A stretch of DNA of 63,497 nt, counting the filler, from Perkinsus olseni (Eukaryota): the NCBI GenBank assembly GCA_013115125.1. It is 8 parts of 8 records of this genome, joined end to end, with 100 filler letters (N's around TTAATTAATTAA, not from the genome) between each part and the next. Parts side by side here need not be neighbours in the genome. Positions count along the whole stretch, not along the records: positions 47,849 to 55,634 come from JABANN010001006.1; 7 more parts are not named here. One strand, 5' to 3'. The position numbers and the translations under genes were made by a program. How positions within the stretch are numbered: position 1 is the stretch's first letter; each line of letters opens with the position of its first letter. The notes under the pieces are model-generated. The model was not told where the DNA came from, made no database searches, and worked only from the letters and a program-made list of their open reading frames with translations. Positions 1 to 63,497 of the stretch are shown here, piece by piece.

Positions 1-151
1 CTATCTACGGTTATCTGCTGTATCTCTGGTTAATACTAGAGATCCTTAGTTGGCCTATTATTATCGTCTATCGCTAGGTGAACCGGGTATTGTGTTATCT
101 AGTACCGTGGTCGGTATAGGGAGCTCTTTAAATAAAACGCGATCCACAACA
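1..151. mobile_element. Partial LTR of a third retroelement inserted into the CCCH-gag
   Basis: Ends TTTAAATAAAACGCGATCCACAACA (151), resembling the LTR terminus ATATATAAATACTCAACA at 48905/54975. Gag homology stops here, right after the second CCCH finger. Confidence 0.5.
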
Positions 152-1229
152 GATGCTTGAACATGCAGCGCTCTCTGGTACAGGAGCCATTCTCTATGAA
201 CTCCCAGCAGAGCCCAGCTTGCTGTCGATCTCGTGACTTTTGGTCTGATAGAGACTTCTCGCCTATTCGACCAGGCTCCTGGCTGTAACCAGTGACTTGC
301 CGGGTCTCCTCATGCTTGTATCTGCATAGATGGCCTCTCTTACACGAACCATGTTTCTGATAATGGATGCAAATTCCATCATTAGCCGGTGGTCTCGATG
401 GCTTGCTCGCCGATAGATCCTTGAGAGACTCATCAGTAGTCCAGTAGAATGCAGCTATGTCGACCAGCTCATCAAAGGGGCACACGCGTGGGCCAATGAA
501 CTGGTGTAGTACTTGACGTAGACGACTTTTTAGTCCCTTGCGAAAGCGGCTCCGTAAGTCGTAGTCAGTAAGAGGACGACCCAAGGCCGCAGACAGTACC
601 AATGATTCTTGACGGACTCTATTTGCATAAGCTTCAGGATCCTCACCATCTCTCTGATTCAACAATGGCCCGTCCCAGCGGAATTCCGCTGATTCATTCC
701 GCCATTGGGCTGAGTGCTTCTTATCGAGGAAGTCGAACAACTTCTCGACAGTAGTGGCACCATTGAGCATCTCCTTACGTAACTCAGTTAACAGAGACCC
801 ACCAACACATCTGAGTAAGTAATAGACACCCTGTTCATTGAGTAAATTGAAGCATTGAATCTGTGACCACACTTGATCACGAAAATACGCATAGGGGAGA
901 GCTTGAGTTGGCCCACACCACGGCTTCCCTCCGATCTCTGGCAGAGGTACTTTGAAGGGGTCGGGGCTGGGATGCGTAGCTACACCGCTGGGCATATAGC
1001 TCGGAGGTTGTACTTGGGGCGGGGCCGCAACCGCTGGGGCGGCCTGTTGCCTTATTTGAACTTGCTGAAGTTCATGTCGAAGTCGGGTAACTTCTTGGAC
1101 GAGGGCCTCGACGACAGAATTCATCCCGGTACAATGACGAGTGCCGTTAGAGTCATCGTTCCCTGGCCTCGTAATAGGTGGATTATCGCCGCTGGGCTTC
1201 TCACTATCAACTCCAGGCTGACCTTCCAT
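99..1229 (-). CDS. Retrotransposon Gag-like protein with two CCCH zinc fingers, truncated at ~152 by an LTR insertion
   Basis: GKPWCGPTQALPY...YYLLRCVGGSL resembles GAPWSRPTAELPY...YYLLRNFSGPL in the gag at 54791. It has C-x8-C-x5-C-x3-H (CIHYQKHGSCKRGHLCRYKH) and C-x8-C-x4-C-x3-H (CWEFIENGSCTRERCMFKH) motifs and is intronless. Confidence 0.8.
   Translation of the reverse strand: MEGQPGVDSEKPSGDNPPITRPGNDDSNGTRHCTGMNSVVEALVQEVTRLRHELQQVQIRQQAAPAVAAPPQVQPPSYMPSGVATHPSPDPFKVPLPEIGGKPWCGPTQALPYAYFRDQVWSQIQCFNLLNEQGVYYLLRCVGGSLLTELRKEMLNGATTVEKLFDFLDKKHSAQWRNESAEFRWDGPLLNQRDGEDPEAYANRVRQESLVLSAALGRPLTDYDLRSRFRKGLKSRLRQVLHQFIGPRVCPFDELVDIAAFYWTTDESLKDLSASKPSRPPANDGICIHYQKHGSCKRGHLCRYKHEETRQVTGYSQEPGRIGEKSLSDQKSRDRQQAGLCWEFIENGSCTRERCMFKHLLWIAFYLKSSLYRPRY
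1207..1228 (-). promoter_or_regulatory. Primer-binding site overlapping the gag start codon
   Basis: Minus strand reads ...CTGTCA A TGGAAGGTCAGCCTGGAGTTGA. Its complement TCAACT-CCAGG-CTGACCT-T-CCA has exact tRNA T-loop/T-stem/acceptor/discriminator/CCA geometry. Confidence 0.7.
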
Positions 1230-1290
1230 TGACAGTTTATGGTAATAATAGATAGAGTGATAATAACGACTAGTTGTCTATCAAACACGC

Positions 1291-1609
1291 TGTGGCGACA
1301 GCAGTGCGCCAGGATACGTTACACAATAATTGCACGACAAGTGTCCCCTTGTAACGGTCGTTCTGAGGCTAGTAGTTGCGATGATACTGTTATGATCGTG
1401 ATTAGTAGATACTATTGTGATAGATACGTCAGTATTTTGGTGTCTGCAGTGCCCTTCTTTGCTGGATCCCCTTTGTTCCCTCTGATCCCCGCCACATCCT
1501 CTGCACTACTACTACTGCTACTCTTTGTCTTCTTCGGTCTCTACGGTCTTGTCGAGTTCCCAGTCGACGGCATGTCCCTCTATGATCACGCGCAACAAGC
1601 TGCGCAACA
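1291..1609 (+). repeat. 5' LTR of element 1
   Basis: Direct repeat of 7407-7725 with TG...CA ends. Confidence 0.95.
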
Positions 1610-4600
1610 TTCTACCGGGATCTCACATCCCATTGGTCCTCAGCTACCCCAGTTCTTCTCACGTCCCCAAGACCCCGCCGGCACGGAGTACAGTGTCGGA
1701 GATGTCTATGTTCAACGGTCTCATGTTGCCGAGGATTTAACGGTTGGAGAGTTACGAGAAGAGGTCTACGACCTGTTCGGTGACCTCGGTTTGAAGTTGG
1801 AGAATCTATCCAACCAGATCAGCAATGTTCACTCATCTGCCCAGCACTCCAATCCGCCCGCTCCTTCGGTTCCGGTGGTTGCTCCTTCTCGCAAAGTTCC
1901 TGACCCTCTGATCGGCGATACCACTGAAACTGCGGAAGTCCCCTTGGACAATCCGCGAAAGACCAGCTCGTTGTTGAACGGCCCAACCCGGGCACCGGTC
2001 ATCGTCGACTCGAACTTCCAGGAGCGAGTGCTCAAAATCAAGAAGGCCAATGATGCGGCCTCCTTGGTGGACGGCGGAAAGTTCCTAGGCATGGGAGATC
2101 CCCGTGGGCTCATGATTTGGGCCCAATCGGTTCGGCAGACGAGCCATTATCGATTCGGATGCCCGATCAGCCGATACTTCTACGTTCTCCGCAACCTGAG
2201 TGATACTGTGGCCGACAGTACTCTCTGTGCCATCGAGCTCCAGCACGGTGGCACACCGCTCTGTGAAAGAGAGTCCGACTTCGAGAGTTATCTCCAGCAA
2301 GTCTGGGATCAGCTATGTCGAGAACATTCTCATGCGGGGTCCGGTCTCATCGACTACTTCCAAGCTCTCCGCAATCTGAAGCTGGAGGAGCCGGGATATT
2401 CCAAGTTCGAGGCTCACTTGGCTCGGTTCCGGTCTCTTGTCCGGGCGATCCAGAGCGAGAAAGGAAGCTCTCTCGGGGACGACGAGTTGGCGGCCTTCTG
2501 GCTGTCTAGCCTCACCTTGGCTGCCCAGCAAGATATCAAGCGGGCTCCGAGACAGGAGGTGAGGTCTTTCGCACTCATGTGTGAACGTGCACGGGGTTTC
2601 TACCATTCTCGTATGGAAAGCGATGAGATCGGCAAGAACAAGCAGGTTAACGTCGTCCAGTCAGTCCCAAACAGTGTGGCCTCCTCTTCGCCCGCTCCGG
2701 TTCAAGCTTCGAGTACCCCCGTCCCTACATCATCTCGGCCCAGCCCTCCCGTGCATCGTCCTGCCCTGGACCCCACTGCTGAGAAGCCGGTGGATAGCTG
2801 TGCTGATCCTGCGGTCTTCTGCCTCGACTTTCTGCGGCGTTTCAGGTGTCAGCGTTGTCTGTCCCATCAACACGGCACCTCGACTTGCCCAGAAGTGCAG
2901 GTGGCCTTCCTCCACTTACGCTGTCATCAATGCGGTGTGCACCACGATCGGCCTGTGGTCAACCCGACGGCTCACTGTGCTGACATCATGTGTCACAGAT
3001 GTGGAGAGAAAGGCCATATGGGCCGAGCCTGTCCGACCCCACAACCGAGGAAACGGCCCCGAGTTGCTTGTGCTGTCACGGTGTCTCAGCCCGAGGGTGC
3101 TCCTAAGCTCAACACCCTACCGGTTAAGGTCTCTACTGCTGAAGCCGTGTCTCCTGGCGCGATCCCACCCGCATGCTCCGTGGATGGGTTGCTGGACTCT
3201 GGCTGTGAACTTGCTCTAGTGTCTCAAGATGAGCTTCGCCGTTGGCAGAGCGCTGGGGTGTCCGTGCCGGTGCTGCAAGACGGCACGACCTTGCTTCCTT
3301 TCGATGGTGGTCCCGGACGTGCTGTGCTCGGGCGATGTCATGTCAGGATCACTTTGGACGATGACACCACTCTGCCACTGTCTGTCCGGGTCGTCGATCA
3401 GCTGAGCTACCCATTGATCCTACCATTACACATTCTCCGGCTGGCAGGTGGCGCGGTCTGGGTGATCTCGGAGAACGCCAAAAATGATGATACCATCTTC
3501 TTGAGACCACAGCTCCGAGGCCTTCTCAGAAGTACTGTGGACCCTGGCGATGAGTTAAAGCAGCTGGGTCTCGGGACTTGTACCACCGATAATCTGGACA
3601 ATGTATACAGGGCCAACTACGCCGTTGCTGACCCCACGTCTGATACTCCCGAGAGCCCCGACGACTACTTTGACCTACCCCATGATCCTCAGCAGTTGTT
3701 GCCTGTGTCCCTCGTCCCCGACGCCTCGGCTCCAGATGGCCGTCCGTCGATAGCCATTCCGTGGAAATCGGCTGACCGTCCTCCTCCGAACTACCACCAA
3801 GCCCGAGCGAGAGACGCCAGCATTCATCGGCGACTTAGCCCAGAGCAGTACCGGCAATACGAGGCATGTGTAGACGCCCTTATCACCGATGACATTGCGG
3901 CCCTACTCACCGGACCCCCGGACCCCGACTCGTACCACATCCCGGCCGTTCCTGTGTTCAAGGACTCTCTTACAACTCCGGTGAGGATCTGCCTAGATGC
4001 AAGGGTCTTGAATAGCTATATCAAGCCCATTTCGGTCCGGGGCCGGGCTGAGGGGAGTCTCTGGTTCTATCTCATCGGCTGGCGGACTTGTTCTTTCTAT
4101 CAGGCCTGCGACCTCTCTCAGGCCTTCCTCAGGGTTCACTTGGCATCACAAGACCAGCCCTATGTTTCCAGTGTCGTCTGCAATCGTCGGATCCGGTATA
4201 AGAGAGTGGCCTTCGGTGTGTCGTCAAGCCCTTTTGGGCTTCATTCGGTGATGTCGTGGCACAAGATCAACTGGCAGAAGGACGTCGAGCGCAATGGCGG
4301 TAAGCTAGCTCAAGCTCATCCCCTGCTGTCCGAACCTGCCGATGGTCTCCCACCTTCCCCACCACTACCACAGTCGCCAGTAGAGGCACCCCCATCTGAC
4401 ATCGTCGGCAGTTCTCCGAGGGCGGCACGTGGGTTCACCGACGAAGAGACTGCCACGATTTTGCCTACGGCCCGCGTTGTCAGCACCAATCCCAAGGTTC
4501 CGAGGAAGATAGATATCGTCATCTATGTCGACGACTACTACCACAGAGGAAAGAGCTTTCCTCAGGTCGTTGAGCAGCATAAGTACACGACTTGGCGACT

Positions 4601-5681
4601 GCGACGACACGGTGCTGACAGCTCAGAGGAGAAGGCCTTCAACAACGCCTCACCTTCACCCGCTGGCAATTATCGTGGCGTTTTGGGGTACTCTACTGAT
4701 GTTGGGGTCGACACAGTATGTTTCAACTACCCCGATCCTGTGCCCAGTTCCACCCCCACGTGCATTACCCGGCGGCAAGCGGTGTCACTGATCAATCGAT
4801 ATTATGATCCTTTGTCGCTCTTCATGGAGGGCAGTGCGCCGGCCAGGTTCATTCTGGCAGACATCAACGCCTCCACTGATGACTGGGATGCTCTTTGTAC
4901 TCCAGAGCACACAGCAGCCATATATGAGTGGCTGCGTACGGTAAACAGCCAGCTTCCGGTGCCCAGGTTTATTGACGTCTCTGGTGTTCTGAACGTTTTC
5001 GCCGACGCATCTCAGCTGGCCTTCTGCATTGACATCCGTGGACCCGGTCCGACGCACACAAGACTCTGCGGACGTTACGGCTTGTTCCCCTTACCCCAAA
5101 GGACAAACCACACTATAGTGCAGAAGGAGCTCTGCTCTCTACACCTGGCCCTACAGCTGCTAACCGAAGTTGATCAGGTCTTCTGTGAGCATGGTCCTCG
5201 ACCGCTTCTCTACTCCGTCTACACAGATTCTGAGATCAACCTCTGCCGCTTGCGTCAAGACCCGAAGCGCGATGATAAGCTCGGCAAGTACGAACGCCGT
5301 CGCCTTCGACTGATCAGGGAGGAGGTCTCCAAGCTGTCTCGCTCTGGCGTACCGGTGGTCATCCGACACATTCGAGGCGACTGCAACCCTAGCGACACCT
5401 GCACCAGAAGGCCAACCTCTACAACTACCATACTGCCCAAGGAGCCTGCTGTTATTGACCAAGGTGTCCGCCTGTCCTCCGACAAGTTCCTCTACAAAGC
5501 CCCCCGGTGGATGAGGAAGACACCGACACCCTCCCTCAGAAGGTCAACATCATTCAGGCTACTGCCGACTATGATGACTTCGTCACGGTGCAGGAGTTGC
5601 GAGATGCCCAAGACAGTTGTGACCGAGTACGAGCGATCCGAGTGGCCATCGAAGACGGTAAAGACCCTTACCACAAGCTGA
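1572..5681 (+). CDS. Gag-protease-RT-RNase H polyprotein of element 1
   Basis: ATG at 1572 lies inside the LTR. CCHC knuckles (CQRCLSHQHGTSTC, CHRCGEKGHMGRAC), protease LLDSGC, RT CDLSQAF/AFG/YVDD, RNase H FADAS. Confidence 0.88.
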   Translation: MSLYDHAQQAAQHSTGISHPIGPQLPQFFSRPQDPAGTEYSVGDVYVQRSHVAEDLTVGELREEVYDLFGDLGLKLENLSNQISNVHSSAQHSNPPAPSVPVVAPSRKVPDPLIGDTTETAEVPLDNPRKTSSLLNGPTRAPVIVDSNFQERVLKIKKANDAASLVDGGKFLGMGDPRGLMIWAQSVRQTSHYRFGCPISRYFYVLRNLSDTVADSTLCAIELQHGGTPLCERESDFESYLQQVWDQLCREHSHAGSGLIDYFQALRNLKLEEPGYSKFEAHLARFRSLVRAIQSEKGSSLGDDELAAFWLSSLTLAAQQDIKRAPRQEVRSFALMCERARGFYHSRMESDEIGKNKQVNVVQSVPNSVASSSPAPVQASSTPVPTSSRPSPPVHRPALDPTAEKPVDSCADPAVFCLDFLRRFRCQRCLSHQHGTSTCPEVQVAFLHLRCHQCGVHHDRPVVNPTAHCADIMCHRCGEKGHMGRACPTPQPRKRPRVACAVTVSQPEGAPKLNTLPVKVSTAEAVSPGAIPPACSVDGLLDSGCELALVSQDELRRWQSAGVSVPVLQDGTTLLPFDGGPGRAVLGRCHVRITLDDDTTLPLSVRVVDQLSYPLILPLHILRLAGGAVWVISENAKNDDTIFLRPQLRGLLRSTVDPGDELKQLGLGTCTTDNLDNVYRANYAVADPTSDTPESPDDYFDLPHDPQQLLPVSLVPDASAPDGRPSIAIPWKSADRPPPNYHQARARDASIHRRLSPEQYRQYEACVDALITDDIAALLTGPPDPDSYHIPAVPVFKDSLTTPVRICLDARVLNSYIKPISVRGRAEGSLWFYLIGWRTCSFYQACDLSQAFLRVHLASQDQPYVSSVVCNRRIRYKRVAFGVSSSPFGLHSVMSWHKINWQKDVERNGGKLAQAHPLLSEPADGLPPSPPLPQSPVEAPPSDIVGSSPRAARGFTDEETATILPTARVVSTNPKVPRKIDIVIYVDDYYHRGKSFPQVVEQHKYTTWRLRRHGADSSEEKAFNNASPSPAGNYRGVLGYSTDVGVDTVCFNYPDPVPSSTPTCITRRQAVSLINRYYDPLSLFMEGSAPARFILADINASTDDWDALCTPEHTAAIYEWLRTVNSQLPVPRFIDVSGVLNVFADASQLAFCIDIRGPGPTHTRLCGRYGLFPLPQRTNHTIVQKELCSLHLALQLLTEVDQVFCEHGPRPLLYSVYTDSEINLCRLRQDPKRDDKLGKYERRRLRLIREEVSKLSRSGVPVVIRHIRGDCNPSDTCTRRPTSTTTILPKEPAVIDQGVRLSSDKFLYKAPRWMRKTPTPSLRRSTSFRLLPTMMTSSRCRSCEMPKTVVTEYERSEWPSKTVKTLTTS
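1610..1621 (+). promoter_or_regulatory. Putative PBS complementary to 3'-shortened tRNA-Gln(CUG)
   Basis: TTCTACCGGGAT abuts the LTR and is the reverse complement of ATCCCGGTAGAA at 47735-47746 in the tRNA-Gln gene. Confidence 0.7.
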
Positions 5682-7362
5682 ACGACGATGGTCTCGTCAT
5701 CCGGAACGTGGCACTGGACATCGAGACCGACACGGAGCCTGGTACTGCGGTGCTCAGCCAGATACTGGTGGCGGATGCCGGGTTACAGCGCCGACTTGCT
5801 CAAGCGGCTCACCAGTTCTCTCATAGAGGTCGACGTGGAACCCTGAACCTGTTGCGGCGACGGTATTTTTGGCGTAAAATGTCTACTACCGTCCGACAGG
5901 TTTGCGACTCCTGCGAACCTTGCCAGCGCAGCAAGTTTGACCGGATCGCAAGATGTACACTCGGTAGCACGGTCCCTTGGTCTGGCTACTTCGGAGCGGG
6001 TAGGATCTGTACCATCGATTTCGTTGGTCCTTTCAGCCAGCGTGATGCGAACGGGAACTTACCCTCCGACCACCCCAACTACGGTGTTACCCTTACGGAC
6101 TTGGCTACCTCGTACACGCGAGGGGTTGTGACCACCACCAAAGCCACGGCTGAGGTGATACCTCTACTCGAACAGCTGTTCGACAGTACGGATTGGGTAG
6201 CGGTGTTGATCGCATCTGATTCTACTTTCCGGTCTACTCAGTTCCGTTACTGGTGTGAGTGCAACAAGATCTGCTTGGTACTGCTGCCTTCGTTCTCCCC
6301 TTCCCTTCTAGGGCATGGTGAGCGGGGTACATAAGGACATCCACTCGTACATGAGGGTAACCACTGTGGCTCACGGGCTCGACTTCTTGGAGGATTGGCC
6401 GTCCGTCTTCTTCCGGGCGATCCGTGTCGTTAACACGTGCCCCTACGTCGAAGATGGTCATCTATGCCCTCATGATATGCACTACATCCACCGAGCTCGA
6501 ATCCCACCGTTGGAACCTGTCGACACCGGTGAGATTGGACAGAAGCTCTACGGAGCAGTGCTCGATACCCCCTCACTGGTTCCCCAGGACGTGTACCAGG
6601 ATGTCGCTGCTATCCGCAAGCAACGATGGGCCCAGTTCAAGTCAGCGTGGTTAGATAGAAGAGAGAAGACTCGGCACGAGACTCTCCGCCGTCCGGGGAT
6701 GCCAGAGATTGCCGCTGGTGACTATGTGTATGTCTGGCAGTCTACTTACTCGGAAGCTAACATGGAAGTGGAGGGGTCCCTACGTCGTGAAGGCCGTGTC
6801 TGTTTCCATTGCTACCGTCAGCGGTAAGAATGGCTTAGACGAGAGGGTTTACTTGGGAAACTGTCGTCGAGTCTATTCCGATGAGGACGTCCACCCAGAT
6901 GCAGAGGCAGATGCTGAGGACGAAGGAGGGGACCTCATGTCTGTAGATGACCAGCCGATCCACAATGACCCCATGGTAGCTGCTGACCCCGCTCCGGATA
7001 CGCCCATGGGTCTTTCACGGTCGTTGGACGATGATATTGAAGAAGACACTCGTGAACGTCAAGCTCTAGCCCGTAGCAAGATCGGATTGGATCTGGCGAT
7101 CGCTCAGTACGACGACGATGGAGATGTTCGTCTCAAGTTCGGAAGGGTGGTTGGGCTCGAAGATTATCTGATGACCGTCCAGCTCTACACCGACCATGGT
7201 GCGGTGGTCACTAGTCCTGTCGGTTGCCTCTCCCCTACTGTTACTCTGGGGTCGGGATCCGATGCCATCTGTGTCTACGATCTTCGCAGTTCGACGACTC
7301 GCATCCGTTCGTGGCGACTACCCCCGACAAGGAATATGATGAGAGCGATCGAGAGTCTGTGA
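5507..7362 (+). pseudogene. Integrase and C-terminal region of element 1, split by frameshifts
   Basis: HHCC (AHQFSH...CEPC), IDFVGP, TDLAT, GHGER-VHK in three frames. Breaks are near C6 at 5500-5505, G4 at 6324-6327 and ~6740. Confidence 0.8.
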
Positions 7363-7406
7363 TTTCTTTTTGCTGTTAGTTGACCGTCAGTATTCGCGGC
7401 CCGGAG

Positions 7407-7725
7407 TGTGGCGACAGCAGTGCGCCAGGATACGTTACACAATAATTGCACGACAAGTGTCCCCTTGTAACGGTCGTTCTGAGGCTAGTAGTTGCGATGA
7501 TACTGTTATGATCGTGACTAGTAGATACTATTGTGATAGATACGTCAGTATTTTGGTGTCTGCAGTGCCCTTCTTTGTTGGATCCCCTTTGTTCCCTCTG
7601 ATCCCCGCCACATCCTCTGCACTACTACTACTGCTACTCTTTGTCTTCTTCGGTCTCTACGGTCTTGTCGAGTTCCCAGTCGACGGCATGTCCCTCTATG
7701 ATCACGCGCAACAAGCTGCGCAACA
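7407..7725 (+). repeat. 3' LTR of element 1
   Basis: Direct repeat of 1291-1609, preceded by PPT-like GCGGCCCGGAG. Confidence 0.95.
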
Positions 7726-7915
7726 CGCTGCCCGAGGTGGGCACTTGCGTTCTTGAGATTCCTCTATGCATCACGATAGTGACAGTTTTGTAGTGCAATA
7801 TATTGCACGAAGATACAATTCGACAACCTGACACATTGCTGAGTAATTGAAGTACTATTGTGTTAGCTGAGCTATAAGGTTTCTGTTGTTAGTTGTCCGT
7901 TTAGCATGATAAGTT

Positions 7916-8015
7916 NNNNNNNNNNNNNNNNNNNNNNNNNNNNNNNNNNNNNNNNNNNNTTAATTAATTAANNNNNNNNNNNNNNNNNNNNNNNNNNNNN
8001 NNNNNNNNNNNNNNN
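7916..8015. other. Artificial contig linker N44-TTAATTAATTAA-N44
   Basis: The identical 100-bp linker recurs at 15919-16018, 23903-24002, 31882-31981, 39829-39928, 47749-47848 and 55635-55734. It carries stops in all six frames. Confidence 0.98.
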
Positions 8016-8144
8016 CGGATAGGGTTGCCGTTGCCGTAGCCTATATGGGGGTCGAGGATGATATCATCACATTAGCGAGTTGTTGAGACATCAGCAAATT
8101 GGCGGATAGGGTTGCCGTTGCCGTCGCCTATATGGGGGTCGAGG
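8016..8144. repeat. Tandem ~87-bp-period repeat at contig edge
   Basis: CGGATAGGGTTGCCGTTGCCGT(A/C)GCCTATATGGGGGTCGAGG at 8016 and 8103. Confidence 0.75.
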
Positions 8145-8327
8145 TGAGGAGATGTAATTGGCGGATAAGGAAGTCATTGTAGCGGCAGGCCTCGAATAAG
8201 GAATTCAATTCCGCGAATAAGGCACACAATTTCATGGTTAAGGAAGCCAATTTCGGCAAATAGGCTCCTGAATGGTACAGATTCCATGAGAATGGATTGC
8301 GGTCCGGAAAAGACAACTTTCGGCTTA

Positions 8328-11177
8328 CCGACGTTTGACGATGCCATCACGCAAGAGTTGACGAGACCTCTCTTCTTTGGAGGGGCTATAACAGAGTTGT
8401 AATACGCTTGGCCGGCAAAATATAACGATGCTGAGAAGAACGGTCAATACTGCTAGCGCGAGCCCAGATGAACGATTTCCTTACTTCCTGCTTGCATGCA
8501 GAGGCCCAGGACTATGACTGCTGCGAGATTATGGACAAAGGGAACCACCATTATTATCATCGAAATGAGCATCCCCATGCTGCCAACCAGGGCAGCGGGG
8601 ATGAAGTCTGAAAAGAAAGAAACCCTGCTAGAGTTCCGAAGGCGAAAATCCGTCCGTAGCACAACCGCCGAAAGCTCTGCGAATCACTCGTGTCTATTGA
8701 GAGTGACTCAATTGCACAGCTTTGGTGAGAATCGTGCGAGCGGCCTCCGCTGTTCAGCCGGAGATTGTTGATTTCCCGAAGAACCCGTTCGCATCTACAC
8801 CTTACGCGTGAGAGGCAAGTAGATGAGATTCATTACGACAGGAGCCACCGCCTGAACTCCCAAGGCCGAGCCGTTCTGGGAAGTCGTCAGACCATAGTAA
8901 TCAACACCAATGAGTCCGAAAACAGTCTGCCAAGTGATTCCAATGGTCCTGCAAAAAGAAAGAAGTTGGCTATGCTTGGAAGTAATTCACGCACAGTCGT
9001 CGCAAAAGGATACGACCCAAAAATTTCATCTGACGAATAATCGAGACGCCAATGGCTCGAGTTACCTAGGCTATTGTTCTCTCGAGTAAAGCTCGAGTCA
9101 AACGAGAATGGATTGCCCATGTGAGCGAAGTCGTGACTTACTGTCCGCAAAAGGAAGCCAAGGAAAGGCACATAACCGTCGGGACGAGGTACTTATTCCG
9201 AAGCGGATCCACCATATTCATCCCTGGTGGTTTAATAGGGTTCCCGTTCTTGTCTTTCACGAGAGATTCTCTCAGGAACAGAAACATGAGCACAAGCAAC
9301 ACTGCCGCCACAACGCCGATGAAATAGAACGGGAAAGAGAGGGAAACGCTTGCCAATGCACCGCCTGAGAGAGTGGAACTCGATATTGTCAGAGGGTGGG
9401 AAAACGGTAGGGCGATAACTAGATCTAGAACCTCTACACTGTAAAGACTCTTTACTAAAGAGCAATCCCCGTTTCTTTCATGTATGATCAGCAATGAAGC
9501 GATGAAAAACCGAATATCTTAGTTCACATGGAAAGGCCGTATAAATGACGAGACCAGCCTCGCCGGCTGGCCACTGATGCCATTGACTGAACCAGGCACC
9601 CCCGTACTACCAATTATAGGACCGATGCTTCGACCAACAACCACAGATAGACCAAGAAAGGCACCATATAGCTTCATGTCGACCGGTCTACTACTGTCGA
9701 TGAGATATGCGATGATGACGGGACGGCTTCCTGAAAGAGATGGATATAGAACGGGTCTCCCGATGCGTTGAGCCCCATGTCCAACAGAATCGAGAACTTT
9801 TATGAGATAAGAATCCCCGAGTTGGTTTGGCTCGGAAAATAGTTTGTCAGCGGCATTCTCTGAGTGATGGTTTCCTCCTCGATAACCTACTGGAGTGGTA
9901 GTTTCTTTACCCCTCCTCATTAAGGCGGGAAAATGGTGCACGTGTATCATAAGGCATGAATCATGCCACATGAGTCAATACTTTCTTGATGGCACAAGAC
10001 CGAAACACTGAGCGGCCCGCGCCGAGGATGGTCGGGCGACCCGTTATGGGCCCTGCCAAAATTACGACCCTCATGTATAATTCACTTAAGTAATGTGTTT
10101 CTTCGCCTTATATATTTCACTGAAGGAATGCCCTAAGGAGTGGCCTCTTCAAAAGTTGCCTCGATCCCGCCACCCCGTAAGGTTGCACACAACGACGCGA
10201 TGACGTTGAAATTCTAACCCAATGAAGCCTAGTTATTACCAGCAGCAGTTCCACCAATCGCCCTGAATACAGCAAAGGTCGTGAGGTCCCATGCATTGGC
10301 TACTAAGAACTGCGCCACAGTATAGATTGTCATTCCCGCGAGGAAGACAGGCCGGCGACCGAACCTGAGAGTCGAAGATACTCTTAAACTCGGGAACGAG
10401 AGATGGTGGGAAGCTCACGCCTACCGGTCAGAAAGCGGACCGCTAATTAGAGAGGCGACGAACGTGCCGACTGCGTAGGAAGCCATGAGAATAGAGGCTG
10501 CGGTGCCTTGATTCATATCGGGTGCAAGCTCCTCTACGTACCTACCAAAACCGAAAAATATCACGCCGACAGTTCTGTATTCGTGTATACCCACGGCAAC
10601 AGCAGTGATGAGCTGTCGAGTAAATAGAGAAAATCGATCCCCATGCAGTGATGACTGCCCTTCAGTACAACTCGTGGCCTGTATTCAATACCTTCTACCT
10701 CTATGGTACTCGCTCATACCGAAGAGATAATATTTTCTTTCCTCAGTCTGATATACCCGCGGTAAAGTAAATAAATTGGCTGATAATATCGAGCCTTGAT
10801 AACTAGATTAAACCATACACCCCCACCCGATAGTAATGAAAGGCGAGCATGGCGCGCCGCTCTCTCGACAGATGGGGGAAAAGAGCTATACCATCCGTTT
10901 CGAGAATTCCTCCCAAATTCCTTTCCAAACGTCAACTGCGCATGCCCTGGCGAAGATATTACCATGGAGTGACAGGTGCCAAGAGAGTACTTCCCAGCCA
11001 CTCGAGGAAGATACTAAAGAATATCATAGTCAAGTCCGCCACACGCCTTGGTCTGTATTTAAGTCGATAGAGTAACCTATTCCAATGATTGAGGTTATAA
11101 TAGTCATTCGGGGGCAACGGACCATCGCTGCCCCCATCAGGAATCGGCAATATCTTCCGATACCAGCGGCAAGCCAT
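8328..11177 (-). CDS. MFS transporter (DHA1/TetA-like), multi-exon, paralog A; 3' end uncertain
   Basis: Exons IFLEWLGSTLLAPVTPW, SGPLSDR-(L)GRRPVFL (MFS motif A), GSRPVIIAYLIDSS, APPKKRGLVNS. Confidence 0.8.
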
Positions 11178-11772
11178 ATATATTATTAATGAGCAACACT
11201 GAGAAACTAAAACGTGAACACTATTGCACCACTTCGAGATGTAGGAACAGTTTAGCTAGCGAGACAAGATTCTGCCAACAGATTTCCGCGACTTTTCACC
11301 GTAAAACTTACGAATAAGATGCCGCTGAATCCGGAGTAATGTACTGTAGAGCTCGACGAGAGCATTCAATTGACGTGCAGTACAACTCTCAACTCGTTCG
11401 CTCTACAAATTCACGAGGCATGGGCCTCTTTAAGTCGGCATCCTGTAATTGAACTGACTGTGAACTCGAAGCTCTCGGAGTATAAGTGATGTTGAGAAGG
11501 ACCGACAACTGTCAACACCAACAACATACAACAGAACTGTCTATACACAGCTCGATGCCCGACGATAACACCGCCAGGGCTGAGCATGTCGAAGGACCCA
11601 AGATCCTTCAGAAGCGAGTTGACATAGTTGAAGTAGATAGCACAACCTACCCTTAGTTAGGGAAGGAAGCTAACAGCATTCGGTGCTACCATAAGTATAA
11701 TGCTGAGCAACTTTTGTCGAGGAAAGAAATCAGCAACAGAGTTAAGAGGAAGAAGAACCATCGTCGTCGCAT

Positions 11773-14700
11773 TTATACGCTCTCCCCAGCCACAGAGCTG
11801 GCCACAGTGTCCGTGATAGACACGTTGGACTCCTCAGAAGTACTTTGCTTAGCGCCTTCGTTGGCGGCCTGCTTGAACAGGCTCATCTGATAGTTGATGC
11901 CGAAATACACAAACGCACCTGAGAATGAGGTTGTAGCGTATACCCACGACTGAGGCAGATTCTAACGTGCGTTCATCATTGAGAATGCCACTACCCAACG
12001 AGCCCACTTAGCCATTACACAAACGCTGGAAACTAACTTGGTCCTTGACCGAATCTCTCACCAAACTCCATTAAACTCCACCGGATACCACTTCCCCCGC
12101 GAGAACATCCTCCCGAGCATAGCGGACACTAGAACGGAGGCGCACCGCAGAGATTCCCAATTCTTGCCACAAGTTAAGAATGACACCCCGCCCTTACGAA
12201 CCCCATTCGAACACAAGAAGACGACCCATAATAGCTTACAAGAGATCGCTCCAACACCAGAGAGGATAACGCTGAGGTAAAAGGGATAGGCCACGTTAAG
12301 ATCGTAGAGATTTCCAGCAACCAAGGGACCAACGAAGCCACCTAAAAGCACGTCTCGAATGCTCGCGCTCGGAACCGTAGAGGGTCCAGAAATCTCTCTG
12401 GCCGTCTCCCACTCAAGTGATCGTCAAAGACTCATCAGCATATTACCGATATTGGAAGCTCCCATAACGCAGGAGTTGATGAGTCCTCTCTTCTTGGGCG
12501 GGGATATGACAGCAGTGAAGAAAGCTTGGCCGGCAAAGTACAGACCAACTGAACGGGAAGAGATGATACCTCAGCCAACCGAAGCCTAAATCTCTAACAG
12601 CCCTTCCCACTCCCCGAAGAATCCCACGGATAAAAAAATATGGCACACGACAAGACAGCCTGGGCTCGACTCACAACGAATCCCTTTCACTATATACGAT
12701 GCGAGAAGCTCCCCGAAGTGAATAGTTCGTTCTGCCTGCGTTCCCATTTATCCCGGCCTGGAACGTTATTCCGCAGTAATACTCTCCCCGAAGAAATTAT
12801 TCTATTCAATCAAGCGTGTTTCTGCTCATATTACTTCCTGCCTGCAGTCCCATACCCAGGAAAATGACTCCAACCAGACTGTGTATGAAGGGCACCACCA
12901 CGATTACCATGGCAAGCACCAGACCAGAACAGCCCAGAAGAGCAGCAGGGATGAACTCTGAAGAGAAACACTCGTACGAACTCCGATAACACCGTCCATC
13001 ATTCAACGCTTCAGCTTAACTTCAGCCAACCGAAAGTGGGATGCAGTAAATTTTTTGCGAAGAAAAAGATACTCCATCCCGTCAAATCTATCTAAGTTGG
13101 AGTTTCGAAGACGCGACCGCATCCCGAAGGACCTACGCGTGAGGGGTAGGTAGATGAGATTAGTGAAGATCGTTCCAACAGCTTGAATGCCCTGAGCTCC
13201 TCCGTTCTCAGAGGAGGACAGATGGTACTCGTCCGCTCCGAGCAGTCCAAACACTGTAGCCCAGTTGATACCTAGATACCTGGCAAACAGGACACGCGGC
13301 TCAACATGCGGTGGCAGATAGTGAATCAATTTATCGATTTCAAGTGGCCTGGTCGGCCTCCCAGGGGAAATGGCCAACGGTCACAACGAACATCGCATGA
13401 GTAGCGGATTGCGGCTGCGAATCAATTTCGTGACGTGGCCCAGTCAACTCCTCTGTGCCTAATAGTTACCACCAGCGTCGGATACGATCACAACGAACAT
13501 CGCAAAAAAAGTAGATTGCGAACAAATTTCGAGACGTGGCCTGATCAGCCTCTCCAGCGAAAAAGCTACCGTCAGCGTCGAATAACATACATCAATAAAG
13601 ACCGTTCCTATACTGCACAATAATTGTCCCAGTCTGCCTACGACTTCCTACTCACAACGAGGGTTTTGGATTCAATTTAACTTTCAACAAAGTGGTAAAC
13701 AAAAATTGAGCCAACACCGCTGTCTCCGCAGTGCAGCCTCGCCAAGCTTACTGAGCACAGAAGGAGACGATGCCGAGGACCACGACAGTCGGCCAGAGGA
13801 ATCTGTTTCTCGGCGGCTCCTTCTCGTCGGGACGGGCGAACTTGTTCACCGGCATCCCGTCCTTGTCCTTCTCCAACGATTCGCGCAAGAAGAGAACTTC
13901 CAAGATGAGGATTATGGCGGAGACCACTCCCATGAAGTAGAAAGGGAACGACAGGGAGACGGCCGCTAAAGCTCCACCTGAAAAAAAGATGCCATCCCCA
14001 GACGATCGACTGTAACAGGTACAGGTTATCCTCCTTCAGAAGGGACACAAGTAAACGACGCTTCGTCTCTTCCAAAAAGAGCTTCCCTCACTTGTAAGAC
14101 ACGATCGGACGCGCAGTACACCGTGGCCGAGGACAGCATGTGAAGCCTTACCAATAGCGGGACCGACGCTCTGGCCCACGACCACATGCAGTCCCATGAG
14201 CACACCGTACAACTGCATGTCGATCGGACGACTACTATCAGTGAGGAAGGATATGATGACAGGACGAGTACCTCGGAAAAAGACACCGCTCCAGACATCG
14301 CAGGTTCGACCCTCACCCCCTCCATTATTACCAGCAGATACACCAGCCATGGCCCGGAACCCTGCAAAGCTAGCGATGTCCCAAGCATTGGCCATGAGGA
14401 ACTGGGCTACAGTGTAGATGGCCATTGCTGCGAGCAGGACAGGACGGCGACCGAGCCTGAGAGCAACACCGAGTGTTCTACCACCCCGACGAGTAACCCT
14501 AGACTTTCCCTTTTCAGATCTACTCGGACACACACACAAATGCCGCGGGAAACCTAGGCGAGACATCGGACTACTACCAACATGATAACCCTGAGGGGCG
14601 CCCTCCGAATGCACTACCTATCACTGAGTGGTCCGGTAACAAGAGATGCAAGGAATGTCCCAACAGCGTAGGCAGCCATAAGAACGGAGGCAGCCGTACC

Positions 14701-15007
14701 TTGATTCATATCCGGAGCTAGATCCTCGATGTACCTGAACACGCATGCACACTGATGCCGTGAAGTAAACGAACTACGCGGCTCACCAAGGAGTGACTGG
14801 AGCCAGCAGAGTACTTCCCACCCATTCAATGAAGATGCCAACGAAGAGGATGACCAAGTCCAATACCCTTCTAGGGTTGTACTTGGTTCTGTACACCAAA
14901 CGCTTGGGGTAACTGAGGGCGTAGTACTCCTCAGGAGAAAGGGGGCCCTCCCGGACTTTTTCAGGGAGGGGCAGGAGAGCCTTCAATGAAGAAAACGAGA
15001 CAGTCAT
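11773..15007 (-). CDS. MFS transporter (DHA1/TetA-like), multi-exon, paralog B
   Basis: IFIEWVGSTLLAPVTPW, TGPLSDR-LGRRPVLL, GTRPVIISFLTDSS, PPKKRGLINS, GGFVGPLVAGNLY. Stop TAA at 11773. Confidence 0.85.
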
Positions 15008-15290
15008 GAAATGCTGTACAGGGAACAACGAGAAACGGAGAAACTGACAAAAGCAATTAATAAGAACGCTCTAAGGGCAACGTCATTGACGATGATACTC
15101 GAAAAGATTCCCCAGTAAGCAGTGATGGCAGTCTCCCCGCTGCATCAGCAAAGTTTTTACTCGTCCCAATGAGGGAAGAGACAGTGACGAGATGCTGTAC
15201 AGGGAACAACGAAAAACGAAGAACGGACCATGGGAATACTTCAAAACCAGGGCACCGTCATTGACGGCGATACTCGAGAAGAGTCTGGTA
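14996..15290. repeat. Diverged ~180-bp tandem duplication at the 5' end of MFS paralog B
   Basis: GAGACAGT..ATGCTGTACAGGGAACAACGA..AGGGCA.CGTCATTGACG..GATACTCGA occurs at ~14997 and ~15178. Confidence 0.65.
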
Positions 15291-15296
15291 TAAGCT

Positions 15297-15918
15297 GGGG
15301 CCGTATGCGGATCCTGATTTTTGGGGTGATGCAGAGTAAAAAATCAGCATCAATACTCAAGCACAGATTTTTCACTGAGTTATGAATCTCGGGCTATCAT
15401 CCTGCATCATACTCAAGAATCTTGCATCTTGTATCCGACTACTTACTCAGCATCACAATTTACAGCTGATTCTGGAATCAGAATCACTCAGAAATACTCA
15501 GACCCAGATGCGAGAGATATAAACCACAATCAGCTATCTACCCTGATGCACGGAGGGATCGCCGGTTCTATCCTAGGCGACCGCCTTTCTAAAGCATTTA
15601 ATACACGCATCACCGACCATTGATCAACGCGATTCGTGGATCGAGATTCACATGGCCGTGATAATCCGAGCGATTCGACTCAGGTTCAAGTAGCGGCACA
15701 AGCTTTTCTCCAACTTTTCCGACTTAACGTAATCTTCGGAAACTTAATGCTTAAGTCTACAATCAAGTGACTACAAGCTAACTACGAAATTTTCTTTATA
15801 GTGTTTATAGTGCTATTGAAGGTATAGGACTCGGCAGTTGATTCTCAAGCCCCATTGAACTTTATATAATGCCCAATGCACCTTCCGAAGAAGCCAAAAT
15901 CTATTTCGCTTCAATTTT
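15297..15918. mobile_element. Possible DNA-transposon end
   Basis: Begins GGGGCCGTATGCGGA, followed by repeated ATACTCA/ATCAG motifs. The other end is missing (contig break). Confidence 0.3.
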
Positions 15919-16018
15919 NNNNNNNNNNNNNNNNNNNNNNNNNNNNNNNNNNNNNNNNNNNNTTAATTAATTAANNNNNNNNNNNNNNNNNNNNNNNNNN
16001 NNNNNNNNNNNNNNNNNN

Positions 16019-19000
16019 TGTATACGACTAATGTCATGATCTGTAGGCTGCAGCTTTTGGAAAAGCGTCAAGACTTCCTGCAGATCACGATCCGTTGCGG
16101 AACGAACGAACTTTTGGAACATCATCAGCCGCATAGTCGTTATAACAGAAGGGCTTGTCCATATCAGCGTCTCCTTAATTGGAGGCAGCTGATTAGGATC
16201 ACCACTCCCCATGACCAACACACCGCCGAAGGGCACAGGGGACTTGTGCAGAAACTGGAGGATTTTATTCTGCACGTCTAAAGTTTCTGCCCCCTCAGTT
16301 CCGATTTCTTCGTGGATGAAGACCCTTATTGATCGCAACCACTCCATCTTAACGGGATCACGCGCCAACCGTGTAAGAGCGCGCTCGGCCAAGCTCCTTG
16401 GTGCCAAATCACTGGATACAGGTATGGAGAACACTAAATGAATGTGCTCACCTCCTAGAGCAGCAGCTCTTTCACTCGCGACACTAGTAACTATAGTGTT
16501 GAGCCCCTTCGCCAACGCGTACGCTCCCCAGTGAGCAGTTATGAAGCTTTTGCCGCTCCCTGGAGGTCCGAGGAGAATCGGTGCCCGGACGAACGCTAGC
16601 TGGCCAGACCGAAACTCGTCTATCGCTCGGATGCCCATCTGCAAAGCAGCTTGTTGCTCCTGGAAAGATTCGGCAGATTGAGTAGCTCCTTGCTGCAGAA
16701 CTGGGACCCAAGGTAGAGGGTTTTGGAGCGTGGCGTTAACCAAATCGTCCACGGGTGGCAAGCCATTTATCGGATTCCCCAGGTAGTGCAGTGCCTCGGC
16801 GAAATTTTTCCTAGTGTCTCGTTGTCTTTGGTGTATCGCCTCGACAGCTTGCCTTACAAGCTCATAGCGCAACACCAGCGGAGTCGCGAAGAATTGCAAC
16901 TCGCCCTCAATGAGCAGCGAGTGCAGCGCATTGTTTGCGTGCACAAGGTGCCGGTCGAATGAGACAGTGCCACCAGGCATATAGAGAAGCTGCTCGAGAA
17001 TGTAGCGCCTCAGTATGCGGTTTTTCTCTTGCATCGTAGGGTGCTCAGCATCGGCTATAAGTTGGGCCTCCTGGAATGCTTGTCGCAAGTTCGCCACATC
17101 GAAAACGCCGACCTCAGTTTCATATCGACCCATAGATAGAATAATATGGATCAGAAACCGATCCGCATAGCGCGGCAATGGGTTAGAAAGAACGGCCACT
17201 CGAGGGAAGAAGTCATCCGGAACCACGAATCGTTCTACTAGGTCCATCGGAGGCTCATTACCCAACAGAGGGTCAAGGATATCCCTAATAATTGATCTGA
17301 CCAATTCCCCTTGCTGGGGGTAATAGTACGCTCGATTAGTGACATAAGCTACGGCAGCTTCCCGGACTCGGGAAATGCAGTTCGGTAGCAGCCTGACCTG
17401 CTTATTAAAGCCATCGATCCATGGACATTCAGCTAGTTCCACACGGAGAAGGGCTTCATTGACCTCTTGAATCTGGTCGCCGTTGCGAAGCATGCGCTTG
17501 GGGATCGCCTTGCGGTCTACGCATTCAAAATAGTCCTTGACGGAGCTAATGAAGAGAAGTTCAGGAGGCCTCACGCCGAATATTGATATAGCGTCCGGCA
17601 TGATATTGCTCTGTCGAGCATCACAAATAGCATGAATCTGGGCATTCAGGATCTGCCTCTCGCGAGGAAAACCCAAAGCCTCTCGGACGTCGAATGCTGC
17701 GACTGCATTCCCCTCAGCGCCAGGACGCACGTAGTGGCGCTCCCTCTTCATAATGGCCGACCTATCTTGCTTATATCCTGTGTTGATGTGGATATATTTG
17801 GAGCAGAGGTGGACATACTTGAACTCAAATTCCCAGAAGACGGCTTCTGTCAAGGCAAGAGTCCTGCCCTCAACCGCACTGCTTTTTTTCTCCCTAGCCT
17901 TGTCCGATGAGGATGCGATGGCAGCTCCCGTTACCTTGAGGTTCTGCAGAGGATCCTGAGTGACGGAGACCTCATTCTCACTACGGCCACACTTGAGGAA
18001 TACCCTGGCACGCTCCTCCTCACCAGCTGCGTATTTCGCCAAGTATCGAGCTGTGAAGGTAGGACTGCATATTTGCAGATTGTCACTACTCTTCGCAGCG
18101 GCGAATATCCAATCGTTGAATGGAGACAGCCGCTCCGAGCGCTGTGCCGGGTACATGTGCTTGCGGGCCCTCAACTCCTCAGTGACCATGAGGCCAGGAT
18201 TGCCGCCAGGTCGGGTCCCTTCCTCAGCAAGGTTGCAATCGCGAAGAAGCTCGAGGGCGGTTTCAGAGTGTTCCACGTAAATTGTCTTCGTGGAGTAGAC
18301 CTCTGAAGCAGGGCGCTGAGGAAAGCGGCAAATGAGTTTGCCATCGCTATCCCTTTTCTTAGCGCACCTATACCCCGCCTTCTCGCAGCTGTGCTCTTGC
18401 AACTTGCTGGCGAGAGTCTTCAGGGCCACCACGTCGTTGAAATCGTGTACGAGTCCGGCATCTTTGAACCCGTGCCAGTCGTAGAAACTATGCNNNNNNN
18501 NNNNNNNNNNNNNNNNNNNNNNNNNNNNNNNNNNNNNNNNNNNNNNNNNNNNNNNNNNNNNNNNNNNNNNNNNNNNNNNNNNNNNNNNNNNCAACCCGAA
18601 ATGCTTATTGAGCAAGATATGCCCAGGTACTCCGGACGACGATTCTTGCATGACGGGGATATCGGCTGCGTTAGTCGCTGGCATGCGAGGTTCCTGATCG
18701 ATCGGATCATCCTCGTCCAAGACGCCATCTTGCATTATATCGAAGTCCGGATCCATGAGCAATCCATCTCCAACCTGCGATGCGTCATCATCATCTGAGT
18801 CGTCTTGCTCTTCTATGAGGGCTGCAAGGGGATCCACATTCTGCAGTTCGTCCCCATCCTCCCACATCGGAGGCTGGGCAAGGACAGGGTGGTTAAGATC
18901 CATTGGACGTGAACGAATGCGAAAGACCTGTTGATTGGTGGTAGCCTGTTCGAGCAGTTGCTTACCGTGTGCGTTGCACAGAGCGCATACACATCCTGGC

Positions 19001-22000
19001 TCAGAACAGGACCACTTGCCAACACGGTTACAGATGAAATTACCATTATCGTCCGTATAGCAGCACTTCTCCCGCTGTTGCCCGTGGAAGATGGGAGTTA
19101 TAGTCAAGGGTATGTTATGTTCGTGACATATCAAGTACCCTTGTCCCCCAGTGTACTGCAAATATCTGAGTTTCGCATTCAACCTGTATCCTCCGCCTGT
19201 CCGAACGTAGATGAGGCACCCCCAGGATTTATAAATGCTCCGCAAGCTCTCCTCGAGCGGGTGATCAACTGGTAGGACAGTTGTTGGTCTGCGAGAGGAC
19301 TTGAACCATGACTGGTGCGGTCCTTCGTTGCGTAAAAAGCAGGTACTACTCCAGTTCCTGTTACCTGCATCACCACGTTCCGGATGGCGCCAGGGGCTAG
19401 CAGCAGTGCCATCGACCTTGAGCATTGCTACCAACTCCCACTTAGACTCATCGCAAACAATGAAGTGGTCAGGAGGAGTGGTACGCCGCTCTGTAGAGAC
19501 TGCGGCGTCTGTACAGATGCACAATACCCGACAATCTCGTACTGCATTCATGTCAGGCAATTGTCCTAGCATGTCCCGCACGTACTCGTCATTGACAGGG
19601 GCGGCACGTGATCGCTTATACTTGACGCAGGTGTAAGGTAAGGTTTTAACCAGACGTGCTAACAAAACTGATGTGTGGGAAGAGGCGTCGTCAATAGCTT
19701 GATCAGGGATAAGTCCATGGACTGTGCTTGCTCTTTCCCTGAGCAAGCTTTGAATGGCAGACGGCTTTTGTCTACGGTTCCTGCCTGGTATCCCTTGATT
19801 AAACATGGAACCTAAAGGTAAAGACGCTGCACAGTACGACTTGATGTGCTGCGTTGCAACAGTCTGTCGTTCATTGTTTTCGTCGATGGGTTTGGCAGCT
19901 GCTAAGCACCTCCAGAGTGGTGGAAGAAAAGATACCAGCCGAAGGAGAGACCACAACAGTGGGAAGAATTTGCCGTTGAATGCATTCACTAGGCATGGCC
20001 TATGACCAAATGAATCAACGGATTGGGGTAGAGCGTATGCTGAAGGCCAAGTGACATTGCGTCTCCTGTCTTCTTCCTCAGCCTCAGGTTCAGGCTGCTG
20101 AGCATCGCCACCGCCGAGAACAAGCCGCTGGTGGTTACCATCTTGTACCCCATCGACTGCGGGTTGGTGTTGTGGTTCGTCAACGTCAGCATTATCCTCC
20201 TCAAGGTCACGGACCATGGCAGAAACAGTATGCTTCATACTGTGGAGCACCTCAAGTGACTGTTGTAAGCTAACATACGTAGCTCCAGCAAGAGCTGTGT
20301 CACAACGGTCTGCTGACGGTTGAGGAATGTAATTCAAGGACCGGAGAGGAGCCACGCTTAAAGCATCTTTAGCGTACTTAGTTGTGACGAATGCTCGCAG
20401 GTCGGATCGATTAAAGTAATATAAAGATTCCAGGTTGGCATGGATATCAGATTTGATATTCCATTTGGGAGTGGTAGTCAAAGAAAACGAGGAAAGCCCA
20501 CTGAAACCTCCTTGCACGCAACGCATTTGCCAAGTATGCGAGGAATACTTCGCCTTCATCCCCCGAAAAGGCTTGGGAGAAAATATCGCTGGCGTCAGCT
20601 GATCGCTATACGGGCTTGGGGCAGTACCGTGTGGATTATGTGGCACATGAACATAGAACTTCGATGAGCCTCCATCATGAAACCGACAGGTGCATAACAG
20701 CAAACCTTTATCCGTCACTCGCACGGATGCCATGACCGTGACCCCATACTGGGTAGCTCGCTCTGTGAAATCATGCCTGTAGCCCTTCAGATAACGGTCA
20801 GCGTTGGCGCCGAAAGCGTTAACCTCTGGGAAACGCGTGCGCAGAAAGTGATGGTAAGCAACGGCTCCCGCTTTCTCGATGTACTCTGAGCATCCGAAGG
20901 GACACCTAACGGTAGGAACTGCCGTGTCGTCTAAAGCGTTTTTAAGATCCGAAAGCTTTCCTGTTGCTAAGCGAGTATGGAATACCTCTAAGGTAGTACT
21001 GATATCCCTAACCTGACGTGGAGTCCCGTGCAGGGCATTGTCGCATTGTTGTTGCGACACATGATTACGTGCGAGTAATCGCGCACGGAATGCTCGACCC
21101 CATGTGACTGAAAATGTTTGCGGGATGTAGGAGAGCCTGTTCTCGAAATCTGCACCGTTGGCAGATTGGAGAACGAAGTAAGTGAGGAACGCTCTCCAGC
21201 CGTACGCCCAAATCGCATTCTTGCTACCTAACCCTCTTCGTGGACCTGACGCTTCCGATTCATCTGATGCATCGCTAGATGCACCACTTGATGCATCGCT
21301 TGATGCGTTGCTGGATGAATCAGGAGATGTGTCATGCGCACTGGACTCGATTTCACTACCCTCTGTGGCACTATCGGGACTAGGAATATTTCGGGCATTC
21401 ATACGACGAGGTGGCTGTGGATTTTGATGTACATCATAACATACGTAATGCGAACATGTGACACATAAGAGAATATTGCCTCTAGTACGACGCTCCACTT
21501 GAGAGTAAATCCTGTAACCTACATTCCTGCGCTCAAATTCTTCTACAGGTATACAACATAAACAAGAAAAACAATACCTCTCGTGAGGCTCATCAACAAA
21601 TAAAACATCAGCAATATCACTACGGGCGGTGAAGCTGCTATCAGCATCGCGTATATTGCGTGAGACGCTGGTATCGCTAGAACTATCGTTCACAACGCTC
21701 ACATGTGCACCCTCTGGTGTGGCAGGCTGAATGTCACACTGCTGCTGCTGCGGTGGCGGATTGGCACCCCTGCGTGGTCTCGGTGACGATGGGGCTTGCC
21801 TCAAGGGTCTTGGCGAGGGTCGGGGGGAGCCTGCCTCCTGTTGGGAGGGTGGAACCTGCAGAAGAGAAGCTCAGTGTTACTACTAGTAGCACGATTGCAG
21901 AGATAATCGGCAACAATGGTGTCGTGGCCGAAGCACCGACAGCGGTGACAGCATGAGTGCTTACGCCATGAGTCTGCGGCTCTTGTGAATGAGGGAGGTG

Positions 22001-22244
22001 TGACTGGGAGCTGGCTGGTGGAGAAGACGGGGCAGAGGGAGTTGAAGGCTGCTGCGGTGCGGTGTTGGCGGCCTGTGCCTAACAAACGACTAGTTAGCTT
22101 GCGGCACGGTCGTCTACATGTTGAATCCAACGCGACGACAGTATCTACCTGACGTGCAGCGCAAAAACGGCAAGGTACTCCTTTGCCCTTGAACTTCCCG
22201 CAAGTAGGGCATTTCTCACGAACTTGACGACGACGAGGAGGCAT
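16019..22244 (-). mobile_element. Giant intronless Helitron-like Rep/PIF1-helicase ORF (partial, internal gap, one frame break near 21830)
   Basis: PIF1 motifs GPPGSGKS, IHEEIG, PFGGVLVMGSGDPNQLPPI. Helitron-like HSC..C..CRFP and PFND..DNLQ..YLAKYAAG. Several Cys/His clusters, plus an N-terminal CPTC..CRFC in ORF 21801-22244. Confidence 0.7.
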
Positions 22245-24202
22245 GATGAGAATCTACACAGCGGAGGAACACATGCTTGACGCGAAGCACGCCTGTGTGT
22301 GAAATACGGCTCCGGCCGAGCCGTCCTGACTGTTTAACTGCTTACTCAATAGATGATGAACGGCGTTTGGCACGATGAGTATGGAGAGGGTGGTGCGAGT
22401 GCACAGTAGACACTGTTGTGAATAACAACTGGAGAGAACAAAAGGTTGCAAAACGCACGAAGATCTCATAGATGTGACAGAGGCGATCATTGCGAATAGC
22501 GCTTCTGTCTGTCGTGGGTCCCGCACAGCCGAACACAACTCTTAGAAGATCGTGGAAGAACATATATCAAGTGTGATGTCGTAGTGAGTCACGTGAGTAC
22601 TGCACTCGCTTAATTTAGCCATGGTGGCCCTTAGTATGATAACTGTCGACTCGAAGAAAAGGCGTGTGACGAATAGTGCAGGGAGTTCTTGACGTGCGCG
22701 ACAAGAGGGAGATGCAAATGTTCAATGAGTAGATGTTGCAACCGATGAGAGGCCCCAACTTGATTGACTACGTTTAACCCAAGTGATGCAGGAAGAGAGG
22801 AAGCATCTCATGAGCACGTAATCCACGGACGAGCATGACAAGCGTGATAACACATCATTTGACTTGTAAATACTAACGATGTTGACTGAGAGCGAAAGTC
22901 GGGTACACCACTACCATTGATTACTAAAAGGTGGTATATAAGCTGATAATTGGGATATAGTAAAGGACGGGCGAACACAAGAGGACGGTTGGGTGAAGAT
23001 AAGGACGGCTACGAGAAAGCAGAAACTGCTGTTTGCTCAGAGAAGACCTGCTTTAACGACATGGTGATAAGACGCTACGGTGGGAGTGATGTAGTACATC
23101 AGATGTAGTTGAATGCCTTTCGCGTCGTATACTTGCAGTAGAATTGCAGATATTTGTCGAGACGTAGCCCACGGTAAGAAATAATAGGACGGCCGAACAT
23201 GAATAACGATTATCCTCCTATGGTCTGGTATGCATTAGGCTCATGAGGAGAAATACGGAGGTGAATAACCCGATGATTTTGATGATAACGCCTTAGAGTA
23301 GCAATGATAATACAGAGTGCGTGATACATCTTTTACAAAGAGAGTATGTTAAGGAATAGCAATGCAGTAGAACTTTTGGTAGCACGTAAGGTAAAGACAG
23401 CGTGACATTGGAAGCGGCGCATGACGAAGTGTTAATGAGATCATGATGGTTGAACGCGACCATTCGACCTCCACTGAATCAGACTTAAGTAACGAGAGAC
23501 ATACACGATACACGCGACATGTACTTATCACGAAGCATTGAGTAGCCTGTTACACATTCCGACGACCCCCTCCTGTACTACGTAACTCTCTCGCGAATTT
23601 CTCCGTCGTCACTCTGTCGGCGGTTAGCATCGCGTGCATTGGTGAAAGTTTCCTGGGCCGCGTCCTCCCTCCGTTGTAGACTCTGCGACGGTTCGGAGTA
23701 AAGTTTGTGAAGATGGCCATGACGGAATGAAGGGCGAAAACTGACGGTGGGAAGGTCGTAGGAAACTACCACGAGTTACACCCTTTGTGAACCGCAAATA
23801 ATCCATCCCTGTTGTGTAAGGGTACAGAAGATAATTGAACACTCATAGATAAACGAGGGAAGATGCAACATGCGACCATGAGGCTGGTTGCAGAAAGCGT
23901 TANNNNNNNNNNNNNNNNNNNNNNNNNNNNNNNNNNNNNNNNNNNNTTAATTAATTAANNNNNNNNNNNNNNNNNNNNNNNNNNNNNNNNNNNNNNNNNN
24001 NNCAAACACGCAATATGGCATGAATTAGACTGATTTTAGTGATTTGCATATCGAATTGGAACACCCTGTAGAAGCATGAAGCTCAAATGCACTGAGCTAT
24101 CGTCGGCGGTACTTCCGGGAAGTGAGTCAGCTTAGGATACGGTTTTCGTAATGCCTCCGTATGTCTGTCCCACCACGTAACCGAAGATATGGAGCGTATC
24201 AC

Positions 24203-24249
24203 TGAGCACTGCTCAGTGAGCAGCGACGCTGCTCACTGAGCAGTGCTCA
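24203..24249. repeat. Perfect 23-bp-arm palindrome with nested sub-palindromes
   Basis: TGAGCACTGCTCAGTGAGCAGCG-A-CGCTGCTCACTGAGCAGTGCTCA. Confidence 0.9.
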
Positions 24250-24670
24250 CGCTGCTGCAGCGTGTCAATAGTCGATTCTGTTTTTTTCACTTCCCTCGAC
24301 TTTGAGGCTCAGTCTCGCGCTTTGTCCAAGAAGGCTTTGCTTTTCTCGGATGATGCAGCCTGATACATCAGAGCTATCTGTGGAAGTATCGAAGAATCTG
24401 AGGGTGAGATTATTGGAGAATCAGTGACCGGTCAGAATCAGGTTTCCACTTGAGCGATAAGTCGTGAGCGTTTGAGGGCCGGTTACGGTCTTCATTAGGC
24501 ATGATCGTTGATCATTGATCGACGCGTTGCCTTTGCGTATCAAAGTGTGCTTCGTGTTTCGGAGTAAACGAAAACAATGGAGATGCACCTGTCAATCGCG
24601 TTAACTGCGAGATGATCTTCGCGTTTGTAACTTCTCCGTACTTCTGTCGGTGCAATGCACCGGGTGCATC

Positions 24671-25731
24671 TGCACTATCTCGTTGCAGTAGGTGTAGTTG
24701 TAGAACACAACATAAGTAGATTGGGCTCATAGTGAACGAGATAGAGCAGATAGAAAGGTGGAGTAGTTGAGAGAATGGAGTGATAATGCGAGGCTAGTAT
24801 GAGCACAGCTCCATTGTGTTATGTAGACAGTGCAGATTCCCCTCTTCTCTCGGGGTAATGCATGACGAAAGCAAATAAGAGAGTAAAACGAATATGCAGT
24901 AGCTCATGAGAGGTTGCGTACGAGAGCTTCCGGTTCAGAGGGAGGGGTCGATCTATGAGCGTTGCCGCCAGCTAACCTCGAGCCGGGCCGTTAGACCACA
25001 CTCCGCAGCTGAGTAGCGTATACTCTGACCGGAGTCATCGGACTCTCTCTCGCCGTCTCAACGAACAAGTCTTAACAGACACCGCAATTCGCCTCCAACA
25101 ATGTTAGTCATGACATCACGGCTTTGCTCATCAGCATTAGGCTCGGCTCTGGCAGACTCGAGGCATATCAAGTCGACGATACCAACGGATTCTGGACCTG
25201 TCACGAGATACGAGATAACGAGAGTTCATCGAATTTCGGATGGGCTGACACAACGATTAGTCTTGCAAGTGCTCTGAGAGATGCCCCAAACGAATGGCAA
25301 ACCTGACTGCTGTTGAAATACACTTTCATAGTAGCTGCTTGAACGCTAACTAACCGATAGTCGTATAACCATCGATAGTACTCCTGCACCGGCAATGCCG
25401 AGTGTCATAATACCACGTTACATAGACCACAGCATACAGCGCTCGAAGAGTGACCGTATTCATCCTCTGTGAAGACCTCCCAGTATTACGAAGAGACCAG
25501 AAAGTATTCTTGTATCCAACCAGCTATGAGTGACAACCAGCTTGGTTAGAACAAGGAGCTGCTACGTTGCACTATCTCGTTGCAGTAGGTGTAGTTGTAG
25601 AACACAACATAAGTAGATTGGGCTCATAGTGAACGAGATAGAGCAGATAGAAAGGTGGAGTAGTTGAGAGAATGGAGTGATAATGCGAGGCTAGTATGAG
25701 CACAGCTCCATTGTGTTATGTAGACAGTGCA
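24671..25731 (-). mobile_element. TRIM (non-coding miniature LTR retrotransposon)
   Basis: Identical 164-bp LTRs at 24671-24834 and 25568-25731 (TGCACT...AGTGCA). 4-bp TSD CATC, minus-strand PPT GAGAGAAGAGGGGAATC, 733-bp non-coding interior. Confidence 0.88.
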
Positions 25732-26438
25732 CATCTCTAATACATCAAGCCTGCCTCCGACGCAGTGCCTCGTGCTTCTCGGGTACACAGCTTGTAGCTG
25801 GTAAGTCAGAGTGAATTATAGTTTACCCAAAAGTTTGGTGCCAACGCGGTCCCTGTGACCCTTGACTTGTCAAGTCACTGGACTTGTCAATGACAAGTCT
25901 TGACAAGCACAATGTGCCCGGTTGCCTGGAGGAAGTCTCTGGAGGAAGTTTTCGGTGACTGGCCCCCGTGCAACGCAACATTGCCTTCTTCGACTAGATC
26001 TTTGTCCATATTGGAGCGATAGTAACGGAATAGACCAGGCGTTACTTATGTAACGTAACATAAGCGTCGCAACGTATAACCGGCTAAGCGATACACTCAG
26101 AGTACGAACCCGTAGTGAGGATCACCAATAAGGATTGGCTTGATCGCAGACTCTGGCAGAGTCACTCTGCGACGCAGAGATAACTTGTATTGTTGTGGGC
26201 ATTCGATCCTTCACTGTTTTTCAATAAGTTTGATGGTGGGTACAACTGATATTATCACGACTCCTTATATAATCAAATCAGAATATGACATGATCAACAG
26301 GATCCTTGACGATAACCGCAAAGAACAATCATCACAAGTTAAGTAAACCAGACTTGGATGAATTGCGATAGATCTCAGAAGGACAAAAAAATTCCGCCGA
26401 AACGCTGGAAATGCTCGAGTGAGATATCAGACTGAGAT

Positions 26439-26918
26439 CTCGAGGTGAGCCTCTAAACCGGTGGTAGCCTTGGAAAGGTGACCATCGNNNNNNNNNNNNN
26501 NNNNNNNNNNNNNNNNNNNNNNNNNNNNNNNNNNNNNNNNNNNNNNNNNNNNNNNNNNNNNNNNNNNNNNNNNNNNNNNNNNNNNCGGTTCAGAGGTGAA
26601 TTTGTATACAAGGTAGGCCTTTACTCAGACAACAGTGAGCATCGGCTATATAGTCAAGAAAATGATACACCTCTGCTGGGTGCAGGTACTTCCTACTAGA
26701 AAGAGGAGCAATAACACTCGACCTTCCACTCGAGGTGAGCCTCTAAACCGGTGGTAGTCTTGGAAAGGTGACGATCGGTTCAGAGGTGAATTTGTATACA
26801 AGGTAGGCCTTTACTCAGACAACAGTGAGCATCGGCTATATAGTCAAGGAAATGATACACCTCTGCTGGCTGCAGGTACTTCCTACTAGAAAGCGGAGCA
26901 ATAACACTCGACCTTCCA
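26439..26918. repeat. ~190-bp tandem repeat spanning an N gap
   Basis: Unit CTCGAGGTGAGCCTCTAAACC...CACTCGACCTTCCA starts at 26439 and 26729 with a few substitutions. N gap at 26488-26585. Confidence 0.75.
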
Positions 26919-26952
26919 TCGTGGGTAGCTACCGTAGCTTCAAGATACCCGT

Positions 26953-29350
26953 CTAGGGCGCTCTTACTTTCATACTCAACTGTAGATTAACGGGGATACG
27001 ATTGATGAAGGTCTTCTCTTCGACGTTATCGTAGCCGATGGTGAAATGAATATCGTCGAAGTGTTTGAGGAGAGTTGCCGCCATGACAATGCACTCCTTC
27101 ATAGCAAGGTGCTGGCCGGGGCATCTGCGTGGGCTCCCAGTGAATGCCCAGTGGTTGCGAGCCCTCTCACGGTCAATGTCCTTGGTGTCGGGGAGAAACC
27201 AGTTTTCAGGCCTGTGAAACGAGACACATCTGGAAGGTCTAGGTAGGTCTAGAGACGAATCACACACAATCGAGAACGGAAGCCTCACTTGAATTCACTT
27301 CCACCCTGCTCCTCGCTCTTCATAGCCTCGCCCGTCATCATGATGAGAACCGTACCGGGCTCAACGCTCTTCCCTTCGATTACACAGTGCTTAGCAGTTA
27401 CATACGGCAGCGGACCAGGCGTCGAGTTGTTCATCTACAGAGAACAGACTGAAGCCTCCTGAGCTCTATCGGCCACGAAATGGGCGACACGTTTAATTTC
27501 CGGATTTTTTACACGGCGTGAAAAGGAATGACGAAGGTTCCTGACAGTCGGCATTCGACTTGAAACTGAGAGGCATTCTCTTAGAGGTTTCATACGCAGT
27601 TTTGAGGCACTCACGCGGAGAGTCTCCAGAATGCAGGCTTCCACATAGCTTAGTTGGTCGAGATCCTCATTCTCACTGGGCGCTCTTCCGAGAGCGTCAA
27701 CCTCGGCCCTGGCTATCTTCTGGGCTTCCTGGTGTACTGACATCAGGTAGAGGAACCACTCAATAGTGGATGGCACCGAAGAGCCCCCACTCAAGGTGAA
27801 CCTGATCGGGACAGGAATAGGTTGGGGATAGTGGAGACTACTGGAACGCTCACGTGACAAGGTTCCAGACCAAGTCCCGCTTGCCCATGAAGATCAGCTT
27901 GTCAAGGATGTTGCACGCAGGCGTGGCGCCTTCTGCGAGCGCTTTCAGGCGCTCTTCTATGATCTGTTTCGAGAACTTCTCCACGTCTTCAACAGCCGCA
28001 TAAAACTGAGTGAACAACAGTCGTAGAGACGGTCGCTTCACCATCGAGTCAACGCGGTAATTCATCTGGTGAAATCTAGCGGTCAATATCACCACTAGAT
28101 TTCTAGTATTCCCCGACCACTTTCCCTCGGCATCGACTGAGAGGAGCACGTCATACATCCGCAGGCTACCTTCGCAACATTCTGGTTTAGCTTGAAAGGA
28201 TATCTATTTCTCATCAAGGGGGCGAGCTGCGTGTGCTTGAGCATGAAGTCGAAGCCTTCTAGAAAGTTCCGAAATGTCTTGTAAGAAACGTCGCGGTCGG
28301 TCACGTTGTGAGGGGCTGGCAGGAATGGGAGTGCGCGACGAGGGAAAGTTGGCGTGAACTGGCTACCTAAAGGACTGAGAAGATTGTAGTCTTTTCCGAA
28401 GTGTGTGGCCACGGTGAAGTCCAGTGCTGCGAGTTGGAGCCATCTATGCGGCTCCCAGTTATGAATCATGCCAGACGAGTCCGCCAGAGCTGAGGTAACC
28501 TTGACCTGATCTCACACAAACGTTCACGAGTGAGGGAACTCACCGGGGATACCGCCGACTCACCAGTCTGTTAGCCATCTGGCTCATGACGGGGACCATT
28601 CCACGAACATTAGGCTCGGTCATGATCGGGTCCACTGTCCTTCTGTTCATCTTCCAATCATCCCCATCAGTTAAGAACATCCCAGATTTGGGCAGTAGAT
28701 TGAGGGTGTTGAGCTGGCGGACTATTATGCTTTTGTTGGAGTCCTTGAGTATCTTCTTGATAGTATCGGGGTTCGCAGTGGCTATGAAGGTCGTCGTGAA
28801 GACCCTGAGACACCACGAAGCTCCTGTTCTCATCTAGGTTATCGGAAAGATGCAGACTAAGTAAACAAGTCGCAACATCATAGCGATGGTCGAAGCATAA
28901 GTCGCGCTGGGAATCCACACATGCCCAGCATGTCTAAAGCGTGCTAAGCATGCCATGTTGGCCGTAACAGTCAGCCGAACATAACATCGAATTGCTGAAG
29001 AAAGGCGATATGCTTCGGTGCTGGTCACCTAAAAGAAATGGTCTTGCCATATTGTTTAATCCAGGATCGCATGCGAGCCAGAGCCGTATTCGGGTCCAAC
29101 TCGAAGGCCACTCCAACCATTGGTGCTCCCTGAAAAGAAACTGTCTCAGGAAGACTGTCCCGCTATTTGCCCATCCCACCTGAGGGCCTGTGAAGGGTAG
29201 CGGTTTGGTGAGATGGCGAGCGATCTTCATGATCTTCCAGACAAGGAATCCGAGGATGCAAGCTCCGCCTCCCTGGATCACAGGATCTAGGTAGCGATGA
29301 AGGATCTCCACGATGCCTGGGGGTACTCGGTTGAAGAACGGGGTGAGCAT
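26953..29350 (-). CDS. Cytochrome P450, multi-exon
   Basis: N-terminal anchor, W..NRR, ETLR (ExxR), RPENW, heme motif FTGSPRRCPG. Confidence 0.9.
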
Positions 29351-29966
29351 GAACAGGGAGCGCTATTGAACTGAGTCTCAGTTCCTCAGTTACTGAGGAG
29401 GTGATCGGAGAGTGCATGGAGCCTGCGTACAGCGCGTGACAATGCCACGGTGGCATGCACTATGACCAAGTACAGTGTGGCAGCCACACTGTGGATGTCT
29501 GAGTCGGGGTTCAAAGAATCAGAAAACTGATCTCTTCTAGGATTTAGGGGCGAACGAACGTTCGATAGCATGACGAGGAACACATGCCATTGCTGGGACA
29601 ATTGGACGCACAAAGGGCAAATACGAATGTTAGAGTATCGATTACTTAAAATCGTTGAGGTTCGGCGCGCTAATGTACGGTATATGCGCACACATGAAGT
29701 TGGTTGATGCTCACGAGCTAGGGATTTTTTTGTAGTTGCCCCTATTCATATGTTGGCTCTTCCCAGCCTATCGTGTTCGTTAATCGCGGAGTGGTTCTGC
29801 TAGCGTTTGTGCTCCTGCGACTCCCCAACAACGCGCAAAGAGCCATCGCGCACAAAGAGCTAAGGAAGGCGGCAACGATGAGACTAATGGTAAGTAGCAG
29901 CGGTGGGTATGATTGCCGCTAGAGTGCAGGTTTCTATGTCTCAGAAAAATGGAATTGCCCAACATT

Positions 29967-30065
29967 AGAAAGAATAGCGCCAATGTGAGAAAGAATAGCG
30001 CCAATGTGAGAAAGAATAGCGCCTAGCAGAGAATGCTTAGCGCCGATGAGAGAAAAATGAGCGCC
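29967..30065. repeat. 21-bp minisatellite
   Basis: AGAAAGAATAGCGCC(AATGTG) three times plus degenerate copies. Confidence 0.8.
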
Positions 30066-30209
30066 CGTCCGGAGTACCTGCCGGGATTCTGTTCGCGCGC
30101 GTACGCACGAATCTCGCTCGCCCATTATTCACTGCATGAAACGGTTGCAGCCCATCGGCTGAAATGGATAGAAGAAGAAGCTCTAATTCCCATTATACTT
30201 TAATTCCCA

Positions 30210-31881
30210 TTACCAATATCTTCAAGCTGGACTTCAGAGATTTGTGCTGCCTTTCTAACAAGGCATTACGCCAAGGCGCTGCTACAGTAGCAGCGCTACT
30301 GCAGGGTCGTTGGTTTCGCAATAAATATTTGTTTCCTTCCGAAGGAAATTAGGAAAAATTCCAATGGAAGAAAAGTCGAGGAAAAAAATTCAAAAAGGTG
30401 GAAAAAAACTGCTTTTTCGGCTTTTTCAATGACTCTTTATCTGCTACTCGTCAATGCATGCTAGTGACCAAAAAGATGTCCGAATCTATCCAAGAGCATC
30501 ATGCCTGTGGCCATGGAGCTGACTAGACTGACTAGACTGCAGAGAAATGATGCGCTATGAATTGAACCTGGGACCTACCAGCTGACGATTATCTTGCAAG
30601 TTGCATGTAATACGGTAGATCGTACTACGGGTCGGGACTCACGACTAAGCGGGAGGATGATCCTCAGGAGTTCCGTCACACGCTTCTAACCTGACTGGTT
30701 GAGTCGGGTAGCTAAAGCTGTCTCATCTTTGTTGGGAGTCCAACGGACAATAGTCGGTCGCGGATAAATGGAAGCTCCTATTACGAGTCTCGTGAGTTCT
30801 AGGTCTAATCGCCCGAATGATAAGATATTTGCACACTCTCGCAAGTGACCTAGATTCGAAACCTTTCAGCCGATAGTAGTGAGGGCGATCTGCCTATCAG
30901 GCCCTCATCCAACGGCGGACCAAAGGTCCGCCACGCTCGGCGCGCTTTGAGAATAAATTTCCTATTTTTTCCCTTTATTTCCCATATTTTTCCTTTTTTT
31001 CCTATTTATTTCAATTCGAGAAATGAAGTCGGACTTTCTTTCCGTGGACCAACGACCCTGCGCTACTGGAATGTGCCAGCAACGAATGTCAAGTGACTGA
31101 CACCAGGCGACGAATGAGGCACAGCGGAACTGGGAAACGTTGTCAGCCGCTATTTCCTTGACCCGTCCAAAGACATCGATGACGTTACGCTCCAGCGCAT
31201 TGGAGATGGCTTCGGCAGTAGCTTGGACTAGGGGAATGGCGCCCAGGAAGTGCGAGCCAGCGCATATCCATGTCAGGATGTATCGGAACCGGTTGCCACC
31301 CAGGTGGCCGACCGGTAGAGGACCCACGATGTCAATGTAGATCAGCTCCATGACCTCCCTCCTCCTCTTAAGAGTGCCAGAAGGGGGGCGATGTAGACGG
31401 ACAGCACGGATGGAGAAGCACTTGCACCGACTGAGGACCTTAGACACCGCCGCTGCCAGACCGATGACGTAGAAGATGGACGATATGATAGAGATGCATT
31501 GAGCGATGCCACAGTGAGCGTAGGACTCATGAACCCTTCTCACCACATCACGGCTGTAGCACTTGGGGAGTCCCCAATGGGGACGATGTGTCGGTCATTG
31601 ACGTGTAGTAGACCGGCGTCGTTCAGCTGGTACTTGCCAAGGTTGACTTGGCGGAGGTGTTGGAGATGAGGTCCTCATCATGAGGACACTCGTTCTGGGC
31701 CTCGGCAAGCCATTGCAGGCTATCGAAGTCGTCATCATAGGTCTTGAACTTCTTCGACTGGGCCATGTCACGCCAAGCTCTGAACACGCAACGAAGGTCT
31801 TCTCCGGGAAGGTAGAGAGGGTCGAACTGAGGAGAGTCGCCAGCTTCAGCTGCTGCACAGATTGGTTGGGTGTAATCGGGG
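30210..31881 (-). pseudogene. LTR-retrotransposon integrase fragment interrupted by a hAT MITE
   Basis: VHESYAH, YIDIVGP, AADNVSQF, WHIPVA-[insertion]-APWRNALLERQHKSLK. Confidence 0.8.
30302..31060. mobile_element. Non-autonomous hAT transposon (MITE)
   Basis: 13-bp TIRs CAGGGTCGTTGGT / ACCAACGACCCTG and an 8-bp TSD CGCTACTG at 30294-30301 and 31061-31068. Confidence 0.92.
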
Positions 31882-32351
31882 NNNNNNNNNNNNNNNNNNN
31901 NNNNNNNNNNNNNNNNNNNNNNNNNTTAATTAATTAANNNNNNNNNNNNNNNNNNNNNNNNNNNNNNNNNNNNNNNNNNNNCGCAACTACTCTGTCATCA
32001 TTCATCAATGGCCAATAACGAGTTGCGCAACAACAGTCGGGATATCTCTACAATGTGCTGTTGTTGCCGCTGAGGCCCCCTGGTTGTCACACCTCGTTCA
32101 TCGATCATACTTTGTCATCATGGTGTCTGTTCGTGCGTGTAGTGTGGCTCGAGTTGCAAGTAATGAATTTACGGGTGGCAAGGTCCCACAAGAGTACCCT
32201 CGAGAACACGCAAGGATCGCCAAGTCCGCATAGTTGGGCATCCTAAACAACAACAGTGATAACCAGAGAGCGCTGCTGAGGCTGCTGAACTCATAATGTG
32301 TTGATTAGACGTTGAAAGCCTGTGAAACCCAATGGCAAAACCTGCAAACCA

Positions 32352-32780
32352 AAATTGCGGAGCGAGCGAAGCGAGCGGAGCATATAATACAGTTCACGGT
32401 CACTCGTGTGCGGCGTGCGTCCGTACGTCCGTCCGTCCGTCCGTGCGTGAGCACAAATTTCTCAACAACTCGACGGTGTTTGGCAGCCAGCAAGGCATCA
32501 ACAAGCGCGTCATACTATTCTGATCACACTAAAAATATAATGAGGTTCAAATTCTTCACTTCTCCACTTCCCAGGAAAGATAACTGAATACGCAACCGTG
32601 TATGACACATAGTCTAGTAGGTCAAGATAACAGCCCACCATCCTACTCGCCTAGGTTCGATCCTCATAAGAGGTCTTTTTCCGTCTTTTTCCTATTTTGT
32701 TGCGAGACTATCCGATCACACATACGGTTCGAGTAATTAACGCCAGCGAGCTCCGCCCCCTTCGCACCGAAGGCGTAGTC
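32352..32780 (+). mobile_element. Possible HINE/DINE-1-like non-autonomous Helentron
   Basis: GCGGAGCGAGCGAAGCGAGCGGAGC, then a (CGTC)n microsatellite at ~32418-32445, and downstream GCTCCGC plus hairpin CCTTCG-CAC-CGAAGG. Confidence 0.3.
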
Positions 32781-34340
32781 GCTAAGTGCGTGGGATCCTA
32801 GAGACCTGCCTCTCAAAAAAGCCTGAAGCTCGAACTGCTAAGCGATGACTTAAAACTGAGCAGAGGAATGAAAGTTGTTCGTTTGCAAAATCGATATTCC
32901 TAACGTATGGTAACCGCCTAGCGTCCAAGTTGGGCGGCCCAACCTAGCCGTATCGTCAGTTACCTGAACCACAGGACATTCCCTACGAGCTCCTCTTTCG
33001 ATAATCTTGGAAATCCACCGCTCCCTACGCTCAACCTCGGATACTGTTCTCCGACGGAGGTCACTGCTGTCTTCAATAACGAGACTCGCGGATCAAGCAT
33101 CGGATCTCCCGGAGGAGCTGAGGAAAGCAACGCTGAGTGGGAAAGCAAAGTTCCTTCGACACAGTACCAGAAAGCTAGGCTATCCGGATTACCCATCTTA
33201 ACCACGGTTCGGCGTTAGATATTCTGCTACACGAACGGAAATGGAGGGACGAGCGGTCAATATCGGCTCACTGGCAGAAAGCCACAAATAATAGTCTCGC
33301 CATTCGCTGTTGAATAGAAGTGTAAACGATGTCTACACTGACGTGTGACAGCAGCAGAGTGGTGGAGCATTAGTAACGAAGCTCGAGTACCCCCTAGGTA
33401 CTCCGGAAACTTGGTAACCACAGTAGAACTCACGCTCAGCATCATACAACACAGCAAGTCACACTGTCTAAACGAGCTTTCCATGACCAGCAAAATGGCC
33501 ATCCCATTCACCTGGAGGCCGCCGCTTTCCAATTCCACGGACACGACACCCCACCAAAAACTTTAGTTACTCCCAAGGCGCTGTGCCTCCATCAACCCCT
33601 ACTATCTGCCAGAGGAGCTTGACGCTACCTGGAGGAGTGTGAGCCGTCAGATTGGAAACTAGACCTGCGTTAAATAATACCAGGTCCAAGGATAGTGCCC
33701 GACTGACGGACCAATCTAATAATTACCCCGCAGAACGCGCACGAAATTGCCCGAGGAAACAGGTGTAAAAGCTGCGCCTTAGGACTGTACTACATAGCGC
33801 TTTACCACACAGGTACTACAACCCTTGCTAATCGTCAAAGCTCAAACCCATCCAAAGGTACCCCGCCCTTCCACATTCACAAGTATCGCCATGCGCTCAC
33901 ATTTGATAGTCATAATTGGTCGTCTTAGTTAAGTAATCTTGCCTTATTTAAAGGACTAGTATCGCTATTATTGTAGTTGGACTTCTTAACACGGTTCACT
34001 TCGTTCCAAGTGGCATTGAGTTGTCAGAAGGGACATCAAAACCATGTGACGATGCGCTCATCATAGTAATACCAGCCGACCTGAGGTAACTTGCCTCTAC
34101 ACAATTCCAGTACAACATCCCTGCTAATCCCGGAGGACGACCAAAATCATCTACACTTAACAGGAAGGATGCCCCTTCCAGCAAAGTGACAACTAACAAC
34201 CCAACCCCTCCGCCAGGAAACCGCGTTATCCGAACCACCGCTGTTGTTGTTATTCAAGATTGAATGTAATGGACTTGAGTCGTTAGCAAAATCGAACGAG
34301 AAAAATGTACAAAGTAAAATGATCGCCCTGAGCATCTTCA

Positions 34341-34691
<351 letters not shown>

Positions 34692-34774
34692 TCAATCCCA
34701 ACACAAGACAGTTTACTGAACACAGTAAGAAACAGACAAAACAAGGGGCCTATCCCGACTGCTCACTATGGCTG

Positions 34775-37700
34775 TCACCAACACGACTCGGCAACACCAA
34801 ACTTTGAGGATTCTGTGTGTCACACAAAGACGGCCACTCGCAATGACACGGGCTGTTCTTCATCTGAAAATCATTTCACCGTTTCGTACGCAGAAAATAA
34901 TGACAGGCGAGCGAGAATTAAAATCATTCCGGTGCGCAAGACATCCGCGACGAAAGATTCTCCCCTTATGTTGCTACGAGCTTCGCTGTGCGCATTACCT
35001 GTCTAAACGTCAAAGATATTCGTCGTTGCCGTTCAACGAGCTTCCCATCAGGCCCGACTCTGTCAGTCTTCCTACCCGCTATACCGTGCACCCAGCCAAA
35101 TCTGAAAATCACAGACGATCAGCTTCGCTCCGCCTCTTCTATCTCACACCACAACGGCAACAATCAAGAATCTGAGGTCGTTTCAGACACTAACTCGGAA
35201 GCTCAGAATCGATCCTGGAACCGCATTTTATCAATTCCAGAACCGGAATTGCTTCATTCTACGGCTCTCAAGCCATAACCAATTTCATGGCGCGCGAAAT
35301 TTTACCTCGACTCTCCTCCCATGACCGCTAAGCTCCTCCGCGGCAACCATAACGGCAATGCCCTTTCCTCCTTGTCCCCTTCTGACTTTCTAAACTCCAA
35401 CACAATACCTGAGTCAACCTAGGATACCCGTGGCGGTAGCATGGACGAGTACCAGTGAAATGAAGATAGCGAGTGGTCGTAAGTAGTTTTCTCGCTCACA
35501 AAAACCCGTTCTCAGATTCCGCTATTTTGTCAGTTCAAAAAGTCTATGGAATTCATCGGCCGCAGAGACTTCAAAGCTCAACACTACGAGCGAGAAAAAA
35601 ATTAAACCAAGAATCAATCACTAAAACTTTCTCACAAAATCATCGCGCCATTCAACTTTCTCAGTCCCTCTAGTATCGATTGAAGCATCCATTTCACATC
35701 GCAAACATATCCTTAAAAGTCCCTTCAGTATCGGTCTCCGCGCTTCACGCCAATACAAACGAACCCCCTCCCTCCTTTACCCCCGGCAATCGACAGTATC
35801 ACTATGGGCCCCTCGAACGCCGAATGCGTATCAACATGAAAGGCAATACCAACTCCTGGGGTGTACCTACACCCGCAGTACCATCACGATCCAAGAGAAA
35901 ATACTACTCATTAATCGTCAGCTGATCAGGCTCGAAATCCCGTGCCTCGTCGACGCTATTAGTCCGGATACGTCTAACCAACTCCTCAGTGTACGCAGGC
36001 ATGATCGCTTCGCATTTCAGGTCGGCATCTTCAGCCCGTAGAGAAGCATAGTTGAAAGCATGACCAAAGTGCTGTACCTTCACACGAACGGCAACAAAAG
36101 TCGGAAGAAAACACCATTGTTCATTGGCCTGCAGGCTGCAGGCTGCCGGCGTTTTTCGAGCAGCAAGACGTGGATGATTGCACCATGTGCTGCTCGATGT
36201 ATAAAGGAGTATTTCTATCGACCCACCAATAATGTGAGATTTTTTATCTTGCCCAATGTGGACCTCTGTGAGCAGCGATGGACGCTCGGCCAGAAGCATC
36301 AACTCCTGCCCTCACCACTTCCTTACTTTATGCAGTTTATTACCCAGTAGGAACTATCTCTCGTCCGCAAAACACGAAATCGTCTTCCCAACGGCATCGC
36401 GAGTCCGAATGCGGGCAAATATGGGTAAAAGCAAGGCCCGACGAGCCGATAAATCAACAACGCCAGTGGGCCTATAACTTAGGAATTTCAAGTGTGTTTC
36501 CTTAAGGAAGTCCTCAAGGGAATTGAGTAAAACCTTAAGGGATGGGCTCAGTGGGTATCATAGGGCTAGGACCTAAACCTTCAAGCGTAAGGATCTAAGC
36601 TTAGGACCTACGACTCAAGACCTTAAGGTTCTACTCAAGGACCTTAAGGTGTAGGAAAGTCGGTATCACAACGCTTAGGTACTTGAAAAACCCTTAAGGT
36701 GTTCGGCTCCTTAAGGAGCACCGTTCAAGGTTCGTCCGGAGCAGCCTTTACGGGCATCCAGACCACTCCTAACCTGCTGGGCGCGCGATTATTGAAATTT
36801 ATTGTTAATCCATGGTACGAAACCCACGAAGGTTCCTCCCACCTTGCCCACTACTCGTCATTCTCATAGTATTAGACTCGTACTACTACCCATGCTCAAA
36901 ACTTAGTTAGTTTCGCACACACTTTCGCACGAGTTGAGGCAAAACTCCCGCAGCAGGATCAAAAAGACTATCATCGCTGACCACCCGTCAAGCATCAACG
37001 ATTATTCAACGCCCGTCAGCGGCGTAAACTATGCCGCGCTGCACGACCCGCGTAGTATCTCCTCTCCTATCTCTTCTGCGGGTTGCAAAGTACAACTTGT
37101 ACTGTACAAGCCGCAGGCCTCCACATCAGTTACAAGCCGCAGGCCTCCACATCAATAACAAGCCGCAGGCCGCCACATCAGTTACAATCGAACACGTCGT
37201 AAGGTGCACTTGGTCGAATGGATATGTTCTATGTATAACATGCCCGTGTCCAGGGTTCGATTTTAGGTACAGCGACTATCCAGGGATTTTCAGTCGGGCG
37301 CACGCTGAACTTACTTAGATCCTACGACTTGAGGTTGGACTTGAGCTCCTAATATTTAGGAGCGCCTTGAGGAGCTCCTAAATCTTGTGATACCCACCTA
37401 AGCTCCTAACTACTCCTTAAGGGACCTTTAGGACCTAGACCTAAATCTTAGGTCCTAAGTTTCGTGCATTCCCTAAGTTATAGGCCCAGTATATTGGAGA
37501 ACAGTCTATGTTGGTCCAACACGCTGATGTGCACCCCGGTAAACCACCCGACAACTACCCGTCTTCTTATGGTCTCATCCCACTGCCCTTCGTCCACTAC
37601 CACCAAAAGCCTCTTCTCCTCCTCCTCCGTTATGAAGTCGGGTATAACCGTGAGGCCTGGCGGAAGCTCATCAGTGGTGGTTGATACCGACTCTAATGTT

Positions 37701-38270
37701 GATGAGCCGCTGTCGCCCCGCTCAGTGACGAACTCGGCCCGTCTGAAAACTAATAATACTGGACGACCCGGAAAATTGTTTCCTAACCCTTCAGTATAGG
37801 TTGAGTGAGCAATTTCGAAGATACTTCCTACGCTTGGTGACATAGGAAGGCTAAATCTTCTTTTTTCCGATCTACTGCACGGCTATCCTCACAACCATCA
37901 GATGAGAGTTCGAAAAGTTTGATAATAGTTTCCTACACAACGCCGCTCCCATTTAGTAAACCTTAACCTCTTTCATGAAGGCCTATCATCGACCTAAGAT
38001 TCCCTGAAGCTCCACTCCTAGCTTACATTCCAGATGGCAAACTGTCTCTACATCGCACCGAGTCCTCAGCAGTCTCAAAAGAAACGAACGTGAAATTGTT
38101 TTCGATGAGGCAATCGATCAGACCGTAGGGATCATTAAGAAATCGCCGTAACCCTTCGAGGTCCGTGATACCGTTAGTGTGACCTGACATAACACCATCA
38201 TTATCGGTGGTGCGCTCAACTGCCCAGCCAAAGACAGCAAATATTAGCGTGACAGGCGACGCCCTTCGTG
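34775..38270 (-). CDS. ALKBH8: ALKBH8-like 2OG-Fe(II) dioxygenase (RRM + AlkB + Zn motif), multi-exon; start uncertain
   Basis: FTFVSF (RRM), LPPGLTVIPDFITEEEE, VQHFGHAFNY, PDQLTINE, GIAFHVDTHSAF, LPRRSL, HGIAGRKTD, RISLTFR, PCHCEWPSLCD. Confidence 0.85.
36468..37487. mobile_element. PIF/Harbinger-group MITE in an ALKBH8 intron
   Basis: 16-bp TIRs GGGCCTATAACTTAGG / CCTAAGTTATAGGCCC, 3-bp TSD AGT, many subterminal CCTTAAGG/CCTAAG motifs. Confidence 0.85.
37107..37186. repeat. 26-bp tandem repeat inside the MITE
   Basis: ACAAGCCGCAGGCC(T/G)CCACATCA three times. Confidence 0.85.
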
Positions 38271-39188
38271 CATCGGTGTTGTATCAATCGATAGGTAGCA
38301 GCGGACACCGCGAGGCAACAGAGGCGAATGGATGCATCCCATCCTTGATCCGGCACACATGGCCAGTTTTATTTTCTAATTTCCCTTCAACCATTGCTAA
38401 TCTTGATTTGAGGGCTCATCTCATCGGTTGGAACAACACGTGTGAGCGAACGTCCGAGCCCGAAAGTGAATTCTCGAGTCCTGTGAGCAATTCGTGAAGG
38501 TCATTGCAGGCAAGGCGAAATCAAACATCGAGTCTCCCAACATTACCGCAGGGCGATAGGAACAAGTGCCGTGTTGTTTGAGATGAACTTCTAACCTTCT
38601 TATAGACCTTACGATAGGACATATTAGGAAGGGGGATGAAGAGGAAAGAAACTGCCGAGGAACAAATCCATGATAGCTCAGCCTTTGGCACTTGGAGCAG
38701 GACGAAATGGACTGAGAAACAAACAGGACCCAGCCAGGAGCGCTTGAGAACCATGAATCAAGATGCACTACGCAGGATACAAGTACGCAGAAACGAAGAG
38801 ACACTGCTTCTGCGACTGTGTGTTTCCGAGGAAAACCCGCCCACAATACAGCGATACGTCAACACTGATGCTGCCTGAAAGGACAATTGGCACCACTGGT
38901 GATAACTTCGTTCAGGGAACCCATGTACCCTTCGCAGGGTACCCGGGCGGCGCACTCCTTGGGCATGCATTGCGCACGACAATAGAACCGCTTCCCCTAG
39001 ACCTCTCGACTGGCAAAATACAACACAGCGGCTATTCTAAAACATCGACGACAGCAACAACATCATAGCATGACAGTCAAAGAAGTGAGCGCTCATGAAG
39101 GGCAAAAAGTATTGTCTAGCCTTACCAGACACATAGATACGAAACAGAGCCTTGATAGATAGAGAACATCGCTACACGGACCTCTTGG

Positions 39189-39710
39189 TTAGAATAAGTA
39201 CATTATTTCGGCATCGATCTCACGCTCCTCAGAGCCTGGAGACAGCACATAGGTTATATTGCCACGCGGGAAAAACTTCCAATCTTCATTCCTGGCAAGT
39301 GCAATGGCCTCCTTGCAAATCGTGAAGGTTTGATGACACAAGTCGGCGAATGTCTTCGAATGCTTTCTTACAGCCTCTCCCACCAGTGGGCAAAAATCTT
39401 TCATTACGTCATACACAACACCCAACTTGCTCACATCGATTCGGGATTCCCGCGGAGCTTGACGAAAGTAGTCATGGGTTGGTTCGGCTCCGAGCCCGAG
39501 ATAGCCGAAGAACTCATCAAAGCGTTCGATTATGTGAGAGAAAGTTGTGTTGTCGAGATCAAGCAACGGATCCATCCTTGCTTTTTGAGGAGGACGAAAC
39601 TTGAAGACGTAGTGTTCATCGGGGTCATCGAAATGCCCTTTACACGTGTGGAGGTAGCCAGGGTTGTTGTGATGTTCATCTTCGCTGAAGCAGAGTCGAA
39701 ATGACCGCAC
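39189..39710 (-). CDS. Hypothetical protein, last exon; 5' part beyond the contig end
   Basis: 173-aa ORF of natural globular composition with no recognisable motif. Confidence 0.45.
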   Translation of the reverse strand: MRSFRLCFSEDEHHNNPGYLHTCKGHFDDPDEHYVFKFRPPQKARMDPLLDLDNTTFSHIIERFDEFFGYLGLGAEPTHDYFRQAPRESRIDVSKLGVVYDVMKDFCPLVGEAVRKHSKTFADLCHQTFTICKEAIALARNEDWKFFPRGNITYVLSPGSEEREIDAEIMYLF

Positions 39711-40416
39711 GCTGTTCAGTCTCTCTCTTACAATGTGGCAACGAAAGCACCCTGTTCATCATTACGCTTTGGGCAAGCTATGGATTGGGTGAGGATCCTG
39801 CGATGGACTGGTGCGTAGGGCGAGCAACNNNNNNNNNNNNNNNNNNNNNNNNNNNNNNNNNNNNNNNNNNNNTTAATTAATTAANNNNNNNNNNNNNNNN
39901 NNNNNNNNNNNNNNNNNNNNNNNNNNNNGGCAATGTTCGGCTGGAGGCAGCAGCAGCCATCAGCCGTAAAGGTCTCGCAAGGAAACTTGCTTGGGTACGA
40001 AGCATCTTCAAAGTTGCTGATTGGGTGTATTTGCTGTTGAATATTCAACTTGTGGCGCGCTCGTAATTAATGGGCGCGTGACATGTTCCTAGCGGACTAT
40101 GAAAAATCGATGTTTGATTGATTCAAGGATGGCTCGACCTGATGGAAAGCCAACGGGCTGACCGAGATAGTCGGATTATCTCGGCTGACAAGGGATGGCA
40201 TCGTCTTCAGCGTCTCTACCCGCTCTTGGCAGTACTAGGCATTTACAATAGGGGTACGCGCTCTGCCAATGATGATGGTTATGTTTGCTAATTACTTCTG
40301 CTGCACTTTGCCTGGTTATTAGATGATAGGAGAATATTGTGAGGAGTGGTAGGGTAGCATTGCGAAGTATTCTGCGTGACGGGGTAGTAGTTGTTGTTGG
40401 TCCTCATCATCATTTA

Positions 40417-41804
40417 ATGTCTATAAATATTACTTTCAAGGTTTCGGGAGGCTCGTCATTTGAGCAGGGTTTCGATCCGGAGACTACTATTGGTGATGTG
40501 AAGAAAGGCTGCGTTGAGAAGTCAGGGGTCCCGGCCGAACAGCAAAGGCTCATCTATAAGGGTCGAATCTTGAAGGATGCCGATACCATAGGTCAACATA
40601 AGATTGAAAGCGGCCATACAATTCATCTGGTTAAGGGTGCTGCCCCTGCCGGTAGTAGCAAGCCCGCAGCTGCACCCTCTGCAGCAGCAGCAGTGACACC
40701 TGCCAGTCAGCCTGCTGCGACCCAACCAACTCCTGCTCCTGCGAACCCGACCCCGGCCCCTGCTGCCCCTGCCGCTCCTACCAGCGACTACATGCAGCAG
40801 GCGATGGCACAGGCTATGGCCCAAGGAGCAGGAGCTGGCGGTGGCATGGGCGGTGGTATGAATGCTATGATGCAGGATCCTCAAGTGGTCTCACAGATGA
40901 TGCAAAGCCCCATGGTGCAACAGGCTATGCAGGTAGTGATCTTCAGTGAGGTGAGTAGCAGACAGTAGCGACTCTGTGCTCAGGCTATCGCAGAGAATCC
41001 TCAGCTCTTGCAGCAGATGATGGCAACGAACCCTATGATGCAGCAGATGATGGTAGGGTGAAGTTTGCTGCTTCGCTCCGCTAAAGGGTTTCCATTTTTA
41101 GGCACAGAATCCGCAGATGGCTGCTATAATGTCTAACCCTGACCTTCTTCGATTTTTGATGAACCCTCAGACGATGCAGGCAATGATGCAGCTGAACCAA
41201 GCAATGGTAGTACAATCGCCAGGAGGTGCTGCCTGAGAGGACCAATCTCTTTAGGCTGGTAGTCAGCAGCAACAACAGCAGCAACCCGGTGGGAATGGAG
41301 CAGCGGCCCCGGCCGCCCCCACGCCGTCACCTGCGGCAACTCCCGCCACTACTGGTCAAACCGCTCCGCCCGCCACTGCCACTCCGAGTGGTAATAATCA
41401 GTTTGACGAGGGGGTTGTTGATACGTGTTTTTGGTAGGTCCAGCGACCTCAGGGCAGCCTGATTATGCTTCCATGATGCAGGCTATGCAGAACAACCCTC
41501 TAATGGCGCAGATGTTAGGTAAGGAGGATGTAGACGGGTCATGTAGCTATGACGTATCTTTCAGCCGGCGGTGGAGCTGGAGCTATTCCCCCACCTAACC
41601 AGGCCGAGCTGGAGCAAAGATACGCCAGTCAGTTAGAGACATTGCAGTCTATGGGTTTTGTCGATACGTAAGTTCTGCGGCGGACTCGTTCTTGTAGTGA
41701 TTGTTGGGCGATGCAGGGCGGCTAATCTTGAGGCGTTGCGTGTGTGCGATGGCAACGTTGAGCTGGCTGTGAACTACCTCTTCGATATGGGCGCGGGAAA
41801 CTAG
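40417..41804 (+). CDS. DSK2: Ubiquilin/DSK2-like UBL-STI1-UBA protein, multi-exon
   Basis: UBL QQRLIYKGRILKD..TIHLVK, M/Q-rich STI1 repeats, UBA YASQLETLQSMGF..NVELAVNYLF. Stop at 41802-41804. Confidence 0.92.
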
Positions 41805-42699
41805 GAAGGTTGATGGTGATAGCAAGATGGTAGCTAGATACCCCTTTTCTTTGTACATCAATTCCGGTATCTAAGGGTCGAGCTTGGTCAATTCATGGTG
41901 GGAAGATACGGGCTCTGCAGTGAACTGGTTAGACGACGAGATTCGGGGCGCTCTGGCACGAGGCAGTTATCTGTCATTCTCATGTTGGTGTCAACTGAGT
42001 CTCCGAGAGAGAATCCGATCAACTCACAGGGGACGGCAAAGCCGATGAAGGGGAGTAAGGTCTGCGGGTCCGTCGCGAAAAGCTGGTATGGACACAGGCA
42101 CAAATAGTGCCGTCACGCCCCCGCCTTCGGTAGACCCGCCAATGCTTGAAAGACAGCGGCCTGTTACACCTATTGGAACAGGAGGTGCCTCTGCTTTCTG
42201 TAGGCTTCACAGTGCATCTGCCAGGGTCATCAGTCTCGCAGCGGAGGCCATCCTCATTACATGCCGGACAGCCTAGAACGCCAACTGAATTCGTCGTGGC
42301 CATTAGTGGCTCCATAGACGGAGCCAAGGTCACCGTTATTTGAAACTACACCGTTTGGTAGCCCGCTTTGGAATCCTTACAGGTCTGCGCGGTCGGGTAC
42401 GGCCCTCTGGCGGTGTCGTATACATTTCACAGTTCTACTCCGGATTGGACACTCGTGAGTTAGTGTAACTGGGGGATGGTTTGACGAGTATGCCGGTAAT
42501 CGAAAGGTCCATGGGTCAATCCAAGGTGTCAGCCAATTTTCACATCCCCGGATTGCCAGTGGCATCCTCGGTGGTAATACGAGTGTTCAAGCAGATGATC
42601 TTGTTTGGAATCTTCCGCTTGGCCTTACTTATCGGTCGACCAACCCCCACGGCTGGCCGAGGTGAGCTTTCATTGGGTCTACTCTCTCTGACGCTATCA

Positions 42700-43480
42700 C
42701 TGACGCGATGGGCAATGACAGATTGCTAGCTTAGAGATCTCGGAGTCCTCAGGTTGATACTGACCATTGAGGGTGATGACTGGCTGGGTCGAAGGGTAGC
42801 GGTCGGGTATGGTGTGATCACGGTGCCGACTTGCCCTGGTAGCTTGACGGTATTTTTGCGAGTCGTATCAGCCCAACTTTGCAGGACGCCACGTCAGGAC
42901 GTGTTTCGTATATCGTCCGTGCAGTAGCACCTGGCAGGCGAGAGTGATGGGGTGGTTGATGGGTAGCCCGGCTCGGCTCAAGGATCCGAGAATCCTTGCT
43001 GGAAATGATGGTCGGGATGGTGAGCTTGTCTCTCATGCCGCTTGCGATGTACCGCCTTCCTTCAGTGCTCCGTGTGGCCTCCTCTGGGCTGGAGGTCACA
43101 GTGACCTTTAACGTAGCCCTCAAGGATGTTGAGGGCACAGACTACCATTTCACATGACACACGGGTGCAGGTTTCCTTGTAACCATTCACTAGTCTCGCG
43201 TGAGTCGTTCATGGGGCAAGCACTACTGGTGCCGTGGATCATGGGTAGGATCTGGGCTTCGGTCTCATCCTAAAACAGAAGACATTCGTCGACATTCCCG
43301 GGCGAGGATTTTTCTGCGCGCTGGCGTATACTTGTGATGGCCCTTTGGTGGCCCTCGTTCAGCCTCGTCTGGTTGGGGTGATTTTGCTGGCTCATTGGGT
43401 AGTCAGAGTGTTTTCGCCCCATTAGTTGTTGAGGTTCGTACCGAAGGTCGGTGGCCATCAGCAAATGCTCAGGAGGATCA
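42700..43480 (-). CDS. Hypothetical low-complexity protein exons
   Basis: ORF pieces at 42818-43138 and 43270-43464. No family recognised. Confidence 0.25.
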
Positions 43481-43723
43481 GCGGCATGGTCCCTCGGAGA
43501 AACTACTGCAAACTCGTACGACTAGAGATTGTAAATGAAAAACGAGGACGAGAAGTCGTGGCTAGTCACCAGACACCAAGAATGGCTGTCGCCACGTCAG
43601 GTCGTTCAAAGAACAGGCTCAACAAAAGCAATCGTACCATCGGTACTAGTACCCGATGACACGGGACATAAGACTGTCATTAGTGACCGCGCAGACGATT
43701 CGTGGCTCTAGCTCGTTATTCAG

Positions 43724-46307
43724 CTACAGCTCCGAGCTATTGTTTCCCGACTCGGCCGTTGTAGTAAAGGGAACGGGTCCCATGATACCGTCAATGAAGT
43801 CGTTGATCATGAGGAGGGCCGCCTCTGGTTGCTCGGTGGGTACGAGATGGCCAGCTCGATAAACCTATAGACGGGGTGTTGCGGTCCCTACGATTCTTCC
43901 TACCTGGAAGAATCCAAACATTCCCTTCTCCTTCCATCTGATACTGCGGAGTAGACCGACGGAGATACCATCAGCACCCTGAGGGAGAAGGCCTTGCCAT
44001 GATCCAGGATTTGATGGGAGTGCTCGGGATCTCTCCGGGTCGACCGACATGCCTACCTCGTATTCATAACGAGGGGCTCTGAGGAATGCATCACGACCGG
44101 GCCAAGCCATCTCATTGGCCACGTGCTCATACCCAATCCAATTACAGATATAATCTTGATCACCATCATACAGAAGGACCTTCAGGATAGACATAGCACC
44201 CGTAGTACAGGAGCACAGTACTCCAGAGTACACGCATGATAGGCTACTACCCGACCCCGGCTGGAGTGAAATAGAGATTATCGAAGGCTATACCATCAAC
44301 CCCTGCTACAATCCATGATCGGCGATGAGTAGCTCACTCTGATCTCGGCGTCTAGCAAATCCGGTAGGAGTGTCTCGGTAGGCGTGATCTCGTCCATCGA
44401 GAAATCCCCAACCTGACTTATTGAAATGACAAGGGTGGGTAGGAGATCCTCACATCAGAACAGGACTTGAAGCGCTTGCAGACTCCAAGCTTCCTCTGCA
44501 CGTCTTTCCTGTTAAGATAGCGCTCCAACTGAGAATAACACAGTAGCTCAAGCAAGGACCTATCCTAATCGTGCCTGACGACTGACAACAGCAGCAACCC
44601 ACCCGAGCGTCTCCAATGTTTCCTGTGCTCCCATCCTTGGAGGTAATTCTCATATCGTATCTGAGGCGTAGTCGGCGGACAACAGTAGCCTGTATGAACG
44701 GCATTCCACGACAGCATACTGCGGTATATGAATCATGACTTACACATTGATGCCGCGCCTGCCGAACGGGACAAATGAATCGAGAAAGCTACAGATAGTG
44801 GCATACGGACAAGCGGAACCTGAGTGAATTTAAAGATGACGATGAGCGCTCGCTGCGGGCTACATGACAGAATGTAGTAGCTCCCTCAGCGAGGAAGTAT
44901 CGGTGGACATGACGGGTGAGGTGGGAACACCAGAAACCCAGTAGAGAGGCTCATACGGTCGATGGTGGAAGGTGAGGATCTTTATGTTTTCCAATGGAAA
45001 ATTTCCATTGACACCGCTCCAAAGGGGACGGAGATCCTCCTTACTGTCTCCAGCCAGACAGCGTGTTATGTTCCTTGAACACACTATCACAGCCCTACTC
45101 ATCGTCAGGTATCTGAACAGGTAAATACACGCTACATTGTCTAATGTATTCGCACTCTTTGCGGGTGGCGACGTGCGGAGCAGTGCAACTCTGGAAGGCC
45201 ATCTCGGGGTAGTCGAGGACCCTAGAAGGACCATCACGAGCTTCTCATGTCTTTATCATGAAACCACCCACTGAATCGCAGCATTCATCCACCCATTCCC
45301 AATGGCTATCCCGCGAAGAGGAATATGAGGTTCGATCCTTCTCGTATTCTCACGCAATATTTTATGGGCTATAGCGGGTATATAGTGACCTGAACCATAG
45401 GAATAGTCGATGTTGTGGTATTGCCCCTTTCTCCACCGTTACCAGCATATGACTCCCCAGTGATATAGAAGTCCTTGCCCCTATACTGGGTATGCTTAGC
45501 GAAGAACTCCTGTAGTGCCATGTACCTATTTGCCAAGAGTCTTTAGTCTACTGCGCAAACACATGCAGAATGATGCAGAAGGTATCGCTCCTCCCTACAG
45601 ATCATCAGCGGCCCCGAATGAGCCATTCGTCACAGGTGGACCATCGGCGAATCCTGCTCCTACTGGCTGGTCCACAAAGAGCAGGTTGGCTCGGGTGTTC
45701 CAAGAGTATCTGAGATGTCGCTGCGAATCAGCGAATCTCTCGATTGACGATTCTCTCAGTGATGCACAGCCAGAGCTTCTTACGGGTTGAGCTTAGTGTC
45801 ATTCCCATACTCGTTGATGGTGCATGGGCCATTCTCTAGGATGAGTCCTGTCATGCTGCTGCAGCCGGGCCCTCCGCTCAGCCACAAGACTAGTGGGTCT
45901 TTGGCTGGGTTAGACCGAGACTCGAAGAGCCAGAAGAATAGTCTGCTATGAGTTTGCGTACTCGAGAGAGTCCACGAGCAAATGCTCACCTTCTCCCATT
46001 GCTACCGCTGTAGTAGCCGTATACTTGTTTAACCGCCGGATCACAGAGGTCTTTGCCGCGGCTTAGGAAGGACACGCTGTCGACGTCACTTTCCTGTGCT
46101 TCCTCTCCAAGTGGCTGTGTTTCCTCTAAGGTTTCTGAGAAGAATCGTACGTTGAACTTCAACGGTTGAAGTAATAATATGGTTGGTGCTGCTAGTGATG
46201 GCGACTCGGTGTTCTCCCTGTTTACCGTTGGGCAAACGATAAATCATTCGACTGCTAGCCCAGGCAATCAGCGAGAGCAGGAAGGCGACGAAGCTGATAA
46301 TGGACAT
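43724..46307 (-). CDS. Serine carboxypeptidase (peptidase S10), multi-exon, secreted
   Basis: Signal peptide, [56 protein letters not shown] (S-D-H triad). Confidence 0.93.
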
Positions 46308-47299
46308 CAATGATGAGGTCGAAACTATGGGTGCCGAATTCGATATATCTCGGAGAGGCAGGGCGGCGGTACCCACTATAACTCGGTACAGTGCGGCCAC
46401 TTCAAGACAGGGCTCAAAGAATCAGAGAAAACTGGTCTCGTTTCTAAGTTACGGGCGAACGTATTCTCAATCGCATGACGAGGGTTGCACGCGATTGCTG
46501 GGGCCGACAGATACAAATTGTATCTGTATCATACAATGCGAAAAAAGGCGCACAGGGAGCAATGTGGGTACGCAGCAGCAATGGAGGTGGCAATGGAGGT
46601 TGGCTGAACTTGTGTTGATGCTCCACCAGGCAGCTTGTTGCAGAATCGCCAACAATCTCCAACGAAGATTGTCTCTGTGCATGCGTACAAGTTCTTTTCC
46701 AGTGCCTACGTGCTGCTGTGCGGGCGTGAGCCGCATCTCTTAGTAGACTTCTGTGGTACAGAAAATAGGCATCACGCAAGCTCATCAGCTGGTGACATAG
46801 AGTCACGACGATTCGCGGCCCACGTAAGCATCATGCACTGCAGTCTGAGGTTCTAGACACGTCTCCTCGCATTATCCCACGAAATTATCATCATGAGCGG
46901 AGCTCATTGCGCACACAGCGGCGTTCTTTCTGGCAGGAACTTTCTCCTGCTGTGTTGAAGGCTGAATGTTTCAGACCTTGATTGAACACCGAAAGCAACT
47001 TCTCCGGCATCCACTCGGGGATGCCGGCGGGTCCTATCCCAGAGAGGTGGCGCTGGGACTCGACTTCATGAAACACTGAGAGTAATCGTTGCGAAGTACG
47101 TCGAGCCCCCATTATTACGTGGGTGTGGTTAATACATGGTGTATAGAGCTGCTGTGCAGCCTGCCACTGCGTAAAGCGCTCTGACTTACAACGTGCGAAC
47201 ACTCAAAGTCATCAGACTCAAACTCAAAACGGATGAAACATCGCCGGCAGGACTAATGATGGCGCAGCATCTAGTACCCCAAACTCATAGTCTGAGACT

Positions 47300-47353
47300 C
47301 TCAGACTCTGAGTATGAATCTGTCTATCTGGGTTCAAATCCCGGTAGAATCCT
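47300..47353 (+). pseudogene. tRNA-Gln 3'-half remnant
   Basis: Keeps ATCTGGGTTCAAATCCCGGTAGAA and the array spacer. The 5' half is replaced by palindromic sequence. Confidence 0.7.
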
Positions 47354-47413
47354 TTCGTATTGGTCCATGTCTGCTCGCAAGTGACGGCGGCGCCCTAGAA
47401 ACAACGGCCCGCC

Positions 47414-47485
47414 GGTTCTAGGGTGTAGCGGTTAGCACTCCAGACTTTGAATCTGGCGATCTGGGTTCAAATCCCAGTAGAACCT
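47414..47485 (+). tRNA. trnQ: tRNA-Gln(UUG), U8>G variant
   Basis: Acceptor GGTTCTA/TAGAACC, anticodon arm CCAGA-CTTTGAA-TCTGG, T arm CTGGG-TTCAAAT-CCCAG. Confidence 0.85.
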
Positions 47486-47545
47486 TTAGCATTGATCGAT
47501 GTCTGCTCGCAAGTGACGGAGGCGCCCTAGAGACGATTTTCGTTC

Positions 47546-47617
47546 GGTTCTATGGTGTAACGGTTAGCACTCCAGACTCTGAATCTGGCGATCTGGGTTC
47601 AAATCGCGGTAAAACCT
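47546..47617 (+). tRNA. trnQ: tRNA-Gln(CUG), probably defective
   Basis: Anticodon loop CTCTGAA, but the T stem (CGCGG) and acceptor (TAAAACC) carry mismatches. Confidence 0.7.
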
Positions 47618-47677
47618 TCCGTATTGGTCCATGTCTGCTTGCAGGTGACGGTCCCGCCCTAGAAACGACATTGGTTC

Positions 47678-47748
47678 GGTTCTATGGTGTAACGGTTAGC
47701 ACTCCAGACTCTGAATCTGGCGATCTGGGTTCAAATCCCGGTAGAACC
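47678..47748 (+). tRNA. trnQ: tRNA-Gln(CUG)
   Basis: Canonical cloverleaf GGTTCTATGGTGTAACGG...CTCTGAA...GGTTCAAATCCCGGTAGAACC, cut at the contig end. Confidence 0.92.
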
Positions 47749-47848
47749 NNNNNNNNNNNNNNNNNNNNNNNNNNNNNNNNNNNNNNNNNNNNTTAATTAA
47801 TTAANNNNNNNNNNNNNNNNNNNNNNNNNNNNNNNNNNNNNNNNNNNN

Positions 47849-48407
47849 AGTGTTTCCAGTTGTTAATCTGGAAGACCGTGGAATATATTAACCGAAAGGG
47901 TTCACAGAAGGCGATCAACACACCTCTGCCAAAGTAACCCTTGCCAGCTACACACGGGTATTCAGTGCTGGGTGAGCAATAAGAACATGCGGCCAATGAG
48001 TCCTTGCATCCGAGCTCGCTGGTGAAGTAGAGGCCTTGTTTCCATCGAGGTACCGGCCCCCATCCAGTATTCTCTCCGGTCTCTTGGGTGAAATGGGCGA
48101 AGCTCACGGAGAGTTCCTTCCTGCATGCTGTGTCCGGGTCTAATCCTCCAGCAGCCTCGTCACAAAACTTTTCGAACTTGGCAGCAGCAGCGAGGAAATT
48201 GGCGTAGTTGAAAGGTTTTGGCGACACCTGGTAACCGTTAGCTTTAGGGAACAGTTTCTCAAAGTCTTCCGAGGTAAAGATTCTCTTGATGCGTTGGACG
48301 TTGGCAGTATCACCGGCGACAAATCCGTTGCCTAACAGGACACTGTGAAAGAACACGGTCTGCAAGAAGAGAGGAGTAATACAGAAGGACGCGATCGACA
48401 TCTCCAC
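47849..48407 (-). CDS. GH19 chitinase, 5' part
   Basis: FNYANFLAAAAKFEKFC, CRKELSVSFAHFTQETG, QGLYFTSELGC, GYFGRG. Confidence 0.85.
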
Positions 48408-48750
48408 TGAGAAAAGTAGCTACTGAAATCTGGCATTATCATTGAGCGAGCCCACACTCACAGGCTAGTAGGGCCCCGATGCTTTGAGAACGCTTTGAGA
48501 TGAGAATGAAGGATGTCATTGGGACTTCGGAATCGGTAGCCGCTACGGATTCCAGCGACGAGCGAGATGAAGCGCCCTCTTCAAAAAGCATGCCTCACGA
48601 ATAGTTCACAGTTCACACTGTTGACTCAACAGTACTGAGTCAACAACGCTAAGCGAACAGCGCGCGCACGTTTTTTCACCTGCACGCAGATACACCGCCA
48701 CGCTCACACAAGTGTTACGGGCTGTTGAGATCATAGATAACGCAACATGA

Positions 48751-48772
48751 CTTGAGCCAAGATGGCTACGTT
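48751..48772 (-). promoter_or_regulatory. Spliced-leader copy in the 3' LTR
   Basis: AACGTAGCCATCTTGGCTCAAG matches the Perkinsus-type SL ACCGTAGCCATCTTGGCTCAAG (recalled) at 21/22. It overlaps TACTAAC. Confidence 0.85.
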
Positions 48773-48927
48773 AGTAACCGACCTCTCCTCTAGAACCTCT
48801 GATAATAAGTGCCTCTGTAAACCTCTAATGACAATAGCTGACGCCAAGACTTCACTATCTTGCACTCTTGCTATTCCTCTGCAATCAATATATAAATACT
48901 CAACATCTCGGCCCCCCAAGGTGGCGG

Positions 48928-50594
48928 CTATAGAGCAGACACCTTCCTAGAAGATTCGACAGAAAGCTGAGTAGGGCTTTCCAGTTTGAGAACGGAGACT
49001 CCCTTAGGGTTAACAGCAACAGTAGCGGGAATCTCTGGGGGACCTCCAACTCTTAATATACCATCGGGAGTGAAGTACATCGGTACGACAGTTCGATGGT
49101 CCTCTAACAGCTTATATTCATGGACAAGAAAGAAATTATCATTGGTCCATGATATCTTACTACCAACCCTCACCGTACCATCTTCATCTTTCCAGGCTAA
49201 GAAAGGATGACCAGAAGACACAATTCGCACTCTCCTCTTTGGTGGAAGGCCTTCAGTGGTAGGTGGAGATGATAGATCTCTCCTCTTATGACCTCTTGAA
49301 GTGGGTGTCGGCACACGATCTTCTTCTTCTGATATATAAAAAGGCTTAATGTGATCCTTATGAAAGACTTGTCGTGTACCATCCGAAAGCTGTACCTCAT
49401 AACACTGCCCGCCGATAGGATTCATAATGGTACCTCTAATCCATTGTGAATCTAACTTATGTTGGGGCTTACGATATATGTAGACCGATTCTCCTCGAAC
49501 ATAATGTTCTCGGGCCTCTGGGCCTTTACTCCTCTCTCTCGATCTCGTCCACGCGTCAGACCAAACATTCAACAGCTGTCGACGATGACGATCTAATCGA
49601 GATACCTCTGAGAGTACAGCTGACGTTCGAATCTTATTAGGATAAGAGATAAATGACACAATATCCTCATGGGTAAGCGGCTCCTGCAGAACTTGACTTC
49701 GCAGTGACACATCAAAAGGGAGCCTCAGCTTAAACCCGAAAAGAATCTCATGCGGAGAGATGCCGAGCTCAGGATCCGGCACAGAGTTTAGGCGACTTTC
49801 CGCAATAGCTAATAAATCAACCCAAGAAGATCTCTGACGACTCTTGAGTAAAAGGCGTAATGAATCCCCAATTGTTCTATGCTGGCGTTCATAGAACCCC
49901 CCCGAAGCCGGATGGGCAACGGGTAATACTATATGACGAGCAGAGTATAAACAACAAAGGGCATCAAATCTGGGAGACAGAGTAAACTGCCGTCCCTGAT
50001 CACTTATAAAGGTAGATGGAGTTCCAAACCTTAGCAGAACTTGTGTTTCTATTACTCTGCATATAGTATTAGTACTGATATCTGCCAGCGGGAACAGAAG
50101 GGTAAATCGACTTAGTAAATCTGTACACGTCAGCACCCACCTCTCTCCCTTAGAACTGGGGAGTAGCGGCCCTACTATATCGAGCCCCAAGACTTCGAAA
50201 GGCTCGCTAGGGGTCCATAGATGGGCCTCATGCTGACGCTTAACAAAGGAAGCTGACACTTGACAAGGATGACAGCTTCGAATGACCGACTTAACATCGG
50301 CTCGACTACGTGGCCACCAGAATAAACGACGTGAATAGCGATGAGTAGAATTCACCGCCGGATGACCTCTAAGATCATGATAATATTTAATCAACTCAAC
50401 TGGTAGCCGCGAATATTTCGACTTCGGCAATACTATTCTAACATCATCTTCATCATCAACGGGATCCTTTTTACATAGGACATCATTATGAAGGAAGGCG
50501 TTCTCACCATAATAGACAACTGCCGGAGCGACCGACCGTTTCTTCTTCGACAGATCGGCTCCTTCTTCTAGTAGATGACGCACTTCACTACATA
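48928..50594 (-). CDS. Integrase portion of the element 2 polyprotein
   Basis: YHDLRGH..CHPC, GLDIVGP, TDLLSRF, SDQGRQF, GFYERQH. Separated from the upstream ORF by a 14-bp footprint. Confidence 0.88.
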
Positions 50595-53500
50595 GGGGAT
50601 CGGATCCCCGGGATCCTTCTCCTGCTCTCTAATCAAGAACCTTCTTATCAGCTCATGCTTCGGAGTAGCTGAATCTCCTTTCCAAGCATGAAAAGTCTTA
50701 TCAAGATCGTAATAGGTTTTCAGAGATGGTACATTCTCGAGAGTAGGTAGTAGTAAAGAGTGAGGGTAGTAGAGATCAAAAACCTCAAAGGCCAACAATG
50801 GAACCTTACTATCGTCAATGGCGACTGTTAGGTCTATAGCAGTTAGAGGCACGTCACGACTGGCGTGAATACTCAGAAGCTCTCGAGAAAAGGGAATATC
50901 ATCAATAATTCTTGATAAGATATCAACTCGTTTGGTAAAGAATGAAGTATTGTGATGATGAATGAATGATACTGAGATACTCATCGTCTTCAACTCGGCT
51001 ATAATATCATCCGTGCAATCACGGATCCGACGAGTGGCCAACCACTCGATCCCCTTCAACTTCCTCTCAGGTCCTCCCATTCTTCTGATCGCTGTGAATG
51101 AATCACTTCCCAGCACTATCGTTCGCAAAGATCTCCACCAATTCCTCTCGAATTGTTGACATAAGGCCGTCAAACTCTGAAGAATTGCGAACATTTCACG
51201 GCGATTCGCATGCCACGATTCGGCGCGATCAGGAAATAAATGGGCTTCTCCATAAATAGATACCCAGTCCTCTCTCTCCTCTTCTCCTCCCCCCTCTCTG
51301 GAGCGGAAAGCTCCATATAATTCCTTCGCTGGTGCCCAGAATTCTATCCCGTATCCCTTGAATGAGGCATCAGTAAATAGTCGAACGGTTTTTACTCCCG
51401 ATATCAACGGGACCCTCTGATCAATCTGTTGCCATAAATCTTCCGCTGCTTTCAGATGAAGATCGCATTTATCCCTCACATCTTTCGGTAAAATACCATC
51501 CCAAGAATTCTCTGCTCGACCCGATAATTGTCGAACAATATCACAGTGTCCTCTACACTGTGCCTCTGCTGAGCTTTTGGTCAGCTCCAGAAATTTGCCA
51601 GCGTTGGCAAAATAACCTCTTCTAGATTCGATGCTTTCATCAATTTTGATTTCTGGGCGATCGACAAATAAGTTCCCCTTCGCACTATCCCACCTCCACT
51701 TCATTCCCAACCACTTCTGCGGAGAATCCTCCTCCCACATGCTGCGCTTTGAGTCGGGAATCTCAAAGCCGCATTTCGCAAACAGCTGGAACATATCCGC
51801 GTTCCATGCCTGCCTCTCTTCCTCATTCCGGGAAAGGATAAGGAAGTCATCCATAATCCTCACCGTTCGAATATGGGGGTGTTTATATCTAAGAACGGTG
51901 AACAGTATATCTATCACTCCTTCTAAGGAGGCTGGACCAGACGATAGTCCAAACGCTAACCGCCTCGTCATCTTCAAAGTCATATCTCCGCAATCAATCA
52001 GTAATTCGCGGCCGATAGCAAGGCGATAATACGCCTTACTCAAATCCATCTGCTCTACTCTCCAAGCTGGTTGCAATAATCCCTGCAACTGCTGAATCGC
52101 ACAGTGCGTAGAATTCCTCCGATTGTGAGCTGATGGGTACTGCCGATTTATTACTCGGCAATCGAGGCATGGCCGCACTGGTGTGGTAACTTTCCTGAGA
52201 GATACCACAGGAAAGCAGGTAGCAAATTGGGTATCGCTTTCTTTATTCGGTACGGTGATCCCAGTGTCCACCCACCAATGACGATTGAAATACATAGATA
52301 ATTCCTCCTGCCATTTTTTGCGTTCCGCATTCGACAAACGTTGAATCAATCCCGTCGGACGCCAGCTACTTCTGACGTCATAGTCTCTTTCCAATTCCCT
52401 CTTCTTCTCAACTTTTTCCGGCCAATCGATATAAAATCGATACTGCTGCTGTGGGATATCCGGAACTGCTGCATCATGCCCTTCTTCGTGTTCCAATTCT
52501 TCCAATGTCTTGAGCTGCACAGTATACTTAAGAGCATCAGGAAGAGGAAAGGGGCCATGATCATGAATGCGAGAGAGCGCCGTAGCATAAAAATCTGCCT
52601 CGGGAGGAATATTCACCAATAATTTCTCAATCTGCTCTTCTAATGTGGTTCTACTATTCCCTCTCAAAAGTAAATTCGCCGACTGAGGCTCCTCTTCTCT
52701 GATAATATCATCTTCTAAATTTTTGACGCATTTCTCTTCTTCTGAGCAACTAACCTCTATCTGTGCGATATCGATAACTGGTACATCTAATGATGGCGCT
52801 CCTCTCTCCTCAATGTGCCGTGTAGGACTAGGTCGCTCCAGTATCTCTTCTTTCAATGACGATTGGATCTTACTCGCCTCATCATCCTCTAATGAATATA
52901 ATAATTTCGCACCAACTATTCGTAATGCGACTCGACCCAGTATGATAGGATAGCTCAAATCCTTAACCACCAGCGCTGGAATATAGAAGCTGGCACAACC
53001 CTCTGACCCCCGAGATAGAGATACTTGAAGGATACATTCCTCATCAACGGTTCGCGATGTATGATTCGCACACGTAATAATCACTGGCTTAATCTTCCGA
53101 CGTTCGATAATCCCCTCTTGATGTAGTCGGGATGCTAGCTCTTCGCGAATCATCGCGACCGCTGCGCCAGAATCCACCAATGCACAAACATCCAGATTTC
53201 CGATACGTAAAGATACCGTATCCGGCCCCGTCATCATTTTCAGTGACCACGACTCTTTCAACACTTCATTCTCAGCCCCCGTAAAATTTTGCTCAACACA
53301 AGTCAGGTCAACCACACAAGATAACGGATCCGACGAACTTCGTGCACCCTGGGTGGCCCCTGTGGTTGCATCACTAGTTGAGGCCTTTGACTGCGAAGTG
53401 CAGCCCACCTCAATAGTGTATGCGGAAGCCCTCTTAGGTAAACCACCTTTACCGGTGCTTGAAGCTCGATCCGTACCCTGTGGCCTCTGACCTGAAATGA

Positions 53501-54791
53501 GCGGGGAAGGGCATACATACTGTAAGTGACCTTGCTGAGAACATCTCCTACATCTCACCGTAGGAGAAATTGCACAATCTGCCAATCGATGCCTGAGTCC
53601 ACAGCGAGGACATCTCTGGGCCATATCTCCCGGCTTTTCACTCCTACAATAACGCCATGAATGTCCGGGCTGTAGGCACCTACTGCAAGTGCCCGTAAAG
53701 GACGATACTGCTGATTTTCCCTTACCAGCAGCAACCCTCTTCGGTACCAAATCCGATGAACTTTTGGCCTCCCATCGAATTTTCCCAGAGCTCAGCTGTG
53801 ACTCGAAATGCATAGCTTCCCCTCGCAATTCTTTATACGACATACGATCGACCGCCTTCCCCAGGCTCTCTATCGCTTTCGATAATTTCGGTAACAACCC
53901 CATTCTCGCTCTTACACACTTCTCCAATTCCAAATGCTGCTTACCGAATACCGAACATAATAAACTTGACTCCTTATCAATACGGACGAAATAGTCTTCC
54001 ACCCGTTCATCTTCTTTCTGTGCCAAGCGTTCCCAACGCAATAAGGCTTCCCCTTTATTAAATGTGCCGGAAAATCTATCATCGAGATATTCCCAGACTC
54101 TCATCACGATATCCGAACTCGATAACCCTTCTGATAACTTCTCTCTTATCATGACATTAATGTCATCTCTAAGCGGCCCCGAGAAATTCCGAAGTAAATA
54201 ATAAAGTTCCGGCTCCCCTTTCAAATGATAAATAGCGATCGAGTCAACAACTTTCTGCTTGAACATTTCATATGGTAATTCCGCCGTGGGTCGAGACCAC
54301 GGAGCCCCCAACACCAAGTCCAACTTATTCCAATCGATCATATTTTTATTTCCAGAGCCACCACCATCAGTACCACCACCATCATCTGCGCTATCCACTT
54401 TCTCTCCCAAGAATAACTCTAAAGCCTTTTTCAAATCCTCATGACGATCAAGATGCCACTCAACCCCTGATGACCGAGCAGAGGCTGTCGCCTGCTTGGC
54501 TAAGTATTTCCCAAGGAAGCGAACCCATTCCCCTGTCAGACCCTCTACTTGGGCGGCATCAAGAACGGCCCCGTATATTACCCGTGCCCTCTCTTCAACT
54601 CCAGATATCTCCCCTTTTGATATCCATCGTTGAACCTTGGCCCGGATAATTGATACCTCTCGATTGAAGGCTCCTCTCTTCTCAACTTCCAGGTAGAGAT
54701 GCTGCATCTCCAGGCTGAGATCCATACCTGGGATCGGCGCTATCACGGCATCTCCGAAGACGGCGTCGGCGAATCCTGCATCGGGTACCAT
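50568..54791 (-). CDS. Gag-protease-RT-RNase H of element 2
   Basis: Three Cys/His knuckles (CSRCLQPGHSWRYC etc.), VDSGA, MDLSKAY, IMDD, FTDAS. Confidence 0.9.
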   Translation of the reverse strand: MVPDAGFADAVFGDAVIAPIPGMDLSLEMQHLYLEVEKRGAFNREVSIIRAKVQRWISKGEISGVEERARVIYGAVLDAAQVEGLTGEWVRFLGKYLAKQATASARSSGVEWHLDRHEDLKKALELFLGEKVDSADDGGGTDGGGSGNKNMIDWNKLDLVLGAPWSRPTAELPYEMFKQKVVDSIAIYHLKGEPELYYLLRNFSGPLRDDINVMIREKLSEGLSSSDIVMRVWEYLDDRFSGTFNKGEALLRWERLAQKEDERVEDYFVRIDKESSLLCSVFGKQHLELEKCVRARMGLLPKLSKAIESLGKAVDRMSYKELRGEAMHFESQLSSGKIRWEAKSSSDLVPKRVAAGKGKSAVSSFTGTCSRCLQPGHSWRYCRSEKPGDMAQRCPRCGLRHRLADCAISPTVRCRRCSQQGHLQYVCPSPLISGQRPQGTDRASSTGKGGLPKRASAYTIEVGCTSQSKASTSDATTGATQGARSSSDPLSCVVDLTCVEQNFTGAENEVLKESWSLKMMTGPDTVSLRIGNLDVCALVDSGAAVAMIREELASRLHQEGIIERRKIKPVIITCANHTSRTVDEECILQVSLSRGSEGCASFYIPALVVKDLSYPIILGRVALRIVGAKLLYSLEDDEASKIQSSLKEEILERPSPTRHIEERGAPSLDVPVIDIAQIEVSCSEEEKCVKNLEDDIIREEEPQSANLLLRGNSRTTLEEQIEKLLVNIPPEADFYATALSRIHDHGPFPLPDALKYTVQLKTLEELEHEEGHDAAVPDIPQQQYRFYIDWPEKVEKKRELERDYDVRSSWRPTGLIQRLSNAERKKWQEELSMYFNRHWWVDTGITVPNKESDTQFATCFPVVSLRKVTTPVRPCLDCRVINRQYPSAHNRRNSTHCAIQQLQGLLQPAWRVEQMDLSKAYYRLAIGRELLIDCGDMTLKMTRRLAFGLSSGPASLEGVIDILFTVLRYKHPHIRTVRIMDDFLILSRNEEERQAWNADMFQLFAKCGFEIPDSKRSMWEEDSPQKWLGMKWRWDSAKGNLFVDRPEIKIDESIESRRGYFANAGKFLELTKSSAEAQCRGHCDIVRQLSGRAENSWDGILPKDVRDKCDLHLKAAEDLWQQIDQRVPLISGVKTVRLFTDASFKGYGIEFWAPAKELYGAFRSREGGGEEEREDWVSIYGEAHLFPDRAESWHANRREMFAILQSLTALCQQFERNWWRSLRTIVLGSDSFTAIRRMGGPERKLKGIEWLATRRIRDCTDDIIAELKTMSISVSFIHHHNTSFFTKRVDILSRIIDDIPFSRELLSIHASRDVPLTAIDLTVAIDDSKVPLLAFEVFDLYYPHSLLLPTLENVPSLKTYYDLDKTFHAWKGDSATPKHELIRRFLIREQEKDPGDPIPYVVKCVIY
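50595..50616. other. Hairpin-type (hAT-like) excision footprint
   Basis: Minus strand GGATCCC-GGGGATCC-GATCCCC replaces GGATCCCC. Removing 14 bp restores the frame EKDPLCSEVRHLL. Confidence 0.75.
54770..54790 (-). promoter_or_regulatory. Primer-binding site of element 2 overlapping the gag ATG
   Basis: TGGTACCCGATGCAGGATTCG starts 2 nt after the LTR. Its complement CGAAT-CCTGC-ATCGGGT-A-CCA fits a tRNA 3' end. Confidence 0.8.
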
Positions 54792-54820
54792 TTGTTGAGA
54801 TTATAGATAACGCAACATGA

Positions 54821-54842
54821 CTTGAGCCAAGATGGCTACGTT
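54821..54842 (-). promoter_or_regulatory. Spliced-leader copy in the 5' LTR
   Basis: AACGTAGCCATCTTGGCTCAAG, sense to gag, ending 29 nt before the ATG at 54791. It overlaps GACTAAC. Confidence 0.85.
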
Positions 54843-55734
54843 AGTCCCCGACCTCTCCTCTAGAACCTCTGATAATAAGTGCCTCTGTAAACCTCTAATG
54901 ACAATAGCTGACGCCAAGACTTCACTATCTTGCACTCTTGCTATTCCTCTGCAATCAATATATAAATACTCAACACGGGCTTAGTTAAGCATTGTGCCTG
55001 TTCAGGCGAGGTCACGCTGAGACTTAGTCTGAGTACACCAGCGCGAGCGTAACTTATCCACTCACTACCCATAGCGACTAAGAATGCCTATCTTTGTACC
55101 GTTGATTCTAGTTGCGCTGTTTTAGGAGACAGTTGCACGCATACGTTACGGCGTTACGCCTGCAAGTTGCATGGGGTAGAAACTGGCTTCGTTTGCCTGT
55201 TTCGTCTCCCATATGGTCTAGCGCCTCAACGTGGCGTGGGGGTGATACTCATTCGGAGTATGCGAAGCTAGACCGACTATACCGAACTCGACGATCACCC
55301 AACGGGTGGTGACTGAGTGGCGGTAAAAATTCCCTCCTCCCCACTTTCCATCTATCTATGCCCCCTCGTCTCTACGCTGTCGATTCGCCGCTACGATTAC
55401 TACCATGACTGTGGTACTGTCCGGGTTGTGCATTGTCTACATTGCTGCCCGACGATATTGCCTGATACTCATAGTCGATTACACTGTAGTTGTGAACTAG
55501 TCGCTGTATTCCCTCGTTACCCTCGCCACTTTTAACCTTTTGCTTTAGCGTTTCGATCATTTTTCACTGTGCGTACTGCATATTTTGGGGGTTGAGGGAT
55601 GATGCTGCCACTGGTTACTGCCCGTGAGTGCATTNNNNNNNNNNNNNNNNNNNNNNNNNNNNNNNNNNNNNNNNNNNNTTAATTAATTAANNNNNNNNNN
55701 NNNNNNNNNNNNNNNNNNNNNNNNNNNNNNNNNN

Positions 55735-56295
55735 CTAGTCGGCAACTCTGCCGGGCTAATCTTATCAAACCACGCAATATCTTGACAGAGGACTGAAAAG
55801 CAGGCGACACGTCCGTGCGAGAGGGTGATGATGATGATGCTAGTTGTCATTACCAGCCTCGAAGTATCGTATCTTCAACCGCGTTGCTTGTAGGGATGCC
55901 GTAGCAGTGAAGATGCTATGCCAGGCGCAGGATAATACCCATGCAGCAATGCCGATGTAGACCTGGAGAATGTTCACAATTAGTTCGTCAGCACTGATTC
56001 AGAGAGGCTCACCATGTACAAGCATTGCTTTGACACGTCCTGTACAATGTCGCCACCAGGCTGAGCGAGATCATCTGAAACACTGTCAAATGATGAGAGG
56101 AGAAGAGTAAGGACTCACTTATTGAATCTCCGAAGACGAAAGCAAATAATGGTAGGGCTGTTCCATGTGCCAAAGCACAAAATGTTGCCAAGCCTAAGAA
56201 AACAAAGAGTCGAGGGCTGTGACGCGAGAGCATTCACCTATTGCTAGTAATTCTTGCCTGGTAGCATACCTATACAGGTCAAAGTAACTGACCAT
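55735..56295 (-). CDS. ABCB/MDR-type ABC transporter, 5' exons
   Basis: VSYFDLYRYAT, ALAHGTALPLFAFVFGDSI, YIGIAAW, RLKIRYF, QDIAWFD. Confidence 0.8.
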
Positions 56296-56609
56296 TGACG
56301 TACAAGACAACTGCAATGGACGGTCCAGACCTCGGGAAACACAATACGATATTCGCTTTGCCTTTGGTGGCACTGCAGCCGCCTTCGAGCAGAGCATTGA
56401 TCCCACTCACTCAATACGATAGTATGGCGATGTTACAAGGCATCAGTAGGAGCAGTAGGAGCGAAGTAATAGACTGTAGAACAGGCACTGCCGACCTCAT
56501 ATCGGAAGATCTCGCAGGATAGTTAACACGACGAGTGGATCGTACATTTTAAGGATGACAAACTCAGTAATGTTACGACAGACGATGATAATGGGAGTAT
56601 CGCCCAGCA

Positions 56610-59103
56610 TTAAATGGTGAATTGGGTGAACCCCTGTCCTTCATCTTCTTCCTCTGCGGAGGACGATGTTGATGACGGTGAACAACCAATATCAAATGCT
56701 GTGCTGTGATGAGCAGGACCTCGCTCTTCCTTTGGACTCAAAGAAAGTTCAACTTCCACACCGTAATGATCCGACAGCTGCGTGAACGCGAACTCCTGAG
56801 AATAATAAGCGAATATGGTCTATGCGCGATGAGGGATCTTAAGACGGAGGGACAGCTATGTGCACGCGTGCAAAGAGTGGACGAGATAATCGGCTTAACA
56901 GCGTCACTCTCCCGTCTCTGTTGCCAGTGCCTTTCCTCCCGGCTGCGAGAATCAAGAGGCAGGTGCATCCCTGGGTATACGATGCGCGCCTCTCATGCTT
57001 GCCTCGAGACGACAAGCCAATATCAATAGCAACCCAATACACAGAGCTGGGCACGCGTGCTTGACAACATGCACGCACGGTCCCTGATACTGGACTCACC
57101 TGCAATGGATCATTTGTTGGTTGTGAGAGGGAATACGATCTCTCTCCTCTACGCTGAGTTAAATGGAAGCTATTCACTTGCGCAGATTTCACATTCACCG
57201 ACGCGTGGCTGGTGGTATCACCTATGCATAGGAAAACGCAGTATCATCAACCACACCGTCCTCGCTGGTTTCCTTACCGACAGTTGGGGGAAAATAAAAG
57301 ATATAATCCAGAGACTGATTAGTCTGTTCACCATGCCCGGACCAATCAACAGGATCCGTAAGCGCTGTCTCAGATGGGACGAATCCCCCTGAAATTGAGC
57401 AATCCAAAGGTCCCCAGTTCGATCCCTCCTCCTGCTACCGGTATATTCTAATGCTCCTGCTGATGACCGTGTGGTGACATCAAAGTCAGCCGAGGCGTAT
57501 GTGACCGGATGCTCTCCCAGCTCCTCAAACAACACATCATGTGTTACACCAACTTGTCGCAATTTCGAGGTTATCAATTTGAACCTTGCAATGTCGTAAT
57601 GCTAGCGGCAATGATATCCCTTGATTATGATAAAGGCAGCAGCTACTCACTCATCGGAATCATCTACTCCATCATGCGGACCCGTACGAGAATTGCAGTT
57701 GAAATCACCCACTAAAACTATGGGATACTTCCGAGTCGGAGAGGGGACTCTGAGGGGAACATCAATATCTCCACTTCGCTATAGCAAGTGTTTCTTCTAC
57801 CTAGTAGTAGAGTCTCCCTCATCTAAGGAATCTGATGGCCTGCCTATGACCTGAGGACCATAATGGTGATGTCAAGGATCTCCACATGGCAAGATCACCT
57901 ACCTCTTGTGATGGTGCCCTATTAACATCACCAGAGGGAGAGCCATATGAGTCGGTAGTACTGTCCGCGGAACTGGTATAGAAGTTGAGTACCGAGTGAT
58001 GATTGTCCGAGATCGTTCCACTCACCTGCCAAGACTCTTGGGCCTGACGACTTTGTCCTCATTATTAATAACAGAAGCTGCATTGATGCTCTCTTCACTT
58101 GTGCATTTCTTGATAAAATCGACTAACTCATCAATTTGACCCTGTCGTATCCTAGCTGCTACCTCCCCAGCTTTATCTGACAGGGCGCTCGATGAGGGCG
58201 GGACAAAGCCTCGGCTACAAAGCATACCACTGTAACTTGCTTGCAAGTGTGTTGAGAAAAGATGGATGAAGACCCCCGGGGCTGGGTTTAACAAAGCATA
58301 TAGTGCACCTACATCCCAAGGCAGATGCATTACAATGGACACGCAGATGAACGTAGAAAAGCAAGATACTGCTATCTGTATTACCCTTGGCCGCAAGCTG
58401 ATCCGAGAACACTCCGGGCTGATAGACTGTCGCCCGGGATCGAACAATACGCAATCGTGACAATATAATACCTGATGAGCTATTAGTATGCCACAACAAC
58501 GAGACTAACCCTGCCCGCTTCCCGGTAGTACATCCTCCATCCACTAAGAAGCCAGAGGACCTCCGTTGGGGTGAGGTAACCTTCCATCTGAACCCCATCC
58601 TCCTCGCCCGTGCGATGAGCCTTTTACGCCGAGCAGAGAACGCTCCAAACATTTCCTGATCACGAGATTACAAAGACAATTGTAATTGAGCTAATCTCAC
58701 CTGTAGGCAAACAACATGATAACGCTGTAGATAGAATTTGGTAAACTCCTCCAATCTTTGGTCCTTATAGTCATCGTCTACATTGTGTGTGAACCGCGGA
58801 GCAGGAGGGCGAATGAATATGTTATACCTAAAGACTCGTCGCTAAGGAGTAGACCAATGCAGAGTATCTCTCTCACGAGAGTATCCGAACATGGTCAACT
58901 ATGTTAGATGTCTCATGGAGAGTCTCTAACTCATCCAAATCATCATCTAGTTCAGGCTCCTCTCCAACAACTGCAGACCAGCCTACTGAGATCGTATTAC
59001 CACTTACAATGTGTGCTTTATTACCATAAGGTAAACATCGACACATAGACTGCCTCAATAAACCTCCGAAGCCTCCACTTCCTCGACTCAATATAAGATC
59101 CAT
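56610..59103 (-). CDS. EEP-family phosphodiesterase (neutral sphingomyelinase-like), multi-exon
   Basis: YNIFIRPP, VVCLQE, SDQLAAKG, STHLQA, VGDFN, SLDYIF, LSDHYGV. Confidence 0.85.
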
Positions 59104-59423
59104 GTCTAGGACTGCAACACCACGACTACAAGCTGCAACACAGGCCTCCGATCTATCTTATCGGTGTGAGTGCAACCTCCGTAATCCGTTGAATGAATTT
59201 CGATATGCCACGACGCACCTTCCACTACTCCTCAATGGATCACGATAGTGACACGTGCGTAAAGAGTCGTTGCTAACGACAGGACAGAATATCCCGACGC
59301 GAGAAACTCGTGACGTAATCTTGCCCTTCAAAAGGCCCAGGTTCGATCCCGGCACTGAGTTTTTTTCTGGGAGAAAATCGATGGAAGATCATGCGTTGTG
59401 CGAGGACGGTGACCTCATTCGCC

Positions 59424-60236
59424 CATGAGCCTGCAAGTTGTTTCATCCGTCGTTAAGGATGACTAACATATTCGGCTCGATTACTACAGACAATGCCTTC
59501 CGTGGCGATTTGGATACCTCGCTCCGTCAAAAGGTACCATAAAACTAGAACTCATCTTTCGTGATTCCACCTCTTCAGCTCGGTGGTTCATCACCTACTG
59601 AAGGCAGCATCTTCACGAGGGTACTCGGTTGCTTAGCCGCGACTGCTGTGCTCGTTGTATCCATCCTGGGCCACTTTTTATTTGCTGAGGAAGTAAGTCA
59701 CCTGACGGTCTCTTGCGAATAATCTTGTCGCCTATCTCGCTGCTGGATGCGCGGGCGTTCGAGGGAGTAACACAACGAGGGCGAATGTAGCACGGAAGCC
59801 GTGCTAGGACGTCATCGAAAACCGATATCGCTGGAGAGCTTCGCTAGAAAACCGTAACTCAGAATTTATGGAGAAAAGGATAAGCTGTGGACAATATTGA
59901 GGTATCTTGTGCCCCGCACAGGTTCGAACCCCCCTAACGACTATGTTATGTGTCCTGTATTTGGTCATTGGCATCATACTCGTTCTCGTAGAGTTCATGC
60001 CTAATAGCTCACTGGCTGGCTCAGTGTTCGAAGAAGTTCAATTCCTTCGTCATCTTCTCGGGAAATCGGTTTGTTACCTTTTCCTCGGGTTACTATTCAT
60101 CTGCCAAGGTGCAGTGTCAGACCAGGCTGATAAACAAGTGTCATCATGGATGTTCATATCAGTAGGGATCTACTCAGTTGTCGTAGCCATCATATTCTTC
60201 CTCCTAGGCTGGAGGCTCAGGGGGTCTTCTTATTAG
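59424..60236 (+). CDS. COPI-associated/TVP15-like small membrane protein; start uncertain
   Basis: Hydrophobic helices LYLVIGIILVLVEF...FLRHLLGKSVCYLFLGLL, resembling the COPI_assoc pattern. Confidence 0.55.
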
Positions 60237-60353
60237 TACTTTTGTCTCATTGGCACTACTTTCCCTAACATGAACGTATTTTGTTGACGTAACGCAAAGC
60301 AGACGAGGTTAGAAACAGTAAGGGTTTAATGTGATGATTGTTGTTAATAAATC

Positions 60354-62752
60354 TCACTTTCGTCCAAGAGGTTTGAGACTTTCAAGCATCTCTCCATCTC
60401 GTTTAGCAATGCCGTGTCTGGATATCTTGTTAGTAGCGGTTAGACACTTATTATCACAAGTCCAAGGATCAGCTATTAAACCAATAGCTGAGAGTTTCTC
60501 AATAGGCATCAAGTGACCCTTAGTATAACAGTCCAGGAGAGATCTCATAACCTCTTTGTTAACAGCGCTGTTCTCGAGTAGGTCCTAAAGAATGAGGAGA
60601 TAATCGCAGGTTCGATCCCCGGTAGTGACAACTAACCTGAACATTCTTGTATTCTATACCATTTTCCTTAGCCCATTGAGTAATAGCCTTCTCTCTGACT
60701 TGTACGATAGCCACTGGACGATCCATGGTGCCATCACCATAGACCATCAAACCTCCAGCGAGGGCATCAACATATTGTGAACCGGAGTACACCATTTCCA
60801 TGTTCTCGAGGGCAATATATTCACCTCCCTTAAGCTTAACAAGGTTCTTGATACGATCGATGATACGTAAAGTGCCATCAGGACACCACAAACCAATATC
60901 CCCGGTCCTGAACCACCCATTGGGTAGAAAAGACTCTTTAGTCTTCTCAGGCAGTCGGAAGTAGCCGTAGCTAACGGTAGGCCCGCGTATCATAACTTCG
61001 CCACGACCGAGACAGGGATTCCCTTCGGCATCCACTCTGTCTTTACTAAGATAAGGTAGACCATTACGATCCAAGATCTCCGGCTCGCCCTTCTCGTCGT
61101 TGAGGCATGATCTAAGCATGATCTCAACACCGGGAATGGGTGGCCCGACGTTGAAGGGACGAGTGTCCCCGAGTAAAGAAAAGGAAGCACCAGCACAGGT
61201 CTCAGTTAGGGCATAGCCTTGTACGACATAGCAACCAAAAGCCGTGCGTATCCAATCTTGGATGTGGGAAGCTAGGGGCCCCCCTCCAGATAGTATACCG
61301 TTAACCCTTCCACCAAGCATATCCTCAATCTTCTTGAAAATGAGCTTATCGAAGACCGGCGTATAACGACCTGCATTGAGTGCTGCCAGTTTCCATTCGA
61401 AAGCAGCATTAACGAGCTGTTGCTTCCCAGCAGGTAATTTGGCGATCTCTGCAAGAGCACCCTTCATGATGACCTCATAGACTTTCGGTACACCCATAAT
61501 GAGGTGAGGTTTGAACTCCTCCAACGCACCAGTAGGACGAGCACCAGCATCCGTTAGAGTCCGTGGGTCGGCGTAACCGATGTTACCACCGAGGGAAAGG
61601 ACACCAATATGAATGGCTAGTTCGAAAATATGTGACAGTGGAAGGTAGGCAACATGGGAGAAGTGAGGCGGCATAGCAGCAACACAGATCGGTATCACCG
61701 AGCCGATGGTGAATAAGATACTCGAATGAGGCATAACAACACCTTTAGGCTTCCCTGTTGTGCCACTGGTATACATGATGACAGCTACAGATTCTTCAGT
61801 AGCCTTGGTCATACCAAACTTCTCACAGTTCGCCTTGCCTGCCGCTAATGCCTTAGCATATGGTATAACCTGGATACCCTCCTGATCAGCAGCGAGAGGT
61901 TGTTGAGCTTCTTTGGGATCCACATTGAGATCGGTGTATATGATGTATTTAAGGGATGGTATCTCGCTACGTCTGGCGACGATCTTCTTAACATTTTTCC
62001 TGTTACATAATAAGGTGGTCCTCTCTCCCTCTTGTACTGCTTGTACTACGGCATCAGGACCAAGTGTACCATACACAGTGGTAACAAGCATATCTTGAGT
62101 CCATGCACCCAAAGCAGCGGTGATCCACATATCACAGGTATCCTCAAAAATAACTATCGAATACTCACCCAGAAGGTCAAGATCAAAATCCTTAGTATGA
62201 GGTTGAGGTTTGTTACCAATAGAGCGTAAGAAGACACCAAAAGCACGATAGTTGAAGCCAAGCTCCTTGTACGTAGTCCAAGTAGTCGGGCCAAAGACGC
62301 TAACTGGGAATCTGATTAACAATGTTGTAACAGCAGCATATACCTACAACGAGTTATCTTAGGCCTACCTCTGTCCTACATCCTCCTTCCCTTTGTACTC
62401 TCTCACACCCAATGCTTTCATATCTGGATACTGACCTACACTAGACTCAACCAAGTCTAATAGGGTCTTGGAACCGGGAGCCCAATCACACTCCAACTTA
62501 AAATCTTTACAACCAGTTCTCATACGAATAGCGTCACCGTTCTGACATTAACATCTTTGCAGGAGGACATGAATCTCTGTCGTGAAATATTACCTCCTCA
62601 CCAACCACTTCTGAGTTCATATCAGAATCGACTGGTTTACGACGCTTCAAAGGACCGCCTGTTACAACCCAAGCGAGGGAGTCCAGGAACTTGAGGACAC
62701 CGGTGGCTATAGAAGCACCAACAGTGGATGGCGGTGCGGTGGCAGCGCTCAT
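60354..62752 (-). CDS. Long-chain acyl-CoA synthetase, multi-exon
   Basis: IMYTSGTTGKPKG, YLPLSHIFE, QGYALTE, GWFRTGDIG, IIDRIKNLVKLKGGEYIALE, LTATNKISR. Confidence 0.95.
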
Positions 62753-63164
62753 ATAGAATATACGTGAAAAATTTCTACTACGATACCGTCTTTCCTCCTC
62801 GGGCGCACTACTGCCAACGCATAGCACATTGTGAAGCTGACGAAAGACTGGTATTTGAGAACCTCTCACGCAGGGAAGTTGAGTACTGATCCAAGTAGAG
62901 CAATACGACGAGTCAATTGCGCGGACGATGGTTCTGTGAGTAAAAGGATGCTAAACACTACTTGTGTCAAAAACCGTAGATGTGTGTATTGTGACGACAC
63001 AACGAGGTGCCTCCCTAGCTGAGGATATCTCAACGCTAGTGGAGTATAAACAAGTGGCAAAAGTCGAAGTCAAAGGATCTTGTTGACAATGAGACGGAGG
63101 TTCTCAAGACCTCGCTCTACTCTATCATCATCAACGTGATAAACCTCAAGGCAAAAGTCAAACA

Positions 63165-63340
63165 TAAGCAGTAGCAGTGGTTGTGGTAGTAGAAAAGGTT
63201 GCCATAGTGCTTTTGGCAGTAGTACTACTACAGTATAAGTAGTCGTAGTAGTAGTAGAAAAAAGAGGATGAGTGATAGTAGTAACGGTTATGACAGAAGG
63301 AGAGGTAGTTGTTGGGGTATTAGTAGCTATTGTAGTATAG
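63165..63340. repeat. (GTA)n-rich low-complexity tract
   Basis: Imperfect AGTAGTAGT/GTAGCA runs. Confidence 0.5.
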
Positions 63341-63497
63341 CATATTCCCTCCGTTTACCGTCGGCAAGGCTACATGAGTTGCTCTAGCATCTCAGAATGA
63401 CGAGTGCAGATACCACTACGAGAGATCTTCTGAGTAGCAGTCATACACTTGTTATCAGAAGTCCAGGGATCACAGATGAGACCAACAGCAACTATCT

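What the first reader, a model, noticed from the sequence alone, without database searches (positions are those of the whole stretch)
54793..54975. LTR retrotransposon whose LTRs encode the host spliced leader
Seen: both LTRs (54821-54842 and 48751-48772, minus strand) contain AACGTAGCCATCTTGGCTCAAG, sense to gag. The 5' copy ends 29 nt before the ATG, and the terminal G is followed by TCATG rather than a GT donor, so this is not an SL-RNA gene. Known: Perkinsus and dinoflagellate mRNAs receive a 22-nt SL (Perkinsus type recalled as ACCGTAGCCATCTTGGCTCAAG), and LTR replication needs the RNA 5' end to match the 3' R region. Inference: building the SL into R means a trans-spliced, capped RNA still strand-transfers correctly, or the element transcribes an SL mimic directly. 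I do not know of this being described for LTR elements. SLACS/CRE/NeSL are non-LTR elements that target SL arrays, which is a different phenomenon.
Basis: partly seen in the sequence, partly recalled or inferred. Interest (0 to 1): 0.92.

Follow-up and report, generated by a model that had tools for sequence, protein, structure and literature searches.

The report
Retrotransposon carrying the host spliced leader
A jumping gene in the shellfish parasite Perkinsus carries, in both of its terminal repeats, a copy of the short leader that this organism splices onto its own messenger RNAs; it probably got there when a leader-capped transcript of the element was copied back into DNA, and it may now let such transcripts replicate.

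Summary
A 6,253-bp LTR retrotransposon lies on the minus strand at 48723-54975. It has 183-bp LTRs, a 5-bp target duplication, a PBS, a PPT, gag-PR-RT-RNase H and an integrase. Both LTRs hold AACGTAGCCATCTTGGCTCAAG, sense to gag, 28 nt before the LTR end. This matches the published 22-nt Perkinsus marinus leader at 21 of 22 positions. It is not an SL RNA gene: there is no GT donor and no Rfam hit.

The closest protein is labelled Perkinsus olseni.

Best reading, which is inferred: a trans-spliced element RNA was reverse-transcribed, which fixed the leader in the LTR at the R position. Strong-stop DNA made on leader-capped RNA would then find 20 nt of homology in the 3' LTR. A TACTAAC-like box 20 nt before the copy's final AG fits re-splicing at that AG.

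Function is not shown. Public-read contigs broke at the LTR edge, so they gave neither transcript starts nor poly(A) sites. Other retroelement sequences in the window lack the leader. No related element was found in viral, metagenome or genome contigs.

Eight of nine paper searches dealt with leaders in retroelements or with Perkinsus, and none turned up a leader inside an LTR. The finding is a new variant of known leader-relic and leader-mimicry phenomena, of moderate to high interest.

The parts
54793..54975 (-). 5' LTR, 183 bp, TG...CA ends, terminal inverted repeat TGTTGAG/CTCAACA
   Evidence: Differs from the 3' LTR at LTR positions 129, 130 and 174 only.
54821..54842 (-). Spliced-leader copy in the 5' LTR (LTR positions 134-155). 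It matches 21 of 22 positions of PmaSL1, 20 of them contiguous (leader positions 3-22).
   Evidence: Leader sequence taken from PMC3101222 section 6.
54840..54846 (-). GACTAAC, a branch-point-like box overlapping leader positions 1-3. Its last A lies 20 nt before the final G of the copy.
   Evidence: Read. The branch-point consensus is recalled, not tested in Perkinsus.
54872..54878 (-). TTATTAT, a weak TATA-like stretch 36-30 nt upstream of leader position 1
   Evidence: Read. Inference only.
54801..54818 (-). 5-codon upstream ORF (ATG TTG CGT TAT CTA TAA) between the leader copy and the gag ATG
   Evidence: Read. The stop is TGA in the 3' LTR.
54770..54790 (-). Putative primer-binding site TGGTACCCGATGCAGGATTCG, 2 nt after the LTR. 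Its complement reads like a tRNA 3' end (T-loop, T-stem, acceptor, A, CCA). The gag ATG overlaps it.
   Evidence: No cognate tRNA gene was found in the window or in the 191 loci held at that point.
50568..54791 (-). ORF1, 1,407 aa: gag with three CCHC knuckles, protease (LVDSGA), reverse transcriptase (IMDD box), RNase H (FTDAS)
   Evidence: Pfam RVT_1 at 2.9e-09. The protease and zinc-knuckle hits fall below the Pfam cut-offs. Motifs were read.
48928..50583 (-). ORF2, 551 aa: integrase (HHCC zinc domain plus DDE core), in frame +2 relative to ORF1
   Evidence: Pfam Integrase_H2C2 at 1.1e-14 and rve at 9.6e-11. PFV integrase at 3.3e-26 and Ty3 Gag-Pol at 5.9e-10.
48906..48917 (-). Polypurine tract GGGGGGCCGAGA abutting the 3' LTR
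48723..48905 (-). 3' LTR, 183 bp
48751..48772 (-). Spliced-leader copy in the 3' LTR. Here it is preceded by T, which gives an exact TACTAAC at 48776-48770.
54976..54980 (-). Target-site duplication GCCCG, upstream copy
48718..48722 (-). Target-site duplication GCCCG, downstream copy

Best explanation
This is an autonomous LTR retrotransposon of a Perkinsus genome that looks like P. olseni. Reverse transcriptase comes before integrase, as in Ty3/gypsy and Bel/Pao elements. Each LTR has taken up a cDNA copy of the host's 22-nt spliced leader.

Origin (inferred). An element transcript that had been trans-spliced in its 5' leader was used as the template. The leader was therefore copied into minus-strand strong-stop DNA and fixed in the LTR, between U3 and a 28-nt U5.

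Working (inferred). The copy now is, or lies in, R. The primary transcript is trans-spliced again at the AG that ends the encoded copy, helped by a TACTAAC/GACTAAC box 20 nt upstream. This swaps the encoded copy for the real capped leader without changing the sequence from leader position 3 onward. Strong-stop DNA made on that RNA is about 50 nt long (U5 plus leader). It finds 20 nt of perfect homology in the leader copy of the 3' LTR, so first-strand transfer works. A leader-capped mRNA is therefore also a competent genomic RNA.

Shown: the anatomy, the leader match, multiple genomic contexts of the LTR, and presence in RNA-labelled libraries.

Inferred: trans-splicing of this RNA, the acceptor site, a poly(A) site downstream of the copy, and any selective benefit.
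For: Anatomy:
- Complete LTR-element anatomy with the leader copy at LTR positions 134-155. It sits 28 nt before the LTR end and 30 nt before a tRNA-like PBS.
- The copy is sense to gag, keeps its 3' end including the AG, and deviates only at the cap-proximal position 2.

Known route:
- The only route described in the papers read here for a leader to enter DNA is reverse transcription of a trans-spliced RNA. This is the relic-leader 'mRNA recycling' model (passages in PMC7245778, and PMC3942190).
- Perkinsus mRNAs are trans-spliced, and P. marinus holds over 100 intron-less leader-like genomic copies (PMC2868825 passages; PMC3101222 section 16).

Amplification and expression:
- In DNA run X1 the LTR bin has mean word depth 1255.6, against 112.8-211 for the 27 internal bins. 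Contigs leave the LTR's outer edge into at least two other flanks (tables 2 and 7). The leader-bearing LTR therefore probably kept transposing.
- 20 of 24 listed runs from 11 studies hold the element. Two are on record as RNA. In RNA run X14 contigs cover 48906-54818, while the flank 54982-55198 has depth 0.

Splice context:
- The only mismatch to the leader creates the CTAAC core of a branch-point-like box (exact TACTAAC in the 3' LTR). The only AG at a workable distance downstream is the copy's last AG.
- No truncated tandem relic follows the copy, as would build up if the internal AG were the acceptor. By contrast, 18 of 71 environmental leader copies are followed by CC.
Against: - There is no direct evidence that this element's RNA is trans-spliced or where it is polyadenylated. 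The contigs end at 54818-54821, which is the break expected 31 letters in from the LTR edge. That is not a transcript start. Raw-read run X24 laid only 1 read.
- If strong-stop DNA copied the real leader to its end, position 2 should have reverted to C. Genomic leader copies elsewhere usually keep CC there: 57 of 71 do, and 0 of 71 have AAC. The model therefore needs reverse transcription to stop at about leader position 3, or a recent mutation.
- A second intact LTR element (1291-7726), a gag-like ORF (99-1229) and an integrase-like fragment (31058-31570) in the same window have no leader copy in the sequence available. The leader is therefore not a general requirement.
- In C. elegans Cer1 the full-length RNA is not trans-spliced (PMC3315495 passages).
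- The three LTR differences give no power to test conservation.
- The branch-point reading is post hoc, and the relaxed consensus is common by chance.
- The leader of P. olseni itself was not found in print.
Confidence: 0.45

Rival explanations
1. Neutral relic. The leader entered the LTR once, by reverse transcription or template switching on a trans-spliced RNA, and has simply been carried along. Genomic RNA starts upstream, for example after the TATA-like stretch at LTR positions 8-20, and is not trans-spliced. The copy is then an inert part of R or U5.
For: - This is the most economical reading of the same facts. Both LTRs share the copy trivially, because they come from one cDNA.
- Other retroelements in the window do without it.
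- The imperfect position 2 persists, as expected if the copy is inherited as ordinary LTR sequence.
- The full-length RNA of Cer1 escapes trans-splicing.
- No conservation signal could be obtained.
Against: - The acquisition itself implies that a trans-spliced element RNA was reverse-transcribed and integrated at least once. If the same acceptor is still used, the homology works whether or not it is selected for.
- The copy is intact over 20 nt and sits in a high-depth, multi-locus LTR.
- The position-2 change builds a branch-point-like box at the right distance.
Confidence: 0.33
2. Leader mimic transcribed directly. Transcription starts at the first A of the encoded copy, so the RNA is born with a near-leader 5' end. 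It is not trans-spliced, and R begins with the mimic.
For: - A weak TATA-like TTATTAT lies 36-30 nt upstream, and the copy starts with A preceded by T.
- The AACG start would be inherited unchanged.
- There is a precedent for the idea: a dinoflagellate RNA virus was reported to carry the dinoflagellate leader as 'molecular mimicry' (Levin et al. 2017, as described in a passage of PMC9651163).
- In AT-rich contigs labelled as giant-virus bins I saw 109 of 123 genome-encoded leader copies as full 22-mers starting ACC, and 98 of 127 followed by an ORF of 100 aa or more.
Against: - A mimic under selection should be perfect, as in those viral contigs. Here position 2 is wrong.
- Nothing is known here about Perkinsus promoters, and the TATA-like match is weak.
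- There are no transcript-start data.
Confidence: 0.12
3. It is an SL RNA gene, or the element is a site-specific inserter into SL genes as SLACS, CRE and NeSL are, or the match is chance or an assembly artefact.
For: Only the 21 of 22 identity to the leader.
Against: - No GT donor follows the exon in either copy, and there are no Rfam matches in the whole 7.8-kb piece.
- The leader lies inside the LTRs, not in the flanks. The flanks are unrelated sequence with a 5-bp duplication.
- The chance expectation is 0 in 100 shuffles.
- Independent DNA runs hold the element, and a DNA contig from run X1 reaches into the leader copy.
Confidence: 0.02

Closest known systems
[quoted passage not shown]
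   Same: A DNA-encoded, intron-less, sense copy of the host leader sits just upstream of an ORF. It is explained by reverse transcription of a trans-spliced RNA, and it can be re-spliced at an AG of the encoded copy.
   Different: Here the copy lies inside the LTR of the retroelement itself, so it is duplicated at both ends and sits where R should be. There are no truncated tandem relics. The 5' context is AAC rather than the usual CC (0 of 71 against 57 of 71).
Intron-less 'SL-like' genomic sequences of Perkinsus marinus (PMC3101222 section 16)
   Same: Same genus and same leader type. There are over 60 PmaSL1-like copies without an intron, and they are not expressed as SL RNA.
   Different: That paper describes them as mostly starting with T and arrayed in tandem, and does not link them to LTR elements. 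Whether some of them are LTRs could not be checked, because no Perkinsus genome is held.
SLACS, CZAR, CRE and NeSL: spliced-leader-associated non-LTR retrotransposons (recalled, not read here)
   Same: Retroelements of trans-splicing hosts whose biology is tied to the leader.
   Different: Those elements insert into SL RNA genes and have no LTRs. This element carries the leader within its own LTRs and sits in unrelated DNA.
Cer1, a Ty3/gypsy element of C. elegans (PMC3315495 passages)
   Same: An LTR element in a trans-splicing host. One of its RNAs receives SL1.
   Different: In Cer1 only the spliced 2.4-kb RNA is trans-spliced, and the 8-kb genomic RNA is not. No leader is reported in its LTR.
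Dinoflagellate leader at the 5' end of a Symbiodinium +ssRNA virus, proposed as molecular mimicry (Levin et al. 2017, seen only as described in PMC9651163)
   Same: A genetic parasite of a leader-using host carries the host leader in its own genome.
   Different: That is an RNA virus, not a retrotransposon. No role in strand transfer is possible there.

Membership tests
LTR retrotransposon (order RT before integrase: Ty3/gypsy, Bel/Pao type) | Two direct long terminal repeats with TG...CA ends | tested here: met
   183-bp repeats at 98% identity, TGTTGAG...CTCAACA
LTR retrotransposon (order RT before integrase: Ty3/gypsy, Bel/Pao type) | Short target-site duplication flanking the element | tested here: met
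   GCCCG at 54976-54980 and 48718-48722
LTR retrotransposon (order RT before integrase: Ty3/gypsy, Bel/Pao type) | Primer-binding site complementary to a tRNA 3' end next to the 5' LTR | tested here: inconclusive
   A TGG-initiated 21-mer lies 2 nt after the LTR, and its complement has the layout of a tRNA 3' end. No matching tRNA gene was available.
LTR retrotransposon (order RT before integrase: Ty3/gypsy, Bel/Pao type) | Polypurine tract before the 3' LTR | tested here: met
   GGGGGGCCGAGA at 48906-48917
LTR retrotransposon (order RT before integrase: Ty3/gypsy, Bel/Pao type) | gag, protease, RT, RNase H, then integrase | tested here: met
   RVT_1, Integrase_H2C2 and rve pass the Pfam cut-offs. 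The protease and zinc-knuckle hits are below cut-off but their motifs are visible. The integrase matches PFV and Ty3 structures. The lineage within this type was not resolved.
SL RNA gene | Leader exon followed directly by a GT splice donor and an intron | tested here: not met
   Followed by TCATG in both copies. No Rfam match, although Rfam may hold no Perkinsus SL RNA model.
Leader-gene-specific non-LTR retrotransposons (SLACS, CRE, NeSL) | Insertion within an SL RNA gene or array, and no LTRs | tested here: not met
   The leader is internal to the LTRs. The flanks are unrelated sequence. The element has LTRs.
Relic leader from retroposition of a trans-spliced RNA | Intron-less sense copy of the leader in DNA at the 5' side of the transcribed unit | tested here: met
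Relic leader from retroposition of a trans-spliced RNA | Mature RNA carries a fresh leader spliced onto or in front of the relic | not testable with these tools
   Contigs cannot show RNA starts, and the one raw-read run laid 1 read
Leader mimicry by a genetic parasite (as proposed for a dinoflagellate RNA virus) | The leader forms the extreme 5' end of the parasite's own primary transcript | not testable with these tools
   No transcript-start data

The most novel reading that the evidence does not exclude
The host spliced leader has been domesticated as the R region of an LTR retrotransposon. The encoded copy, with a branch point built by its single mismatch, directs its own replacement by the real capped leader. 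The copy in the 3' LTR then receives the strong-stop DNA, so one RNA species serves as a host-like mRNA and as the genome. Together with the genome-encoded full leaders seen upstream of ORFs in AT-rich contigs labelled as giant-virus bins, and the reported RNA-virus case, this would make encoding the host leader a convergent strategy of genetic parasites of dinozoans.
Probability: 0.35. Interest if true: 0.8.

Novelty: new variant of a known kind. Interest (0 to 1): 0.6.

Why it matters
LTR elements and retroviruses need identical sequence at both ends of their RNA. In hosts that replace mRNA 5' ends by trans-splicing, this creates a conflict that has not been studied. In the one LTR element for which I read the RNA data (Cer1), the genomic RNA escapes trans-splicing. 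An element that builds the leader into its LTR would show a different solution.

It would also show that leader-capped RNAs are templates for the reverse transcriptases behind the widespread retrogene 'recycling' of dinozoans. It might further explain part of the unexplained leader-like repeats of Perkinsus genomes. The question is directly testable with 5' and 3' end mapping.

Tried and rejected
- Whole-genome census of LTR copies: no genome is held for this window.
- Earlier notes of this scan: three look-ups, nothing.
Contigs end at 54818-54821, which is the k-mer break at the LTR edge, so they say nothing about RNA starts. Raw-read run X24 laid 1 read. No poly(A) loose end was listed. 160 difference rows and 23 loose-end rows were hidden. 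Two features stay unresolved: a joint 49679 to 54881 in X14 (side 28, non-canonical ends), and an X6 contig that leaves the LTR at 54861.
None is the Perkinsus C-type 19-mer. One two-copy locus (L079) has no reverse transcriptase and is not an LTR element.
- Metagenome contigs scanned for the C-type 19-mer: 71 loci, none in an AAC context.
- tblastn of ORF1 and ORF2, and of two ORFs of the second element, its polyprotein and an integrase ORF, against the 191 loci then held: no hits.
- Genome contigs: 1 hit, a chance match inside a bacterial coding region.
- The search for related loci with ORF1 in viral contigs: none.
- Protein search with ORF1: 1 hit at E of 1e-5 or better among the 8,000 candidates scored. 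It is the same element in a record labelled P. olseni.
- Listing the members of that hit's protein cluster: not possible, the shared database was switched off.
- S-type 21-nt leader in the window: one 2-mismatch hit at 28571, within chance (9 of 100 shuffles).
- The bacterial promoter and terminator scan is not applicable to this organism.
- ORF1 against solved structures: no hit.
- Papers: nine searches. Eight dealt with leaders in retroelements or with Perkinsus, and one with giant viruses. None turned up a leader inside an LTR.
- Supplements were not opened. Those of PMC3101222 or of Perkinsus genome papers may list the leader-like loci.

Full report
**Observation.** The 22-mer AACGTAGCCATCTTGGCTCAAG is present exactly twice in the 63,497-base window, at 54821-54842 and 48751-48772, both on the minus strand. 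No further site appears at up to 3 mismatches, and 0 of 100 shuffles reached two matches. Suffixes of the motif of 9 nt or more occur nowhere else, and only these two 22-nt windows reach 16 of 22 identities. The interval in the finding, 54793-54975, is one copy of a 183-nt direct repeat. The other copy is 48723-48905, at 98% identity with 6,070-nt spacing. Aligning both copies with 150-200 nt of flank shows that similarity starts and stops exactly at these borders.

**Anatomy.** Read on the minus strand, the repeats begin TGTTGAG and end CTCAACA. They are flanked by the 5-bp duplication GCCCG at 54976-54980 and 48718-48722. Two bases after the 5' LTR lies TGGTACCCGATGCAGGATTCG. Its complement has the layout of a tRNA 3' end: T-loop, T-stem, acceptor strand, A, CCA. 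The initiator ATG of the first ORF lies inside this putative primer-binding site. A purine tract GGGGGGCCGAGA abuts the 3' LTR.

ORF1 (54791..50568, 1,407 aa) shows three CCHC knuckles, an LVDSGA protease motif, an IMDD polymerase box and an FTDAS RNase H motif. It passes Pfam's RVT_1 cut-off. ORF2 (50583..48928, 551 aa) is an integrase, with Integrase_H2C2 at 1.1e-14 and rve at 9.6e-11, and with PFV integrase at 3.3e-26 and Ty3 Gag-Pol at 5.9e-10. The element is therefore a complete 6,253-bp LTR retrotransposon of the type with reverse transcriptase before integrase.

ORF2 is in frame +2 relative to ORF1. In run X1 and in RNA run X14 the matching contigs lack 14 nt at 50596, while in X6 they do not (table 4). 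Because 14 is 2 modulo 3, copies without those 14 nt should read gag through integrase as one frame. That follows from arithmetic only. The window's copy and the annotated P. olseni copy both stop at ...VVKCVIY.

**Position of the leader copy.** It occupies LTR positions 134-155. 133 nt precede it, and 28 nt follow it up to the LTR end. It is sense to gag, ends 29 nt before the ATG, and is followed by TCATG in both LTRs. A 5-codon upstream ORF lies between it and the gag ATG.

**Host and leader.** The window is eight pieces of about 7.9 kb joined by N-TTAATTAATTAA-N linkers. The element's piece is 47849-55634. The only database protein related to ORF1 at E of 1e-5 or better, among 8,000 scored candidates, is a 998-aa 'hypothetical protein [Perkinsus olseni]'. 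It matches at 996 of 1,018 aligned columns, and 20 of the differing columns are one gap.

The published P. marinus leaders are ACCGTAGCCATCTTGGCTCAAG (22 nt) and a 21-nt form (PMC3101222 section 6; a passage of PMC9399869). The LTR copy therefore equals the 22-nt leader at positions 1 and 3-22. I found no printed leader for P. olseni. Identity of the host's leader rests on its congeners.

**What it is not.** No GT donor follows the copy, and the whole 7.8-kb piece gives no Rfam match at E up to 1. It is not an SL RNA gene. The leader is inside the LTRs and the flanks are unrelated sequence. It is therefore not an insertion into a leader array.

**Other copies and expression.** 20 of 24 listed public runs from 11 studies hold the element, 19 of them with at least half of its sampled words. 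Two are on record as RNA. I laid 4 of the 24 (X1 DNA, X14 RNA, X6 guessed RNA, X24 raw RNA) on 48906-55400.

- In X1 the LTR bin has mean word depth 1255.6, against 112.8-211 in the 27 internal bins. Contigs leave the LTR's outer edge into at least two other flanks. The tool warns that depth is not copy number, but together these results suggest many extra or solo LTRs at other sites.
- In X14 contigs cover 48906-54818, while the flank 54982-55198 has depth 0. This fits transcription of the element, but DNA carry-over or a different insertion site cannot be excluded.
- Contigs end at 54818-54821. That is the position expected for 31-letter word graphs at an LTR edge at 54793, so it is not a transcript start.
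- Within the LTR only one substitution (54914, in all three contig runs) and one 3-nt insertion right after the leader copy were listed. The insertion lies behind 54819, at depth 258.1 of 2248.4 in X1. 160 rows were hidden.
- X24 laid one read.

The requested tests therefore remain open: ACCG against AACG at the RNA 5' end, the poly(A) site, and conservation across copies.

**Generality.** In the same window a second intact LTR element lies at 1291-7726, with LTRs of about 320 bp. I read a 5-bp CACGC duplication from the flanks. It carries a Pao-type peptidase domain. A gag-like ORF lies at 99-1229, and an integrase-like stretch at 31058-31570. None has a leader copy in the sequence available.

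None is the C-type 19-mer.
- A scan of metagenome contigs for the C-type 19-mer gave 71 loci. 57 are preceded by CC (41 by TCC), none by AAC, 3 are followed by GT, and 18 are followed by CC as in truncated tandem relics.
- tblastn with ORF1 and ORF2 and with two ORFs of the second element (its polyprotein and an integrase ORF) found nothing in the 191 loci then held.
- A protein-guided scan of viral contigs found no relative.
- The one hit in prokaryote genome contigs is a chance match in a coding region.

I therefore have no second, independent leader-bearing LTR family.

**Mechanism: origin.** The only route described in the papers read here that puts a leader into DNA is reverse transcription of a trans-spliced RNA (relic-leader model; passages). 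For the leader to end up inside an LTR, next to U5, it must have been at the 5' end of an element RNA that templated minus-strand strong-stop DNA. That is an inference, but a strong one.

**Mechanism: consequences.** Two conditions are untested. The first is that the same acceptor is still used. The second is that the 3' LTR is polyadenylated downstream of the copy. If both hold, a leader-capped RNA carries 20 nt of identical sequence at both ends, which is what first-strand transfer needs.

Two details fit re-splicing at the copy's last AG. First, the single mismatch (A for C at leader position 2) creates GACTAAC in the 5' LTR and an exact TACTAAC in the 3' LTR. The last A of this box lies 20 nt before the final G, and the only other AG is 4-5 nt away, which is too close. 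The branch-point consensus is recalled and has not been tested for Perkinsus. Second, no truncated relic follows the copy.

One detail counts against the model. Full copying of the real leader would restore C at position 2. The model therefore needs reverse transcription to stop near position 3, or a recent mutation.

The direct-mimic alternative has a weak TATA-like TTATTAT at -36 to -30 and would keep AACG. A selected mimic, however, should be perfect. The neutral-relic alternative explains everything seen without any role. It is only disfavoured by the intactness of the copy, the depth of the LTR and the splice-like context.

My odds are 0.45 for a functional R with re-splicing, 0.33 for a neutral relic, 0.12 for a direct mimic, and the remainder for other readings.

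**Comparison with what is known.** PMC3101222 section 16 reports over 100 intron-less leader-like sequences in P. marinus. It shows that they are not SL RNA genes and does not connect them to LTR elements. Relic leaders of dinoflagellate retrogenes are well described. Leader mimicry has been proposed for a dinoflagellate RNA virus. In C. elegans Cer1 the genomic RNA is not trans-spliced.

Eight of the nine full-text searches combined spliced leader, trans-splicing, LTR, primer binding site, retrotransposon, Perkinsus or dinoflagellate terms. The ninth was about giant viruses. Passages of the most relevant papers did not turn up a leader inside an LTR. The library lacks most subscription journals and Repbase, and supplements were closed, so this is not proof of absence.

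**Verdict.** I rate it a new variant of a known kind, with interest 0.6.

Noticed in passing
Loci L001-L120 (IMG/VR contigs, many labelled GVMAG, e.g. L011, L061, L066, L076, L078): Very AT-rich contigs (median G+C 22%) labelled as giant-virus bins carry many genome-encoded copies of the dinoflagellate leader: 127 exact 19-mer cores in 120 loci. 109 of 123 are preceded by ACC, which makes them full 22-mers, with a T-rich upstream. 122 of 127 have an ATG within 150 nt (median 49), and 98 of those open an ORF of 100 aa or more. Where a locus has several copies, similarity lies upstream of the leader and stops at its end. Of ten such ORFs tested, three hold DUF4116 repeats. Either giant-virus-like genomes encode the host leader at gene starts, or these are mis-binned alveolate contigs. 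One paper search showed no description..
   Followed up: partly
window 50596 (ORF1/ORF2 junction, 50568-50631): 14-nt presence/absence polymorphism among copies. The 14 nt are absent in the contigs of X1 and X14, and present in X6, in the window and in the annotated P. olseni protein. By frame arithmetic the shorter form would fuse gag-pol and integrase into one ORF..
   Followed up: partly
window 1291-7726 (+), LTRs about 1291-1610 and 7407-7726: A second intact LTR retrotransposon: a 1,480-aa ORF with a Pao-type peptidase domain, plus an integrase ORF. I read a CACGC target duplication from the flanks, which was not checked further. It has no leader copy. It is inserted about 60 nt upstream of a minus-strand gag-like ORF (99-1229) that is 28% identical to the gag part of the focal element..
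   Followed up: partly
window 1-63497: The window is not one locus. It is eight pieces of about 7.9 kb joined by linkers (44 N, TTAATTAATTAA, 44 N), with two further 98-N gaps. Neighbours across a linker are not genomic neighbours..
   Followed up: yes
window 47310-47750 (+): Tandem array with a 132-bp period holding three tRNA-Gln genes (one TTG and two CTG anticodons) and a fourth partial unit, at the end of the preceding piece..
   Followed up: no
window 15967-21402 (-): An 1,811-aa ORF with a PIF1-like helicase domain near its C-terminus, possibly a Helitron-type or other mobile-element protein..
   Followed up: no
Loci L121-L191 (metagenome contigs): The Perkinsus-type (C at position 12) leader core is common in environmental contigs. 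41 of 71 copies start TCC, 18 of 71 are followed by a degenerate truncated relic beginning CC, and 3 of 71 are followed by GT (candidate SL RNA genes L122, L129, L175). The C-type leader, or its relics, is therefore not confined to cultured Perkinsus..
   Followed up: partly
window 54861 and 54881 (inside the 5' LTR): One contig of run X6 follows the LTR from its start to position 115 and then continues with unrelated sequence. One contig of RNA run X14 joins LTR position 95 to 49679 with non-canonical ends. These may be LTR variants without the leader, deletion derivatives, or graph artefacts. One search, tables 5 and 7.
   Followed up: no
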